The translations under genes and the position numbers were made by a program. Below are positions 1-64,000 of a stretch of 64,000 nucleotides of DNA, piece by piece. The number at the start of each line of letters is the position of its first letter. Within the stretch, counting starts at the first letter, position 1. The DNA is taken from assembly GCA_945882915.1 (NCBI GenBank), contig CAMCWV010000004.1:15643-79642 (forward strand), in the 5' to 3' direction. Origin of the DNA: Waddlia chondrophila WSU 86-1044. Lineage in GTDB: Bacteria; Chlamydiota; Chlamydiia; Chlamydiales; CAMCWV01. The notes beneath the pieces are model-generated. The model was given only the letters and a program-made list of their open reading frames with translations. It ran no database searches and was not told the origin of the DNA.

Positions 1-1
1 T

Positions 2-2665
2 GAGAGCTTAAAGAAGCTAGAAGACAAAGTTCTTGTTGCGGCTAGGCGTTTTTTATGGGGAAAGCCTAAACAGGAGGAGCCTAAACAGGAGGAGCCTAAA
101 CAAAATCAGATGGAGCGGCTTAAAGGGTTTCAGAATGCTCTCATTAAAGGAAGAGCTCTTTTCTTGGAAAAAGATGAGGTCAGAGGGCTTGATTTAGGTG
201 GGAAGACGAAGGAGGCTCTCTTTACTTCTCTTGAAGCAAAGCTAAAGGCAGGTGCTTCTGACGCCATCGCTCATGTTTTAGATGGAATGAAGGAGCTGTC
301 TATGTTGGAGCGGGGGGATTTTTTGACAGACTTGCAAGAAAAGTATAGCAACGCTTCTAGCAACGCTTCTTATGACAGGTTTAGAGAGCAGGTTGCTGGG
401 GCGCAACCACGGAATAACCTTGAGAGCTCAGATAAGGTGCTTTTAAGAATATTGAGGGAAAAGGTAAAGGCCCCAACAGGGGAGGGCTCTGTAACGGTTC
501 CTTCTAGCTCCGCTTCCCCTTCCGAATTACCAAGAAAGAGTAAGAAGGGGCGTGATGAAGTCCTGAAAGGTCTTGAAGGTGCATTGAGGACGCCCCCACA
601 AAATGGAAACGAGGCTTTAGATCGTTTAGGAGGTTTGGTGTCTCATTTTGAAGGAGTGCGCCTTACAAAGCCTCTGACAACTATGGGGGAGAACTTGGAA
701 GGTGTAAAAGCCTCTCTGAATGCTTTTGCAGTCATTGCTGTTAATCAGCTTAAAGACCCAGCAATGACCCCTTCGCAGAAGCTGCAGCTCAGAAACGATT
801 GGAACGAAAAGCTTGCTGCGGTGCAAGCGGCTATTGCTCCAGCTGGAAAATCTGAGGACACTAGGGAAGTTGAGAAAGTGTTCACCGATTTGTTTGAAGG
901 GGTAGATGCCCTAATGCAAGCGGGGTTTAAAGAGCATATTAAAGAGGTGGCTGTGGCTCAGCAGCAAGCTGTTGCTAGTCGTGTTGCCGTTATAGCAGGA
1001 ACAGTAGGTGAAATTTTAAAGCATGAATTAGCTCGAGAGGCCTCTAAGGCTGTTAAAGATCGGGCGGTTGCTGCCCGGTGCGAAGCGTACCACGAAAGAA
1101 CGTATGGACTCGCTAGGGATATATTCTGTCAGAAGGGTTTTAAAGGGGCCTTTACTCTTAATAAATTAGAGGCATCTGTACACACTTGGCAAATGGATGC
1201 CCAAGCGATTGGGAATGCAGTCAAGGCTCATGATCCAGCAGCTGCGCCTCAATCAGTATTAAGACTTCCGCCGCAGCTTGCAGCTCAAAAGATGGCGTGG
1301 ACGACGAGTCGTGAAGAAGGCGCCGGGATCGCAAGAGATGTTTTTTCTAAAATATTAGTGGGAGGCTCTCGCTCTGGAGAGGAAGCTCTTTTAAATGAGC
1401 TTATTCAGGTTGAGTCGGGGGCGGCACAAACGTGTTGGACGCGGGCTGTTCAGAGTATGAGCGCGCCACCTGTGGAGGTCGAAAAGGCTTTTAATGAGGC
1501 TATGCAGGCTCCCTCTTTAGCAAGTGCCCGCAAGATGCGAGTAGCCGTTGATGAGACGCTGGCTGCTAAACAGGCGGAGGCAGCAGCACTTAAAGCTGTG
1601 CGCGGCGGCGTTATTAGTGCTGTTATTGAGAGGAAAGGGACTTTCGGTATTGGGAGTAAGTATGACCTTAGCGAAGAAACTCGCAAACAGTTAGCCACTC
1701 TTCAGGAGCAGCTTAAGGAGAATCAGGGAATGCTTGCTAGCCATGAGCGCGACCTAAACTTAGAGCAGGAGGGCATAGTGGCGGAAATGAGCGGGATCCT
1801 CGTTAGCGACAGGGGGCTTCCCACAGCAGCTGCTAGCCTATTAATGCAGTTTGGTGAAAGGATAGCCACTGCAGAATTGCAGATTGCTCGTCTGCGTGAG
1901 ATGGGGGATGCCTTCCTGAAGGAAGAACCAAGCTGGAGAGGGGCGTCCCCTAGCACACAACTGCTTGATGTGGCTATTCCTAAAAGTAAGGCTGAAACGG
2001 ATGCTGAGGAGAAGTTGGCGACAGCTAGTAGAGAAATAGTGGCGGAGGCCAAAAAAGAAGCAGCAGCCGTTGAAGCGCTTACTTTAGAGCTGATTAACGT
2101 CATTGCTCATACGAAGTTGGCAGATGACGCCAAGGTCGATGTATTTGAAGGGATAGGTGATAAAGAGATGCAGGCACTGGCTGCGGAGTTTATGAAGAGG
2201 GAGTCAACGGCTAATGGGCCTTTTGCTGAGGAGCTTGCAGAAAAGGCTCTTGAGTTTCTTAAGGGGAAGGTCAAAGTTCAAATGGCAGCGAATTTCCTTA
2301 AAGAAGCTGAGTCGAAAAAGGCTTTAGCCGATGGAGAGGCCTATCAAGGGAAAGATCCATTTCCAGAGACTCTTAAGATGCCTTTAGGCGATGTGATTAT
2401 CGCGATGCGTCAAGAGCTTTTAAATGGGGTTGAAAGCGACTCTCTTAGAGAGTATTTAACAAAACAAAGCAAGCCTTTAAAGTACTCTTCTGAGCAGAGG
2501 CGAATAGATGCTGAATATACAGCTGGCGCCCTGAAATATGCGGGCGAGGTGCTAAACGCTTATGTCGATCAGAGTGAAAGACGGTGGGTAAGTGCGATGA
2601 GTAGGGCAGTAAAATCTACGTCGAGACCCCTCCCCCGGATCAGCGTGGATAATAGCGCGGTATAG
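2..2665 (+). CDS. C-terminal portion of a large Ala/Glu/Lys-rich, probably coiled-coil protein of unknown function (5' end outside window)
   Basis: The track ORF begins at M110. Hand translation of 2-109 in the same frame (ESLKKLEDKVLVAARRFLWGKPKQEEPKQEEPKQNQ) has no stop, so the frame is open to the window edge. No catalytic or membrane motif recognised. Confidence 0.55.
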   Translation, partial: ESLKKLEDKVLVAARRFLWGKPKQEEPKQEEPKQNQMERLKGFQNALIKGRALFLEKDEVRGLDLGGKTKEALFTSLEAKLKAGASDAIAHVLDGMKELSMLERGDFLTDLQEKYSNASSNASYDRFREQVAGAQPRNNLESSDKVLLRILREKVKAPTGEGSVTVPSSSASPSELPRKSKKGRDEVLKGLEGALRTPPQNGNEALDRLGGLVSHFEGVRLTKPLTTMGENLEGVKASLNAFAVIAVNQLKDPAMTPSQKLQLRNDWNEKLAAVQAAIAPAGKSEDTREVEKVFTDLFEGVDALMQAGFKEHIKEVAVAQQQAVASRVAVIAGTVGEILKHELAREASKAVKDRAVAARCEAYHERTYGLARDIFCQKGFKGAFTLNKLEASVHTWQMDAQAIGNAVKAHDPAAAPQSVLRLPPQLAAQKMAWTTSREEGAGIARDVFSKILVGGSRSGEEALLNELIQVESGAAQTCWTRAVQSMSAPPVEVEKAFNEAMQAPSLASARKMRVAVDETLAAKQAEAAALKAVRGGVISAVIERKGTFGIGSKYDLSEETRKQLATLQEQLKENQGMLASHERDLNLEQEGIVAEMSGILVSDRGLPTAAASLLMQFGERIATAELQIARLREMGDAFLKEEPSWRGASPSTQLLDVAIPKSKAETDAEEKLATASREIVAEAKKEAAAVEALTLELINVIAHTKLADDAKVDVFEGIGDKEMQALAAEFMKRESTANGPFAEELAEKALEFLKGKVKVQMAANFLKEAESKKALADGEAYQGKDPFPETLKMPLGDVIIAMRQELLNGVESDSLREYLTKQSKPLKYSSEQRRIDAEYTAGALKYAGEVLNAYVDQSERRWVSAMSRAVKSTSRPLPRISVDNSAV
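65..102 (+). repeat. In-frame 15-bp tandem repeat cctaaacaggaggag x2.5 (encodes PKQEE-PKQEE-PKQ)
   Basis: Read directly: units at 65-79 and 80-94, partial unit at 95-102. Confidence 0.8.
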
Positions 2666-2672
2666 AGCTCTG

Positions 2673-2880
2673 CTGTAGGAGCCGAGCGAAGCGAGGCTCT
2701 TTGGAGTGCTGGGACTTGTCCTAGCTTTGTTAGGCCTCGACATGTCGAGGCCGTACGACGTAGTAGATTACAAAACTTTGTTGTAATAAAGACACTTATA
2801 CGACCTCGACATGTCGAGGTCTAACAAAGCTAGGACGAGTCCCAGCACTCCAAAGAGCCTCGCTTCGCTCGCTCCTACAG
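2673..2880. repeat. Family A nested palindromic element, copy A1
   Basis: ~78-bp inverted arms (ctgtaggagccgagcgaagcgaggctctttggagtgctgggacttgtcctagctttgttagg... and its reverse complement). Each arm ends in a perfect 20-bp palindrome (ggcctcgacatgtcgaggcc; gacctcgacatgtcgaggtc). Homologous copies at 35388-35568 and 43832-44019. Confidence 0.9.
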
Positions 2881-2900
2881 CACCGGCCGCTAACGTTTAT

Positions 2901-4727
2901 TTATTCAACGGTGACTGATTTGGCGAGGTTGCGGGGTTGGTCAATTTCGGTGCCGCGCTCTTTTGCGATGTAGTAGGCAAGAAGCTGCGTGGCCACTGTC
3001 GCAGGGATGGGGGCGAGCTCGTCGATTGTTCGTGGAACATGGATAAGGTCGTTTGCAATGGAATCAAGCCCTTCAGCCCCTTCGGGAGCAATCGCAATAA
3101 CCATTCCGCTTCGCGCCTTTACTTCCATCAAATTGCTTAACGTTTTTTCGTAGGTCAGCATGTCCCCGCAAAGGGCAATGGTGGGGCATTTTTCATTGAT
3201 AAGGGCAATAGGTCCATGCTTCAACTCTCCGGCAGGATAGCCGTTGGCGTTGATGTAGGAGATCTCTTTTAGCTTTAAGGCTCCTTCAAGACTCGCTGGA
3301 TACATGTAGCGGCGTCCCAAGAAGAAGAAATTGTCGTACTTCGCGTACTTCTTTGCTATTTTTTCGATTGCAGGGGCCTGCTCAAGAACCTTTTGCACTT
3401 GTTCGGGTAGGTTTCTAAGGGCGGCAATGAACTGCTGTCCTTTGGATTTGCTCATGCTGCGCATTCTGGCCATGAGGACGGTGAAAAGAGAGAGGACGAT
3501 GAGCTGGCTAGTGAAGGCTTTGGTCGAGCATACGCCAATCTCAGGTCCTGCATGGAGGAAAAGGCAGCTGCTGGCTTCTCTAGCAAGTGTTGAGCCTTGT
3601 ACGTTGCAAATCCCAAGGACCTTTGCCCCTTTGGCTTTGAGCTCGCGCATTGCTGCGATAGTGTCGGCAGTTTCCCCCGACTGGCTAATGGCAATTGCCA
3701 AAGTCCCCTCAGGGACGATGGGGTTCTTGTAGCGCAGCTCTGAGGCGATTTCTACTTGCGTGGGGATCCGTGCAAGGTCTTCGAGCATGTAAGCGGCGAC
3801 ATTTCCTGCGTGCCATGAGGTGCCGCAAGCAACGATAAGGATCTTTTTTACACCAAGTAGCTCTTCTTCTTCGAACTTTAACCCTTCGAGAGAGATCGTT
3901 CCGTAATCTTCAACAAAGCGTGAAAGGAGTGCGTTGCGAATTGTTTGAGGCTGCTCAAAGATCTCTTTTAGCGTGTAGTGCTCGTAGCTTCCTTTGGAGA
4001 TGTCAGAGATAGAAGTGTCGATGGAAGAGGTCTTTCTCATGACCTGCGCGCACGTTTGGTCAAAGATTTGCAGGCTGTCTGCTTTGACGATAGCAACTTC
4101 GCCCGCTTCTAAGAACAAAACTTCTCTTGTGTGGACGAGGAAGGCATTGCTGTCAGAAGAGATGAAAGTCTCGCCGTTGCCAACGCCAATGGCTATGGGG
4201 CACTCTTTAGCAGTAACAATGATTTGGTCAGGGTGAGACTTGTGGATGATGGCAAGAGCGTAGGCCCCTTTAAGCATCGGCACTACTTGTTGAATCGCTT
4301 TGAGAAGGTCCCCTTGATAGAGGCTTTGGATAAGGTGGGCAACCACTTCGGTGTCGGTCTCTGAGCGGAAGTTGACCCCATTTTTTTGGAGCATCTTCCG
4401 AAGGCTGTCATGGTTTTCGATGATCCCGTTGTGGACGATCGCCAGCGAGTGATCCATGTTAAAGTGCGGGTGGGCGTTCACTTGATTGGGCTTGCCATGT
4501 GTCGCCCATCTGGTATGGGCGATGGCGATATCAAGTGAGAGGTTGGTTCCTTGAATGAGTTTTTCTAGCTTAGAAACCTTTCCTTCTTCTTTGCAATAAG
4601 CGATCTTCCCCTGAAAGACTCCAGCAATACCTGCGGAGTCATAGCCGCGGTATTCGAGCTTCTTTAGTCCGGCAAGAGCTACGTCAACTGAATTTTGAGC
4701 CCCAATGTATCCAAATATGCCACACAT
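2901..4727 (-). CDS. glmS: Glutamine--fructose-6-phosphate aminotransferase
   Basis: 608 aa. N-terminal MCGIFGY (Ntn amidotransferase Cys), SIS-domain body, C-terminal AKSVTVE typical of GlmS. Lies 13 nt downstream of glmM on the same strand. Confidence 0.97.
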   Translation of the reverse strand: MCGIFGYIGAQNSVDVALAGLKKLEYRGYDSAGIAGVFQGKIAYCKEEGKVSKLEKLIQGTNLSLDIAIAHTRWATHGKPNQVNAHPHFNMDHSLAIVHNGIIENHDSLRKMLQKNGVNFRSETDTEVVAHLIQSLYQGDLLKAIQQVVPMLKGAYALAIIHKSHPDQIIVTAKECPIAIGVGNGETFISSDSNAFLVHTREVLFLEAGEVAIVKADSLQIFDQTCAQVMRKTSSIDTSISDISKGSYEHYTLKEIFEQPQTIRNALLSRFVEDYGTISLEGLKFEEEELLGVKKILIVACGTSWHAGNVAAYMLEDLARIPTQVEIASELRYKNPIVPEGTLAIAISQSGETADTIAAMRELKAKGAKVLGICNVQGSTLAREASSCLFLHAGPEIGVCSTKAFTSQLIVLSLFTVLMARMRSMSKSKGQQFIAALRNLPEQVQKVLEQAPAIEKIAKKYAKYDNFFFLGRRYMYPASLEGALKLKEISYINANGYPAGELKHGPIALINEKCPTIALCGDMLTYEKTLSNLMEVKARSGMVIAIAPEGAEGLDSIANDLIHVPRTIDELAPIPATVATQLLAYYIAKERGTEIDQPRNLAKSVTVE

Positions 4728-4740
4728 GTTTCAAACTCCT

Positions 4741-6135
4741 TTACGAACCGATGTGCTGTGAGATGGCCTGCCCAAGTGTTTGAGCTAGCTGCATCACTTG
4801 CTTTTGTTTTTGCCCTTCAACCATGACTCGGCAGATCATTTCTGTTCCAGAATAGCGGACGAGTACTCTGCCGTTGTCAGCAAGTGCGTTCTCAACGCTT
4901 GCAATTGCATCTTTAATGCCAGGGATTTCGTCGATAGGTGGTTTAGACTTCACTTTGAGGTTAAGGAGCGTTTGTGGATAGCGCTTAACAACTGAGGCAA
5001 GATCCGAGAGTTTCGATTCGGTCTCGATCATGATGCGCATGACTTGCAACGCGCTGACAATTCCGTCGCCTGTTGTGTTGTGATTGAGGAAGATCAGGTG
5101 GCCGCTTTGCTCGCCGCCAATGTTCGCGTTGTGCTTAATCATGTCTTGAATGACGTATCTATCGCCAACTTGGGATTGAACGACTTGGATGTCTTGAGAT
5201 TTTAAGAACTTAATCAAGCCGAAGTTGCTCATGACGGTTGTGACAACGGTATTGTTGCTTAAGAGCCCTTGTCTCTTCATGTCGTGGGCGCAAATGGCAA
5301 GGATCGTGTCACCATCAACAATTTGAGCGTTCTCGTCGACCATGATGACCCTATCAGCATCGCCATCAAGAGCAATCCCGATATCTGCTCTGTGCTCAAT
5401 AACACTTTTTTGTACGAGCTCGGGGTGGAGGGATCCGCATTCTTTGTTGATATTGAGACCATCCGGAGAGCTTCCATACAGATGGACAGTGGCGTCTAGC
5501 TCTCGGAAGACGTGAGGTGCTACTCGGTAGCCTGAGCCATGCGCGCAGTCGAGAACGACGGTGAGGCTTCTGAGGGTGAGCCTCCGAGGAAAGGTCGCTT
5601 TGCAAAATTCGATATAGCGGCCATCGGCATCATCGATCTTGGTGTTCTTTCCAAGAGCGTGGTCAGGGGGGAGGCTGCCCTCGAAGTCGTTGTTTGCGAT
5701 GAGTGTTTCAATTTCCCTTTCCATAGAGTCAGAAAGTTTGAACCCTTCAGAAGAGAAGAACTTGATGCCGTTGTCGTGGTAGGCGTTGTGGGATGCAGAG
5801 ATGACAATACCGGCATCGGCTCTGTAGGCTCTGGTGATGAAGGCAACGCCTGGCGTTGGGAGCGGGCCAACCATTAGGGTGTCAACGCCCATAGAGCAAA
5901 GGCCGGCGATGAGGGCGTTTTCGAAGACGTAGCAGGAGAGGCGAGTATCTTTGCCGATAACAACGCGGCTTTTATGATTTTGGCGCTGGAAGACTTTTCC
6001 TGCAGCCCTGCCCAAAGCAAGGGCGATTTCTGGGGTCATGGGGTAGCGGTTAGCGTGGCCGCGCACACCATCAGTTCCAAAAAGTTTTTTTACGTGGTTG
6101 TTTGCAGGAGGAGCGCTTGTTGTATTTGGGGCCAT
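4741..6135 (-). CDS. glmM: Phosphoglucosamine mutase
   Basis: 464 aa. Has GTDGVRG near the N-terminus and the phosphoserine loop SASHNAYHDNGIKFF of the phosphohexomutase family. Confidence 0.96.
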   Translation of the reverse strand: MAPNTTSAPPANNHVKKLFGTDGVRGHANRYPMTPEIALALGRAAGKVFQRQNHKSRVVIGKDTRLSCYVFENALIAGLCSMGVDTLMVGPLPTPGVAFITRAYRADAGIVISASHNAYHDNGIKFFSSEGFKLSDSMEREIETLIANNDFEGSLPPDHALGKNTKIDDADGRYIEFCKATFPRRLTLRSLTVVLDCAHGSGYRVAPHVFRELDATVHLYGSSPDGLNINKECGSLHPELVQKSVIEHRADIGIALDGDADRVIMVDENAQIVDGDTILAICAHDMKRQGLLSNNTVVTTVMSNFGLIKFLKSQDIQVVQSQVGDRYVIQDMIKHNANIGGEQSGHLIFLNHNTTGDGIVSALQVMRIMIETESKLSDLASVVKRYPQTLLNLKVKSKPPIDEIPGIKDAIASVENALADNGRVLVRYSGTEMICRVMVEGQKQKQVMQLAQTLGQAISQHIGS

Positions 6136-6229
6136 TATTCTGTCCTAAGGTTCATTCGAATGGGCGGTAGTGTAGCAAAAACTCCCGTTTTATACGAGTA
6201 AAGCTTCTTTGCTTGCAAGAGGCACAGGG

Positions 6230-6280
6230 AAATACAAGAACAGGATAGGCAAGATCAGCCTTCGGCTGTCAGGATAAAAA
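6230..6280. repeat. Family E repeat core, copy E2
   Basis: aaatacaagaacaggataggcaagatcagccttcggctgtcaggataaaaa aligns with 48612-48663 (aaatacaagaacaggatgggcaggagccgcctcacggcgggcaggataaaaa). Both contain a central hairpin with a different stem sequence. Confidence 0.55.
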
Positions 6281-6386
6281 GTAAACTTTTAGTGGGAGCT
6301 GCTGCTAGCTATCTGCCTACCTTGACTTTTTAGAAAATTTGATGCATGCTATTTACTTTTTATCACCTAACCAGTAGTTATTTCGC

Positions 6387-7640
6387 TTGCAATTAAAAAT
6401 CTATAACGCCGACGAACATCGCATTCAACACACTCATATCGATCCTGATGCCTTATACGTCGTGATGAGGCTTCAAGAGGCAGGCTTTATCGCTTACCTC
6501 GTAGGAGGCAGCGTGCGGGACCTTTTGATGGACAAAACTCCAAAAGATTTCGATCTTTCGACCTCTGCGCGTCCCGAACAAATCAAGAAGCTGTTTCGCA
6601 ATTGCATCCTCATCGGAAGGCGCTTTCCGCTAGCTCATGTTCGCTTTGGAAAAAAGATCATAGAAGTGGCGACCTTTCGGGCAGGGGACAACAACGATAG
6701 CGGGTTGATTTTGCATGATGCTATATGGGGAACTCCCGAGCAAGACGTGCTCCGCCGAGACTTTACCGTTAATGGCCTTTTCTACGACCCTAGCTCGAAG
6801 ACAGTCATCGATTATGTAGGCGGGTGCGACGACATTATTAAACGACGGCTCCACACAATCGGCGATCCTAAAGTCCGCTTTAAACAAGATCCTGTTCGCA
6901 TGATCCGCCTCTCTAAATTTCATGCGCGCCTTGGCTTTGAGATCGAACGTGCAACAAATGAGGCTTTAATCGAGTGTCGCGAGGAGATCCTTAAAAGTTC
7001 TTCAGCAAGGATCTTAGAGCAGATATTCACAATGTTAGAGTCGGGTGCTGCCGAGCCTTTCTTCCGTCACATGCAAGAGTGCGGGCTTCTTGGTTTGCTG
7101 TTTCCCCGCCTTGCAGAGTGTTTAGCAGAAGATATTGGAGAGCAGATCTACGGGTGCTTGCGCGCGGCAGACTCTTTGATTCAACAAGGGCATCGGCCTG
7201 CGCTTTCTAGAGATGTGCTTGCTTCGTGTTTGCTGTATCCCATTCTCGATAAAAAGATACAAGAGCTCTTGAAAAAGGAAGGGACTAAGCCGGCTCATGT
7301 TGGGGACATTTTTACGATGGCCTATGATGTTGTCCAAGAAATCATGACAGAGGCTTTTTCTCATTTCCCTAGAAGAATGCGAAGTGCTATTGCCTACATC
7401 CTTGGGACCCAATATAGACTCATTCCTACCGGAGGGCGCGCGCCAAGACGCGCTCGCTTTGTTCGGCAAAGAGAGTTTTCTTTAGCGTTACAGTTCTTCG
7501 AGATTCGAACGGTATTAGACGAGCATCTTAGGCCGCTTTATCACACATGGAAGGATCTGGCAAGCGAGCAGAAAAAGCTGCGCCGCTCCAAAGATGACGA
7601 GGGTAATGGCGAGCCTGAGGAGAGCTCTTTTAGCGAATAA
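6387..7640 (+). CDS. pcnB: Poly(A) polymerase I family nucleotidyltransferase
   Basis: 417 aa from TTG. Head domain LVGGSVRDLLMDKTPKDFDLST. LIGRRFPLAHV fits the [LIV][LIV]G[RK][RK]Fx[LIV]h[HQL][LIV] signature reported to separate bacterial PAPs from CCA-adding enzymes. Start codon uncertain. Confidence 0.82.
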   Translation: MQLKIYNADEHRIQHTHIDPDALYVVMRLQEAGFIAYLVGGSVRDLLMDKTPKDFDLSTSARPEQIKKLFRNCILIGRRFPLAHVRFGKKIIEVATFRAGDNNDSGLILHDAIWGTPEQDVLRRDFTVNGLFYDPSSKTVIDYVGGCDDIIKRRLHTIGDPKVRFKQDPVRMIRLSKFHARLGFEIERATNEALIECREEILKSSSARILEQIFTMLESGAAEPFFRHMQECGLLGLLFPRLAECLAEDIGEQIYGCLRAADSLIQQGHRPALSRDVLASCLLYPILDKKIQELLKKEGTKPAHVGDIFTMAYDVVQEIMTEAFSHFPRRMRSAIAYILGTQYRLIPTGGRAPRRARFVRQREFSLALQFFEIRTVLDEHLRPLYHTWKDLASEQKKLRRSKDDEGNGEPEESSFSE

Positions 7641-7672
7641 TTAAGGGTCCTATAACTTTTTGAGGATGTGCT

Positions 7673-8482
7673 GTGAAGACACCTGTTGTAACAAGCTCTG
7701 AGCTGAAGACTCCTTGGGGATCTTCCATTCACTACGCAGGTCCAGGTCTTATGGCAGGTCTTATAGAACAGCCGCCTTTGCCAGCGTTTTTCTATTTTTC
7801 GCTCTCTGGACAGGCAAGCTTGACCCTAGACCCCTACAATCAGCCCGTAGCTTTTTTGCTAAAACAAAGCCAGCTATTAAATCGGCCAGTCCGTTGTTAT
7901 TCTCTGAATCTTCCCGGGCATGGAGAGCCAAAGTCATTTGAAGGGGCCATGAAGTTTTGGGCCTCTTCTTTTGCTAAAGAAGACATTATTCAGCTCTTTG
8001 TTAAAGAGGCTATAGAGTCCATTAGCTATCTGATTGATCAAGGGTATGTTGACCATAAACGTATTGCAGTAGGGGGGCTTTCTAGAGGGGGATTTGCCGC
8101 GTTGCATCTAGCAGCAGCAGATCCGCGCATTGGATCTGTGCTCGCTTTCGCGCCGCTACTTGATCTGGGGGTCGTCTCTGAATTTAAAGAGATTAAAGAC
8201 TCTCCGCTTGTTTGCGCGAGCTCTGCAGATCATTTGGTAGAGAAGCTCGTGAATCGGAATGTTCGACTCTATATTGGCAATCGAGATACGTGCGTTGGGA
8301 CAGAGCCTGCCTTTCGATTTATCCAGAAGCTTGCAGAGGCTGCTTATCACTCAAAGCCATCGGTCCGCTCTCCAAAGGCAGAGTTAATTATTGGCCCTTC
8401 TGTTGGGCATCAGGGGCATGGGACGCTTCCCCATGTATTCTTGGATGGAGCTGAGTGGATTATTAACATATACTCCTCGTAG
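7673..8482 (+). CDS. Alpha/beta-fold hydrolase (esterase/dienelactone-hydrolase-like), substrate unknown
   Basis: 269 aa from GTG. Nucleophile elbow GGLSRGG and C-terminal HQGHG. The last codons and stop (atatactcctcgtag) lie inside repeat D1. Confidence 0.6.
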   Translation: MKTPVVTSSELKTPWGSSIHYAGPGLMAGLIEQPPLPAFFYFSLSGQASLTLDPYNQPVAFLLKQSQLLNRPVRCYSLNLPGHGEPKSFEGAMKFWASSFAKEDIIQLFVKEAIESISYLIDQGYVDHKRIAVGGLSRGGFAALHLAAADPRIGSVLAFAPLLDLGVVSEFKEIKDSPLVCASSADHLVEKLVNRNVRLYIGNRDTCVGTEPAFRFIQKLAEAAYHSKPSVRSPKAELIIGPSVGHQGHGTLPHVFLDGAEWIINIYSS

Positions 8483-8540
8483 CTGAAAATGGGAATTTGG
8501 CGCCGTCCAAGTTCCCATTTTCAACTAAGAGAAGTATAAT
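8468..8540. repeat. Family D hairpin element, copy D1 (short variant)
   Basis: atatactcctcgtagctgaaaatgggaatttgg ... ccaagttcccattttcaactaagagaagtataat. Homologous to 35263-35360, 38482-38555 and the half copy at 27775-27804. Confidence 0.85.
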
Positions 8541-8567
8541 AAAATTATAACGCTGTGTTGTTTTGCT

Positions 8568-9305
8568 ATGGCACCTACTACTATTCTGACTAGCCCGCTG
8601 ACCTATTCTGTTATTATTCCCGTAAAGAATGAAGAGGAGAATATTGAGCCTCTTCTTCAAGAGATTGAGCCTGTCATGAAGGCTTTTGGGAAGGAGTGGG
8701 AGCTTATTTGTATTGATGATGGCTCAACAGATGGCAGCTTAAAGGTGCTTAAGGAGCTGGCAAAGACAAGGCCCTATCTTAGACTGATCGTCTTCAGTAA
8801 GAATTGTGGGCAGTCCAGCGCATTTGATGCAGGCTTTAAGGCGGCGCGTGGCGCTTATATCATCACGCTTGATGCGGATGGGCAAAACGACCCTGCAGAC
8901 ATCCCCAAGCTTGTAGAGGCAATAAAAGATTGTGACATGGTTGTGGGGTGGCGCCTTAATCGCAAAGACACGTTAAGCAAGAGGATCACTTCTCGCCTCG
9001 CAAATCTTGTGAGGAGCCGCTATTGCCACGATGGACTGCACGATACGGGCTGCTCCTTGAAGATCTACCGTGCCGAGTGTGTTAGGAAGATTAAATTGTA
9101 TCACGGCACCCACCGCTTCCTAGGCTCCCTTTTCTGTATCGAGGGGTTCCGTATCAAAGAAGTGGTAGTGAATCATCGTGAACGGACAAAGGGGCAAAGT
9201 AAATACCACTTTTTCAACCGATCCCTCTCTCCTTTCGTGGATATGCTAGCTGTCCATTGGATGTCGAAGCGGCGCCTGCGCTATGAAATAAAAGAGCAAT
9301 TATAA
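8568..9305 (+). CDS. Family 2 glycosyltransferase (polyprenyl-phosphate sugar transferase, ArnC/DPM1-like)
   Basis: 245 aa. GT-A motifs SVIIPVKNEEENI, DDGSTDGS and DADGQNDP (DXD). Confidence 0.85.
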   Translation: MAPTTILTSPLTYSVIIPVKNEEENIEPLLQEIEPVMKAFGKEWELICIDDGSTDGSLKVLKELAKTRPYLRLIVFSKNCGQSSAFDAGFKAARGAYIITLDADGQNDPADIPKLVEAIKDCDMVVGWRLNRKDTLSKRITSRLANLVRSRYCHDGLHDTGCSLKIYRAECVRKIKLYHGTHRFLGSLFCIEGFRIKEVVVNHRERTKGQSKYHFFNRSLSPFVDMLAVHWMSKRRLRYEIKEQL

Positions 9306-9306
9306 A

Positions 9307-11223
9307 ATGACCGACTGGCGCCCTTTTCTATATCCTTTAGGCTTTGTTGCCGCCTTTTTCTTTGTTTTTCGTTTTCTTGTCCAATGGGTAAAGAGCGAAA
9401 AGAAAGGGAAGAGCCATGTGGCGGCTTCTTTTTGGCACTTGTCTTTAGTAGGCAACGTCTTAATGACCATCCACACGTTTATTCAGGTACAGTATTTTCT
9501 TTGCCTAATTCAGGCGCTGAATATCGTTCTTGTTTGGCGCAGCTTGGCATTGCTTAAGCAAGAAGATAACTCAGAAAGAAAGAAGGCACCTCTTGCATTC
9601 GTTTGGATGGTATTTGTCGCGACAACAACGCTTGTGACAGGGGCTTTTATCCTTCAGAGTTATATTTGCTGGGGAGAGATGGATTGGGTCCGTACACCGA
9701 CAATTCCTTGGAAGGGGGCTCCAGGAGAGCCTTTGCCTCTTGCATGGCATTTGCTAGGTTTTTTTGGAACGGGACTCTTTGCTGCACGGTTTTGGATCCA
9801 GTGGTGGCAGGCAGAGCATTATCGCACATCTTCTGAGGCTAAAAAAAGTGAGCCAAGAAAGAGTCTTGTAAGCGCGTTTTGGTGGACGAGCTTGGTAGGC
9901 TCTATTTTGGCTTTGACCTACTTTATCCGCATGGGCGATTGGGTAAACATTCTCGGGTATAGTTTTGGGCTAATTGTTTATGTCCGTAACCTTGTTCTTA
10001 TCAACAAAGAGTCTAACACAAACTTGGATGCAAAAACTCAGCGCCCCGTTTTGGACCTGTTCATCTTTGCAGGAGAGCATAGTGGAGACCTTCATGGAAG
10101 CCACCTTATTCGTGCTTTGAGGCAGCGGTTGCCCCACCTTCGAATTGGAGGTGTTGGGGGACCCAAGATGCGTCAAGAGGGGATGGAGTGTCTCCTTAAT
10201 ATGGAGTGCTTTCAGGTCATGGGCTTTTCGGATGTAATCCGTGCCCTTCCCAAGCTCTGGAAGCACTTCACAATGCTTAAAAAAACGATTCTTGCCATTC
10301 AGCCTTCAGCTGTTCTCTTCATTGACTATCCCGAGTTTAACATGCAAATGGCAAAAGCTCTTCGGAAGAAAAGCTACGGGGGAAAGCTTATCCATTATGT
10401 TTGTCCAACTGTTTGGGCATGGCGTGGTGGTCGTGTAAAGGGGCTTGTGGCTACTTTAGATAGACTTCTTACCATCTTTCCGTTTGAGGAGAAGTGTTTT
10501 TCTCAGAGCTCACTTCCTGTGACTTATGTGGGGAACCCTTTGTGGGGGTCTATTCAGCGTTATGAATATAAGGACGAGTGGAAGGCTTTGTGCGGTTTAA
10601 AGGAAGGGCTCGTCATAGGCGTGTTTCCTGGAAGTCGCCTTTCTGAGCTGCGCACAAACCTTGCCGTCCAGCTTCAAGTGGCTAAAAGAATGGTTGAGGC
10701 TCATCCAGAAGCGCGCATTGCCGTTTCTGTTGTTGATCCTCAGCAGCGCCATTTAATTGAAGAGATCATTCAGCAGAGTGGCCTGCGCCTTCAAGATGAG
10801 GTCGTGCTTGTTCCTCGGCAATACAATTATGAATTAATGAGAGAGTGTCACGTGGCCCTTGCAACAAGTGGCACGGTTACTTTAGAGATCGCTCTTCATG
10901 GGGTACCTACAGTTGTAACCTATCAGCCCTCGCTTCTTAACTATTTAATTGCAAAGCACGTGTTTCGCATAAAGCTGACCCATTTTTGCATTGTCAATAT
11001 CGTCTGCGGCAAGGAAGTATTTGCTGAGGTGATTGCTAAGAAGCTTGACGTGGATCAGATATATGCTTGCCTAGAAAATATTTATGGGGAATCTGCAGGC
11101 CGTCAGGTGGCGCTTGAGGGTTGCGAGGAGCTTAAAGTGCTTCTTAATGGTATTGATAGCGGTCTTGATTCTGGCAATAAGGCGGCTATTGCCATTGAGA
11201 AAGAGTTGGGTGGAATATGCTAA
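9307..11223 (+). CDS. lpxB: Lipid-A-disaccharide synthase with N-terminal membrane extension
   Basis: 638 aa. The C-terminal ~390 aa are LpxB-like (FIFAGEHSGDLHG, GTVTLEIALHGVP). The N-terminal ~240 aa are hydrophobic, with two similar basic motifs (FRFLVQWVKSEKKGKS; ARFWIQWWQAEHYRTS) resembling the lipid A biosynthesis N-terminal domain. Confidence 0.88.
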   Translation: MTDWRPFLYPLGFVAAFFFVFRFLVQWVKSEKKGKSHVAASFWHLSLVGNVLMTIHTFIQVQYFLCLIQALNIVLVWRSLALLKQEDNSERKKAPLAFVWMVFVATTTLVTGAFILQSYICWGEMDWVRTPTIPWKGAPGEPLPLAWHLLGFFGTGLFAARFWIQWWQAEHYRTSSEAKKSEPRKSLVSAFWWTSLVGSILALTYFIRMGDWVNILGYSFGLIVYVRNLVLINKESNTNLDAKTQRPVLDLFIFAGEHSGDLHGSHLIRALRQRLPHLRIGGVGGPKMRQEGMECLLNMECFQVMGFSDVIRALPKLWKHFTMLKKTILAIQPSAVLFIDYPEFNMQMAKALRKKSYGGKLIHYVCPTVWAWRGGRVKGLVATLDRLLTIFPFEEKCFSQSSLPVTYVGNPLWGSIQRYEYKDEWKALCGLKEGLVIGVFPGSRLSELRTNLAVQLQVAKRMVEAHPEARIAVSVVDPQQRHLIEEIIQQSGLRLQDEVVLVPRQYNYELMRECHVALATSGTVTLEIALHGVPTVVTYQPSLLNYLIAKHVFRIKLTHFCIVNIVCGKEVFAEVIAKKLDVDQIYACLENIYGESAGRQVALEGCEELKVLLNGIDSGLDSGNKAAIAIEKELGGIC

Positions 11224-11894
11224 CTAAAGTCCGTAATTGGATGAAGCGGCAAGCAAAAAAGTTCTTCTATCTAGTGTTTCCTAGGCTTGCTGTTTTTTTT
11301 ATTCGGGTTGTTCTTTGGACTTGTAGAGTAGAAATTGTAGGGCTTGCTGCGTACAAGAAACTCGCCTCCACAGAAAAATGCATTCTTATTCTTTGGCATA
11401 ACAGACTCGCGCTTGCCCCTGAGTTCTTTGGAAATAAAGTCTCTGAGATTCAACATGCTCCGGCAGTGAGCAATAGCCGTGATGGAGAGCTTCTTACATC
11501 AGTGATTGGGGTATTTCAGAATGGGAAGGTTGTTCGCGTGCCACATCGAGGCAGGTCTCAAGCTTTAAGAGAGATGCTTCGAGTTCTTCAGCAAAAAATC
11601 GTTGTAATCATTACTCCAGATGGTCCTCGCGGTCCTCGCTATGAAGTGAAGCCTGGAGTTGCCTTCCTTGCAATTGAAACTGCAGCAAAGATTGTCCCTT
11701 TTTCGTGGACAGCAAGTAGATTCTGGCAGCTTGGGACTTGGGATCAGCTCCGGTTGCCAAGGCCCTTTTCAAAAGTGGTTGTGGGTGTCGGCGCGCCTAT
11801 TGCGATCGAAAGTGTAGGCGTTACAGAGGCCTGCGCTCTGTTGAAAGAGGGGCTCCTCTCCTTTGACAGAATGCTCCAGGAGCGCACTAATTAA
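11217..11894 (+). CDS. DUF374 / lysophospholipid-acyltransferase-like protein
   Basis: 225 aa. Start overlaps the lpxB stop by 7 nt (ATGCTAA). Motifs WHNRL, SNSRDGE and TPDGPRGPRY, as I recall them for DUF374 proteins linked to Kdo/lipid A genes. Confidence 0.72.
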   Translation: MLTKVRNWMKRQAKKFFYLVFPRLAVFFIRVVLWTCRVEIVGLAAYKKLASTEKCILILWHNRLALAPEFFGNKVSEIQHAPAVSNSRDGELLTSVIGVFQNGKVVRVPHRGRSQALREMLRVLQQKIVVIITPDGPRGPRYEVKPGVAFLAIETAAKIVPFSWTASRFWQLGTWDQLRLPRPFSKVVVGVGAPIAIESVGVTEACALLKEGLLSFDRMLQERTN

Positions 11895-11999
11895 GCCTTT
11901 GCCATCAAGAGCTTCGCTACCGCCCCGCTCCGGGCACGCTAACCAACAAGCGTTAAACAGGTTAAACGTTGACTCAAAGGCTCGCTGTGTAAAGGCCTG

Positions 12000-13040
12000 C
12001 TATAAGGGTTGGTGGGAGGCTAGGCGGAAGGCGCGTTTGATGCCATTGATGATGGCTTTGCTTCCGGCATTGCCGTGGCATTTAATCACAATACCCTCGA
12101 CACCGCAGAGGATGGCTCCGGGGTATTCTGTGTAGTCGAATCGTTTTTTCAGAGTGCTTAAAATCTCGCCAGTTTCTTTTTCAGTTTCTTTTTTGATTTC
12201 TTTTGAAGAGTCGGAGGTAAGCGCTCCTTTAAGCCCTTCGAAAACAAAGGCAGAAACCCCTTCAGAGGTTTTCAGGAAGACATTTCCTGTGAAGCCGTCT
12301 GTAACTAGAACATCGACTTTTCCTTGAAAAACCTCTCTTCCTTCGACGTTGCCAATGAAGTTTATTTTCCCTTCGAGCCTTTGCTGTTCTAATATTTGAT
12401 AGGCTTCTCGGAGCTCTACAGTTCCTTTGCCTGCTTCAACGCCGATGTTGAGTAGACCAGCAGAAGGGTTTGGAATGTTTTGCATGTGGCGTTGATAGGT
12501 GATTCCTAGCTGTGCAAACTCCACAAGCTGAGAGGCTTTGCATGAGACATTGGCTCCCACATCTAAAACTGCAACAGAGCCTGTGATGGTGGGGATAACA
12601 GCGAGAAGTGCGGGACGCTGAATGCCGGGTAACATAGGCAATAAGAGCCTGGCAAAGCCGATGAGAGCGCCTGTATTTCCTGCAGAAATAAAGGCGTTAA
12701 TAGAGCGTTTTTTTAATAGAGAGATGCCAACGGCCAAAGAAGAGCGTTTCTTGCTGCGAATAGCTGCTAAAGGGGATTCTTCCATAGTGACGATCTCTTC
12801 AGCGGGGGCAAACTCAATTTTTGCTGAAGATGAGGCGGCGAGGTTGGAGGAGCTGAAAGAAGAACTAAAAGAAGTCTGGAGAGAGGAGATGAGTTCGGGC
12901 GTAGCGATTGCAATGAGGGTAGCTGTTGCAGGCAGCTCGCAAGCTGCCTGCTGAATAGCCTCAAAAAGGAGTTGGGGAGAGCGGTCACTCCCCATGAGAT
13001 CTATGCCAATGGTGATTCCAAGAGGGGCGTCACTATGCAA
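12000..13040 (-). CDS. plsX: Phosphate acyltransferase PlsX
   Basis: 346 aa from TTG. Motifs GIDLMGSD and GFTGNVFLKTSEG. Lies in the canonical yceD-rpmF-plsX order. Confidence 0.94.
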   Translation of the reverse strand: MHSDAPLGITIGIDLMGSDRSPQLLFEAIQQAACELPATATLIAIATPELISSLQTSFSSSFSSSNLAASSSAKIEFAPAEEIVTMEESPLAAIRSKKRSSLAVGISLLKKRSINAFISAGNTGALIGFARLLLPMLPGIQRPALLAVIPTITGSVAVLDVGANVSCKASQLVEFAQLGITYQRHMQNIPNPSAGLLNIGVEAGKGTVELREAYQILEQQRLEGKINFIGNVEGREVFQGKVDVLVTDGFTGNVFLKTSEGVSAFVFEGLKGALTSDSSKEIKKETEKETGEILSTLKKRFDYTEYPGAILCGVEGIVIKCHGNAGSKAIINGIKRAFRLASHQPL

Positions 13041-13060
13041 GTAGACTTCCTTTGAGGTAG

Positions 13061-13252
13061 TTATTCTGCTTTTGCAATGACAACGAGTGTTTGATTTTTA
13101 CCATTTGTGTACTTGCCACACTTTCCGCAGAGGCAGTGAGGAAGACGGGGTGCGCCACACTCACAAACAAGAACGAATCGTGCTTCTTTTGCGTGGTGTG
13201 AACGACGCATGTTTTTTCTACGGTTTGAACTGCGATTACGAGGAACTGCCAT
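13061..13252 (-). CDS. rpmF: 50S ribosomal protein L32
   Basis: 63 aa. MAVPRNRSSNRRKNMRRSH plus a Cys cluster CECG...CGKCG. Confidence 0.95.
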   Translation of the reverse strand: MAVPRNRSSNRRKNMRRSHHAKEARFVLVCECGAPRLPHCLCGKCGKYTNGKNQTLVVIAKAE

Positions 13253-13276
13253 GACGACCTCTCTAGGTTAAATAAA

Positions 13277-13750
13277 TTAATTTAATAGGTTTGTAAAGGG
13301 GTTATATCCCGCTTCTTCGCCTTCTGATGTTGAATTTTCTTCAGATTTTAAAAAGGGGGTAAGAGTTTCTCTTTCTGGGCACTTCCCTTCGTGACATTCA
13401 GCAAATGGGGGCACTTCTAGAAGGAGTGATTCTCTTACGAACTCTTTCAAATCAAATAGCTTAGTTTTACATTCAGCAAGTGGCTGAGCAAGGTATAGGT
13501 TTTCTAGGACGATAGGAAGGTGCACATCGCCATTGCAGATTGAGCAAGGGAGAATTGCTTCTCCGTTGACATTGAGGTGGATGAGTAGCTCTTCATCGGC
13601 TATATAGGCTTCCCCTTCAATGTGGATGGGGTCGGCAAAGCGCAAGTCTTTGTCATTGATGTCCAAAAGCGCGGAAGGGATCTCTTCGTGAATTTCTTCA
13701 ACGTGCCCTTCTTTGAGACGGTCGGTGTAGATAGTTAGCGCTTCGATCAT
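13277..13750 (-). CDS. yceD: YceD/DUF177 family protein
   Basis: 157 aa, acidic, with CSICNG...ECHEGKCPE Cys motifs. Sits immediately upstream of rpmF, as in many bacteria. Confidence 0.82.
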   Translation of the reverse strand: MIEALTIYTDRLKEGHVEEIHEEIPSALLDINDKDLRFADPIHIEGEAYIADEELLIHLNVNGEAILPCSICNGDVHLPIVLENLYLAQPLAECKTKLFDLKEFVRESLLLEVPPFAECHEGKCPERETLTPFLKSEENSTSEGEEAGYNPFTNLLN

Positions 13751-14084
13751 GTTTTGACTAATAAATGACTTGTGAATTGGTCGAGATTACCTAAAAACCG
13801 CTTTTATCTCCAGTGCTTTTCCTAGAAGCTGCCAAGACGTACAGATACCATGCACAAAAATCGAAAAGGGGAGGTTGTCCTAAACAAGCGTTTGCCCTTG
13901 CCATGCCGGCAAAACCGGACTAGTCCACATGCACCGACGAAGGAGGGGTATATGAACTGTTACGCAAAACCTTAATTTATTTGAATTTTTTATTTTACGA
14001 TAAGTGGATGGTTTTTATTGTAAAATTAGTGTGAGTTGGTTTAGTTTTAATTAAACATGACGGATTAAAATCGCGGGTATACTT

Positions 14085-17000
14085 ATGAAAGATCGTTTTG
14101 CTGTTGGTTCTTTTCAAGACAACATGAAACAGCTCTATACCGCCCATATCATCCATAGGCAAGGGGATCCCAATGTCGAGGTTGCGGGGAAAGAGCGGCT
14201 AAAGCGCACCCAGGAAATTAGCACATTTGCTGTTCGCCATTTGATCAAAGCCAAGGCCTTGCAAAGCGGCGATAAGATCGAGGTTGACGAGTACTATAAA
14301 AAGATCCGCGTTTCCAATAAAGAAAAGTTTAAGTCGTTTTCCTTTAAAGAGTTGGGGATTCTCTTTGACAAAGGCTCACCAAAAAGTAAGCATACAGATG
14401 ATGCGTTGCCTCAGGTAACAGTCGAGGCCTTTGCCGAATCCCTTGTCCATAACATCCCTTTTGCCAAGTCTGCTCGCCTTCGCTACCTAAAAGACGCTGT
14501 TCTTGACCGGTATGCCATGTTCTATTTCACTGACTATCTGTGGGATACGTGGAAAATGCTCTCGATGAACGGGCTTCTTTGGAATATGCTCTCTTTGCCA
14601 GAGAGGATTTTTCACTACGGTCTTGCGGCCATCAACCTCTTGGGCTACGCCTATTTTAGCATTAGAGATCTCGCTAAAAACAAGTTCCCTCAGCTTAAGC
14701 GGGAATTCACCATGTGGATGTTCCAGCGAAATAAGGTCCCTCTTTCTTTGATAGATGCAATGGAAGGGGTTATTCAGTTTTTAGAGATGAAGCGGTCACA
14801 ATCAGCTGAGTACGATCAGGTCATCAATGAATACAAAGCCTGCCGGCGCATAGCCCTTGAGCTTGAGAAGATAAAGGGCTGGACAGTGCCTTTTCAGGTA
14901 AGCGGCGTTAAGAGGCTCGCTGAAAGGCAGGGGAAGGCTATTTCGCAGCTTAATGAGGGGCAGCGTCATCTTGTTCCGGGTGGGGTTTATAAAAATGGGC
15001 AGTTCATCCCTTTTCTCTATGAATTTGAACGGGGAATGGGGGAGGAAAAAGATAAGTGCCTTGTCCGTATCATTGATGTTCACGGGACGTTTTCTTCTTA
15101 TCAAGGGAGTGTCCAAAATGAAGAGACGGGAAAGCTAAAGGCGATCCCTTACATTTCGTTTACGATGGATCTTGCTAGAGCCTCTAATGCAGAAGATGTC
15201 TTGCAGCCACTCTTGGAGCTTCAGCTCCCGGCAGCTTATGCGGAGTTTAAAGCGCCAGAGACGATTGAAATGGCAAGAGCGTTCCTCCAAACGGGCCTTC
15301 TTAAGGCAGCCGATAGAGTTGAGTCGTTGCAAGATCATTGGGCAATACGCCGCGTGGGGAACTATGCCATTGTGCCTGCTCTAAAAGGACTTTCTGGAGT
15401 AACGCAGGTCATTTCGAACTGCTTTGGTTTTGCGGATCTTGGATCAGAGACTCTCGAGAGGATCCTGCCAGAGCTTCAGAAGCTTGACTATCCTAAGAAT
15501 CCGGAGCCGGATGATCCGAAGCTTATGAAGCTTGCAAAGCAAGGAAAGGGGGCCTACAAAACTGCCTGGGCGCTTTTGAAGCTCCGCTTCCCAGATCAAT
15601 GTGCCCGTCTGCAATTGGAGCTTAAATATACCGTTCTCTGTCAGCTTTTTGAAAATGAGAAGGCGCTGCTGTCTAAAGATGCAGGTGCTAGAGAGAGGGC
15701 GGTCATTCGGGAGTGTATTCAAGAGTGGGCTGATTTATTTGAAAAGAGCGCTCCAAAGTTATTTGCTAATGACGACATTCAGCTGCAAGAAGTCCACGGA
15801 ATGAATGAGCGGTTGGAGGGGATTCTTCAACAAATTCAAAAGATGGAAGAGGGGCTTGTTCGTCCTGTTAAAGAGCTTGTAATTCCAAAAAGATGTGTAA
15901 CAACCAATCATGGAAGCGTTGGTCTTTCTGCGCTTGCTCATGTCGATGGTTATGCGCCGATCCCTGCTAAATCGCTTGCGCCTATTATTTCAAGAAGTGT
16001 GATTGACTGGGCTCAAGGTCCTTCTGTCTCGGTGGCTGCTTTTGAGGGGTATCTTAAAGAGATGGACGCTCTTTGTAAGAAGGGTGATGATCACAAGTGG
16101 GAGGCCATTGACGTTGCTGCTGTGGATCTTTTGCGGCAGCTGCCAATTCCAACAGTGGGTGAAAGTATAGATCCTGTTTGGGATAGCAAGATGACGCCTG
16201 AGCAAATTTCGCATTGGCAAGAACTTGTGCACAGAGCGCGTGAATACGTCTGGAAGGCAAATCACATAAGGCAGACAGATGGGGTGACAGGGGTACATGC
16301 CGAGGCGCTTGCTAGAAGTGCAGCTGTGAGTCTAAAGCTGGCAATGCGTAATAAAGATGTAAACATGATAGGGCCTGTTGCGGGAATGGACCTGAGTCCC
16401 TTCGAGGCCATCACAGACAACAAGACCTTCTATTTTGCAAGTAAGGAGCAAGAAGATTCGGTGAGGGGTTGTCTTGACTTTATGCGAGAGGTAAATAAGC
16501 TATCTGAAAAAGAGTTCCCCCTGAGTGGGATTCACCTGTTAAACAAATCTTTAGGTGTTGGGGGAATACAAGATTGGAGGGAGGAGAGAGCGCTCTGGAT
16601 ATATGTAGAGGCTATTTACCAGAAGATCCATGGAGTTTTCGATTTTGATTGCGCTCTTAATCCAGCAGAGCGTTTTAAACATTTAAGAGAGGTGTCAACC
16701 TCTCTGGACTACCCTAGGCTTCCTGGAGTTAAGAAGCATCTTTCGACGCTGAAAGCTGTTTTACAGAAGCTTCCCCCAAAAGACTACACGGAGATTGCTA
16801 AGTTAAAGACGCTTCTTGAGCGTTTACCACAGGCATTTGAGTTTACTGGAGAGGATGCTGCTATTGAAGGTAAGTTAAAGGCGCTCAGTGACGAGCTGAA
16901 CTTGTTGCGTGAGCAGCTTAAGATCAAAAAAGACATCCCTCTCACATCCATTGGAAAGATGTACCCTAGAGAGATTTCGCAAGTTACTGGGGGGGAGGCA

Positions 17001-20000
17001 AAGAAGTTTTATGAGCTTCAACAGAAAGCAGAGATTTTAGCCGATTTAGGAGAGAAGGGGTACAACCATCCAGATATCACCCATTTGCGCCTTTGTGATT
17101 TGCAGTTAAAGACAATGCTTTCTAATCGCAACTGCTATTACGAGCGCGGCGTGATGGGGCTTTCTAAAGAAGCAGCCTTTCAAGCTTACGGCATTGCCCG
17201 TGGAGAGGTGCGCCTCGATAAATTTAGCAAAGATTTTGAGGCAACACGCCGCCGGTTCATCTCTTATGCGATGTCTAAAAAAGGGGAGCCTTACTTTTCG
17301 TTTAGAAGAGAGGGGAATACACAATCTTTTATCGACTACCTGGCGAGCTACAAGTGGGGTCTGGATTTCTTTTTGCTCAGTACAGGGCTTTCACTTGGCA
17401 ACACCTTTATGGCCGGTGGAATTAAGGCGCTTTTGATGGAAATTCTTCGGCTGATTTTTTCGTTGGAGTTTTGGGCGTTGGGGGGGATTTTTGGGTCTTC
17501 GTGGTTGATCTACCGCAATATGTATGGGCATGCACTTGTACGTGCTGATGTGATGTGTGAGCCTTATGGGCTCTGTTTGGGGTCTTGGGATCATCATAGG
17601 TATGACTTTGCTCGCAGCCGGGATGCAGAAGGGATTGGTAAGCCCTACGGAGGGTCTGGAGATGATGCTTTCAACCGTACTAGGGTCATAAGGGAAGATG
17701 TCGTTGGATTTCGCATTGGCGCCGATGATTATGATCCTTGGACTGCAGAAAAGACAGAGCAGAAAGTTATTGCAGATGCAGAGAGAATCGGAGAGCTTAC
17801 TCTTGAGCAGTCACGGGATTTGCAAAGAACGCGGCTTAACGCTGCTGAGATTGGGGAAGTCCTTGATTATTACTCAGATAACCCACTTCTTTTAGAAGAA
17901 GGTCCCCATCAACACCTTTTAGAGCGCGCATTGACTAGATATGGAAAAATGACCGAAGCGCTCGGTAGGCAGCCAGAGCTTGTCGCCCGCTTTAATCGCT
18001 TTTTCTCTAAGCAACTTAACTGGGCGCGCATGGGGCAAAAGGTGCAGGAGCAGCTTTTTCTGGCCCGCTTGTCAGAGCGTGTTAACACCTATATTTCAGA
18101 TAATGATGTGGCTAAAATCGTTTTTCACGCCCTGCCAAAAGAAGGTGGCGAGGCTGAGATTGGTACTGCTGTTTTGCGGGTGTTAGGCGAATTGGAACGC
18201 GACCAGACTCTTGGAAGGAGCCGGTCTTCGCTCAATACAGAGCTTCTTCGGAAGCTTCAGGAAAATGCGCGACTGCTTGCAGATCAAACAGGTCGATTAG
18301 CCAGGGAAGCTAAAGAGGCTCGATCAGCGCTTTCAGTTCGAATAGCTGAATTAGAAGGGGAAATTCGAAGAGTTCTTGCCGCTCAAGCCGCTCAAACCGC
18401 TGGAGGCTTTCAAATATATAGCAGGAACAAACCTGATCCACTAGAGGCTGAATTTGCAAGTCTTCGACTCAAGCAGGAAGATGCAAGCGCTCGATTAGCA
18501 CCTGGAGTTGCAAGTGCTCAATTAGAGTTTGTGAAGGGGCTTGATAGGTTTGGCGATGATATAGAAGGGCTTTCTAAAGAGATGCTTGAAGATCTCGAAA
18601 ATTCTAAGCTTCAAGAAGCGGTTATCGCGCTACAGGATCTTCTCAAGAAAGTAAGAGAAGGGATTCCAAACCGCCTTCTTTCAAAACAGATTCTCGACCA
18701 GTGCGTCAAGCAGTGCCGTGATGGGACCGCTGCTTATTTAAAGCATTTAGTCCCCATCCACGCCCATATCATCGCCGCGTACGCTTCTTATTCTGAAGCA
18801 GAGTTGCAATCTCTGGGTACAGAAGAGCTCCTTAGCGTTATCAAGAGCTTCTTTGTTGTGCGCGGCGCCGAAGAGGACGCAGCACATCGCGATCCTGTGT
18901 TTAATGATAGTGTCAATGAGGCTGTCTTAAAGCTGATGCCTATTTTTAAAGGACGTCTTAGTGATGATGCAACGAAAGAGCCACTCCTTAACGCTATTTT
19001 ACGAGCCGTTCACCCCGAAGCTACTGATCAAAAATGGGAAGGGACATCGACCTTTTTTACCTGTAAAGATTGGGAAATCGACATTGCCAACGGGCGTGTT
19101 TACCATCAAGGTTACTTAAAAACAGAGCTCCCCTATTCGGTTCTAAAGAATGAGGGTGTTCTTCGTCTTTTTGGCGGAGGGCCCATTCCTTGCAAGCTGC
19201 AGTGCAGCCAGAACTCTTATAATAAGAGTCAGGTGAGAAAGTTTACTTTTGAGAAAGGGGGCGATCACTACTCCATTATTCAGAGAGCTGACGAGTCGAT
19301 TGCCATCTACAAAGAGATCCTTAATATCCATACAGGCGTTCAGTCTTGGCATCAATGGATTCATCAGGAGATGCAAGGAGAAGAAAGTAAGGTGGCCTCA
19401 GCAGAGGACCGGGCGGGAAGAAGAACCTTGCCTAAGCCTGTGACAGATAACATTTGCTGGGTCGATTGTGATCAGCCCGCACACTTCCTTATTTGTGATG
19501 AGGGAGGAAAGGAGCTTTATAGGGGCACTTTGAGGGGGAAGAGTATTTATAGCTTGTACAACCTCAAGTACCCAGAAGGAGAAAACACCGTTCTTCGCGT
19601 TTGGGGTAATAAATCTTCACTTGAAGCGTTAACACGCATCGCTCCCCCTGAGCAGATTGAAGTGTTGGGGACGGCGGAAGGGGCTCCTAAGACCATTGTT
19701 TATCATAATTACAATCAGTCATTCTCTATTGATGAAGAGGGGATTGCTCATAGCGGAAATGATGCCCACTTTGTTCTTACCGACAAGCAAAAGTTGAATG
19801 TGAGGGGGCTTGGAAGCCACTTTCAGCACTTCCAAGTCGTTAAGCACGATGAAGATCAGATTGAAAGGGTGCTTATTCCTGCCAGTGAGATTGCCCAGAC
19901 AGTAAATTCTTTGAGCGCGCAGGCTGTGGGAATGGGCGTTGATGCGGTAACAGGGATTGCGACAGGAGGGAGGACCCCTCAGCAGGCCCTTGGTAACATG

Positions 20001-23000
20001 CAAAAGCAGCTTGCAAATGTTGCTAAGACAGAGCTTATTAAACAAGGGCTGTGGCTTATATTTAAGACCTATATGGGCAGTCGCCTCAGCGCGTTCTTTG
20101 GCCCAGACACCGATTCTAAGGCAGAGACTCCCGAAGTGACTTTCAAATACCAGAGTCAAAGTGACCTTCTTGCTTTTGAGATAGACCCTTATGACAGACG
20201 TTTTAAAACAAAGAACAAAGAGTCGTATCTCTATTTGTCTTACATGTTCTTGGCTTACGGAAAGCACAAGGAGGCGCTCTATTATTTAAAACAGGCAAAG
20301 ACCTCTCTTGCTTGGAGCGATAAAGCCAAAGACTATATTCGGTTAATGCAACAGTGGCCAGATGACTCTGCTGCTTCCAAGGCATTTAAGCTGCAGCTTG
20401 AGTTGATGTTCTGCGAAAATCAGATGAGCTTGCTCGGAGATGACCTTAAGAAAAAAGACACCTCCTTTAAGGGGATGCGCACCTACATTACGCTTATGGG
20501 ATTGCAGGTCCGTTATGAAGAGTATCAGGAGATTGAAAAGAAGCTGCCGGGAGATCTTCATTTAACTAGTGGTGATAAACGCGTTTACATGGAGCTTTTA
20601 TCGCAACTGGCTACCATTACGGGGCAAAAGCCAAAGCCTACAGTGCCAATCATCCCTCTTGCAGAAGAGACAGTTGATCCTTCGTCCATTACCCCTCCAC
20701 ATCTGGACTTTGGGGGAAACCCGTTGCTTGATATGCGTAAAAAGTTTAGTAGCACCCTTTATTATGCCCAGGAGAGCAAAAGATCGAGCAGAAGCACGCT
20801 CACTACTAAAATCAAGTTTGGCGATGAGGGATTCAAGGTTAGAGCGGGAAGGGAATTGATTCGGAACTTCGATGTTTACTTGAACATTGCAACAACGAAA
20901 AATCCTGGAGATAAAGAGTTTGATGATCTTTGCAAGCGGCTTGATCTTATGGGAGATAAGATCAAAGAGGTGCAAATGGCTAGATGGTATTTGCATGTTG
21001 CAACGGAGCTGCGAAGGAAAGGGGAGGGTCTTTCTTCTATAAAGCTCCCTGAATTTAAGTTTGAGTATGAAACTAAAAATCAGAGAGATCAGAGAGCAGG
21101 AGTTTTGCCTTCTGTAGCACAGCCTGGAGGATTTTGGGAAAAGTCACCGGCGGCTAGTCCTTCTGGGATGTTTTTGGGCAGAGTTAAGGATTCGTTTTCA
21201 TGGGCGTGGGATAGGATAAAGAAATACACGTTTTGGCAGGCTTATAGTCTGGTTTCTACAAGTGAACTTGACAGCAGATATCGCCAAGAGCTTGTAGATG
21301 ATATCGATAAGGTGTGCGGCGAGTTAGATAGCCTTGCCCGGCATAACGGCATTGGCAGTGTGAAAAAGCGCCCTCCACGTGGCGGGGCACGCCCTGTAGT
21401 TGAGGCTCAATCAGAAGTTCAGCTTCTTGCAGGGAAGGCAGAAGCACGCCGCAAGCTCCAAGAGCGGGCCGCGGGTAACAGCAATCTGGGGGGCGTTATC
21501 CAGGGACTTGGAGGGCTTGATAGCCTCGGAGGGTTCCTTCAACAGGTGATCTCTCAAGGAGCTCACGGAATTACCTCTATTCAGCAGATGATCCCTGTCC
21601 CTTTTAGACCGCTTCTTTCTGGAAAAACTGAAACGCTTCATCGCATCGAAGAGGCCCTTGACGGTATTTTAGAAAAAGCAGAAGAGGTTCTTGCTAAGAT
21701 CCCCGGAAGCACGCGAGATCAAAAACGAGATGCCCTCATGCAATGGCTAAAGATGCAAGTCAGCGGGCTTGGAGATAATCCGACAGCAAAGATGATTTGG
21801 GCGGTCACAGGGCCGGCGCTTGGGATTGACTTAGAGGTTGCAGGGCTCATTGTAGAGGCCTATTCCGAGTCGATTATTCAGGGGATTCTTCTTGTTCTTG
21901 ATACCCGGACCCCCTCGGCTGTTAAGCGGCACTGGCGAGCTGCAATGGACAAGGAAATTGACCTTCATTCAGAGCACCTTAAGCGGCTTGATGCAGTTGA
22001 AGAGGCCCTTAACAAATGCGTTAAACAGAAAATCCCGAGTTGGGAGGGGATCTTTACAACGCGGGGTGTAGAGATGTCTCGAGAGGATTACTTCCATCTA
22101 GATACGGGGATTCCTAAACTTGCTGCAGATGCTTTTAAGAAGGAGTGGAGATTTGGGCTTGACAAGGTCGCACGGGGCGAGGTCGCACGGGGTGAGTTGA
22201 ACCCTGAAAAAGTGGAGATTCAGGTGATACGTAATAGGGTAAGGACAGAGCTTGGCGATTACCTTTGTGGGAAGAGAACGCTTCCTCCTAAATGGCTCTT
22301 TAATCCAGAGGCGAAAGATCTTTTTGAGTCGGTCATTTTCCTTCATGAACAGTTGCAGGAGCGTTTGCCGGGCTTTTTATGTCCTGTTATTGTTGCTCAA
22401 GAAAAAGAACTCTTATTTGATGTTCTTAAAACGGCATCTTTAATACCTCAAGAGGTGCAATTAGAGTGCATCACAATTGAACAAGTCAATAAATACTTTG
22501 AAAATTTAAAAACCTCTTGGACAGGCCCAGGGGGGACCATCCCTCCACATCGCAAGCGTGTGCTCGATAGAGAGTGGACCGACGCACAGCATACGATTAC
22601 TGAAAAGAAGGCGAAGGCTCAGACAGAAGGTTTTAAACTTCCTATTCCTAAAACAGCAGTAGAGGCGCACAGTCAGCTTGGTGAAATTAAAATTCTTCGC
22701 GATCAGGCGATTGAAAAGGGGCAGGAGCTGCAGAAGAAAGCAGAAGACTCTCGGACGAAGGCACTTCGTCTTATTAATGACCCACCACTAACGCCTCTTA
22801 AACAGGCCTATCAAGATCTTCATGTTCTTGTAGATAAGCATGAAGAGGTGTTTTTCCCTGAGGTGAAGCGTTTGTGGCTGCAGGGAAGGCTTTTTGATCT
22901 GTGCAAAAAGAATCCTCAGCTAACACACGAAAATTTAGCTGAGTTAGAAGGGTTTGTTACAGAGCACCTTCAAGCAGGTAATGAAGCCGTTCAGGCCCAG

Positions 23001-26000
23001 CGCCTTTGCCGTGCTTTCCAGTCTCTTGAAGAAGGGGTGCAGAAGGTAGTTAATCCAAAAGGGCTCTCTAAAGAGAAGCGGGAGCAGCTCCCATTGAAGA
23101 TTAAAGAGGCTCACTCTTTGATTACGCAGCAGCTTTCGTTGGCCCGTACCTACAAAGTGGACTCTTCACAGCTTTATTCACGCGCTTGTCTGATGATCGA
23201 GAATGTCAAAGGGTATGTTCTTCGCCCTGAGCAGGTGGAGGTGTTCTACGAGCTTTCTAGAGACCCTACCAAGGTGAAGCAGCTCATTATGGGGTCGGGG
23301 AAAACAGAGGTGGGGAACGTTGTCATCATGTTGATGTTGGCAATGGGGAACAATCTCCCACGCTGGATTGGGCCAAAAGCGCTCTTTAATGTTAATAGTA
23401 GAGATCTTGACAGCATTTGTCCTGAACACTTTGGGCAAGAGCTTTATCGGTTTGAATTCGAAAGGAACATGCTCAAGGATGCCGCCTCGGTACAGAAGAT
23501 CTATCACAGAGAGATGGAGACGATGGCGGGCCGTGGGTTTGCCATGAACACGCGGGAGAGCATGCAGTGCGCCGAGCTCTACTGGCTAAAGAACATTGAG
23601 GATCTTGAGAAGGCTCCTGTGGAGGCAACCGAGGATCTGGAGTCGCAAGACAAATATTTGACAGAGCTTTTGAAGATGTGGCGTAAACGAGGGTACATCC
23701 TCAACGACGAAGTCGATAGCGTAAACGATCCTACCCACCAGTACATTTTTGCGTGTGGCGCTTCTGAAAAGCTCGGCAAGCAGCCGATTAAGATCAATGC
23801 AGCACTTAATATGATGCGTTTGATTTTGAAAAACCAAGAGTGGAAAGAGCGGCTAAAAATCAAAAACAACCTCCAGCAGAACCTCTCTGAAAAAGATCAT
23901 GAAGAGCTGCGGCTGTTTGTTGCTAATTGCTTTTTTGATGAGTGTGTCACGAAAGGAAGTCTTAAAGAGGAAAATCGTGAAGAGTTCATCCTTTTTGTAA
24001 CAGGGGACCAGCGTACTGTTAAGATCCCTGCGTGTGTGACGCTCTCTCCAGACAAAGAGTTTTTTAAGGAGGTGGCTGTTGTTAAGACGCTGCTTACGAC
24101 AATTGTTGAAGGAGCTTTGAGCAAGAAAGGGAACGTCAACTACGGCCCTGAGATGTTTGAGGAGATGCAGAATGGGAAGAAAGTCTTCAGGAGAGGTCGC
24201 TGGGTTGTTCCTTATATTGCCCATGGAAAGCAAAGGCCAGGAAGCATCCACGGTAATGAGCTTGAAAGGATCATCTTCCACATCTTGAGTTATCTCCAGC
24301 TGGGGGTTACTTTCGATCAAATTAAAGAGAGGCGTGACACTCTTCAGGCTGAGGCAATTACCTTGAAGCAGTCAGAGCAGTACGCGCCGGGCGCGACCTC
24401 TCCTGAGCAGCAGTGGAGATCTTACGGCTGGACAGGAGAGGTCGCGCTTCTTGATGTTACAGATGAAGATCTTAGAGGTGTTGTAGAAACCCTCAACAGC
24501 ACAGAGGGGGATCTTGAGGAGGAGTCAATCCTGAAATACTTGGAGCAGGTGCTTCTTCCTGAAATGGAAATTCACGGCCAGACACTGGAAAGTAATTCTC
24601 AGAATTTTGGTGATCAGAATAGGTTCTTTGCGGGCTTCTCTGGAACTGTCGGCAAAATCTATGCCTTGAATGATAAGATCACTGAAAAGAGCAAGACGGC
24701 AAGGCTTGGGACAAACGGGGAGACTCTTGAGGCGATCCTTCGAAAGAGCAATAACGGAATGGATGAGGTTGACACCTATGGGGGTGAGACCGCAGAAGAG
24801 CGTGTTAAGGAGCTTTTAGAAAAGTGCAAGGGAGCCAACTTCTTTGTCGATGGAGGGGCGGCGCTTGACTGTACCGATCCTCAGGAGTTTGCTGCTCGCT
24901 GCGCTGAGGAGCAGTCTAAAATTGAGATCAGAGATCAAGCGCACAAGATTGTAGGGGTTGTCTTCTTCAATAAGGAAGATAGCTGGGTTGTTCAGTTTGT
25001 TGGGCAAGATCATCCAACGCCTGTTGAGGATGTAGGGGGTGTGGCTCTCAAGAACTTATTCACCCTTTATGACCATGGACACCGTATTGGGGCGCATAGG
25101 CTTCAAGATGCTTCAGCAGAGTTTGTGGCAACTGGGGGCGCTAAGACCGATTTTGAAGATGCCGCTCAGAGTTGGGCCCGTGCAAGGGGGCTTTGGACGA
25201 AAAAACAGAAGCCTAGACACCTTGTTTCAGATGAGACCAGAAAGCTTATTAAGGGCAAAGAGAGCAAAGAGCCTTTACTTGTCGGGGAGTATGTGGGGCA
25301 CCTCTTTGCCAACCAGGCAGATGAAGAGGCAAAGGCAAATTACAAAGCCTCGCGTCACAAGATCATGAATATCATGCGCAGCGCTCTTATTAGTTCACTT
25401 CTTGACGCTCCTGATGCGTACGCTAGAAGAGATCTTCTTAAGTGCTACAAAGAGCATCTTTTTAAGACGAGCTCAGAAAATTATATAGCGATGCTTCAGG
25501 TCGAGAAGATGGATACGCCAGAGAATGCGTTAAAAGCACTTATCGAAGCTGAGCAGGATAAGATCACGGGGATTTTGGGCGCTCTTCCAGAGCGTCTTCT
25601 TGGGGGGCAAGAAGGTCTTTTTAAGGCTGCATATCAGCGGCTTGAGGCCTATAAAGAGCCAAGTGCTACGGGAGATACTCCAGGGATTCTCCCGCCAGAA
25701 TTTTATCCTGAAAAAGTGCCGATGCACGAGTCTTCTGCCCAAACAGAGGTTACTGTTGAGCAAGAGCAAGAGGCCGAGCAAGAGGCAGAGGAGGAGCTTG
25801 ACCTCGAAACCAAGAAGCAGGTCGCCCAGAACAACTTTAAGAGCAAGTGGAAACCTTGGCTTACAACTGGAAGGTCATCTCCACTACTGTATAGATTCAT
25901 GTCTGAGACAACTTCGCAGCTTGATAGCAAGCTAGGGGATGAGTTTAAAGGGGTATTTGATAAGCGTGTGCTTTTCTCTCCAAATATGATTCCGCAAGGT

Positions 26001-26528
26001 GAAAGAGCTTTGTGGGGATACCAAAAGCCGATACATGATCTTTTGGTGGTATATGGTCTTTCTGGAAAAGCGTGGACGGTTATTGCCTGTGATGCCCTAG
26101 ACAAAGACCGGGAGCTAGAAGATCTATTTAAAAAGCACAAAGACCCTGATATTAAAATAGGGCACTACTCGATGCGTGAAAAGAAGATGCAGAGATGGAG
26201 TAACGCTTTTAGTGATGAGGAGCTTGGATCAGAAGGTTTCTTGAGGTTAACGGTGCAGTGTCACTTCTTTAATGCTGAGACTCATTACCAAGGGATAGTT
26301 GAAAAGGATTCTCGCAAAAACACAGAGTACTCTGTTCTTCAGAAATGGTTAAGCGAGCACCCGCATGACAAGATGATTAAGCTCTATAAGAGCTCGGCTG
26401 CAGTCTTCCGCGACAAAGCGCAGAAGTACGAGAAGAGTGTTCTTAGTAAAGGGTTTGCCTCCATCAAGAGCGTTCAAGAGGCCGAAATTTCAAGGCGTCA
26501 AGCTGAGCGCCTCTTAAAAAGGCCGTAA
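14085..26528 (+). CDS. Giant (4147 aa) multidomain protein of unknown function with a C-terminal-third P-loop NTPase module; candidate secreted/inclusion-membrane protein
   Basis: A single uninterrupted 12.4-kb frame. Hydrophobic blocks at nt 14508-14670 and 17358-17520. Walker A GSGKT at 23292-23306 and DEVD at 23706-23717. Acidic run EQEQEAEQEAEEE near the C-terminus. The start has no obvious SD. Confidence 0.85.
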   Translation: MKDRFAVGSFQDNMKQLYTAHIIHRQGDPNVEVAGKERLKRTQEISTFAVRHLIKAKALQSGDKIEVDEYYKKIRVSNKEKFKSFSFKELGILFDKGSPKSKHTDDALPQVTVEAFAESLVHNIPFAKSARLRYLKDAVLDRYAMFYFTDYLWDTWKMLSMNGLLWNMLSLPERIFHYGLAAINLLGYAYFSIRDLAKNKFPQLKREFTMWMFQRNKVPLSLIDAMEGVIQFLEMKRSQSAEYDQVINEYKACRRIALELEKIKGWTVPFQVSGVKRLAERQGKAISQLNEGQRHLVPGGVYKNGQFIPFLYEFERGMGEEKDKCLVRIIDVHGTFSSYQGSVQNEETGKLKAIPYISFTMDLARASNAEDVLQPLLELQLPAAYAEFKAPETIEMARAFLQTGLLKAADRVESLQDHWAIRRVGNYAIVPALKGLSGVTQVISNCFGFADLGSETLERILPELQKLDYPKNPEPDDPKLMKLAKQGKGAYKTAWALLKLRFPDQCARLQLELKYTVLCQLFENEKALLSKDAGARERAVIRECIQEWADLFEKSAPKLFANDDIQLQEVHGMNERLEGILQQIQKMEEGLVRPVKELVIPKRCVTTNHGSVGLSALAHVDGYAPIPAKSLAPIISRSVIDWAQGPSVSVAAFEGYLKEMDALCKKGDDHKWEAIDVAAVDLLRQLPIPTVGESIDPVWDSKMTPEQISHWQELVHRAREYVWKANHIRQTDGVTGVHAEALARSAAVSLKLAMRNKDVNMIGPVAGMDLSPFEAITDNKTFYFASKEQEDSVRGCLDFMREVNKLSEKEFPLSGIHLLNKSLGVGGIQDWREERALWIYVEAIYQKIHGVFDFDCALNPAERFKHLREVSTSLDYPRLPGVKKHLSTLKAVLQKLPPKDYTEIAKLKTLLERLPQAFEFTGEDAAIEGKLKALSDELNLLREQLKIKKDIPLTSIGKMYPREISQVTGGEAKKFYELQQKAEILADLGEKGYNHPDITHLRLCDLQLKTMLSNRNCYYERGVMGLSKEAAFQAYGIARGEVRLDKFSKDFEATRRRFISYAMSKKGEPYFSFRREGNTQSFIDYLASYKWGLDFFLLSTGLSLGNTFMAGGIKALLMEILRLIFSLEFWALGGIFGSSWLIYRNMYGHALVRADVMCEPYGLCLGSWDHHRYDFARSRDAEGIGKPYGGSGDDAFNRTRVIREDVVGFRIGADDYDPWTAEKTEQKVIADAERIGELTLEQSRDLQRTRLNAAEIGEVLDYYSDNPLLLEEGPHQHLLERALTRYGKMTEALGRQPELVARFNRFFSKQLNWARMGQKVQEQLFLARLSERVNTYISDNDVAKIVFHALPKEGGEAEIGTAVLRVLGELERDQTLGRSRSSLNTELLRKLQENARLLADQTGRLAREAKEARSALSVRIAELEGEIRRVLAAQAAQTAGGFQIYSRNKPDPLEAEFASLRLKQEDASARLAPGVASAQLEFVKGLDRFGDDIEGLSKEMLEDLENSKLQEAVIALQDLLKKVREGIPNRLLSKQILDQCVKQCRDGTAAYLKHLVPIHAHIIAAYASYSEAELQSLGTEELLSVIKSFFVVRGAEEDAAHRDPVFNDSVNEAVLKLMPIFKGRLSDDATKEPLLNAILRAVHPEATDQKWEGTSTFFTCKDWEIDIANGRVYHQGYLKTELPYSVLKNEGVLRLFGGGPIPCKLQCSQNSYNKSQVRKFTFEKGGDHYSIIQRADESIAIYKEILNIHTGVQSWHQWIHQEMQGEESKVASAEDRAGRRTLPKPVTDNICWVDCDQPAHFLICDEGGKELYRGTLRGKSIYSLYNLKYPEGENTVLRVWGNKSSLEALTRIAPPEQIEVLGTAEGAPKTIVYHNYNQSFSIDEEGIAHSGNDAHFVLTDKQKLNVRGLGSHFQHFQVVKHDEDQIERVLIPASEIAQTVNSLSAQAVGMGVDAVTGIATGGRTPQQALGNMQKQLANVAKTELIKQGLWLIFKTYMGSRLSAFFGPDTDSKAETPEVTFKYQSQSDLLAFEIDPYDRRFKTKNKESYLYLSYMFLAYGKHKEALYYLKQAKTSLAWSDKAKDYIRLMQQWPDDSAASKAFKLQLELMFCENQMSLLGDDLKKKDTSFKGMRTYITLMGLQVRYEEYQEIEKKLPGDLHLTSGDKRVYMELLSQLATITGQKPKPTVPIIPLAEETVDPSSITPPHLDFGGNPLLDMRKKFSSTLYYAQESKRSSRSTLTTKIKFGDEGFKVRAGRELIRNFDVYLNIATTKNPGDKEFDDLCKRLDLMGDKIKEVQMARWYLHVATELRRKGEGLSSIKLPEFKFEYETKNQRDQRAGVLPSVAQPGGFWEKSPAASPSGMFLGRVKDSFSWAWDRIKKYTFWQAYSLVSTSELDSRYRQELVDDIDKVCGELDSLARHNGIGSVKKRPPRGGARPVVEAQSEVQLLAGKAEARRKLQERAAGNSNLGGVIQGLGGLDSLGGFLQQVISQGAHGITSIQQMIPVPFRPLLSGKTETLHRIEEALDGILEKAEEVLAKIPGSTRDQKRDALMQWLKMQVSGLGDNPTAKMIWAVTGPALGIDLEVAGLIVEAYSESIIQGILLVLDTRTPSAVKRHWRAAMDKEIDLHSEHLKRLDAVEEALNKCVKQKIPSWEGIFTTRGVEMSREDYFHLDTGIPKLAADAFKKEWRFGLDKVARGEVARGELNPEKVEIQVIRNRVRTELGDYLCGKRTLPPKWLFNPEAKDLFESVIFLHEQLQERLPGFLCPVIVAQEKELLFDVLKTASLIPQEVQLECITIEQVNKYFENLKTSWTGPGGTIPPHRKRVLDREWTDAQHTITEKKAKAQTEGFKLPIPKTAVEAHSQLGEIKILRDQAIEKGQELQKKAEDSRTKALRLINDPPLTPLKQAYQDLHVLVDKHEEVFFPEVKRLWLQGRLFDLCKKNPQLTHENLAELEGFVTEHLQAGNEAVQAQRLCRAFQSLEEGVQKVVNPKGLSKEKREQLPLKIKEAHSLITQQLSLARTYKVDSSQLYSRACLMIENVKGYVLRPEQVEVFYELSRDPTKVKQLIMGSGKTEVGNVVIMLMLAMGNNLPRWIGPKALFNVNSRDLDSICPEHFGQELYRFEFERNMLKDAASVQKIYHREMETMAGRGFAMNTRESMQCAELYWLKNIEDLEKAPVEATEDLESQDKYLTELLKMWRKRGYILNDEVDSVNDPTHQYIFACGASEKLGKQPIKINAALNMMRLILKNQEWKERLKIKNNLQQNLSEKDHEELRLFVANCFFDECVTKGSLKEENREEFILFVTGDQRTVKIPACVTLSPDKEFFKEVAVVKTLLTTIVEGALSKKGNVNYGPEMFEEMQNGKKVFRRGRWVVPYIAHGKQRPGSIHGNELERIIFHILSYLQLGVTFDQIKERRDTLQAEAITLKQSEQYAPGATSPEQQWRSYGWTGEVALLDVTDEDLRGVVETLNSTEGDLEEESILKYLEQVLLPEMEIHGQTLESNSQNFGDQNRFFAGFSGTVGKIYALNDKITEKSKTARLGTNGETLEAILRKSNNGMDEVDTYGGETAEERVKELLEKCKGANFFVDGGAALDCTDPQEFAARCAEEQSKIEIRDQAHKIVGVVFFNKEDSWVVQFVGQDHPTPVEDVGGVALKNLFTLYDHGHRIGAHRLQDASAEFVATGGAKTDFEDAAQSWARARGLWTKKQKPRHLVSDETRKLIKGKESKEPLLVGEYVGHLFANQADEEAKANYKASRHKIMNIMRSALISSLLDAPDAYARRDLLKCYKEHLFKTSSENYIAMLQVEKMDTPENALKALIEAEQDKITGILGALPERLLGGQEGLFKAAYQRLEAYKEPSATGDTPGILPPEFYPEKVPMHESSAQTEVTVEQEQEAEQEAEEELDLETKKQVAQNNFKSKWKPWLTTGRSSPLLYRFMSETTSQLDSKLGDEFKGVFDKRVLFSPNMIPQGERALWGYQKPIHDLLVVYGLSGKAWTVIACDALDKDRELEDLFKKHKDPDIKIGHYSMREKKMQRWSNAFSDEELGSEGFLRLTVQCHFFNAETHYQGIVEKDSRKNTEYSVLQKWLSEHPHDKMIKLYKSSAAVFRDKAQKYEKSVLSKGFASIKSVQEAEISRRQAERLLKRP

Positions 26529-26594
26529 GCCCCTCTAACCGCTCTAAATAAAAATCGCGGAAGCGAAGCTCTTTGAGTTGCCGCAAAAATCAAA

Positions 26595-26684
26595 CAGGGG
26601 CCTGAAAGGTCCTAATGTTACAGCGGGAAGCCTTCCGCTAACGCTTCGACCTCAGGCTGTAACATTAGGACCTTTCAGGCCCTT
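26595..26684. repeat. Family B palindromic element, copy B1 (short variant)
   Basis: caggggcctgaaaggtcctaatgttacagc ... gctgtaacattaggacctttcaggccctt. The arms match B2 at 51575-51789. Confidence 0.85.
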
Positions 26685-26706
26685 GTTCAATTAATGTGTT
26701 CAGCTC

Positions 26707-26982
26707 GGCATTGCCCGCGTAATTGCAATTGCAGCCTTACAGGCTGCATGGGATATATTCGCTTATACCCAGGGCGCTGCCCTGGGCTATGTGCATTTTC
26801 AGCCCTTCAGGCTGAAGCTGGGGAGCTGAGGCGCTTTTAGTTAAAGCCTTTTGCATAAAGTCTCAGCCTGTAAGGCTGAAAATGCACACAGCCCAGGGCA
26901 GGCGCCCTGGGTATAGGCAAATATATTTTACGCAGCCTGTAAGGCTGCTACTCTTAGGGGGCTGTAATTATGCAATAATGCC
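26707..26982. repeat. Family C nested palindromic element, copy C1 (full length)
   Basis: Termini ggcattgcccgcgtaattgcaatt / ctgtaattatgcaataatgcc. Local hairpins gcagccttacaggctgc, cccagggcgctgccctggg and agcccttcaggct, each mirrored in the right half. Homologs at 55650, 63076, 50189 and 61065. Confidence 0.9.
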
Positions 26983-27128
26983 ACTCAGCTCTCCTTCCCT
27001 TAAATTTTGTCAAAAAATAGATGGTTTTTCTCCCTCTAGCGCCCTGGGGGAGATTTTAAAGTTCCTGAGGCAAACGCCGATAAGAGTAAATAGAGATTTC
27101 TGTCTACTTTGAATTAAGGAATTAAGCC

Positions 27129-27773
27129 ATGAATCAACCTGATCGTTCAACACCTACTCTAAATCGAAAAGACTACCTGATGATTCTGGTTGCTTTTGGC
27201 ATTGCCTTTGCCTGCACGTACTCTCTTGGCGGGCCCTTTGCCAGCGGAAGCTACCTCTTTAATCAAATATTCATCTTCGCTGTTGGTCTTCCTGTTGGGA
27301 TCCTGCTCTTTAGTGCGGCTATGTTAATGGGTCCAGGGCTTGTGATCAACGATGCGGTTACTATGGAAGATTCCGAGTTCAAGAAAGTGCTTAAAGAAGC
27401 AAGGTCTCGTTTGGGTAAGGTTCGGCTTGTGGTCTCTTATGATGTAAAGCCCACTACAGGGACTGTGTGGCATTTAACTAACGCAGATAGAGCAGCTTGG
27501 ACAAACGCTGTGTTCTTAATTGAGCGGAGTATTAATGGTGAGAAAGTGACCGATAAGCACCTTTTGGGTGTGGTAGAGCCTGGGATGCGCCTTCTGATTG
27601 AGAGCTCACTTCAAGATAGCGAGCAGGCTCATTGGAGAGTCTTAGTCGCGTGCTCTGAGGGGCGTAGTTTGGAATTGCCGAAGAAAGCACTTAACCAAAA
27701 TGATTTTGATAAATTGATAACTGTTCATACAAAAAAAGAAAAACGAATAGAAAACCAGACGTCAGAGACGTAA
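27129..27773 (+). CDS. Small membrane protein with bilobed hydrophobic N-terminal region (Inc-like), unknown function
   Basis: 214 aa. SD-like aagga upstream. Hydrophobic stretch YLMILVAFGIAFACTYSLGG...IFIFAVGLPVGILLFSAAMLMGPGLVI, followed by a soluble domain. Confidence 0.6.
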   Translation: MNQPDRSTPTLNRKDYLMILVAFGIAFACTYSLGGPFASGSYLFNQIFIFAVGLPVGILLFSAAMLMGPGLVINDAVTMEDSEFKKVLKEARSRLGKVRLVVSYDVKPTTGTVWHLTNADRAAWTNAVFLIERSINGEKVTDKHLLGVVEPGMRLLIESSLQDSEQAHWRVLVACSEGRSLELPKKALNQNDFDKLITVHTKKEKRIENQTSET

Positions 27774-27774
27774 A

Positions 27775-27804
27775 CTATACTCCTCTTAGCTGAAAACTGG
27801 AATT
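27775..27804. repeat. Family D half copy (D2, left arm only)
   Basis: ctatactcctcttagctgaaaactgg matches the left arm of D1/D3. No matching right arm follows. Confidence 0.6.
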
Positions 27805-28350
27805 CTATAATTTTTTGAATGGTTGCGGAAAAGGTTGGGTTGATCCTATAGTTCTAGACTAGGGTGACTTCATAGGTCACAGCTGGGAATGTTAAGGACG
27901 CTCCATGATACATCATTTTAATGCGTTATCGCGTCCTCTCCCAGTAAAAAAATTATCAAAACGAACACTTCGAAAGGGTGTCGTTCGTGTAAAGAGTTGG
28001 ATAGTAGTCGGATTCGGTATTTTTAGCCTTTTAAGAGGCATTTCCCCTTTTAAGCTTAGAGCTGTGTAAGAGTTTCCGGGCAAGTGGTAATCAGTTCCTT
28101 CAGAGCGTAGTTAGGGTATTTCAATTTTTAACTCGCGGCCTGTTGAATAAAAAGATTTTTGGTACGGCGCGCAACGCATGATTATACATAAGGAAAACTT
28201 TCTTCATCATTCTAAGCGCTCCTCTGGATCTATCATGGGGATATCCATGGAAATGCCACTAGAAATATCATTAGGGTCTAGACTTTTGTGACTATCAGCA
28301 ACGCTCAGTACACCAACGCATAGCCTTTCGTCAAAACACAGGTTGACGAA

Positions 28351-29895
28351 ATGCAAGAAATTCTTCTAAACGTAGAATCCAAAGAAACTCGGTACGCCCA
28401 TTTAGTTAATGGGAAGCTATACGACCTCATTGTTGAAAGAAAAAAAGCCCGTCAGCTTACCGGTAATATCTACCGCGGACGGGTGACAAATATTCTCCAC
28501 AATATTCAATCTGCCTTCATTGATATCAACGAAGGGGAAAATGGGTTTATCCACATTTCAGACATCATCGAGAATACGAAGAAGTTCGAACAGATGTTTG
28601 ATATGGATTTTAACCTCGATTACGACATCCAAGCAGTAGATACCCACCCACAGCAACAGCTAGACATTGAGCAAGTCCTTAAGATTGATCAGCCGGTGTT
28701 TGTTCAGGTAATCAAGGAACCAATTGGCTCTAAGGGAGCGCGCCTTACCTCTAACGTAAGCATCGCCGGACGTTACCTCGTTCTTCTTCCTAACTCTCCC
28801 CACCGCGGCGTTTCACGTAAAATTGAAAACCGTGCGGTTCGCGATCGCCTCAAAAGGGTCATCCGTTCTTTCGAGATGCCCTTAAATATGGGGCTTATCT
28901 GCCGGACAGCTAGTAAGAATGCTACGGCAGAAATGCTTGCTGAAGAAGCCAAAGAGCTCAGCACAAACTGGCAAAGCGTTGTGGCTAATTTCGAAAAAGC
29001 AACAGGCCCTAAATGCCTTTTTGAAGAGTCTGATTTGATCCGCAAAGCTGTGATGACAGCTGTTGATAAAAAGTTTGACAGACTGCTTGTAGATGACCAG
29101 CGCACTTTCCAGATCTGCCAGCGCATTTATGCAAAATACGAGCATGAGCATCCTTTAATCTTAGAGTTGTATCGCGATAAAACACCGATGTTTGAAAGGT
29201 TTAATGTCGAAAGAGAAATCGACAAGACGCTTAGAAGAAAGATTTGGCTTTCTAGCGGTGGCTACCTTATTTTTGATAGCACAGAAGCAATGTGCACAAT
29301 TGACGTTAATTCTGGCAGAAGTGCTTCCGGTTCAACAACGAGTGTTGAAGAGGCTCTTGTTCGTGTAAACCTCGAAGCGGCTGACGAGATCGCTCGTCAG
29401 TTGAGACTGCGCAACATTGGCGGTCTTGTTGTCTGTGACTTCATCGATATGCGTTCACGAAAAAATCAAAAAAGGGTCCTTGAGCGCTTAAAGGAGTGCA
29501 TGAAGGATGATTCGGCTAAGTGCACCATTCTTGGAATGAGCGAGTTTGGTCTTGTTGAAATGACGAGACAGCGCAATAGAGAATCGCTCCTGCAGTCGAT
29601 GTTTACCGATTGTCCGTATTGCAGCGGATGTGGATTAATTAAAACGCACGAGAGTGTCTCTATCGAGATTGAGAGAGCGCTTAAAAAGAACATTCTAGTT
29701 CATCAGCAATTTGCGCTTCGCCTTGTCTGCCATCCAGAGCTTGATAAGTATATGGAAGGGGGAGACAAGCAGCACATTCGCAAGCTTGCAGAAAAGCTCA
29801 ATGCACATGTGAATTTTGATAGAGATGACCGTCTTCATCTCAATGACTTCCATATTTATTCATTAACGAATGATAAAAAATTGGAAAGTATATAA
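28351..29895 (+). CDS. rng: Ribonuclease G/E family endoribonuclease
   Basis: 514 aa. S1 domain GNIYRGRVTNILHNIQSAFIDINEGENGFIHISD. Catalytic core CTIDVNSG...GGLVVCDFIDM. Zn-link-like CPYCSGCG. Confidence 0.9.
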   Translation: MQEILLNVESKETRYAHLVNGKLYDLIVERKKARQLTGNIYRGRVTNILHNIQSAFIDINEGENGFIHISDIIENTKKFEQMFDMDFNLDYDIQAVDTHPQQQLDIEQVLKIDQPVFVQVIKEPIGSKGARLTSNVSIAGRYLVLLPNSPHRGVSRKIENRAVRDRLKRVIRSFEMPLNMGLICRTASKNATAEMLAEEAKELSTNWQSVVANFEKATGPKCLFEESDLIRKAVMTAVDKKFDRLLVDDQRTFQICQRIYAKYEHEHPLILELYRDKTPMFERFNVEREIDKTLRRKIWLSSGGYLIFDSTEAMCTIDVNSGRSASGSTTSVEEALVRVNLEAADEIARQLRLRNIGGLVVCDFIDMRSRKNQKRVLERLKECMKDDSAKCTILGMSEFGLVEMTRQRNRESLLQSMFTDCPYCSGCGLIKTHESVSIEIERALKKNILVHQQFALRLVCHPELDKYMEGGDKQHIRKLAEKLNAHVNFDRDDRLHLNDFHIYSLTNDKKLESI

Positions 29896-29912
29896 CAGAA
29901 GTAAGAGGGCTT

Positions 29913-30911
29913 ATGCCTTTAGATAGTAAACTTTATCAGGACGATCTGAAAGCGGTAATTCCTGGGAATTACCGAGAAATTCTTATCGACTTTTGTAAAA
30001 CGTATACCGAGTCACTTGTCCAGGCGGGCATTTCGGTAGAGTCTTATAAGCCTCTTTTTGACGACTTTTTCGATTTAGTGAAAAAGCAGCTGCAAGAGCC
30101 TTATGCTTTTGAGCCTATCCATCAGCGCGTTACAGCCCCTGTTGATTATACCCGCTTTGGCGTTGAGATCATCCGGCCATTAGTGGACATGAAGGCTTCT
30201 AGCGTTCAGGGGCTTTCTAACGTTGATAAAATGGTCCAACAGATGAGCAGAGGAGAGAACGTGATTCTCCTTGCTAACCATCAAATAGAAGTTGATCCCC
30301 AAATCATCCATCTCCTCCTCGAAAAAGAATACGAACGTTTTGCAGAAGAAATGGTCTTTGTTGCAGGTCACCGGGTGACTACCGATCCTTTAGCGGCTCC
30401 TTTCAGTCTCGGAAGAAATCTTGTTTGCATCTATTCCAGAAAGCACCTCGATAATCGATCAGAGATGAAGGCTGAAAAGCAAAGGCATAATGCGCGTGCG
30501 ATGACCCTGCTCGTCAAGCTCCTTGCAGAAGGGGGGAAGTGCGTCTACGTCGCTCCTAGTGGCGGGAGAGACCGGCCAAATGATAAAGGCAAAGTTGAGG
30601 TAGCTCCTTTTGATCCTCAGAGTATCGAGATGTTCCGTTTAATAGGGATCCAGTCAAAGCGCCCTACTCATTTTTACCCAATGGCTATTGATTCGTACGC
30701 TGTATTCCCCCCCCCAGATAAAGTGCAGAAGGATTTGGGTGAGCAGAGAAAGGTCAAAAGATCTGGGGCCCACATCGCTTTTTGCGATGAGGTGGATCTC
30801 AAGCAGCTTGCAGAACTGTTTCCAGATGCAGATAAATATCAAAGACGGCAGGCTGTTGCAGATAATATCTGGGACATCGTCAAACAAGAGTATGCAAGAA
30901 TTCTGAGTTAA
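29913..30911 (+). CDS. plsB: Glycerol-3-phosphate acyltransferase, soluble plant/chlamydial type
   Basis: 332 aa. HX4D box in LLANHQIEVDPQII, comparable to plastid GPAT NHQSEADP. Followed by SGGRDRP. Adjacent to an M16 protease, as I recall for Chlamydia trachomatis ptr/plsB. Confidence 0.82.
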   Translation: MPLDSKLYQDDLKAVIPGNYREILIDFCKTYTESLVQAGISVESYKPLFDDFFDLVKKQLQEPYAFEPIHQRVTAPVDYTRFGVEIIRPLVDMKASSVQGLSNVDKMVQQMSRGENVILLANHQIEVDPQIIHLLLEKEYERFAEEMVFVAGHRVTTDPLAAPFSLGRNLVCIYSRKHLDNRSEMKAEKQRHNARAMTLLVKLLAEGGKCVYVAPSGGRDRPNDKGKVEVAPFDPQSIEMFRLIGIQSKRPTHFYPMAIDSYAVFPPPDKVQKDLGEQRKVKRSGAHIAFCDEVDLKQLAELFPDADKYQRRQAVADNIWDIVKQEYARILS

Positions 30912-30912
30912 T

Positions 30913-33897
30913 ATGGAGAGAGGTAACATGGCTAATAGGCAAAGACGAGTATTAAATCTTCCGCTTCGCATTTTGAGCGGGCTGTTGCTCCTTGCAGCTT
31001 GGTGCTTGTTTATTATTCAACCTGTGTCTTTGGAGGCAGCTGCAATGGGGTATGTTCTTGTTGATGACTTGGCGAAAACGCCGATTCTCACCCCATCTCT
31101 AGCAGGAAGAGAGATAAAAAAAATTCGTCTTGATAATGAGCTGGAAGCTTATTTGATCTCGGATCCTACTGCAAAGCAGTCAGGCGCTGGTCTTTCTGTG
31201 ATGGCGGGAAGCTGGGATGACCCTGAGGATTCTGGCGGAATGGCCCACTTTTGTGAGCATATGCTCTTTCTTGGAACTAAAAAGTATCCTGGAGAGGAGG
31301 AATATCAAACCTATATTAACGGGCATTGCGGGCAGGTAAACGCCTACACGGCAAGCGATCACACCACGTTTATGTTTTCGGTTGCAAATGAAGCTTTTGC
31401 TGGCAGTGACGGCGCCTTAGACAGGTTCGCTCAGTTTTTTATTAGCCCTCTGTTTAACGAGTCTGCTGTAGAGCGCGAGATGAATGCCGTAGACTCTGAG
31501 TATGCAAAAGATTGTCAAATTGATGCTTACCGCACCTATTATGTTCAAAGGAGTCTTGGAAACAGCGCGCATCCTCAGGCGCGCTTTGATATTGGAAGGA
31601 TGAGTACACTCCAGAAGATCAAGCGGGAGAAGCTTCAGGAGTGGTACGCCGCGCATTACAGCGCCAACTTGATGCATCTTGTTGTTTATTCAAAGCTCCC
31701 TATGAGCGAGCTGCTCCCTCTTGTTGTCTCCGATTTCCAGGGAGTTAAAAATAATGGGGCAAAGCCTGCCGTGGTAGATGTTCCGATCCTTTCTTCTAAG
31801 CAGATGGGGCACATTCTCTACGTTAAACCCCTTAAACAGCTCCGTACAGTTACTTTGACATGGGAGGTTCCTGTTGGCCTTATCGACATCAAAACACAGC
31901 CAGATCGTATTGTAGGCTATATATTGGGTGACGAGAGGGAGGGCTCACTTTTAGATCAGCTAAAAGCAGAAGGGTTGGCAGAGAAATTGGGCGCTGGAAG
32001 CTCAAAGCTTGGCTCCCATTCTATGCTCTTTGATTTGCAGGTTGGGCTTACTGAAGAGGGAATTAAAAAGATCGACACCGTGATCTTGCGCTGCTTTGAG
32101 GCAATCGCCTTTTATCGCAGCAACGAGATCCCTCCTTATATGTTTAAAGAAATGCACGATATGGCAAAGTTGCACTACCAGTACCAGTCGCGAGATGAGG
32201 TCTTTAAAATGGTCTCTAGCTATGCGGAAGGGGTTGTGCGTGAAGATCTGACGACATTTCCTGAACGGCTAACGACTCCAGAGTCTTTTGATGCCATGCA
32301 GGTTAACAAGTTTTTGCAGGGGCTTGCTCCAGAAAAGTGCATGATCACTGTTGTGGTAGACCCTAAGGAAACGGGTGTGGAAACGTCGGAAACAGAACAA
32401 TGGCTTTGCGGAGAGTATGCTGTGCAGGCGGTTTTAGAAGGGACGCTTAAAGAATGGCAGGAGGCTAAGCCTTCCACCTTCGTTCGGAATCCTTCTCCTA
32501 ACAGCTTGATTCCTGAAAATTTGACGCTTCTCCAAAAGACTTTAGAGCCAAACCTCTATCCTCAGCCTATTTTAATTGCGGATGAAGAGCGGGCTAGAGT
32601 CTTCTTTGCACGCGACACAAACTATTTGGTTCCTGAGGTGGCATGGGTCTTTAACATTAAGACTCCTGCAATTCGTCCAGGAGATCCCCGTTCAATGGTT
32701 CTTACAGAGCTTTATTTGCGCGCGCTTTCAGAAAAGCTTTCTACTTTTTCTTACATGGCTCAGATGGCGGGGCTGGAGTATTCTCTTGGAATTTCCGAGG
32801 GAGGAGTTCGGCTGTCTATTCGTGGATACAGCGAGAAGGCCTCTGCTTTATTAGAGGAGGTTCTCAAGAGCTTTAAGAGTATTTCTCTGACCCGTGAAGA
32901 GTTTAAGATTTACCATCAGTCTCTTTTAATGTCTTATACGAGTGCAAAAAACGAAGAGCCTGTTCAGCAGGCAATCGAGAGGCTCCAGAGTGTTATTCAC
33001 AAGAGGTTTGTGACAGCCAAAGCAAAAGCACGGGTGATGGCTGACGTGACTCTTGATAGCCTAGAGAAATTTGCTCACAGGCTTTTTGTGACCTCTTATA
33101 TTGAGGGGATCCTCTATGGGAATATGGAAGAGGCTCAGGCGCGTGATGTTGTAGGGAAAGTGCTAACAGCACTTCCCGGGCATCCTTACCCGATAAGCAA
33201 GCAGTTTAAGGATAAAGTAATCGTCCTTCCAAAAGAGGGCGGGCCGTTTGAGTTTGTTGAAGAAATTAAGATCCCTCAGACAGCGGCTATTCTCGTTATT
33301 CAAAGCGAGCCTTATTCTTTAAAAAATAGAGCCTTGCAGCAGGTCCTTGGGCAGGGATTGCAATCTGACTTTTACGACACGCTCAGAACAAAGCAGCAGA
33401 CCGGATACATCGTTCAGAGCTGGGAGCAGGAGATGGAGCGGCAGCTGTTTTATTTCTTTGCCGTGCAGTCAAACAGTCAAGATGCGCGTAGCTTGTTGAT
33501 GCGTTATGAGTTCTTCTTCGAGAACTATCTTCAGGATATTGAGAAAAAAGCCTTTCCAAAAGAACGTTTTGAGCAAATCCAAAAAACATTGGTTGTTGAG
33601 CTTGGTCAGCTTCCTAATACATTGCAGGATATGGCTGATCGGTTGTTTAGCTTCGCTTTTAAGTATGATGGGGATTTCGATTGGATGAAGAAGCGTTTAG
33701 AGGCGATGAAAGAGATGACATACGAAGAGTTTATAGCGGGCGTAAAAGATGTTCTCGGCAGAGAAAACAAGCGCCGTTTTGCGGTATTGTTGCAAGGAGC
33801 GCTTCCTCAGGCATCGCTTAGCTATCACCCGCTTAAGAGCGTTGAGGAGCTTCGCAAAGTTAGCCACTACCTCGCTAAACCACCAGGAGTGCAATGA
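30913..33897 (+). CDS. ptr: M16 (insulinase/pitrilysin) family zinc metalloprotease with N-terminal signal/anchor
   Basis: 994 aa. Inverted zinc motif HFCEHMLFLGTKKYP (HxxEH). Hydrophobic N-terminus LRILSGLLLLAAWCLFII. The alternative start at MANRQRR is equally possible. Confidence 0.9.
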   Translation: MERGNMANRQRRVLNLPLRILSGLLLLAAWCLFIIQPVSLEAAAMGYVLVDDLAKTPILTPSLAGREIKKIRLDNELEAYLISDPTAKQSGAGLSVMAGSWDDPEDSGGMAHFCEHMLFLGTKKYPGEEEYQTYINGHCGQVNAYTASDHTTFMFSVANEAFAGSDGALDRFAQFFISPLFNESAVEREMNAVDSEYAKDCQIDAYRTYYVQRSLGNSAHPQARFDIGRMSTLQKIKREKLQEWYAAHYSANLMHLVVYSKLPMSELLPLVVSDFQGVKNNGAKPAVVDVPILSSKQMGHILYVKPLKQLRTVTLTWEVPVGLIDIKTQPDRIVGYILGDEREGSLLDQLKAEGLAEKLGAGSSKLGSHSMLFDLQVGLTEEGIKKIDTVILRCFEAIAFYRSNEIPPYMFKEMHDMAKLHYQYQSRDEVFKMVSSYAEGVVREDLTTFPERLTTPESFDAMQVNKFLQGLAPEKCMITVVVDPKETGVETSETEQWLCGEYAVQAVLEGTLKEWQEAKPSTFVRNPSPNSLIPENLTLLQKTLEPNLYPQPILIADEERARVFFARDTNYLVPEVAWVFNIKTPAIRPGDPRSMVLTELYLRALSEKLSTFSYMAQMAGLEYSLGISEGGVRLSIRGYSEKASALLEEVLKSFKSISLTREEFKIYHQSLLMSYTSAKNEEPVQQAIERLQSVIHKRFVTAKAKARVMADVTLDSLEKFAHRLFVTSYIEGILYGNMEEAQARDVVGKVLTALPGHPYPISKQFKDKVIVLPKEGGPFEFVEEIKIPQTAAILVIQSEPYSLKNRALQQVLGQGLQSDFYDTLRTKQQTGYIVQSWEQEMERQLFYFFAVQSNSQDARSLLMRYEFFFENYLQDIEKKAFPKERFEQIQKTLVVELGQLPNTLQDMADRLFSFAFKYDGDFDWMKKRLEAMKEMTYEEFIAGVKDVLGRENKRRFAVLLQGALPQASLSYHPLKSVEELRKVSHYLAKPPGVQ

Positions 33898-35243
33898 ATC
33901 TTTTAGTTATAGGGACAGGATATGTAGGCCTTGTCACAGGGACTTGTTTTGCAGAAATGGGGCATCATGTTGTTTGCTTAGACGTAGATAAGCCTAAAAT
34001 TAGGGGGCTTCAGCAAGGGCGTGTCCCTTTTTTTGAGCCAGGGCTAGAAGCTCTTGTAAAGCGCAACGTACAGGCCAAAAGACTTGCCTTTACGACAAGC
34101 TATGTAGAAGGGCTCTCTCAGTCGCTTGTGTGCTTTTTAGCTGTCCCTACACCCTCAGCAGAGGATGGCTCAGCAGATCTTTCTTATCTCGAAGCTGCAC
34201 TAGGTCAGATTGCCTCTCACATGAACGATTATAAGATTCTTGTCGTCAAGTCTACTGTTCCCATTGGGACTGGCGCGCATGTCAAACAGTTCATGCAAAA
34301 GCTTCTGTGTGTCAGGAGGACTACTGCGGAGTTTGATGTTGTTTCCAATCCCGAGTTCTTAAAAGAAGGGGATGCTGTTCAGGATTTTATGAAGCCTGAT
34401 CGGGTGATTTTAGGTGTTGATAATCCGCGTGTTGAGGCGTTGATGAGGGAGCTTTATTCTCCGTTTACGCTTAGCCATGAGCGGGTGATTGTGATGGATA
34501 TTCCCTCTGCAGAAATGACTAAATATGCCGCTAACGTTATGCTCGCAACGCGCGTTTCTTTAATGAACGAGCTGGCTGGGCTTTGTGAGCTGACAGGGGC
34601 AAATATTTGTAAGGTTCGTTCGGGAATTGGTGCAGATCAGCGCATCGGCTACAAGTTCCTCTATCCAGGAGTGGGATATGGGGGCTCTTGCTTCCCCAAG
34701 GACATCCGAGCATTGAAAGCCAAGGGAGAATCTCTTGGTTATAAGATGGCGATCATTACTGCTGCTGATGAGGTCAATAACAGGCAGAAGCATCTGATGG
34801 GAAAAAAGGTGGCCGCCTACTTTGCTGAAAAAGGGGGGCTTAATCAGAAGACGATTGCTCTTTGGGGGCTTGCCTTTAAGCCAGAGACCGATGACATGCG
34901 TGAGGCTCCATCGTTAACATTGATAGAGTATCTTTTGGGGCAAGAATGCAGTCTTCGGTTGTACGATCCGGTCTCTATGGAGAATACCAAAAAGATTTTG
35001 GGGGCTCACTCTAGTATCACTTGGTGTGTAGATGAGTTTGACGCTGCTTCTGGAGCTGACGCTGTCGTTTTGATGACCGAGTGGAAGCAGTTCCGGTTTG
35101 TTGACTTTGCTCCTGTTCTAGCTAAGATGAAAGGGCATGCCTTTTTTGATGGAAGAAACCAATATAAGCCTGCAGATATGGCTAAAAAGGGCTTCGACTA
35201 CATCAGCATCGGCAAGCCCTCAGCCGTCGCCGCCAAGAAGTAG
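33894..35243 (+). CDS. ugd: UDP-glucose 6-dehydrogenase
   Basis: 449 aa. Rossmann motif VIGTGYVGLVTGTCFAEMGH and catalytic GGSCFPKD. ATGA overlap with the ptr stop. Confidence 0.95.
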   Translation: MNLLVIGTGYVGLVTGTCFAEMGHHVVCLDVDKPKIRGLQQGRVPFFEPGLEALVKRNVQAKRLAFTTSYVEGLSQSLVCFLAVPTPSAEDGSADLSYLEAALGQIASHMNDYKILVVKSTVPIGTGAHVKQFMQKLLCVRRTTAEFDVVSNPEFLKEGDAVQDFMKPDRVILGVDNPRVEALMRELYSPFTLSHERVIVMDIPSAEMTKYAANVMLATRVSLMNELAGLCELTGANICKVRSGIGADQRIGYKFLYPGVGYGGSCFPKDIRALKAKGESLGYKMAIITAADEVNNRQKHLMGKKVAAYFAEKGGLNQKTIALWGLAFKPETDDMREAPSLTLIEYLLGQECSLRLYDPVSMENTKKILGAHSSITWCVDEFDAASGADAVVLMTEWKQFRFVDFAPVLAKMKGHAFFDGRNQYKPADMAKKGFDYISIGKPSAVAAKK

Positions 35244-35262
35244 CCCTCCGCAAAAATGCTTA

Positions 35263-35360
35263 ATATACTCCTCGTAGCTGAAAACGGGAACTTGAACGGC
35301 GCCAAAGCCCCGGGGCTTTGGCGCCGTTCAAGTTCCCGTTTTCAACTACGAGGAGTATAT
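35263..35360. repeat. Family D element, copy D3: 98-bp near-perfect palindrome
   Basis: 49-nt arms atatactcctcgtagctgaaaacgggaacttgaacggcgccaaagcccc / ggggctttggcgccgttcaagttcccgttttcaactacgaggagtatat. There is a single mismatch (C opposite A). Confidence 0.95.
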
Positions 35361-35387
35361 GTTTAATATCTGTTGGTTAATGTGTTC

Positions 35388-35568
35388 GGAGTGAGCGGGG
35401 CGAACTCTTTGGAGTGCAGGGACTTGTCCTAGCTTTCATTAAGCGGGACATGTCCCGCTTAAGACACATAGGTATGCTTGCTAAGGTTCAGAGGGCTCGA
35501 CATGTCGAGCCCTAATGAAAGCTAGGACAAGTCCCAGCACTCCAAAGAGCTACGCTACCGCTTGCTCC
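35388..35568. repeat. Family A nested palindromic element, copy A2
   Basis: Outer arms ggagtgagcggggcgaactctttggagtgcagggacttgtcctagctttcatt / aatgaaagctaggacaagtcccagcactccaaagagctacgctaccgcttgctcc. Inner palindromes ttaagcgggacatgtcccgcttaa and agggctcgacatgtcgagccct. Confidence 0.9.
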
Positions 35569-35632
35569 TTAAGCGGGGCCTGAGCTAAACGTTGTTAATC
35601 ACGCAGAGGCCCTTAAAACGCGGCCTTTCCCC

Positions 35633-44880: not shown

Positions 44881-45723
44881 ATGATGTGGGCTATTATAGG
44901 AAGTTCAGGCTTTGACCGGTTGCCTGGTGTTGATATCCTTGAGACATTGCCTTCAGATACTCCGTTTGGTATGGCTTCCTCAGGACTCAAAAGAATACGC
45001 ATTCATTCGCATGAGTGTCTTTTTCTTCCTTGCCATGGGGAAAGCCACGAGCTTCTTCCTTCCGAAGTCAATCACCGAGCTAATATTTTTGTGCTCAAAA
45101 AGTTTGGGGCGACGAAGTGCATCTCACTTGGCACCGTCGAGAGCCTCCATCCCGACTGTTTAGTTGGCGATGTTGTAATCCCTTCGCAGTACATCAATCT
45201 TACCCACTCTCGCCAGCCGGTCTCTTTTTGTGGCAATGGCGTTGTGGGGCATGTTTCTTTGGCTAATCCTATCTGGGAAGCTGGCGCGCAGTGTGTCCGC
45301 TCACATCACGAGCAGCTAGGCTTTGCCGTTCACTTTGACAGAACCTACCTCTGCGCAGAAGGGCCATGCTTGCCTACAATGGCCGAGTCTAAGCTCTATC
45401 ATCGGTTAGGTGCAGATATTGTAGGGATGACCGCCTTTCCTGAGTACGCTTTGGCAAGAGAAGCGGGACTTTGCTATCTTCCGTGCTGTTTCATCGCCCC
45501 TTCGGCCCAGTGGTCAAAGGAGGAGTGCGAGGGTGAAGAGGCCGAAGTTCCTTATGGCACTCTTATTCAAAAACGGGCTTTTCAGCTCACAAAAATTCTT
45601 TTTGACAGAAGTCCCGAAGAAGATGGGGAATGTCGAGAAGGGGGGTTGAAGGTCGGCCTTAAAACCGAATGGGAATCGATCGACCGTGCGCACCGCACCT
45701 GGCTCGAAATCATCCTTAACTAA
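44881..45723 (+). CDS. MTAP/PNP-family (nucleoside phosphorylase) homolog with substituted active-site positions
   Basis: 280 aa. Aligns by eye to MTA phosphorylase: IIGSSGFD, LPCHGESHELLPSEVNHRANIFVLKKFG, AEGPCLPTMAES, GADIVGMTAFPE. Several residues I recall as catalytic are changed (see findings). Confidence 0.72.
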   Translation: MMWAIIGSSGFDRLPGVDILETLPSDTPFGMASSGLKRIRIHSHECLFLPCHGESHELLPSEVNHRANIFVLKKFGATKCISLGTVESLHPDCLVGDVVIPSQYINLTHSRQPVSFCGNGVVGHVSLANPIWEAGAQCVRSHHEQLGFAVHFDRTYLCAEGPCLPTMAESKLYHRLGADIVGMTAFPEYALAREAGLCYLPCCFIAPSAQWSKEECEGEEAEVPYGTLIQKRAFQLTKILFDRSPEEDGECREGGLKVGLKTEWESIDRAHRTWLEIILN

Positions 45724-45839
45724 CACAATTGCAAAGTTTTGTGTTGAATTATTTGGCAGAGCCTTTTCGGGTTCTGAACGCTTTTCTTGTTTTTGAAAAA
45801 GTTCTCTGTTATCATTGTCGCCGCTACATTGGGGGAAAG

Positions 45840-48521
45840 ATGTCTTTGGGAACAAAACTATTTATTACGGCCGCTTGTTGCACAGCAATTTGGATGCCAA
45901 ATTCAATGCCGCTTTGGGCGGCTGATGCCGATGCCGATAATACTACTGTACAAGAGGATACTGTTGCACCAGTAGCAAGAGAGCTTAAAGCGCGCCAGCC
46001 AAACTGGCGTCCCGATATTGTACGCTCTTTCTCCGACGGCCTTCCAGAGACAATCCTCTTTTACCAACCAAGTTCAGAAGGTAAAGAGCTCCCTGCCAAG
46101 CAAGTTGACTTCCTTAATAATAGCCAAATCATTGGCGATACCGATCTTACTGCGCTATCAGAAGATGATCCTATTGCCAAAGAACTAGGCAAGACCGTTG
46201 TTCCTCATGGCGTTAGCGTTGCCTATTACCCATCAGGCGTGCTGAAGAAACTTGCCTACTACGACAGAGGCCGCCTTCATGGCCCAATCAAAACATTCTT
46301 CCCGAACGGACAAGAAGAGACTGTTGTTGTTGTCAATCAGGGCAAGCAGCAAGGGAAGATGATCACCTATTTTGAGTCGGGTGCCAAAGAAGAAGAGTCT
46401 TTTTATAAAAATGGACAGCTTCAGGGCGATCTCATCCGCTACTCTGCCAAAGGAACCCGCACATTCCTTATGCCTTATGAGCAAGGGGTTGTCGATGGCG
46501 CAGCTTACGAATGGTACGAAAGCGGCGCTCTTAAGTCAACAAAACGGTTTGCTAAAGGGGTGTTGCAAGGGGATCTACACAACCCTGCTATGATCGCTTA
46601 CTACGAAGATCACACTGTGCAGGAGCTTCAGGATTTCCGTTTTGGCCAGCCTGCAGGCATGCATTATAAATATCATCCAAGCGGCAAAGAAAGTTATCGC
46701 GTTCTTTATGAAAATGGAAAGCAGCAAGGGACAGAACAGTTTTTTGGAGAAGATGGAGCTGTTGTTGGGCAAGGGGAATATTGGGATGGAGTGCCTGTTG
46801 GTGAACACACAATGAAGTATGCTAATGGTGCTTTAGAGCGCGTGGCTAAGTATGATGCAAAAGGGGCTCTGAAAGAGCCTGTCGTTGAGTACTACGAGAA
46901 TGGAAATAAAAGAGCGGAATATTTTCGCATTGACGATCATTATGAGGGGGCTTATCGCGAGTGGTATTCAAATGGCGCCTCTAAGTGTGAGTATGAATAC
47001 AAAAACGGTGTCTTAAACGGTGAGCAGCGTGAATATTATGAGAGTGAGAGCAAAGGTGTAGAGTCACCTGCTCTTCAACTCCGTTGCCATTTTGTTCAAG
47101 GAATTCGCCATGGATTGCATGAAGAGTGGTTTTTAGATGGGAAGCCCGCAGCGCACATGAACATGGCAAATGGAAAGAAAGAGGGCGTTTCGACCCTTTG
47201 GTATTCAAGCGGCCAAAAGAAGCAAGAAGGGGCGTTTAGTCCACAGGGCTTTGAAGGGCCTCAGACAGAATGGTACGAAAATGGAAATATGCGCTCTTAC
47301 ATCGAATGTCTGAATGGCAAAAAAGAAGGATGGGAGAGAGAGTGGAATGAGGCGGGCGTCCTTGTCTCTGAAGTGCAGAACGTTAATGACCTTCCAGATG
47401 GCCTTGTGAAGACGTGGTATGACAATGGACAGCTTAAGCAGCAATGCGCCTACAACCAAGGAAAGCGGAACGGCCTAGAGTTTTCTCTCTATAGCGATGG
47501 ACAGAAGCAAAGCGAAGCGATCTACAAAAATGATAGTCTCGATGGGGACCTTACTGCGTGGCACGAAAACGGCCAGGTACGCATTGTACAGCACTTTGCA
47601 AATGGATCTCCTAGGGGTGAGCATTTTGAGTACTATCCAAGTGCGAGTCCTTCAGAGCTGCAGCAAATTTGTCGCCAGCTGACCTACAATGCCAATGGCA
47701 AGCTCGAGGGGCCTCAAAAGACCTTCTTTGAAAATGGGCGCATAGAAGTGCTCATTACTTACGAAAATGGGGTTCTGAATGGTGTGAAGTCGCTCTGGAA
47801 TGACATGGGCGTTCTTCTTGAAGAGGCACGCTATAGCAAGGGGGTTTTGGAAGGGCAGTTCTTCCAGCGCACTCCTCAGGGGCAAGAAGTTGTATATCAC
47901 TACCACAACAACCGCAGAGAAGGGCTCCATCAGGTGTTTTATCCTCATGAAGAGGAAGGCGAAAGGGTCAAGGCTCTAGAAGCAAATTATGTAGATGACC
48001 TGCCCGAAGGGGAGCTCTCGGAATTTAGCGAGGATGGCTCGAAAGTGGCGAGCACCTTTTATCAGCATGGGCTTAAGGAGGGGGTCTCTTCTCTCTACGC
48101 TCCAGATGGAAAGCTTGTCATGACGGTCCGGTTCAAGAAAGATATTCGCGACGGTATTGCTGTTCAGTACTATCCCAATAGCAAAATCGCCAGACAGGTG
48201 ATGTTTGTGAATGGATTGAAGGAAGGGGACGAGAAATCTTACCATGAAAATGGGGAGCCCGCTTCGGTTGTTTCTTATAAAAACGACAAGCAACACGGGC
48301 TTTCTTTGGAGTGGAATGAACGTGGAATACTCGTCTTTGAAGGGGAATTCCAGGAAGGGATCCGCCATGGGAAGTTTAATAAGTACGACGATAATGGAAA
48401 GCCTGTTCTTCTGCAGACGTTCTATGAAGATAGGCTCAATGGGGTAAAGAAGTCGTTCCGCAACGGCCAGATCACGGAACAGAACTACAAAATGGGCATC
48501 CTCTCACCACAAGTTGGATAG
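45840..48521 (+). CDS. Secreted MORN-variant (YwqK-type) repeat protein
   Basis: I prefer the ATG at 45840 (preceded by gggggaaag) over the track's TTG at 45729. Signal peptide MSLGTKLFITAACCTAIWMPNSMPLWA. The remainder is roughly 30 tandem ~23-aa repeats of the type YYENGxxxxExxYxNGxxxG. Confidence 0.85.
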   Translation: MSLGTKLFITAACCTAIWMPNSMPLWAADADADNTTVQEDTVAPVARELKARQPNWRPDIVRSFSDGLPETILFYQPSSEGKELPAKQVDFLNNSQIIGDTDLTALSEDDPIAKELGKTVVPHGVSVAYYPSGVLKKLAYYDRGRLHGPIKTFFPNGQEETVVVVNQGKQQGKMITYFESGAKEEESFYKNGQLQGDLIRYSAKGTRTFLMPYEQGVVDGAAYEWYESGALKSTKRFAKGVLQGDLHNPAMIAYYEDHTVQELQDFRFGQPAGMHYKYHPSGKESYRVLYENGKQQGTEQFFGEDGAVVGQGEYWDGVPVGEHTMKYANGALERVAKYDAKGALKEPVVEYYENGNKRAEYFRIDDHYEGAYREWYSNGASKCEYEYKNGVLNGEQREYYESESKGVESPALQLRCHFVQGIRHGLHEEWFLDGKPAAHMNMANGKKEGVSTLWYSSGQKKQEGAFSPQGFEGPQTEWYENGNMRSYIECLNGKKEGWEREWNEAGVLVSEVQNVNDLPDGLVKTWYDNGQLKQQCAYNQGKRNGLEFSLYSDGQKQSEAIYKNDSLDGDLTAWHENGQVRIVQHFANGSPRGEHFEYYPSASPSELQQICRQLTYNANGKLEGPQKTFFENGRIEVLITYENGVLNGVKSLWNDMGVLLEEARYSKGVLEGQFFQRTPQGQEVVYHYHNNRREGLHQVFYPHEEEGERVKALEANYVDDLPEGELSEFSEDGSKVASTFYQHGLKEGVSSLYAPDGKLVMTVRFKKDIRDGIAVQYYPNSKIARQVMFVNGLKEGDEKSYHENGEPASVVSYKNDKQHGLSLEWNERGILVFEGEFQEGIRHGKFNKYDDNGKPVLLQTFYEDRLNGVKKSFRNGQITEQNYKMGILSPQVG

Positions 48522-48555
48522 AGGCTGCCTAAAAAACACCAAAGCGTGAGAGAGG

Positions 48556-48721
48556 GAATTAAACGCAAAGACGTAAAGTAGCAAAGACGCAAAGAAATAC
48601 AAGAGAAAGAAGAAATACAAGAACAGGATGGGCAGGAGCCGCCTCACGGCGGGCAGGATAAAAAACAGGATAATGGATTTTTCTCTCTGCCCTGTATTCT
48701 CTGCGCCTTTGCGTTTAATTC
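48556..48721. repeat. Family E palindromic element, copy E1
   Basis: Imperfect inverted arms gaattaaacgcaaagacg...caaagaaatacaagagaaagaag / ttctctctgccctgtattctctgcgcctttgcgtttaattc. The core is shared with 6230-6280. Confidence 0.65.
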
Positions 48722-48746
48722 TTTCTTTTGCTTTGAGTTTGCTGAC

Positions 48747-50066
48747 TTAATCTTGCTTGCCGCTCCAGAGGACGCGCAAGAAGGCCTGCAACGCCTTCTT
48801 AATCCTAAACACAGGATTGAAAAGGATCCCTTGCGCCCTTTCTTGAATCCCCATAAGCCGCCGAATGTAATAGCTTACCTCTACAGGGGCTAGAAGATTA
48901 TGAAGCTCCAGAAATTGGAGTACTTTTTTTGGGCTTAATAAACGGAGCCCCTTTTCTTCTTTTAAAAGCGAAGTAAAGACCTTCTTTTCAGGGGGCAGTC
49001 TTAGATCTACTCGAAGTTTCTTTTCGAGCTGTTTAACCGATTCCAACACAATATCAATAGCAAATTCAAGGTCAGCTCTTTGACAAAGAGCGTCACTAAT
49101 GGCTCCTCGCCATTGCCTAAGCTGCTTTTTCCATTTTTGCGCGCCGAGTTTTTTTATAAGAGCTTCTTTGGCGTCGCTGTGGACGAGGTTTTCGACTTTT
49201 AGATCGAACGACCGGAAATACCAATGATCTGCATAGCTTAACCCCTTTCGCCTTCCCCAAGCGGGATAGGCCCTTGATTTGTTTGATTGGTCTCTGAAGA
49301 AGACTGTGACGGCAAGTACAGGAGGCCCTTCCCACTTGATTAACAGCTTATTTAGAAAAGAGTCTGGTTTCTTGTGGCTTTGAGGGGCGTAGGCCTCATA
49401 GGCGTCTCCATCGACAAAAAGGAGCGCTCCGCTGGGGGTCCCGGCATAGCTTTTATTGAGGTGACTTTCTTTGAGAGCGTCCAGCTCTTTGCATAATTTG
49501 AGGACGTGGTCAATAAAAGGGACTTCGATATGCGCTTTTTGAATGAGCTCTAGCTGCCGGTGCAATCCTTTTTCCGTTTCAGAAGAGAAGAGTTGCAGTG
49601 CGTACAACTCTTTTCCCGTGATGCAGCCGCCAAAGGCTTCTGTGTGCATGAGCTTATTAAAGCCGCTGATGAATATAGGCGAGAGAATGCATAGCTGCGC
49701 GTATTGACAGCTCCACTTGAGTGCCGTGCCATGCTTGAGGAGTTTTTTGTCAGCGGCAGTGACGTAGCTTGCTTCAAGAAGCGTCTCTTTGTTTTCGTAA
49801 AGGAAGTCGCTTTTGATCTGAAAGGGGATGTCAGTTTTTACGTAATTGATAAAGCCGCTGAGTTTTTCGAGGTAATAGAGGCTTTCTAGTTTTTCCCCTT
49901 CTTCTTTGGTGGGGGGAGTTTCTTCTAAAATGACATTGAGCAGCCCGAGCCACTGCCTCTCTTCATTTGTAAGAGGGGTATATTTTTGCGCTTTTGGGTC
50001 AACCTTTTGACGGAGTCCTAAGGAGGAGAGAAAGCGTTGTGTTGGGTTAGGAGCCATAATGGACAT
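48747..50066 (-). CDS. Hypothetical protein (439 aa), no recognisable motif
   Basis: A long ORF with coding-like composition and no competing ORF on either strand. No domain assignable by eye. Confidence 0.6.
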   Translation of the reverse strand: MSIMAPNPTQRFLSSLGLRQKVDPKAQKYTPLTNEERQWLGLLNVILEETPPTKEEGEKLESLYYLEKLSGFINYVKTDIPFQIKSDFLYENKETLLEASYVTAADKKLLKHGTALKWSCQYAQLCILSPIFISGFNKLMHTEAFGGCITGKELYALQLFSSETEKGLHRQLELIQKAHIEVPFIDHVLKLCKELDALKESHLNKSYAGTPSGALLFVDGDAYEAYAPQSHKKPDSFLNKLLIKWEGPPVLAVTVFFRDQSNKSRAYPAWGRRKGLSYADHWYFRSFDLKVENLVHSDAKEALIKKLGAQKWKKQLRQWRGAISDALCQRADLEFAIDIVLESVKQLEKKLRVDLRLPPEKKVFTSLLKEEKGLRLLSPKKVLQFLELHNLLAPVEVSYYIRRLMGIQERAQGILFNPVFRIKKALQAFLRVLWSGKQD

Positions 50067-50188
50067 TCACCTGTAGAACAAACCTCCTTATCCATAACCC
50101 AACGCCATTAAATGATAAATATTATATATGACAATGTCGCAGCCCAGCCAAGTAATTTGTCTTTAGTGGGTAACGTGGGCCGCTTAGT

Positions 50189-50262
50189 GGCGTTGCCCGC
50201 ATAATTGTAATTGCAGCCTTACAGGCTGCTACTCTTAAGGATCTATAATTATGCAACAACGC
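50189..50262. repeat. Family C minimal derivative, copy C4
   Basis: ggcgttgcccgcataattgtaattgcagccttacaggctgctactcttaaggatctataattatgcaacaacgc. This is the two C termini plus one hairpin, with the whole interior missing. Confidence 0.8.
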
Positions 50263-50333
50263 TCCGCTTAGTTACCGCTTCCGCGGTTTTTAAGCTGTTG
50301 AGCAGAAAAAATAGTTGAAATTAAAATAATTGA

Positions 50334-50565
50334 CGGCAAGATGAGTTGTGTAGGCATGGCGTGCCAATTATTGGCTATGATGATGTAAAGCAGCAATTTA
50401 CATTTAGCTCTTGGGGGCAGGTAATGCAAATGACCTGCGCCTTTTTTAGTGGGTACTGTGACGAAGCCTATGCCGTTCTCAGCCCTGATTGGGTTGAGTG
50501 CAGCTACGCCTAGTCCAAGCAATTTTGAACTGGCTACTTTAACTGCAGATCTAAACAATCTGTAA
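50334..50565 (+). pseudogene. 5'-truncated, frameshifted fragment of a paralog of the downstream papain-like protease
   Basis: Frame 1 reads HGVPIIGYDDVKQQFTFSSWGQVMQMTCAFFSGYCDEAYAVLSPDWVE, against HAVVIAAYDTTGLTCITWGATQRMTWSFFNTYCDEAYALLSQDWIK in the intact gene. After a +1 shift near 50503 it reads PSPSNFELATLTADLNNL*, against LSPLGNGFDMAGLTADLANL*. Confidence 0.7.
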
Positions 50566-50619
50566 ATTGAACTATTAAATCGAATAACTCCTCAAAATCG
50601 ACAATAGAAGGAATAGATC

Positions 50620-51558
50620 ATGTCCCACCATCATCACAAAAATTCTAGCAAGCGCAAACATGATGATAAGAAGCCTGACGATAAGAAGCAGGCCCTGCCT
50701 AAGCTGGCGCCTGCTAATAAGCCCAAGATAGATGTCCGTAAAATGGCAGGGGGTAAGCTGCCTCCCAAAATCGACAAGCGCACACTCCAGTTTGCTAAGT
50801 ATGTTAGAAGTCCGGGAGCTCCAGTTGATGTTGGTGCAGCCGCGCCATTACCCCAGCCGCCCGCATCTCAGGACTGGATATCTGCTTGCAATAACTACTT
50901 CGGGATGATGGGAAATGATACTTATAACAACTGCGCCTTTGCAGCAGCTGGCCACTGTATGCAGGTGTGGAGTGCTAATGCCAATACAGAACGTACTATT
51001 GCCGATGCCGATATCAGTAATGCTTACACAGCTTTTGCGGGGCCTGTAACAACCAATGTGCCATGGACAAACACTCCCAAAGGGCCTCCTTTAGTTGAAT
51101 TGAGTGTGTTGAGTCATTGGAAAAATATAGGAATTGATGGCGATCAAATTAATTCTTATCTGGCGATCACGCCCACAAATACGGCTTATATTAAGACGGC
51201 GATCTACTGGTTCGGCGGCGTATATGTTGGGATTGATTTGCCAATGACTGCTTATAATCAGTATTCCAACGGTCCTTGGACGGGGCCTGGCGATACCGGT
51301 TTTACAGCTCTTCAGGGAAGCTCCGCTGCTGGTTCATGGGGAGGGCATGCAGTGGTGATTGCTGCTTATGATACAACAGGGCTTACATGCATCACTTGGG
51401 GAGCGACTCAGCGGATGACCTGGAGTTTCTTTAATACCTACTGCGACGAGGCCTACGCCCTGCTCAGCCAGGATTGGATTAAGACAGTCTCGGGGCTATC
51501 GCCACTAGGAAACGGGTTTGACATGGCCGGACTAACTGCCGACTTAGCCAACCTCTAA
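50620..51558 (+). CDS. Papain-like (C1-like) cysteine protease with His4 / Lys-rich disordered N-terminus; candidate secreted effector
   Basis: 312 aa. N-terminus MSHHHHKNSSKRKHDDKKPDDKK. Putative catalytic Cys in YNNCAFAAAGH (tgc 50932-50934). Putative catalytic His in GGHAVVIAAYD (cat 51346-51348), comparable to papain DHAVxxVGY. Followed by ITWG. Confidence 0.68.
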   Translation: MSHHHHKNSSKRKHDDKKPDDKKQALPKLAPANKPKIDVRKMAGGKLPPKIDKRTLQFAKYVRSPGAPVDVGAAAPLPQPPASQDWISACNNYFGMMGNDTYNNCAFAAAGHCMQVWSANANTERTIADADISNAYTAFAGPVTTNVPWTNTPKGPPLVELSVLSHWKNIGIDGDQINSYLAITPTNTAYIKTAIYWFGGVYVGIDLPMTAYNQYSNGPWTGPGDTGFTALQGSSAAGSWGGHAVVIAAYDTTGLTCITWGATQRMTWSFFNTYCDEAYALLSQDWIKTVSGLSPLGNGFDMAGLTADLANL

Positions 51559-51574
51559 CCCGCAAAATTCAAAT

Positions 51575-51789
51575 AGGGGCCTGAAAGGCCTTAATATTAC
51601 AGCCCAGGTCGAAGCGTTAGCGTAAGGCCTGGGTAAGACGAAGTATTCAATCTGAGTCCTGTAAGGACGGTAGAAATTGAAGTTATTAACTATGCCGTCC
51701 TTACAGGACTCAGGGGTTTATTGCATTTTACCCAGGCCTTACGCTAGCGCTTCGGCCTGGGCTGTAATATTAAGGCCTTTCAGGCCCCT
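51575..51789. repeat. Family B nested palindromic element, copy B2 (full length)
   Basis: 62-nt arms aggggcctgaaaggccttaatattacagcccaggtcgaagcgttagcgtaaggcctgggtaa and its complement, with 2 mismatches. An inner palindrome gagtcctgtaaggacgg...ccgtccttacaggactc lies at 51653-51712. Confidence 0.92.
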
Positions 51790-51840
51790 GCTTAATTTTT
51801 GAGGAAGCTTCAAAGTCTTGCCTGAGCAGAGGCTCTAAAT

Positions 51841-51880
51841 ACAAACAAAAAGCCCCGGCAGGTTGCTGACGGGGCTTTTG
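51841..51880 (-). terminator. Rho-independent terminator downstream of the groEL paralog (possibly bidirectional)
   Basis: Stem aaaagccccg (51847-51857) / cggggctttt (51870-51879) with a 12-nt loop. On the minus strand the hairpin is followed by ttttgtttgt. Lies 30 nt after the groEL stop. Confidence 0.6.
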
Positions 51881-51908
51881 CATTTAATGAGCTGCTAGAG
51901 AAAAGTGC

Positions 51909-53516
51909 TTAAGCACTCTTCTCTTTTTCGTCTTCTTTGGCATCGCCGATGAGCGCTTCTGAAAGCAGAACAATTCCTGCTGCGGAAGCTGCGTGAGCTA
52001 GGCTCGTCTTAATCACCTTTGCAGGGTCAACAATGCCAGCAACAAACATATCTTCAACTTTGCCTGTGAGGGCATTGAAGCCAATCTTAGCTTTTTCAGT
52101 GCTTTCGATCTCTGCGAGGATGACCGCGCTGTCTAGCCCAGAGTTGGCAACGATCTGCCTTAGAGGTGACTCGCAGGCTAGTGCTACAATCTTTGCTCCA
52201 ACAGCTTCGTCTCCTTCAAGCTTAAGCTTCTGGATGCTCAAGCTAGCGCGCAGCAGAGCCACGCCGCCGCCGGCGACAATCCCTTCGGCAACAGCTGCTT
52301 TAGTGGAGTTGAGGCTGTCTTCGAACATTTGCTTTTTCTGCTTCATTTCAGGCTCAGTAGCTGCACCTACGCGAATAACTGCAATGCCGCCGCTGAGTTT
52401 TGCTTTGCGCTCTTGAAGTTTTTCTGCTTCATAAGAGTTTGATGCCAGCACGATCTCTGCTTCGATTTGCTTCACGCGTGAGGCAATTCTTGCAGGCTCA
52501 CCTTTTCCATTTACAACTGTTGTCGTGTCTTTATTGATGGTGATTTTCTCTGCGCCGCCAAGTACATCCTGAGTGGCGTCTTTTAGGTGCGTTCCTGTTT
52601 CGTCAGAGACGACAGTTGCATTTGTCAAGATAGCAAGGTCTTGGAGCATCGCTTTGCGACGGTCGCCAAAGCCAGGCGCGCGTACAGCAGCTACGCGGAG
52701 CGTCCCGCGGAGTTTATTTACAACAAGCGTTGCTAAGGCGTCACCATCCATGTCTTCGGCGATGATGAGGAGCGCTTTGCCAGTTGCTGCAACTGATTGC
52801 AAGATAGGGAGCAGCTCTTGAATAGCAGAAACCTTTTTGTCGATGATCAAGATGGCCGCATCTTCCATTTCTACGGTCATCTTCTCTGGGTTTGTGCAGA
52901 AGTAAGGGCTCAAGTAGCCTCGGTCGAATTGCATTCCTTCTACAGTTTCGATCGTTGTCTCGGTCCCTTTTGCCTCTTCAATTGTGATTACGCCTGTTTG
53001 GCCAACTTTCTCGATGGCTTGGCCAATCAAATCGCCAATATCCTTGTTGCCTGAGGCTGATACTGTCGCAATCTTTTGGATGTCTGCGTTGTTAAAAACA
53101 GGTGTTGCTGCGTTATCAATTGCTTTTAGAACAGCTTCTACGGCTTTGTCGATCCCGCGCTTGATGCCGATAGGACTTGCACCAGAAGTGATGTTCTTAA
53201 AGCCGTTTTCAACGAGAGCTGCAAGAAGCAACGTCCCTGTTGTCGTTCCGTCGCCACATTTTTCTTTGATCTTTGCAGCAACTTCTTTTGCCATTGCAGC
53301 GCCCATGTTCTCAAACTGGTCTTTGAGGTCGATCTCTTTAAGAATCGAGTTGCCATCGTTTGTAATTGTAGGTGAGCCCCATCCTTTTTCAAGGCTGACG
53401 TTTCTGCCTGAAGGTCCTAGCGTGTGGCGGACAGCTTTTGCAAGTTGCTTGATGCCGGACAAAAGTTTTTTGCGAGCTTCTTCTTCGAAGATGATTTCCT
53501 TAGGATTAGCAGACAT
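51909..53516 (-). CDS. groEL: Chaperonin GroEL paralog (no adjacent GroES)
   Basis: 535 aa. Motifs AKAVRHTLGPSGRNV and GDGTTTGTLL. The C-terminus is KEDEKEKSA rather than a GGM repeat. Confidence 0.94.
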   Translation of the reverse strand: MSANPKEIIFEEEARKKLLSGIKQLAKAVRHTLGPSGRNVSLEKGWGSPTITNDGNSILKEIDLKDQFENMGAAMAKEVAAKIKEKCGDGTTTGTLLLAALVENGFKNITSGASPIGIKRGIDKAVEAVLKAIDNAATPVFNNADIQKIATVSASGNKDIGDLIGQAIEKVGQTGVITIEEAKGTETTIETVEGMQFDRGYLSPYFCTNPEKMTVEMEDAAILIIDKKVSAIQELLPILQSVAATGKALLIIAEDMDGDALATLVVNKLRGTLRVAAVRAPGFGDRRKAMLQDLAILTNATVVSDETGTHLKDATQDVLGGAEKITINKDTTTVVNGKGEPARIASRVKQIEAEIVLASNSYEAEKLQERKAKLSGGIAVIRVGAATEPEMKQKKQMFEDSLNSTKAAVAEGIVAGGGVALLRASLSIQKLKLEGDEAVGAKIVALACESPLRQIVANSGLDSAVILAEIESTEKAKIGFNALTGKVEDMFVAGIVDPAKVIKTSLAHAASAAGIVLLSEALIGDAKEDEKEKSA

Positions 53517-54459
53517 GGTTTTTTTCCCCTTTTAGAGAATTGGTTAGAGAGTTGATTAGAGAATGGGTAGTGGTTGTATTGTATTTGGAGCTGCTTCCAG
53601 CAGGTGTTTTAGGAAGGTTGAGCTGCAAACTGATATCGAGTGCTTTAACTGAATGAGTAAGAGCTCCGATAGAGACTCCGTTAACGCCGGTCTCTGCATA
53701 AGCGCGCACGGTCTCTAGGGTGACCCCTCCTGAGGCTTCTACGTAGGCTCTGTTTTTGATCATCTTAACAGCTTGAGTCATCATCGGGACAGTCATGTTA
53801 TCGAGCATGATGATATCGGCTTTAGATTCAATGGCCTCTTCGACCATTTTGAGTGTTTCTACTTCCACTTCGACAAGTATTTGCGGTTTGTAGGCGCGTG
53901 CCCGTTTAACAGCCTCGAGGATTGGCTTATCGGTTTTGTGGGCGAGGAAGGCAAGGTGGTTGTTTTTAATGATATAGCGATCGTCTAACGCGTAGCGGTG
54001 ATTGACTCCGCCGCCCATTCGAACAGCGTATTTTTCGATGTAGCGAAGGCCGGGAAGGGTTTTGCGTGTATCTAGGATGTCGCAGTTTGTCCCTTTTACC
54101 TTTTCTACGTAGGTGGCAGTTACGGTAGCGATGCCTGACATGTGCTGGAGGAGGTTGAGGGCTACGCGCTCAGCAGAGAGGATTCCTTGAGCGGGGCCTT
54201 CGATGGTTGCAATGACTGTTCCGGCTGGGTGTTTGGATCCTTCTTCTATGAGACAGTGGACCTCAATTTTTGGAGAGATGCTCTTAAAGATTTTTGAGAG
54301 GAAGGGGAGGCCGGCGACTCTACCATTTTGTTTAAGGAGGAGCCTTCCTCCGGTGAGGGCTTCTTTGCAAATGCAAGCTTCTGACGTGATGTCGCCGCTT
54401 CGAATATCTTCAGCAAGGGCTGTAGCAATAAGGCAGTTAATGGCGTCTTCGTCTGTCAT
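53506..54459 (-). CDS. nadC: Nicotinate-nucleotide (quinolinate) pyrophosphorylase
   Basis: 317 aa. Motifs DTRKTLPGLRYIEKYAVRMGGGVNHR, IMLDNM and EASGGV. A ~35-aa Ser/Thr-rich tail overlaps the groEL start by 11 nt. Confidence 0.9.
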   Translation of the reverse strand: MTDEDAINCLIATALAEDIRSGDITSEACICKEALTGGRLLLKQNGRVAGLPFLSKIFKSISPKIEVHCLIEEGSKHPAGTVIATIEGPAQGILSAERVALNLLQHMSGIATVTATYVEKVKGTNCDILDTRKTLPGLRYIEKYAVRMGGGVNHRYALDDRYIIKNNHLAFLAHKTDKPILEAVKRARAYKPQILVEVEVETLKMVEEAIESKADIIMLDNMTVPMMTQAVKMIKNRAYVEASGGVTLETVRAYAETGVNGVSIGALTHSVKALDISLQLNLPKTPAGSSSKYNTTTTHSLINSLTNSLKGEKNHVC

Positions 54460-54549
54460 GAGTAATCCTTCGAATAAGAGGAGGAGTATAGGGACTTACG
54501 CTTATTTTTAGCAACCAAAACGCGCGAGTGCCAACACGGGGCGGGGCCC

Positions 54550-55362
54550 TTATAGCAGTCCGTTGTAGATGGCGCGCTTGGGGACGCCGCGGAGCTTTGC
54601 GACAGCTTTGATGGCATCGCGCCGCTCCATGCCATAGTCTTTTTCCATGAGAGCTACGTGCTCTTCAGGGGTGAGCGCGTTCCAGTCAGGCTCCACTTGT
54701 TTTTGACCCTCGATTAGAAGGACAGCTTCGCCTAGCAACCGTTTCTCTTCCCACTGGGAAATAAGCTCGCTTGCGGTGCCCATAAGGTGCTCTTCAAAGG
54801 CTTTGGTTAGCTCACGGGAAATGGCAACACGCCTTTGCGGGGCAAGCCTGTCTATGGCTTGCAAGGTTTCTTTAAGCCTGTTAGGTGTTTCGTAGCAGAT
54901 CGTTGTTCCAGGATAGTGAAGAATCTCTTGCAGAGCTGTGGAGAGCTCTTTTGATTTCCGCGGTAAAAAGCCATAGAACTGAAAGCGTGAAGTGCTAAAG
55001 CCTGAGCAGGAGATTGCGTGAATAGCCGCGCAAGGGCCAGGTGTTGATGTGACGGCAATCCCTTTTTCTCTGCAGCACTGCACGAGCCGCTCGCCGGGGT
55101 CTGAAATTCCAGGGGTGCCTGCATCTGAAATTAGAGCAATCGTTTTGCCATCGAAAAGGTCTCTTAAGACCTCTTCTTCGCGCGCTGCTTCATTAAACTG
55201 ATGGTAGCTTTTGAGTGGCTTTTGGATGTTGTAGTGGAAGAGTAACTTTAGGCTGTGACGGGTGTCTTCGCAGAGGATGTAGTCACATGTTTTGAGCGTT
55301 TCTAGGGCTCTGCTGGAGATGTCTGCGAGGTTGCCAATGGGCGTTGCGACCAGAATTAGCAT
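54550..55362 (-). CDS. rsmI: 16S rRNA (cytidine1402-2'-O)-methyltransferase
   Basis: 270 aa. LILVATPIGNLADISSRALETLKTCDYILCEDTRHSLKLL is typical of RsmI / tetrapyrrole-methylase-fold enzymes. Confidence 0.9.
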   Translation of the reverse strand: MLILVATPIGNLADISSRALETLKTCDYILCEDTRHSLKLLFHYNIQKPLKSYHQFNEAAREEEVLRDLFDGKTIALISDAGTPGISDPGERLVQCCREKGIAVTSTPGPCAAIHAISCSGFSTSRFQFYGFLPRKSKELSTALQEILHYPGTTICYETPNRLKETLQAIDRLAPQRRVAISRELTKAFEEHLMGTASELISQWEEKRLLGEAVLLIEGQKQVEPDWNALTPEEHVALMEKDYGMERRDAIKAVAKLRGVPKRAIYNGLL

Positions 55363-55414
55363 AAAAAGTCACAAAAGTGAGGATAAGAACGTGAATAAGA
55401 ACAGGGGAGGGGAA

Positions 55415-55485
55415 AGGTGGCACCCAGATTCGAACTGGGGATAGAGGCTTTGCAGGCCACTGCCTTACCACTTGGCTATGCCACC
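55415..55485 (-). tRNA. tRNA-Cys (GCA), CCA not encoded
   Basis: Minus-strand sequence GGTGGCATAGCCAAGTGGTAAGGCAGTGGCCTGCAAAGCCTCTATCCCCAGTTCGAATCTGGGTGCCACCT. Acceptor stem GGTGGCA/TGCCACC. Anticodon loop CTGCAAA. T arm CCCAG-TTCGAAT-CTGGG. Confidence 0.9.
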
Positions 55486-55501
55486 GTATACGAAAGCGAT
55501 T

Positions 55502-55530
55502 AGTTTAGGCAAAAGGCTCCATGAGGTCAA
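55502..55530 (-). promoter_or_regulatory. Candidate promoter for tRNA-Cys
   Basis: On the minus strand: TTGACC (55530-55525), a 17-nt spacer, then TAAACT (55507-55502), ending 16 nt upstream of the mature tRNA 5' end. This is a sequence match only. Confidence 0.4.
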
Positions 55531-55649
55531 CCAATTTATTTTGGGATCAGATTTTTTTGTGGCATGAATTATAAAAAAATATGTTATTCTATTTTTTAGA
55601 TGACACCCCCGCTTGCAGTGAGTAAAGCAGGCAAAATTCATTAAACAAG

Positions 55650-55861
55650 GGCATTGCCCGCATAATTGCAGCCCCTTAAGAGTAGCAGCCTTACAGGCTG
55701 CGTAGGATATATTCGCTTATACCCAGGGCGGTGCCCTGGGCTGTTCGCATTTTCAGCCCTTCAGGCTGAACCTGAGAAGCTGAGGTGGTTTTATAGTAGT
55801 TAAAGCCTTTTGCATAAAATCTCAGCCTGTAAGGCTGCAATTATAATTATGCAACAAGGCC
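55650..55861. repeat. Family C element, copy C2 (right half internally deleted)
   Basis: ggcattgcccgcataattgcagccccttaagagtagcagccttacaggctgcgtaggatatattcgcttatacccagggcggtgccctggg...tctcagcctgtaaggctgcaattataattatgcaacaaggcc. Lacks the mirrored cccaggg hairpin block. Confidence 0.88.
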
Positions 55862-56085
55862 TTATTGATAGCGTATCTTCTTGCTTCAAAGAAGCGTTTA
55901 GCGCCAGTGAGTGGTCGAGTGTTGGGAGTGATATGGTCACAGCGTTTTCTAAGGCCGCTTCTAGTGCCGCGTCTTCACCTGCTGGAGATACGGATATAGG
56001 AGACGTGGGATAATAAATTAAAAGCATGAACAAAAGGCAGCCTCAGTGATACAACAACGCGAAAGTTGTTCATCGGAGTTGCTTC

Positions 56086-57453
56086 ATGCCTCATATTCTT
56101 CTTCAAGCTACTCTTCGCTCTTTTGCAAAGTTGTTGGGGCGGGAACTGGCTTCAGATATCCAAGTAACAGGCGTGGCTGTTGATAGTCGCCTTGTTAAGC
56201 CGGGCTATGTGTTTTTTGCTTTGCCAGGGGCCCGTGCCGATGGGCATCAGTATCTCTCTCAAGTCGCAAAGAGCGGCGCCGTGGCGGCTGTGGTCTTAAA
56301 AGAGTATGCCGGCCCTGCATGTGGCATTCCACTTATTCCCGTTGATGATGTTTTAGCAGCTCTTCAGAAGGGGGCGCATGACGCCTTAGCCGCTCTACGT
56401 GGAAAAGAGACAAAAGTGATTGGAATCACCGGGTCTATGGGGAAGACGACGACTAAAGAGTTTCTGAAAACTCTGCTCGAAGCTCAGTTCTGTGTTGTGG
56501 CTAACGTCGGCTCTTACAACGGCCAGATTGGCCTTCCCTTGACGATTCTTAACGGCTGGCTAGAGAGCAAGAAAACGCCTGATATTTGGGTTCTTGAAAT
56601 GGGGATGAGTAGTCCCGGAGAGATCTCTCAGCTGCTAAAAATCGCCCCTCCCGATATTGCAATCATCACCGCAGTCACACTTGCGCATGCGATGAACTTT
56701 AACGATGTCTCTGACATCTCGCGTGCTAAGGGAGAGATCTTCTCTCACCCCCGCACACAGCTTGGTTTTGTGAACCAAGCAATCCCTGCCTATGACGAGG
56801 TTTGCCGGATTGGCACCTGTGCCAAGAACTCGTTTTCTACAACTTCAATGAAGGTGGATTACTACGGGAGCTCTTCTGGAGCGCTTCTTACCGTTCGAGA
56901 CCCTTCTGGAAAAAGAGTTTCATTTAACATCCCAGTGCCCGGCATCCACAATCATCAAAACGCTCTGGCGGCTATTATCCTTGCGCGCGCTGTTGGAATG
57001 AGCTGGGAGGAGATTGCGGCTGCGGTTCCTAATTTACAACTGCCCGAAAGGCGCTTTCAGTTTGTAGAAAGGCGCGGCGTAACATTTGTTAACGATGCTT
57101 ACAATGCTAACGTTGACTCTATGAAAGCGGCCCTTCAAAGCTTGCCAGCTCCTAAGCGCGGGGGGAGGCGCCTTGCAGTGCTCGGAGAGATGGTTGAGCT
57201 TGGAAAATTCTCGAGGCAGTGTCATGAGCAGGTTGCTGAGTGCGCGTTAAAGAATTTGGACGAGCTTTTTTGTGTGGGGGCGGGCGCCCGTGTTTATGAA
57301 GAGCTGTGGCTTGCTGAAAAGCGCCCTGTTCACTGGTTTGCTTCGCGCGCGGAAGCTTCGGCTTCTTTAAGCAAGGCGCTTACTCCCGGAGATGTCGTTC
57401 TTTTAAAAGGGGGGCGTACTCTTGCCCTTGAAAAGGTCCTTGAAGAGCTCTGA
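56086..57453 (+). CDS. murF: UDP-N-acetylmuramoyl-tripeptide--D-alanyl-D-alanine ligase
   Basis: 455 aa. Mur ligase P-loop ITGSMGKTTTKE, plus DAYNAN, and a position upstream of mraY. Confidence 0.93.
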   Translation: MPHILLQATLRSFAKLLGRELASDIQVTGVAVDSRLVKPGYVFFALPGARADGHQYLSQVAKSGAVAAVVLKEYAGPACGIPLIPVDDVLAALQKGAHDALAALRGKETKVIGITGSMGKTTTKEFLKTLLEAQFCVVANVGSYNGQIGLPLTILNGWLESKKTPDIWVLEMGMSSPGEISQLLKIAPPDIAIITAVTLAHAMNFNDVSDISRAKGEIFSHPRTQLGFVNQAIPAYDEVCRIGTCAKNSFSTTSMKVDYYGSSSGALLTVRDPSGKRVSFNIPVPGIHNHQNALAAIILARAVGMSWEEIAAAVPNLQLPERRFQFVERRGVTFVNDAYNANVDSMKAALQSLPAPKRGGRRLAVLGEMVELGKFSRQCHEQVAECALKNLDELFCVGAGARVYEELWLAEKRPVHWFASRAEASASLSKALTPGDVVLLKGGRTLALEKVLEEL

Positions 57454-57491
57454 TTAGTTCGATGAAATGTTTTAACTGGAATTGCTAGATC

Positions 57492-58727
57492 ATGGTTTTT
57501 TTTATTATCGAATTTCTGCGCAGCGTGTTTGATGTCAAAATCCCTCAAGTTTTTGAGTACTACTCCACGCGGATGATGCTGGCAGCCCTGACAACGCTTT
57601 GTCTGTGCATTTTCTTGGGGCCGCGGTTCATTAAGAAATTGTATGAGCTAAAAATTGGGCAGCCCATCCGGATGGAAGAGTGCCCAACGCTTGGGCATTT
57701 ACACAGCAATAAAAAAGACACTCCTACAATGGGGGGGATTCTTATTCTCATCTCCATGGTGATCTCGCTGCTGCTGTGGATGGATCTTACAAGCTCCTTT
57801 ACCCTTATTTTACTTGTTACAACCATTTGGCTTGGGGGCATTGGCGCCCGTGACGACTATCTTAAGCTTCGTTACAAGAATAGCAAAGGGCTGGCCGGTA
57901 GAAAGAAAATGGCTCTTCAGGTGCTTTTTGGGGCAGTGCTTGCTATTTATTTGCTCTGTCCTACAGTTGCAGAGTCAATTCACGTAGGGAAATGGTTTGC
58001 TCCGCCTATTGCCAAGGAGCAGGTGATGGCTGTAAGCGATACGATCCCAGATCGTCCAGAGCATGCTAAAGGAACTGTTTTGCAGGCGCCTTCTTACGTG
58101 GCACGCCTCTATGTCCCTTTTTTTAAGGAGCCCGTTTATGTTTTTGCAGGGCCTCTTTTAGCCGTTTTATTTTTGTTTATTATAGCAGTGGTTACAGGCT
58201 CTTCGAATGCTGTGAACCTGACTGATGGACTTGACGGGCTTGCTGCGGGGTGTTTGGTCATCGTTGCTGGGGTCTTTGCTTTTTACGCTTTTATTTCAAA
58301 CAACATCGATTGGGCTAATTACCTGCATATTCTCTACATTGAACAGAGCGGGGAGATTGCCATTTACCTCAGCGCTATGGCTGGGGCTTGTTTGGGGTTC
58401 TTGTGGTTTAACGGGGCCCCCGCTCAGGTATTTATGGGAGATACGGGCTCTTTGGCGCTTGGCGGGATTATTGGAGTGTCGGCAGTGCTCATTAAAAAAG
58501 AATTGCTTTTGGTTATTGTCGGGGGGATCTTTGTCATCGAGACGTTATCTGTGATTCTTCAGGTGGCCAGCTACCGCCTTCGCAATAAGAAGCGGATTTT
58601 CTTGTGCACGCCTATCCACCATCATTTTGAGTTTAAAGGGTGGGCAGAGACAAAGGTGGTGATTCGCTTTTGGATTGTGGGTCTTTTATTTGCAATTGTC
58701 GGCATCCTAGCGATCAAATTCCAATAA
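57492..58727 (+). CDS. mraY: Phospho-N-acetylmuramoyl-pentapeptide transferase
   Basis: 411 aa. Motifs DTPTMGGI, NAVNLTDGLDGLA, VFMGDTGSLALGG and PIHHHFE. Somewhat longer than the typical ~360 aa. Confidence 0.95.
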   Translation: MVFFIIEFLRSVFDVKIPQVFEYYSTRMMLAALTTLCLCIFLGPRFIKKLYELKIGQPIRMEECPTLGHLHSNKKDTPTMGGILILISMVISLLLWMDLTSSFTLILLVTTIWLGGIGARDDYLKLRYKNSKGLAGRKKMALQVLFGAVLAIYLLCPTVAESIHVGKWFAPPIAKEQVMAVSDTIPDRPEHAKGTVLQAPSYVARLYVPFFKEPVYVFAGPLLAVLFLFIIAVVTGSSNAVNLTDGLDGLAAGCLVIVAGVFAFYAFISNNIDWANYLHILYIEQSGEIAIYLSAMAGACLGFLWFNGAPAQVFMGDTGSLALGGIIGVSAVLIKKELLLVIVGGIFVIETLSVILQVASYRLRNKKRIFLCTPIHHHFEFKGWAETKVVIRFWIVGLLFAIVGILAIKFQ

Positions 58728-58950
58728 AAAATTAAACTCAAAGAAGCAAAGAAGCCTTCCATCAGCCATCTCTGACCGCTTTAAATTTAATCTTTTTGTC
58801 GCACTTCACTGTTGAATGGGCCGGTCAAATACGCTTAAAGTGACTTGCGAAATGCTGTCCAGTTTTTGGGCTCCAACATACTAAAATGTTTAATCGGTCA
58901 AGTATGGAAAAATAGGGGGGGGGTAGAGAGGGGCAGCTTTAGTCATAAAA

Positions 58951-60846
58951 ATGTTAAAAAAAAAGAATGGTTTGACTACAGTGTGCCGTTTTAGAGGACG
59001 TCACCCAGGTTGTTTTTTAATGGAAGATCCCCACGCGGCGTATAAAACTCTCTACGATGTTGTCATCCCAGATATAGACTACTATCTCAAGCAAATCGAC
59101 TGCCGTGATGGGTGTCCTGTCAATACGGATGGGCGCGGGTATATGCTCGCTATCCATGCCGGCAACTTGCTCGAAGGGTACAAGATCGCTCGGGGGCCTA
59201 ACCCTTTTGCTTCGATTTGCGGGTGGATCTGCGGCGCTCCTTGCGAGATGGCCTGTCGGCGCGACCGGGTAGACAAGACCTTGACTATTCGGGCCCAAAA
59301 ACGCTACCTCGACGAGTGGTTTGGCGTTGATGGCGAAGCTCATATTAAGTCACTTGAGATGAGCTTTGCCAGAGGGTCTACCCATCCAGAGCCAAACGGC
59401 CTTAAGGTCGCCTGTGTGGGATCTGGGGTAGCCTCTCTAACCACCGCTCACGACCTCCTCCGTTTGGGCTATGAAGTGCATGTTTATGAGCAGATGCCAC
59501 ACCCTGGGGGCATGCTTGTCTATGGGGTCCCGAACTACCGCTTAAAAAACGAGATCGCTCTTGCTGAGTGCGCCGCTATTGAGCATTTAGGCGCCAAGAT
59601 GATCTACAACACCAAAATAGGAAGAGATGTCACTCTCGCAGAGCTCCAGGCTAAATATAATGCCGTTTTTATAGGCAATGGCTTGTGGCGCTCTCGAGAC
59701 CTCCCTATCCCGGGAGCTGACGGCCCCGACATCATTAAGGGCGTTGAGTATCTTAAAGTTCTTTGCTCTGATCGGAGGTGGGCAATTGGGAAGAACATCG
59801 TTGTTATCGGCGGAGGAAACGTCTCTTTTGACGTGGCTAGATCTTCTGTTCGAAACGGTGCAGAGAAGGTCACAATGGCCTGCTTAGAATCGCGCGATGA
59901 ACAAACAGCTGATGAGTTTGAAATCGAAGATGGAATCGAAGAAGGAATCGCACTTATTAATCGCGTAGGTCCCATACGAGTCGTCCGTGATGCCTCTGGG
60001 AAGGTATCAGGTGTAGAGTTCCAAAGAATTACCTCTCTTTTTGATCACGACAAGCGGTTTGCGCCTAAATTTATTCCAGGCACTAACTTTGTGATTCCTT
60101 GTGACACGGTAGCCCTTGCTATTGGACAGGCAATGGACACCACTCTTTTTGATGGGTGGGATAAGAAAAGTGAAGTCTTCGATAGAGGGCTCCTTAAAGT
60201 AGAAAGGGGAACAGGGCGGACTCCGGTTCAAGGGATCTATGCTGGCGGCGACGCTGCTTTTGGCCCTGCACTTTTCATTACAGCTATTCGGCATGGCCAA
60301 GAGGCAGCTATAGCTATTGACGAAGACCTGCTTAAAACCAAGCCTTACAAAGAGTATGTAGCGGAGTTTACAACGATTCCTGCGATGAGGGACAAAACCT
60401 ACCTTCGGACTAAATGGTCCCTTCCTTCTTATTTGTCTCCGGAAGAGCGGGTGAAGACAACCGATATCGTCGAAAATACCTACACAACAGAAGAAGTGAT
60501 TAACCAGTCTAACCGTTGTCTCCAGTGTCACGTCTCGCCAGTATTTGATGGTACTCTTTGTATTAAGTGTAACGGATGTGTCGATGTGTGCCCAACTAAC
60601 TGTCTCAAACAGATCCCTCTTAACATGCTCAATATGGATTTGGGAGATGGGCAGATGCGTAAGGCTGTTGACAATTTTTACGGTATTGATTCAGCTTCTA
60701 CCGATAGTGAAGAATTGGGTGTTATTGGCACTGCTATGTTGAAGGATGAAGACCTATGCATCCGGTGCGGATTATGTGCAGAAAAGTGCCCCACACAGGC
60801 CGTGACGATGGATATGATGAATTACACGTTTCATTGGGTGGGGTGA
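58951..60846 (+). CDS. GltD-family NAD(P)H-dependent flavin oxidoreductase with N-terminal Fe-S cluster region and C-terminal 2x[4Fe-4S] ferredoxin domain
   Basis: 631 aa. Cys cluster CRDGCPVN...CGWICGAPCEMACRR. Rossmann motifs KVACVGSGVASLTTAHDLLRLGYEVHVYE and VVIGGGNVSFDVARS. Ferredoxin motifs CIKCNGCVDVCP and CIRCGLCAEKCP. The true start may be M24 (59020). Confidence 0.8.
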   Translation: MLKKKNGLTTVCRFRGRHPGCFLMEDPHAAYKTLYDVVIPDIDYYLKQIDCRDGCPVNTDGRGYMLAIHAGNLLEGYKIARGPNPFASICGWICGAPCEMACRRDRVDKTLTIRAQKRYLDEWFGVDGEAHIKSLEMSFARGSTHPEPNGLKVACVGSGVASLTTAHDLLRLGYEVHVYEQMPHPGGMLVYGVPNYRLKNEIALAECAAIEHLGAKMIYNTKIGRDVTLAELQAKYNAVFIGNGLWRSRDLPIPGADGPDIIKGVEYLKVLCSDRRWAIGKNIVVIGGGNVSFDVARSSVRNGAEKVTMACLESRDEQTADEFEIEDGIEEGIALINRVGPIRVVRDASGKVSGVEFQRITSLFDHDKRFAPKFIPGTNFVIPCDTVALAIGQAMDTTLFDGWDKKSEVFDRGLLKVERGTGRTPVQGIYAGGDAAFGPALFITAIRHGQEAAIAIDEDLLKTKPYKEYVAEFTTIPAMRDKTYLRTKWSLPSYLSPEERVKTTDIVENTYTTEEVINQSNRCLQCHVSPVFDGTLCIKCNGCVDVCPTNCLKQIPLNMLNMDLGDGQMRKAVDNFYGIDSASTDSEELGVIGTAMLKDEDLCIRCGLCAEKCPTQAVTMDMMNYTFHWVG

Positions 60847-60852
60847 TTTGGG

Positions 60853-60984
60853 ATGTACTGGCTTATCATTAGTTCTGTTGTGGCAGGGCTTTCAGGGCTT
60901 GTTGCTTACATTTATTTCATGAAGAAGGGGCAATTTGACGATGCAGAAGATGTCAAATACCAGATGTTTCGTGATGAGGATTAG
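60853..60984 (+). CDS. ccoS: CcoS/FixS-like small membrane protein (43 aa), absent from the ORF track
   Basis: Hand translation gives MYWLIISSVVAGLSGLVAYIYFMKKGQFDDAEDVKYQMFRDED*. It has one TM helix, then GQFDD and an acidic tail, the pattern I recall for cbb3-oxidase maturation protein CcoS. Starts 7 nt after the preceding stop. Confidence 0.6.
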   Translation: MYWLIISSVVAGLSGLVAYIYFMKKGQFDDAEDVKYQMFRDED

Positions 60985-61064
60985 TGTGGGCTTTGTGGGC
61001 GCTAAATCAACGTTTATTGCAGGCTTGATTGAGGATGATTTTCAGGGTTTATGAGTTGTGCAAA

Positions 61065-61125
61065 GCACTGCCCGCATAATCCACTAAAGAAAAACAGTAA
61101 AGCCTTTTTTTGCATTTTCTCTGAG
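61065..61125. repeat. Family C degenerate fragment, copy C5
   Basis: gcactgcccgcataat (a C terminus) followed by gtaaagcctttttttgcattttctctgag (resembles the C core ttaaagccttttgcataaaatctcag). The interior is missing. Confidence 0.4.
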
Positions 61126-61187
61126 CTCTTTCACGCCTCTGAGGATTTTGTGCTGAGGAAAGGATAAGGGTAGAAGAGTAAGGAATT

Positions 61188-61700
61188 ATGCCTAAGTATC
61201 GCAATAGTTTGAATGTTGACAATCTTGAAAAGGGTGACCCGCGCATCACCCGAAGGAAGTTTCTTGTCCTTTTGGGAGTAGGGGCTCTTGCTGGGGTTGT
61301 GAACATGATAGGGACCAGCATATTCGGCTTCTTGTATCCAAATGCAATGAAAATGCCGCCAGCAGTTTTTGCATTAGGACGTCCGGCCCACGTTTTAAAG
61401 GCTGATGGAAAGAGATTTAATTCTCAGCAGAAGGTTTATATCGAGGTTGATAACGGGAAAGTGCGCTGTCAAACAGCTGTGTGCACCCATCTTGGTTGCA
61501 CGGTTAATCCTGTAGAAACAGGATATTCCTGCCCGTGCCATGGCTCTACGTATGATCTTGAAGGAAAAAATACAGGGGGGCCTGCTCCAAAGCCTCTTGT
61601 TTATTTCGAGGTTTCAAAAGGGGCTTCTGGAGAGCTTCTGGTGGATAAGTCTCGCCCCATTGATGACCCCAATAAGGCTTGGTATCCTTCTAATGCTTAA
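61188..61700 (+). CDS. petA: Rieske [2Fe-2S] subunit of a cytochrome bc-type complex, Tat signal
   Basis: 170 aa. Twin-arginine ITRRKFLVLLGVGALAG. Cluster boxes CTHLGCTV and CPCHGSTYD. Confidence 0.92.
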   Translation: MPKYRNSLNVDNLEKGDPRITRRKFLVLLGVGALAGVVNMIGTSIFGFLYPNAMKMPPAVFALGRPAHVLKADGKRFNSQQKVYIEVDNGKVRCQTAVCTHLGCTVNPVETGYSCPCHGSTYDLEGKNTGGPAPKPLVYFEVSKGASGELLVDKSRPIDDPNKAWYPSNA

Positions 61701-61735
61701 TTTAATTAGATAACGGTAAAGAGGAAGTTTCGCCC

Positions 61736-63064
61736 ATGGCGGTATTTCGCGGAAAACGGAAAGAAAGTTGGCTAGAGTACATGGAGAAGCTCCCTTCTAC
61801 CATTATCCGCTCTATCTTCCGTCACAACTACCCTAATAATGACGTTGACAGATCAGAAGTTGTCTTTAAAAACTTCTTTCTTCACATCCACCCTGTGAAG
61901 TGTCATAAACATGTCCTAGAGCCTTTTTACACGCTCGGACTTGGAGTCATTACAGCGAGCCTTTTCTTTTTGCTCGTTCTTTCTGGCGTGATTTTGATGT
62001 TTTGGTATGTGCCAACTGTTGATAGGGCCTACGACATCATGAAAGAGTTTCACGACACGACCCCTTTCGGAATGATGTACCGAAACATCCACAGATGGGG
62101 GGCGCAAATGATGGTGCTCTTCGTCTTCCTCCACATGTCGCGTGTTTTTTATACCGGCTCATACAAAGGGACCAGGCGCTTTAATTGGGTAATCGGGGTC
62201 ATTCTTATGGTCCTCACTCTTTTTTTGTCCTTTACTGGCTACCTTCTTCCGTGGGATCAGCTCGCTTTTTGGGCAATTACCGTGGGCTCATCCATTGCGG
62301 GGTATGCCCCTGGGATTCCAGGCATGCAGTACAACATTAACAAAATTATGCTGCTTGCCAATACAACCGTTGGGCAGGATGCGTTAATTCGTTTTTATGT
62401 GCTTCACATCATGGTGCTCCCTATTTTTGCAGGGATGCTTATCGGCGTACACTTCTGGCGTATTCGCAAAGATGGTGGGCTATCGCGCCCTCCTGATGAC
62501 TATCGCCCTGATCCATTACGTGTTATCCAAAGATCTGACACTAAAGAGGTGTTTGCTCCCGGTGTTAGGAGGACGTATGGTCTCATGGAGCTTGTGAGGG
62601 GGACGTGTCCAACAGTAGATAGAGGACCGTTTAATTATGTATTTACCTGGCCACATCTACTGCGCGCGGAGATACTTGTCTTTATGGGGACGACAGTTGT
62701 CATTCTGCTCCTTTCTTATTTTATTAACGCTCCTCTAGAAGAGATGGCAGATCCGACTAAGCCTACAAATCCTTCAAAAGCCCCTTGGTACTTTTTGGGC
62801 TTGCAAGAGATGGTTGCTTATTCTGCTTTCTGGGGAGGGGTTGGCGTGCCTACGCTTATTGTGGCAGGATTGATAGCACTTCCCTATTTGGATCGCAACC
62901 CCCATGGAGAAGGGTATTGGTTCCATAGATCTCGTTATTTGGCGATTTTCCTCTACACAGCCTTTATGAGTTCGCAGGGGTTGTTAGTTGTGGTTGGTGT
63001 TTATTTTCGCGGGGCGAACTGGGGATGGATATGGCCGTGGACCGAAAACTTTGCCCGTCACTGA
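61736..63064 (+). CDS. petB: Cytochrome b (fused b6 + subunit IV-like)
   Basis: 442 aa. Motifs [46 protein letters not shown] and [25 protein letters not shown] (heme His pairs). Also a PEWY-like [10 protein letters not shown]. Confidence 0.93.
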
Positions 63065-63075
63065 TTAGAAGAATG

Positions 63076-63356
63076 GGCGTTGTTGCCTAATTACAGCCCT
63101 TTAACAGTAGCAACCTTACAGGCTGTGTAGGACATATTCACTTATACCCAGGGGGCTGCCCTGGGTTGTTTGCAGGTTCAATCCTTCAGGCTGAACCTGA
63201 GAAGCTGAGGTGGTTTTATAGTAGTTAAAGCGTTTTGCATAAAATCTCAGCCTGAAAGGTTGTAATTGCAAACAGCGTAAGGGCAGCGCCCTGGGTATAG
63301 GCGAGCATATCCCATGCAGCCTGTAAGGCTGCAATTACAATTATGCGGGCAATGCC
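63076..63356. repeat. Family C element, copy C3 (full length)
   Basis: ggcgttgttgcctaattacagccctttaacagtagcaaccttacaggctg ... gcagcctgtaaggctgcaattacaattatgcgggcaatgcc. The core is the same as in C1/C2. Confidence 0.9.
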
Positions 63357-63578
63357 GAGAGGAAGAGGGAAGTAGATAAAGAGGTATAGCGCGGTCTCAT
63401 TATTTTTAAGAGCATAGTCAAATGCACAAAGTGTTTAGAGAGATATGTTTAGTTGTTGGGTGCCTCCGCCATAGGGCCTCTTATAGTCTTTGTACCTTTC
63501 CATCTTTGAGTTTTTGCGGTAAAAAAATTAATACATTCCCACTTCCCCCGATTGAAAAGGCAATAGAGGGGTCTTCTA

Positions 63579-64000
63579 ATGCGCGCTGAACGCTATCAAA
63601 TAGCTTTGGTTATTTGCATGATCCTCGTGGCAGGTACTACTGGGCTGTTTCTCTATGATGAACTTTTTCCTGAATACAAGGTCTACCAAAACGGCTACGA
63701 AAAAGTAGAAGAGTTTCGCTCTACATATACAGGCGAGGCACCGCCACATTTCAGTTCAGGCATTAAGCAAGTTGTTATTACAAGAGAGGATAAGGGACCA
63801 GAAACTGTTGATCGATGCATTTCTTGTCACGTAACCTTGCAGTTTGCCCATTTTTCTCCAACAAAACCTGCCATCGATGATAAGGGAAATACTATCTTTG
63901 ATGCAGATGGGAAGGTTCTTCTTGTCCCCAATGAAGAGTATGTATGGAGTAAGTTGAATGAGCAAATTGCCTCGACAGAGGATCCTCAAAAGAAAGAAGA
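63579..64000 (+). CDS. Membrane-anchored c-type cytochrome, 5' part (runs off window), absent from the ORF track
   Basis: Hand translation from ATG 63579 gives MRAERYQIALVICMILVAGTTGLFLYDELF...VDRCISCHVTLQFAHF...TEDPQKKE, with no stop before the edge. It has one TM helix and a CxxCH heme motif, downstream of Rieske/cyt b. Confidence 0.6.
   Translation, partial: MRAERYQIALVICMILVAGTTGLFLYDELFPEYKVYQNGYEKVEEFRSTYTGEAPPHFSSGIKQVVITREDKGPETVDRCISCHVTLQFAHFSPTKPAIDDKGNTIFDADGKVLLVPNEEYVWSKLNEQIASTEDPQKKE

Follow-up and report, generated by a model that had tools for sequence, protein, structure and literature searches.

A flavoprotein gene linked to Rieske, cytochrome b and cbb3 oxidase genes in an environmental chlamydia, and its relation to the anammox Rieske/cytochrome b complexes

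The end of the 64,000-nt stretch of Waddlia chondrophila DNA analysed here (the window) carries five genes that are best explained as the first portion of an operon of nine genes, in which a GltD/NfnB-like flavoprotein precedes a Rieske/cytochrome b core, a multihaem cytochrome c and a cbb3 oxidase. Conserved linkage, gene content and homology form the established part of this explanation, and it is probable that the flavoprotein is a subunit of the Rieske/cytochrome b complex. The full proposal, in which this subunit belongs to a quinol-to-oxygen module and passes electrons uphill to NAD(P)+, is put forward tentatively, as we would give it slightly less than an even chance. The interest of the locus is that a relative of the unusual anammox complexes is found in an environmental chlamydia, joined to a cbb3 oxygen reductase.

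The five forward-strand genes described in an earlier note on this DNA were all recovered in place (Table 1), and the part of the cluster beyond the window end was supplied by a near-identical contig (L001). The extension that the note had proposed revealed a full-length cytochrome c of 1131 aa, with seven CxxCH motifs and a CcoP-like last haem domain, with the oxidase genes ccoN (493 aa) and ccoO (445 aa) downstream of it, and then two short ORFs of 57 and 93 aa. A separate ccoP gene is absent from the operon. In Parachlamydia acanthamoebae the cluster is tightly packed, its genes overlapping or lying 1-28 nt apart. The window cluster has internal gaps of 203 nt and 515 nt, hence co-transcription in this genome is only putative. 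The larger gap separates the cytochrome b and cytochrome c genes, a junction of 18 nt in P. acanthamoebae, and has a folding z of -9.4; about 280 nt of it consists of a palindromic repeat (repeat families D1, D2, I1, I8 and I12), which is an insertion foreign to the operon in relatives.

Table 1. Features located at the end of the window.
Feature	Position	Strand	Basis or remark
GltD/NfnB-like NAD(P)-binding flavoprotein	58951..60846	+	Pfam, NCBIfam matches; 631-aa ORF
FixS/CcoS-like single-TM protein, 43 aa	60853..60984	+	Pfam FixS
Rieske [2Fe-2S] subunit, predicted Tat-exported	61188..61700	+	TIGR01409, TM, motifs
Fused cytochrome b	61736..63064	+	Pfam/NCBIfam, anammox alignments; ~7 TM segments
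Palindromic repeat element, MITE-like	63085..63364	.	Inside cytochrome b/cytochrome c spacer
Multihaem cytochrome c, N-terminal 140 aa in window	63579..64000	+	Runs off window end

Domain searches with the flavoprotein returned Fer4_20 (residues 48-124), Pyr_redox_2 (152-449) and two C-terminal Fer4 motifs, in agreement with the N-terminal Fe-S region and C-terminal 2x[4Fe-4S] ferredoxin domain previously described for this GltD-family protein. The latter domain is of the split type, and two CxxCxxCxxxCP motifs begin at residues 537 and 603. No hydrophobic or transmembrane segment was found in the sequence, and the protein is predicted to be soluble. Since the matches of homologues begin only at residues 20-31, translation may in fact begin at Met24 (59020), giving a protein of 608 aa. 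The relatives in the PDB are NfnB and StnC-type modules, and the core (residues 50-460) matches solved NfnB/GltD-like structures with E values of 1e-66 to 1e-48, whilst the source databases label some relatives as ‘sulfide dehydrogenase subunit alpha’ or ‘formate dehydrogenase beta subunit’. Both observations would suit a canonical complex III that happens to adjoin an unrelated NfnB-, SudA- or GltD-type enzyme with its partner encoded elsewhere. However, the 468-aa NfnB chain has no extra C-terminal ferredoxin domain, and no characterised NfnB, SudA or GltD NCBIfam model reached its cut-off on the flavoprotein; orthology to a characterised unrelated enzyme, which the earlier note would have taken as evidence against its reading, was thus not indicated.

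Gene linkage also bears upon this point. The flavoprotein loci of 80 chlamydial species-representatives were inspected, with counts made over loci with room. A Rieske gene was found downstream on the same strand at 78 of 79 loci, after a median gap of 159 nt that contains the FixS ORF; cytochrome b followed at 72/73, and ccoN lay within 10 kb at 55/61. The genes upstream in the window, murF and mraY, were present at none of the 80 loci; upstream neighbours vary between genomes, so the block moves as a unit. In the reverse direction, all 24 cytochrome b loci taken from metagenomes had the flavoprotein gene upstream, and at one distant locus (L121) it was still linked, but placed after ccoO. The co-occurrence with petAB that had been proposed as a check is therefore near-universal both ways. 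Among eight sampled flavoprotein relatives from outside the Chlamydiae (31-45% identity), some of them from Nitrospirota, seven adjoin Rieske/cytochrome b genes, including the nearest (45%), with high-potential partners that vary between cbb3, multihaem c and a molybdopterin enzyme; one close relative, P0246 (L089), has no such linkage. With the absence of a cytochrome c1 from the cluster, which makes the complex non-canonical, these linkages render an unrelated neighbour very improbable.

The family of FixS/CcoS proteins comprises maturation factors of cbb3 oxidases. The 43-aa ORF, described earlier as CcoS-like, scored 36.2 bits against Pfam FixS (cut-off 23.1) and 25.7 against NCBIfam ccoS, just under the cut-off of 28.35, and was detected by tblastn in 79/80 chlamydial loci. 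In the non-chlamydial relatives, FixS was found only in operons with ccoNO, or on one contig too short to tell. Its position between the flavoprotein and Rieske genes would fit a flavoprotein that is not a subunit at all, but a co-transcribed soluble reductase that helps to build or protect the oxidase branch, perhaps by providing electrons for copper or haem handling alongside FixS/CcoS. The flavoprotein has no membrane segment, and the operon of one relative runs on into CcoG-like, DsbD-like and CcoI-like genes, both of which are in keeping with such a role. Nevertheless, we regard it as improbable, as the family is linked to Rieske/cytochrome b in four operons without ccoNO or FixS (L004, L088, L091 and L092), and co-migration has been reported both for the anammox homologue with its Rieske/cytochrome b complex and for the subunits of the Kustd1480-85 type in Kuenenia. 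By homology to that complex, we infer that the chlamydial flavoprotein is physically associated with its own.

The Rieske protein, previously considered Tat-dependent, has a twin-arginine signal above the TIGR01409 cut-off (18.2 bits against 16.7), one transmembrane segment and the motifs CTHLGC...CPCHGS. Its box II reads CPCHGSTY, of the ‘SY’ type, and CPCHGS(T/V)Y was present in 79/79 chlamydial Rieske proteins found. The best PDB matches were two Kuenenia Rieske proteins (9rk3 and 9rk4), whilst the b6f type was nearest among NCBIfam models. Cytochrome b is indeed fused, having a b6-like N-terminal half and a subunit-IV-like C-terminal half, and encodes the four haem-ligand histidines and an 11-residue Qo-region motif; the haem cn cysteine is absent, with Gly68 replacing the Cys of CxGG. 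The part of cytochrome c inside the window shows an N-terminal transmembrane anchor and a CISCH motif, as expected of the membrane-anchored CxxCH cytochrome reported earlier.

Most of the first interpretation is already in the literature. The complex III that the earlier note found notable in a chlamydia-like genome has been published for non-Chlamydiaceae chlamydiae (PMC9816063), as has cbb3 for non-pathogenic chlamydiae. Chlamydial cytochrome b had been grouped with Kuenenia 1 and 2 in published trees (PMC3509893), and linkage of the oxidoreductase and cytochrome b was previously noted across phyla. The proposal, cited in the note, that anammox complexes couple quinol oxidation to NAD(P)+ reduction matches the literature, in which a bifurcation of quinol electrons is suggested as the means by which their Rieske/cytochrome b complexes make NAD(P)H (PMC12954380). 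An analogous non-canonical bc complex is supported at the level of sequence, but not as a peculiarity of the PVC lineage, as the flavoprotein family is present in Nitrospirota, with named relatives from Acidobacteriota, Anaeromyxobacter and Leptospirillum.

In the proposed mechanism, the operon would encode all that is needed to carry electrons from quinol to oxygen, together with a cytoplasmic port for nicotinamide nucleotides. Menaquinol would be oxidised by a Rieske/cytochrome b complex like that of the anammox Kustd1480-85 type, and one electron would pass from the Rieske cluster to the membrane-anchored seven-haem cytochrome c and through cbb3 (CcoN, CcoO) to O2. The flavoprotein would be the cytoplasmic subunit, whose chain of FAD, two N-terminal Fe-S clusters and two C-terminal [4Fe-4S] clusters could link the low-potential b-haem side of cytochrome b with NAD(P)(H). 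The second quinol electron would thus be pushed uphill to NAD(P)+ at the expense of oxygen reduction, which here would take the place of nitrite reduction.

By analogy with the anammox proposal, NAD(P)+ reduction appears the likelier direction by a small margin. The SY class of Rieske proteins is placed at +300-350 mV in the legend of a published tree (PMC3509893), and chlamydiae make menaquinone; Hauser et al. argued that such a Rieske/quinone asymmetry fits NAD(P)+ reduction, and the same asymmetry in chlamydiae is hence counted in its favour. Conversely, chlamydiae are heterotrophs with Na+-NQR and in some cases also Nuo (PMC9816063), in which it is not obvious what uphill NAD(P)+ reduction would be needed for. 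The same assembly may instead run in reverse, the flavoprotein acting as a dehydrogenase module for NAD(P)H that is attached to cytochrome b, and from which electrons would enter quinone reduction via the Fe-S chain and the N-side haem, making the operon an NAD(P)H-to-O2 chain. This flow, which we consider possible though rather unlikely, is thermodynamically downhill and would fit a heterotroph, and Dibrova et al. derive this cytochrome b group from membrane-anchored dehydrogenases. The nucleotide-binding beta-2 strand, moreover, ends in CLE in the window flavoprotein, in place of the YRR of NfnB, StnC-type modules and the anammox subunit, which suggests NADH, the catabolic carrier, over NADPH and weakens an anabolic reading. 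The window cytochrome b is also about equally similar (45-55% identity) to those of operons with the flavoprotein gene and of operons without it, as though the core had not been re-engineered. However, the asymmetry between a presumably high-potential SY Rieske and menaquinone would be needless for a plain dehydrogenase, relatives occur in lithotroph lineages that need uphill electron flow (Nitrospirota, Leptospirillum and anammox organisms), and Hauser et al. call the reverse direction energy-wasting where pumping NADH dehydrogenases exist, as the NQR and, in some cases, the Nuo of chlamydiae do.

Several known systems resemble parts of this assembly. Geobacter ExtP and ExtQ, from a selenite/tellurite reduction operon with a b-type cytochrome, gave the top NCBIfam models for the cytochrome b halves (240 and 76 bits, both under the cut-offs of 290 and 150), although their genes are split and lie in a different operon context. 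The best solved relatives of cytochrome b are b6 chains (132 bits), and the Rieske type likewise recalls cytochrome b6f and the Firmicute and heliobacterial bc complexes; unlike these, the window complex has an unsplit cytochrome b without the haem cn cysteine, no cytochrome f or dihaem c, and an added flavoprotein. The latter shares its core fold and cofactor motifs (residues 50-460) with the NAD(P)H-FAD-[4Fe-4S]2 modules of the NfnB/GltD/StnC type, but adds the split ferredoxin domain, and its operon has no NfnA- or GltB-type partner, unlike NfnB/GltD systems.

In the bc-cbb3 supercomplex (CIII2CIV) of Rhodobacter capsulatus and the actinobacterial bcc-aa3, a membrane-anchored multi-domain cytochrome c joins Rieske/cytochrome b to a haem-copper oxidase. 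The window cytochrome c, with its CcoP-like last haem domain and no separate ccoP, can be likened to these, although a supercomplex here is suggested by gene order alone; to our knowledge, neither supercomplex has a flavoprotein subunit.

The closest parallels are those of Kuenenia. Kuste4569-4574, the complex on which the idea of bifurcating quinol electrons to NAD(P)+ was first put forward, shares the principle of a Rieske/cytochrome b core with a cytoplasmic NAD(P) reductase and multihaem cytochromes. The exergonic side is served there by an HAO-like octahaem protein (a proposed nitrite reducer), as opposed to cbb3. Kustd1480-1485 of Kuenenia stuttgartiensis has, as here, a Rieske protein, a b6-type cytochrome b with the same 11-residue motif, a subunit-IV module, a large membrane-anchored multihaem cytochrome c and a GltD-like flavoprotein of the same layout (N-terminal Fe-S, FAD/NAD, split C-terminal 2x[4Fe-4S]). 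The analogy holds in the alignments, the flavoprotein aligning end to end, split ferredoxin domain included, with the Kustd1483-like subunit (31% identity, E 7e-88, residues 35-626), cytochrome b being 47% identical to its anammox counterpart and the C-terminal half 46% identical to subunit IV. The two differ in that cytochrome b and subunit IV are fused in the window but split in Kuenenia, the subunit-IV part has three helices as opposed to five, the flavoprotein gene comes first and not between cytochrome b and subunit IV, cytochrome c has seven CxxCH motifs and not eight, the Rieske type is SY and not SF, the beta-2 strand ends in CLE and not YRR, and FixS and cbb3 genes are found only in the window operon. 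In an AF3 model of Kustd1481, an extra haem b is held by His62 and Arg266/Lys267, to which His50 and the RK of WRIRKDGG in the window cytochrome b correspond; these are also kept in L005 and L006, homologous operons without a flavoprotein gene, and hence are not diagnostic. As the chlamydial complex has neither the haem cn cysteine nor the two additional subunit-IV helices of the anammox complexes, its electrons may take a path other than the modelled one.

The five genes that the earlier note had placed on the + strand between positions 58951 and 64000 were recovered as open reading frames (ORFs), and its labels for them, a flavoprotein, a CcoS-like protein, a Tat-dependent Rieske protein, a fused cytochrome b and a membrane-anchored CxxCH cytochrome, were confirmed by Pfam and NCBIfam matches. 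The flavoprotein comprises Fer4_20 and Pyr_redox_2 domains and two C-terminal 4Fe-4S motifs (Pfam/NCBIfam); its top NCBIfam model, the whole-length subfamily PRK12771, was matched at 382 bits relative to a cut-off of 516. No hydrophobic segment was found in this protein, hence it is expected to be cytoplasmic. Sequence matches to solved modules of the NfnB/StnC type make the fold of the monomer clear. Its start is ambiguous (58951-59020): homologues match from residues 20-31 and in Parachlamydia acanthamoebae the flavoprotein begins at a position corresponding to residue 22 or thereabouts, thus Met24 (59020) may be the true start, giving a protein of 608 rather than 631 amino acids.

The 43-aa protein scored 36.2 bits against Pfam FixS (cut-off 23.1) and 25.7 bits against the NCBIfam model, slightly below its 28.35 cut-off, and has one transmembrane (TM) segment, in keeping with the FixS/CcoS family of single-TM proteins of about 45-50 aa. 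The Rieske protein has both cluster-binding boxes (CTHLGC and CPCHGS) and a Tat signal scoring over its cut-off. The cyt b gene is a fusion of a b6-like N-terminal half and a subunit-IV-like C-terminal half, with about seven TM segments; the four histidine haem ligands, of b6 type (H119, H133, H224 and H239), were invariant, an 11-residue motif was common to all relatives compared, and the PWY of the quinol site was present. Solved b6 chains matched this protein at only 132 bits, and bc1 cyt b chains scored lower than the b6 chains.

Coordinates of the cluster genes, repeats and compared loci discussed in the text
Sequence	Feature	Coordinates	Strand	Basis or remark
Window	Flavoprotein, 631-aa ORF	58951-60846	+	Pfam, NCBIfam
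Window	FixS-like, 43-aa ORF	60853-60984	+	Pfam FixS
Window	Rieske, 170-aa ORF	61188-61700	+	Pfam, NCBIfam
Window	Cyt b, 442-aa ORF	61736-63064	+	Pfam, NCBIfam
Window	Cytochrome c ORF	63579, runs off window end	+	Membrane anchor, CISCH motif
Window	Nucleotide-binding beta-2 end of flavoprotein	59770-59940		Residues about 276-330
Window	Palindromic repeat, about 280 nt	63085-63364		In cyt b-cytochrome c spacer
Window	Further copies of this repeat	26699-26981, 50189-50262, 55660-55842		Intergenic, palindromic, MITE-like
Window	Short inverted/palindromic repeats, one group	2667-2871, 35405-35579, 43828-44019
Window	Short inverted/palindromic repeats, other group	51560-51804, 26576-26624
L001 (near-identical public contig)	CcoO, 445 aa	13646-14983
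L001	57-aa small single-TM protein	14983-15156		After ccoO
L001	93-aa protein	15160-15441		No family match
L121 (Ga0335085_10028561)	Rearranged operon	837-7750
L089 (GCA_027392435.1, DAHYRL010000009.1)	Flavoprotein homologue	10001-11923		44% identity
L078	Extra DNA within operon	11810-15790
L082	Extra DNA within operon	about 12500-15580
L050	Extra DNA within operon	about 12100-13660
L011	Extra DNA within operon	7697-9019

The genes are separated by a gap of 203 nt between the FixS and Rieske ORFs and by a 515-nt spacer between cyt b and cytochrome c, the latter holding a palindromic repeat with further copies in the window. Folding of this spacer as RNA far exceeds that of its shuffled versions (z = -9.4), the inserted repeat copy giving a hairpin of high stability. 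ORFs on the - strand within the palindromic repeat (MQPYRLRFYAK...) are repeat artefacts. Two more groups of short inverted or palindromic repeats in the window comprise the repeat families D4, D5, D7, I2, I3, I5, I9 and I10. A consensus scan of the + strand from 58600 to 64000 returned no promoter-like sites, terminator-like matches across the same interval were at or below shuffle expectation, and no Rfam match was obtained. Judging from its relatives, co-transcription of the cluster in this genome is plausible.

A near-identical public contig (L001), which carries an identical flavoprotein and continues beyond the window end, provided the extension that the earlier note had called for. The complete cytochrome c is a protein of 1131 aa with seven CxxCH motifs, an N-terminal anchor and a CcoP-like last haem domain, and a separate ccoP is absent from the L001 cluster. 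It is followed by ccoN, a ccoO with one haem motif, and genes for a FixS-like protein and the 93-aa protein. The ccoN product matched COX1 at 294 bits and TIGR00780 at 291 bits relative to a cut-off of 583, and is thus considered divergent; the FixO match of CcoO scored 76 bits. Outside the window, L001 hence encodes the CcoN and monohaem CcoO by which a cbb3-type oxidase is recognized, CcoP and CcoQ being optional.

In its C-terminal half the 57-aa protein is similar to the FixS-like protein of 43 aa, and the two cross-match in tblastn; both the 57-aa and the 93-aa proteins are kept across chlamydial loci. In CcoO, a stretch of approximately 240 residues that matched no family separates the membrane anchor from the FixO haem domain (281-381), and CcoO is only 196-266 aa in two of the non-chlamydial loci (L090 and the P0266 locus). 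The three separate cytochromes encoded at L090 gave partial matches only to the chlamydial cytochrome c, which may possibly represent a fusion of three cytochromes.

The flavoprotein sequence was utilized as a query against species-representative genomes, retrieving 80 loci (identity 69-74%), almost all of which were chlamydial by title (Parachlamydiaceae, Waddliaceae and Protochlamydia among them), with a few designated 'uncultured bacterium' and one 'Gammaproteobacteria'. The tblastn queries employed against these loci were the window's own operon proteins only. Of the 79 loci with room for it, 78 had a Rieske gene 3' of the flavoprotein gene and in the same orientation, at a median gap of 159 nt, which is the space occupied by the FixS ORF; cyt b followed in 72/73 loci, and ccoN was located within 10 kb in 55/61. 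By tblastn, murF and mraY, the 5' neighbours of the cluster in the window, were detected in none of the 80 loci. All nine genes also occur in Parachlamydia acanthamoebae UV-7 in unchanged order, where they lie 1-28 nt apart or overlap; the genes upstream of them differ. Extra DNA of 1-4 kb was observed within the operon of a few chlamydial genomes, either in the flavoprotein-FixS or in the Rieske-cyt b interval.

The reverse search, in which cyt b was the query against metagenome contigs and a locus was counted only if its upstream sequence reached 2.7 kb or more, revealed the flavoprotein gene upstream of cyt b in all 24 loci. Both directions therefore bear out, for chlamydial and metagenome loci, the co-occurrence of the flavoprotein with Rieske/cyt b that the earlier note had proposed to test. 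A flavoprotein gene, at 34-47% identity, is likewise present at cyt b loci that are more remote (46-55% identity). In one of these, the metagenome locus L121, Rieske comes first, followed by cyt b, cytochrome c, ccoN and ccoO, with the GltD-like gene last; since linkage to the flavoprotein outlasts such rearrangement, function is favoured over inertia as its explanation.

An exhaustive search of cluster representatives retrieved 2696 proteins at E <= 1e-30, and the C-terminal split ferredoxin layout was present in about 90 of the best 150 of these. The nearest non-chlamydial members were 36-45% identical, closer than the anammox protein, and relatives named in the homologue search included Acidobacteriota, Anaeromyxobacter, Deltaproteobacteria, Nitrospirae and cultured Leptospirillum. 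Gene context was inspected for seven non-chlamydial members together with an anammox locus, and Rieske/cyt b genes directly adjoined the flavoprotein gene in six of the seven (7/8 counting the anammox locus). These six were L087, in which FixS is followed by the contig end; L088, a Nitrospirota metagenome-assembled genome, with split cyt b; L090, with FixS, fused cyt b, three cytochromes c, ccoN and ccoO; the P0266 locus, with FixS, fused cyt b and ccoNO followed by CcoG-, DsbD- and CcoI-like genes; L091, with split cyt b and an eight-haem cytochrome; and L092, with fused cyt b, multihaem cytochromes and a molybdopterin enzyme. The seventh member (L089) has the same architecture and adjoins no Rieske/cyt b gene, its neighbours being ThuA, ABC transporter and PhyH genes. 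Conversely, homologous operons from the Omnitrophica WOR_2 contig MHFY01000136.1 (L005) and from L006 encode Rieske, cyt b, subunit IV and an eight-haem cytochrome of approximately 1000 aa, with no flavoprotein gene in the operon. That of L005 is flanked by an ATP synthase operon and COX3/COX4 genes.

In the non-chlamydial operons, FixS was encountered only alongside ccoNO or where the contig ends too early to show whether ccoNO follows, and in none of the four operons without ccoNO. This distribution fits the annotated role of FixS in cbb3 maturation, and argues that the flavoprotein has the Rieske/cyt b core, rather than the oxidase, as its partner. A role in cbb3 maturation for the flavoprotein itself was rejected, given that its family is also linked to Rieske/cyt b in four operons devoid of ccoNO or FixS. 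The flavoprotein might alternatively have been a characterized unrelated enzyme, for example an NfnB/SudA enzyme with a partner encoded elsewhere, which the earlier note had named as grounds for abandoning its proposal. All NCBIfam equivalogs for NfnAB, SudAB and GltBD membership scored far under their cut-offs (e.g. gltA, 260 relative to 472), and no NfnA/SudB or GltB partner gene was present in the operons of the window, L001 or L003; this candidate was accordingly rejected.

Components of this operon have been described previously. Dharamshi et al. (2023; PMC9816063) reported cytochrome bc (PetBD) and cbb3 (CcoNO) in chlamydial ancestors and the loss of PetBD in Chlamydiaceae, in agreement with the earlier note's statement that the pathogenic Chlamydiaceae lack a complex III. 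Baymann et al. (2012; PMC3509893) grouped the cyt b of Parachlamydia and Waddlia with Kuenenia complexes 1 and 2 and inferred lateral transfer, and Dibrova et al. (2017) noted that large Fe-S oxidoreductases that bind NAD(P) accompany cyt b of 'subfamily G' in planctomycetes as well as 'in many other cases'; long cyt b genes situated in large conserved operons of unknown function are mentioned by them too. No description of the flavoprotein in a chlamydial respiratory operon, or of a fixed coupling to cbb3, was found in the texts surveyed, among them these three papers. The NAD(P)-oxidoreductase Rieske/cyt b module is a fixed part of the environmental chlamydial respiratory operon and would provide the chlamydial 'PetBD + CcoNO' branch, as reported, with a subunit that had been overlooked, and its family spans several phyla in which it is paired with differing high-potential partner enzymes.

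The conserved block thus encodes a soluble NAD(P)-FAD-Fe-S protein with a two-cluster ferredoxin domain, Rieske/cyt b, an anchored seven-haem cytochrome and cbb3. By homology to the Kuenenia Rieske/cyt b complexes, the subunits of which are reported to co-migrate, we infer that the flavoprotein is likewise physically associated with Rieske/cyt b. Whether oxidoreductase-bearing complexes of this type bifurcate quinol electrons to NAD(P)H is a question raised with the anammox bacteria, and such a reaction, reducing NAD(P)+, is a serious candidate for the chlamydial operon to which we would give slightly less than an even chance. The sequence CPCHGS(T/V)Y was present in all 79 chlamydial Rieske proteins found; the 'SY' Rieske class is assigned +300-350 mV in a published legend and chlamydiae make menaquinone, and the resulting asymmetry between Rieske and quinone is the one that Hauser et al. 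consider fitting for NAD(P)+ reduction. That lithotroph lineages needing uphill electron flow hold the family was also counted in favour of this direction.

Both of these points weigh against the opposite direction, in which NAD(P)H would be oxidized via cyt b and the flavoprotein would act as a dehydrogenase. This alternative is judged the less likely of the two by a small margin; in its favour, chlamydiae are heterotrophs and, in the view of Dibrova et al., cyt b proteins of this kind once served as dehydrogenase anchors. The end of the nucleotide-binding beta-2 strand also bears on it: CLE stands there in chlamydiae and in most of the relatives that are linked to Rieske/cyt b, and YRR in NfnB, in StnC-type proteins and in the anammox subunit. 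Read by the usual rule for Rossmann folds, the difference would point to NADH, not NADPH, as the nucleotide and may reflect a switch from the latter to the former, which lends the dehydrogenase direction some support.

Were quinol bifurcation to operate, one electron from quinol oxidation would pass through the dedicated cytochrome c and the cbb3 oxidase to O2, and the other would be pushed uphill across the b haems and along a chain of Fe-S clusters, forming NAD(P)H directly, without use of the membrane potential. That the chlamydial operon and its counterparts in five or more further phyla encode such an oxygen-driven, electron-bifurcating Rieske/cytochrome b machine is put forward only tentatively, the odds being somewhat against it. 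If true, the anammox hypothesis would reach aerobes and obligate intracellular symbionts, and the missing exergonic partner reaction of the Kustd1480-type complex would be named. The coupling of the module to an oxygen reductase in chlamydiae points to a simple exergonic reaction as its partner. The flavoprotein linkage also raises the question of the NAD(P)H balance of chlamydial symbionts, and Parachlamydia, Protochlamydia and Waddlia, which grow in amoeba culture, offer themselves for complexome and activity work.

With respect to known systems, canonical bc1 complexes possess a monohaem c1, an eight-helix cyt b and a PEWY motif, whereas the window cluster lacks c1 and encodes a seven-haem cytochrome and APWY. 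Similarly, b6f complexes have split b6 and subunit IV, the haem cn cysteine and cytochrome f, whilst in the window cluster the halves are fused and both this cysteine and cytochrome f are absent. The two best solved relatives of the window Rieske protein were the Kuenenia Rieske proteins 9rk3 and 9rk4. Kuenenia is described as having a pair of Rieske/cyt b complexes, both of which include a cytoplasmic subunit that is a putative NAD(P) reductase (PMC12954380), and the same paper takes up again the idea of NAD(P)+ reduction being driven by quinol bifurcation, bearing out what the earlier note had said of planctomycete bc-type complexes.

The anammox locus (L004), retrieved with a fragment of 9rk3, encodes Rieske, cyt b, a 566-aa oxidoreductase, subunit IV and a 945-aa multihaem cytochrome, and its residue numbering agrees with that published for Kustd1481 and Kustd1483. 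This Kustd1480-85-type oxidoreductase aligns with residues 35-626 of the window flavoprotein (31% identity, E 7e-88), an alignment within which both share the split ferredoxin domain. The L004 cyt b is 47% identical to that of the window and its subunit IV 46% identical to the C-terminal half of the latter, whilst the 945-aa cytochrome has weak but significant similarity to the window-type cytochrome c (E 6e-14). His50 of the chlamydial cyt b aligns with Kustd1481 His62, an extra haem b ligand at the cyt b dimer interface in an AlphaFold 3 (AF3) model, and was invariant in 8/8 sequences; since L005 and L006, whose operons have no flavoprotein gene, are among these, the residue is not diagnostic. 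This residue and the Arg266/Lys267 equivalents, equally kept in both operons, were therefore rejected as markers of a flavoprotein complex.

The two types also differ in several respects. Cyt b and subunit IV are split in the anammox type and fused in chlamydiae; the haem cn cysteine (CxGG), present in both Kuenenia complexes, is replaced by Gly68 in the chlamydial cyt b, a loss that published work ties to cyt b fusion within group A2/subfamily G; and the chlamydial C-terminal half has three hydrophobic segments relative to five in the L004 subunit IV, hence neither this cysteine nor a five-helix subunit IV is found in the chlamydial cyt b. The cytochrome c carries seven haem motifs in chlamydiae and eight in the anammox type. 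Nonetheless, a Tat-exported Rieske protein, a b6-type cyt b with subunit IV, a flavoprotein encoded in the same operon and a multihaem cytochrome c are all held in common, and the sequence identities together with synteny in both directions support the earlier note's analogy to the non-canonical anammox bc complex, of which the chlamydial variant is distinguished by its fused cyt b, absence of haem cn, oxygen reductase partner and CLE nucleotide motif.
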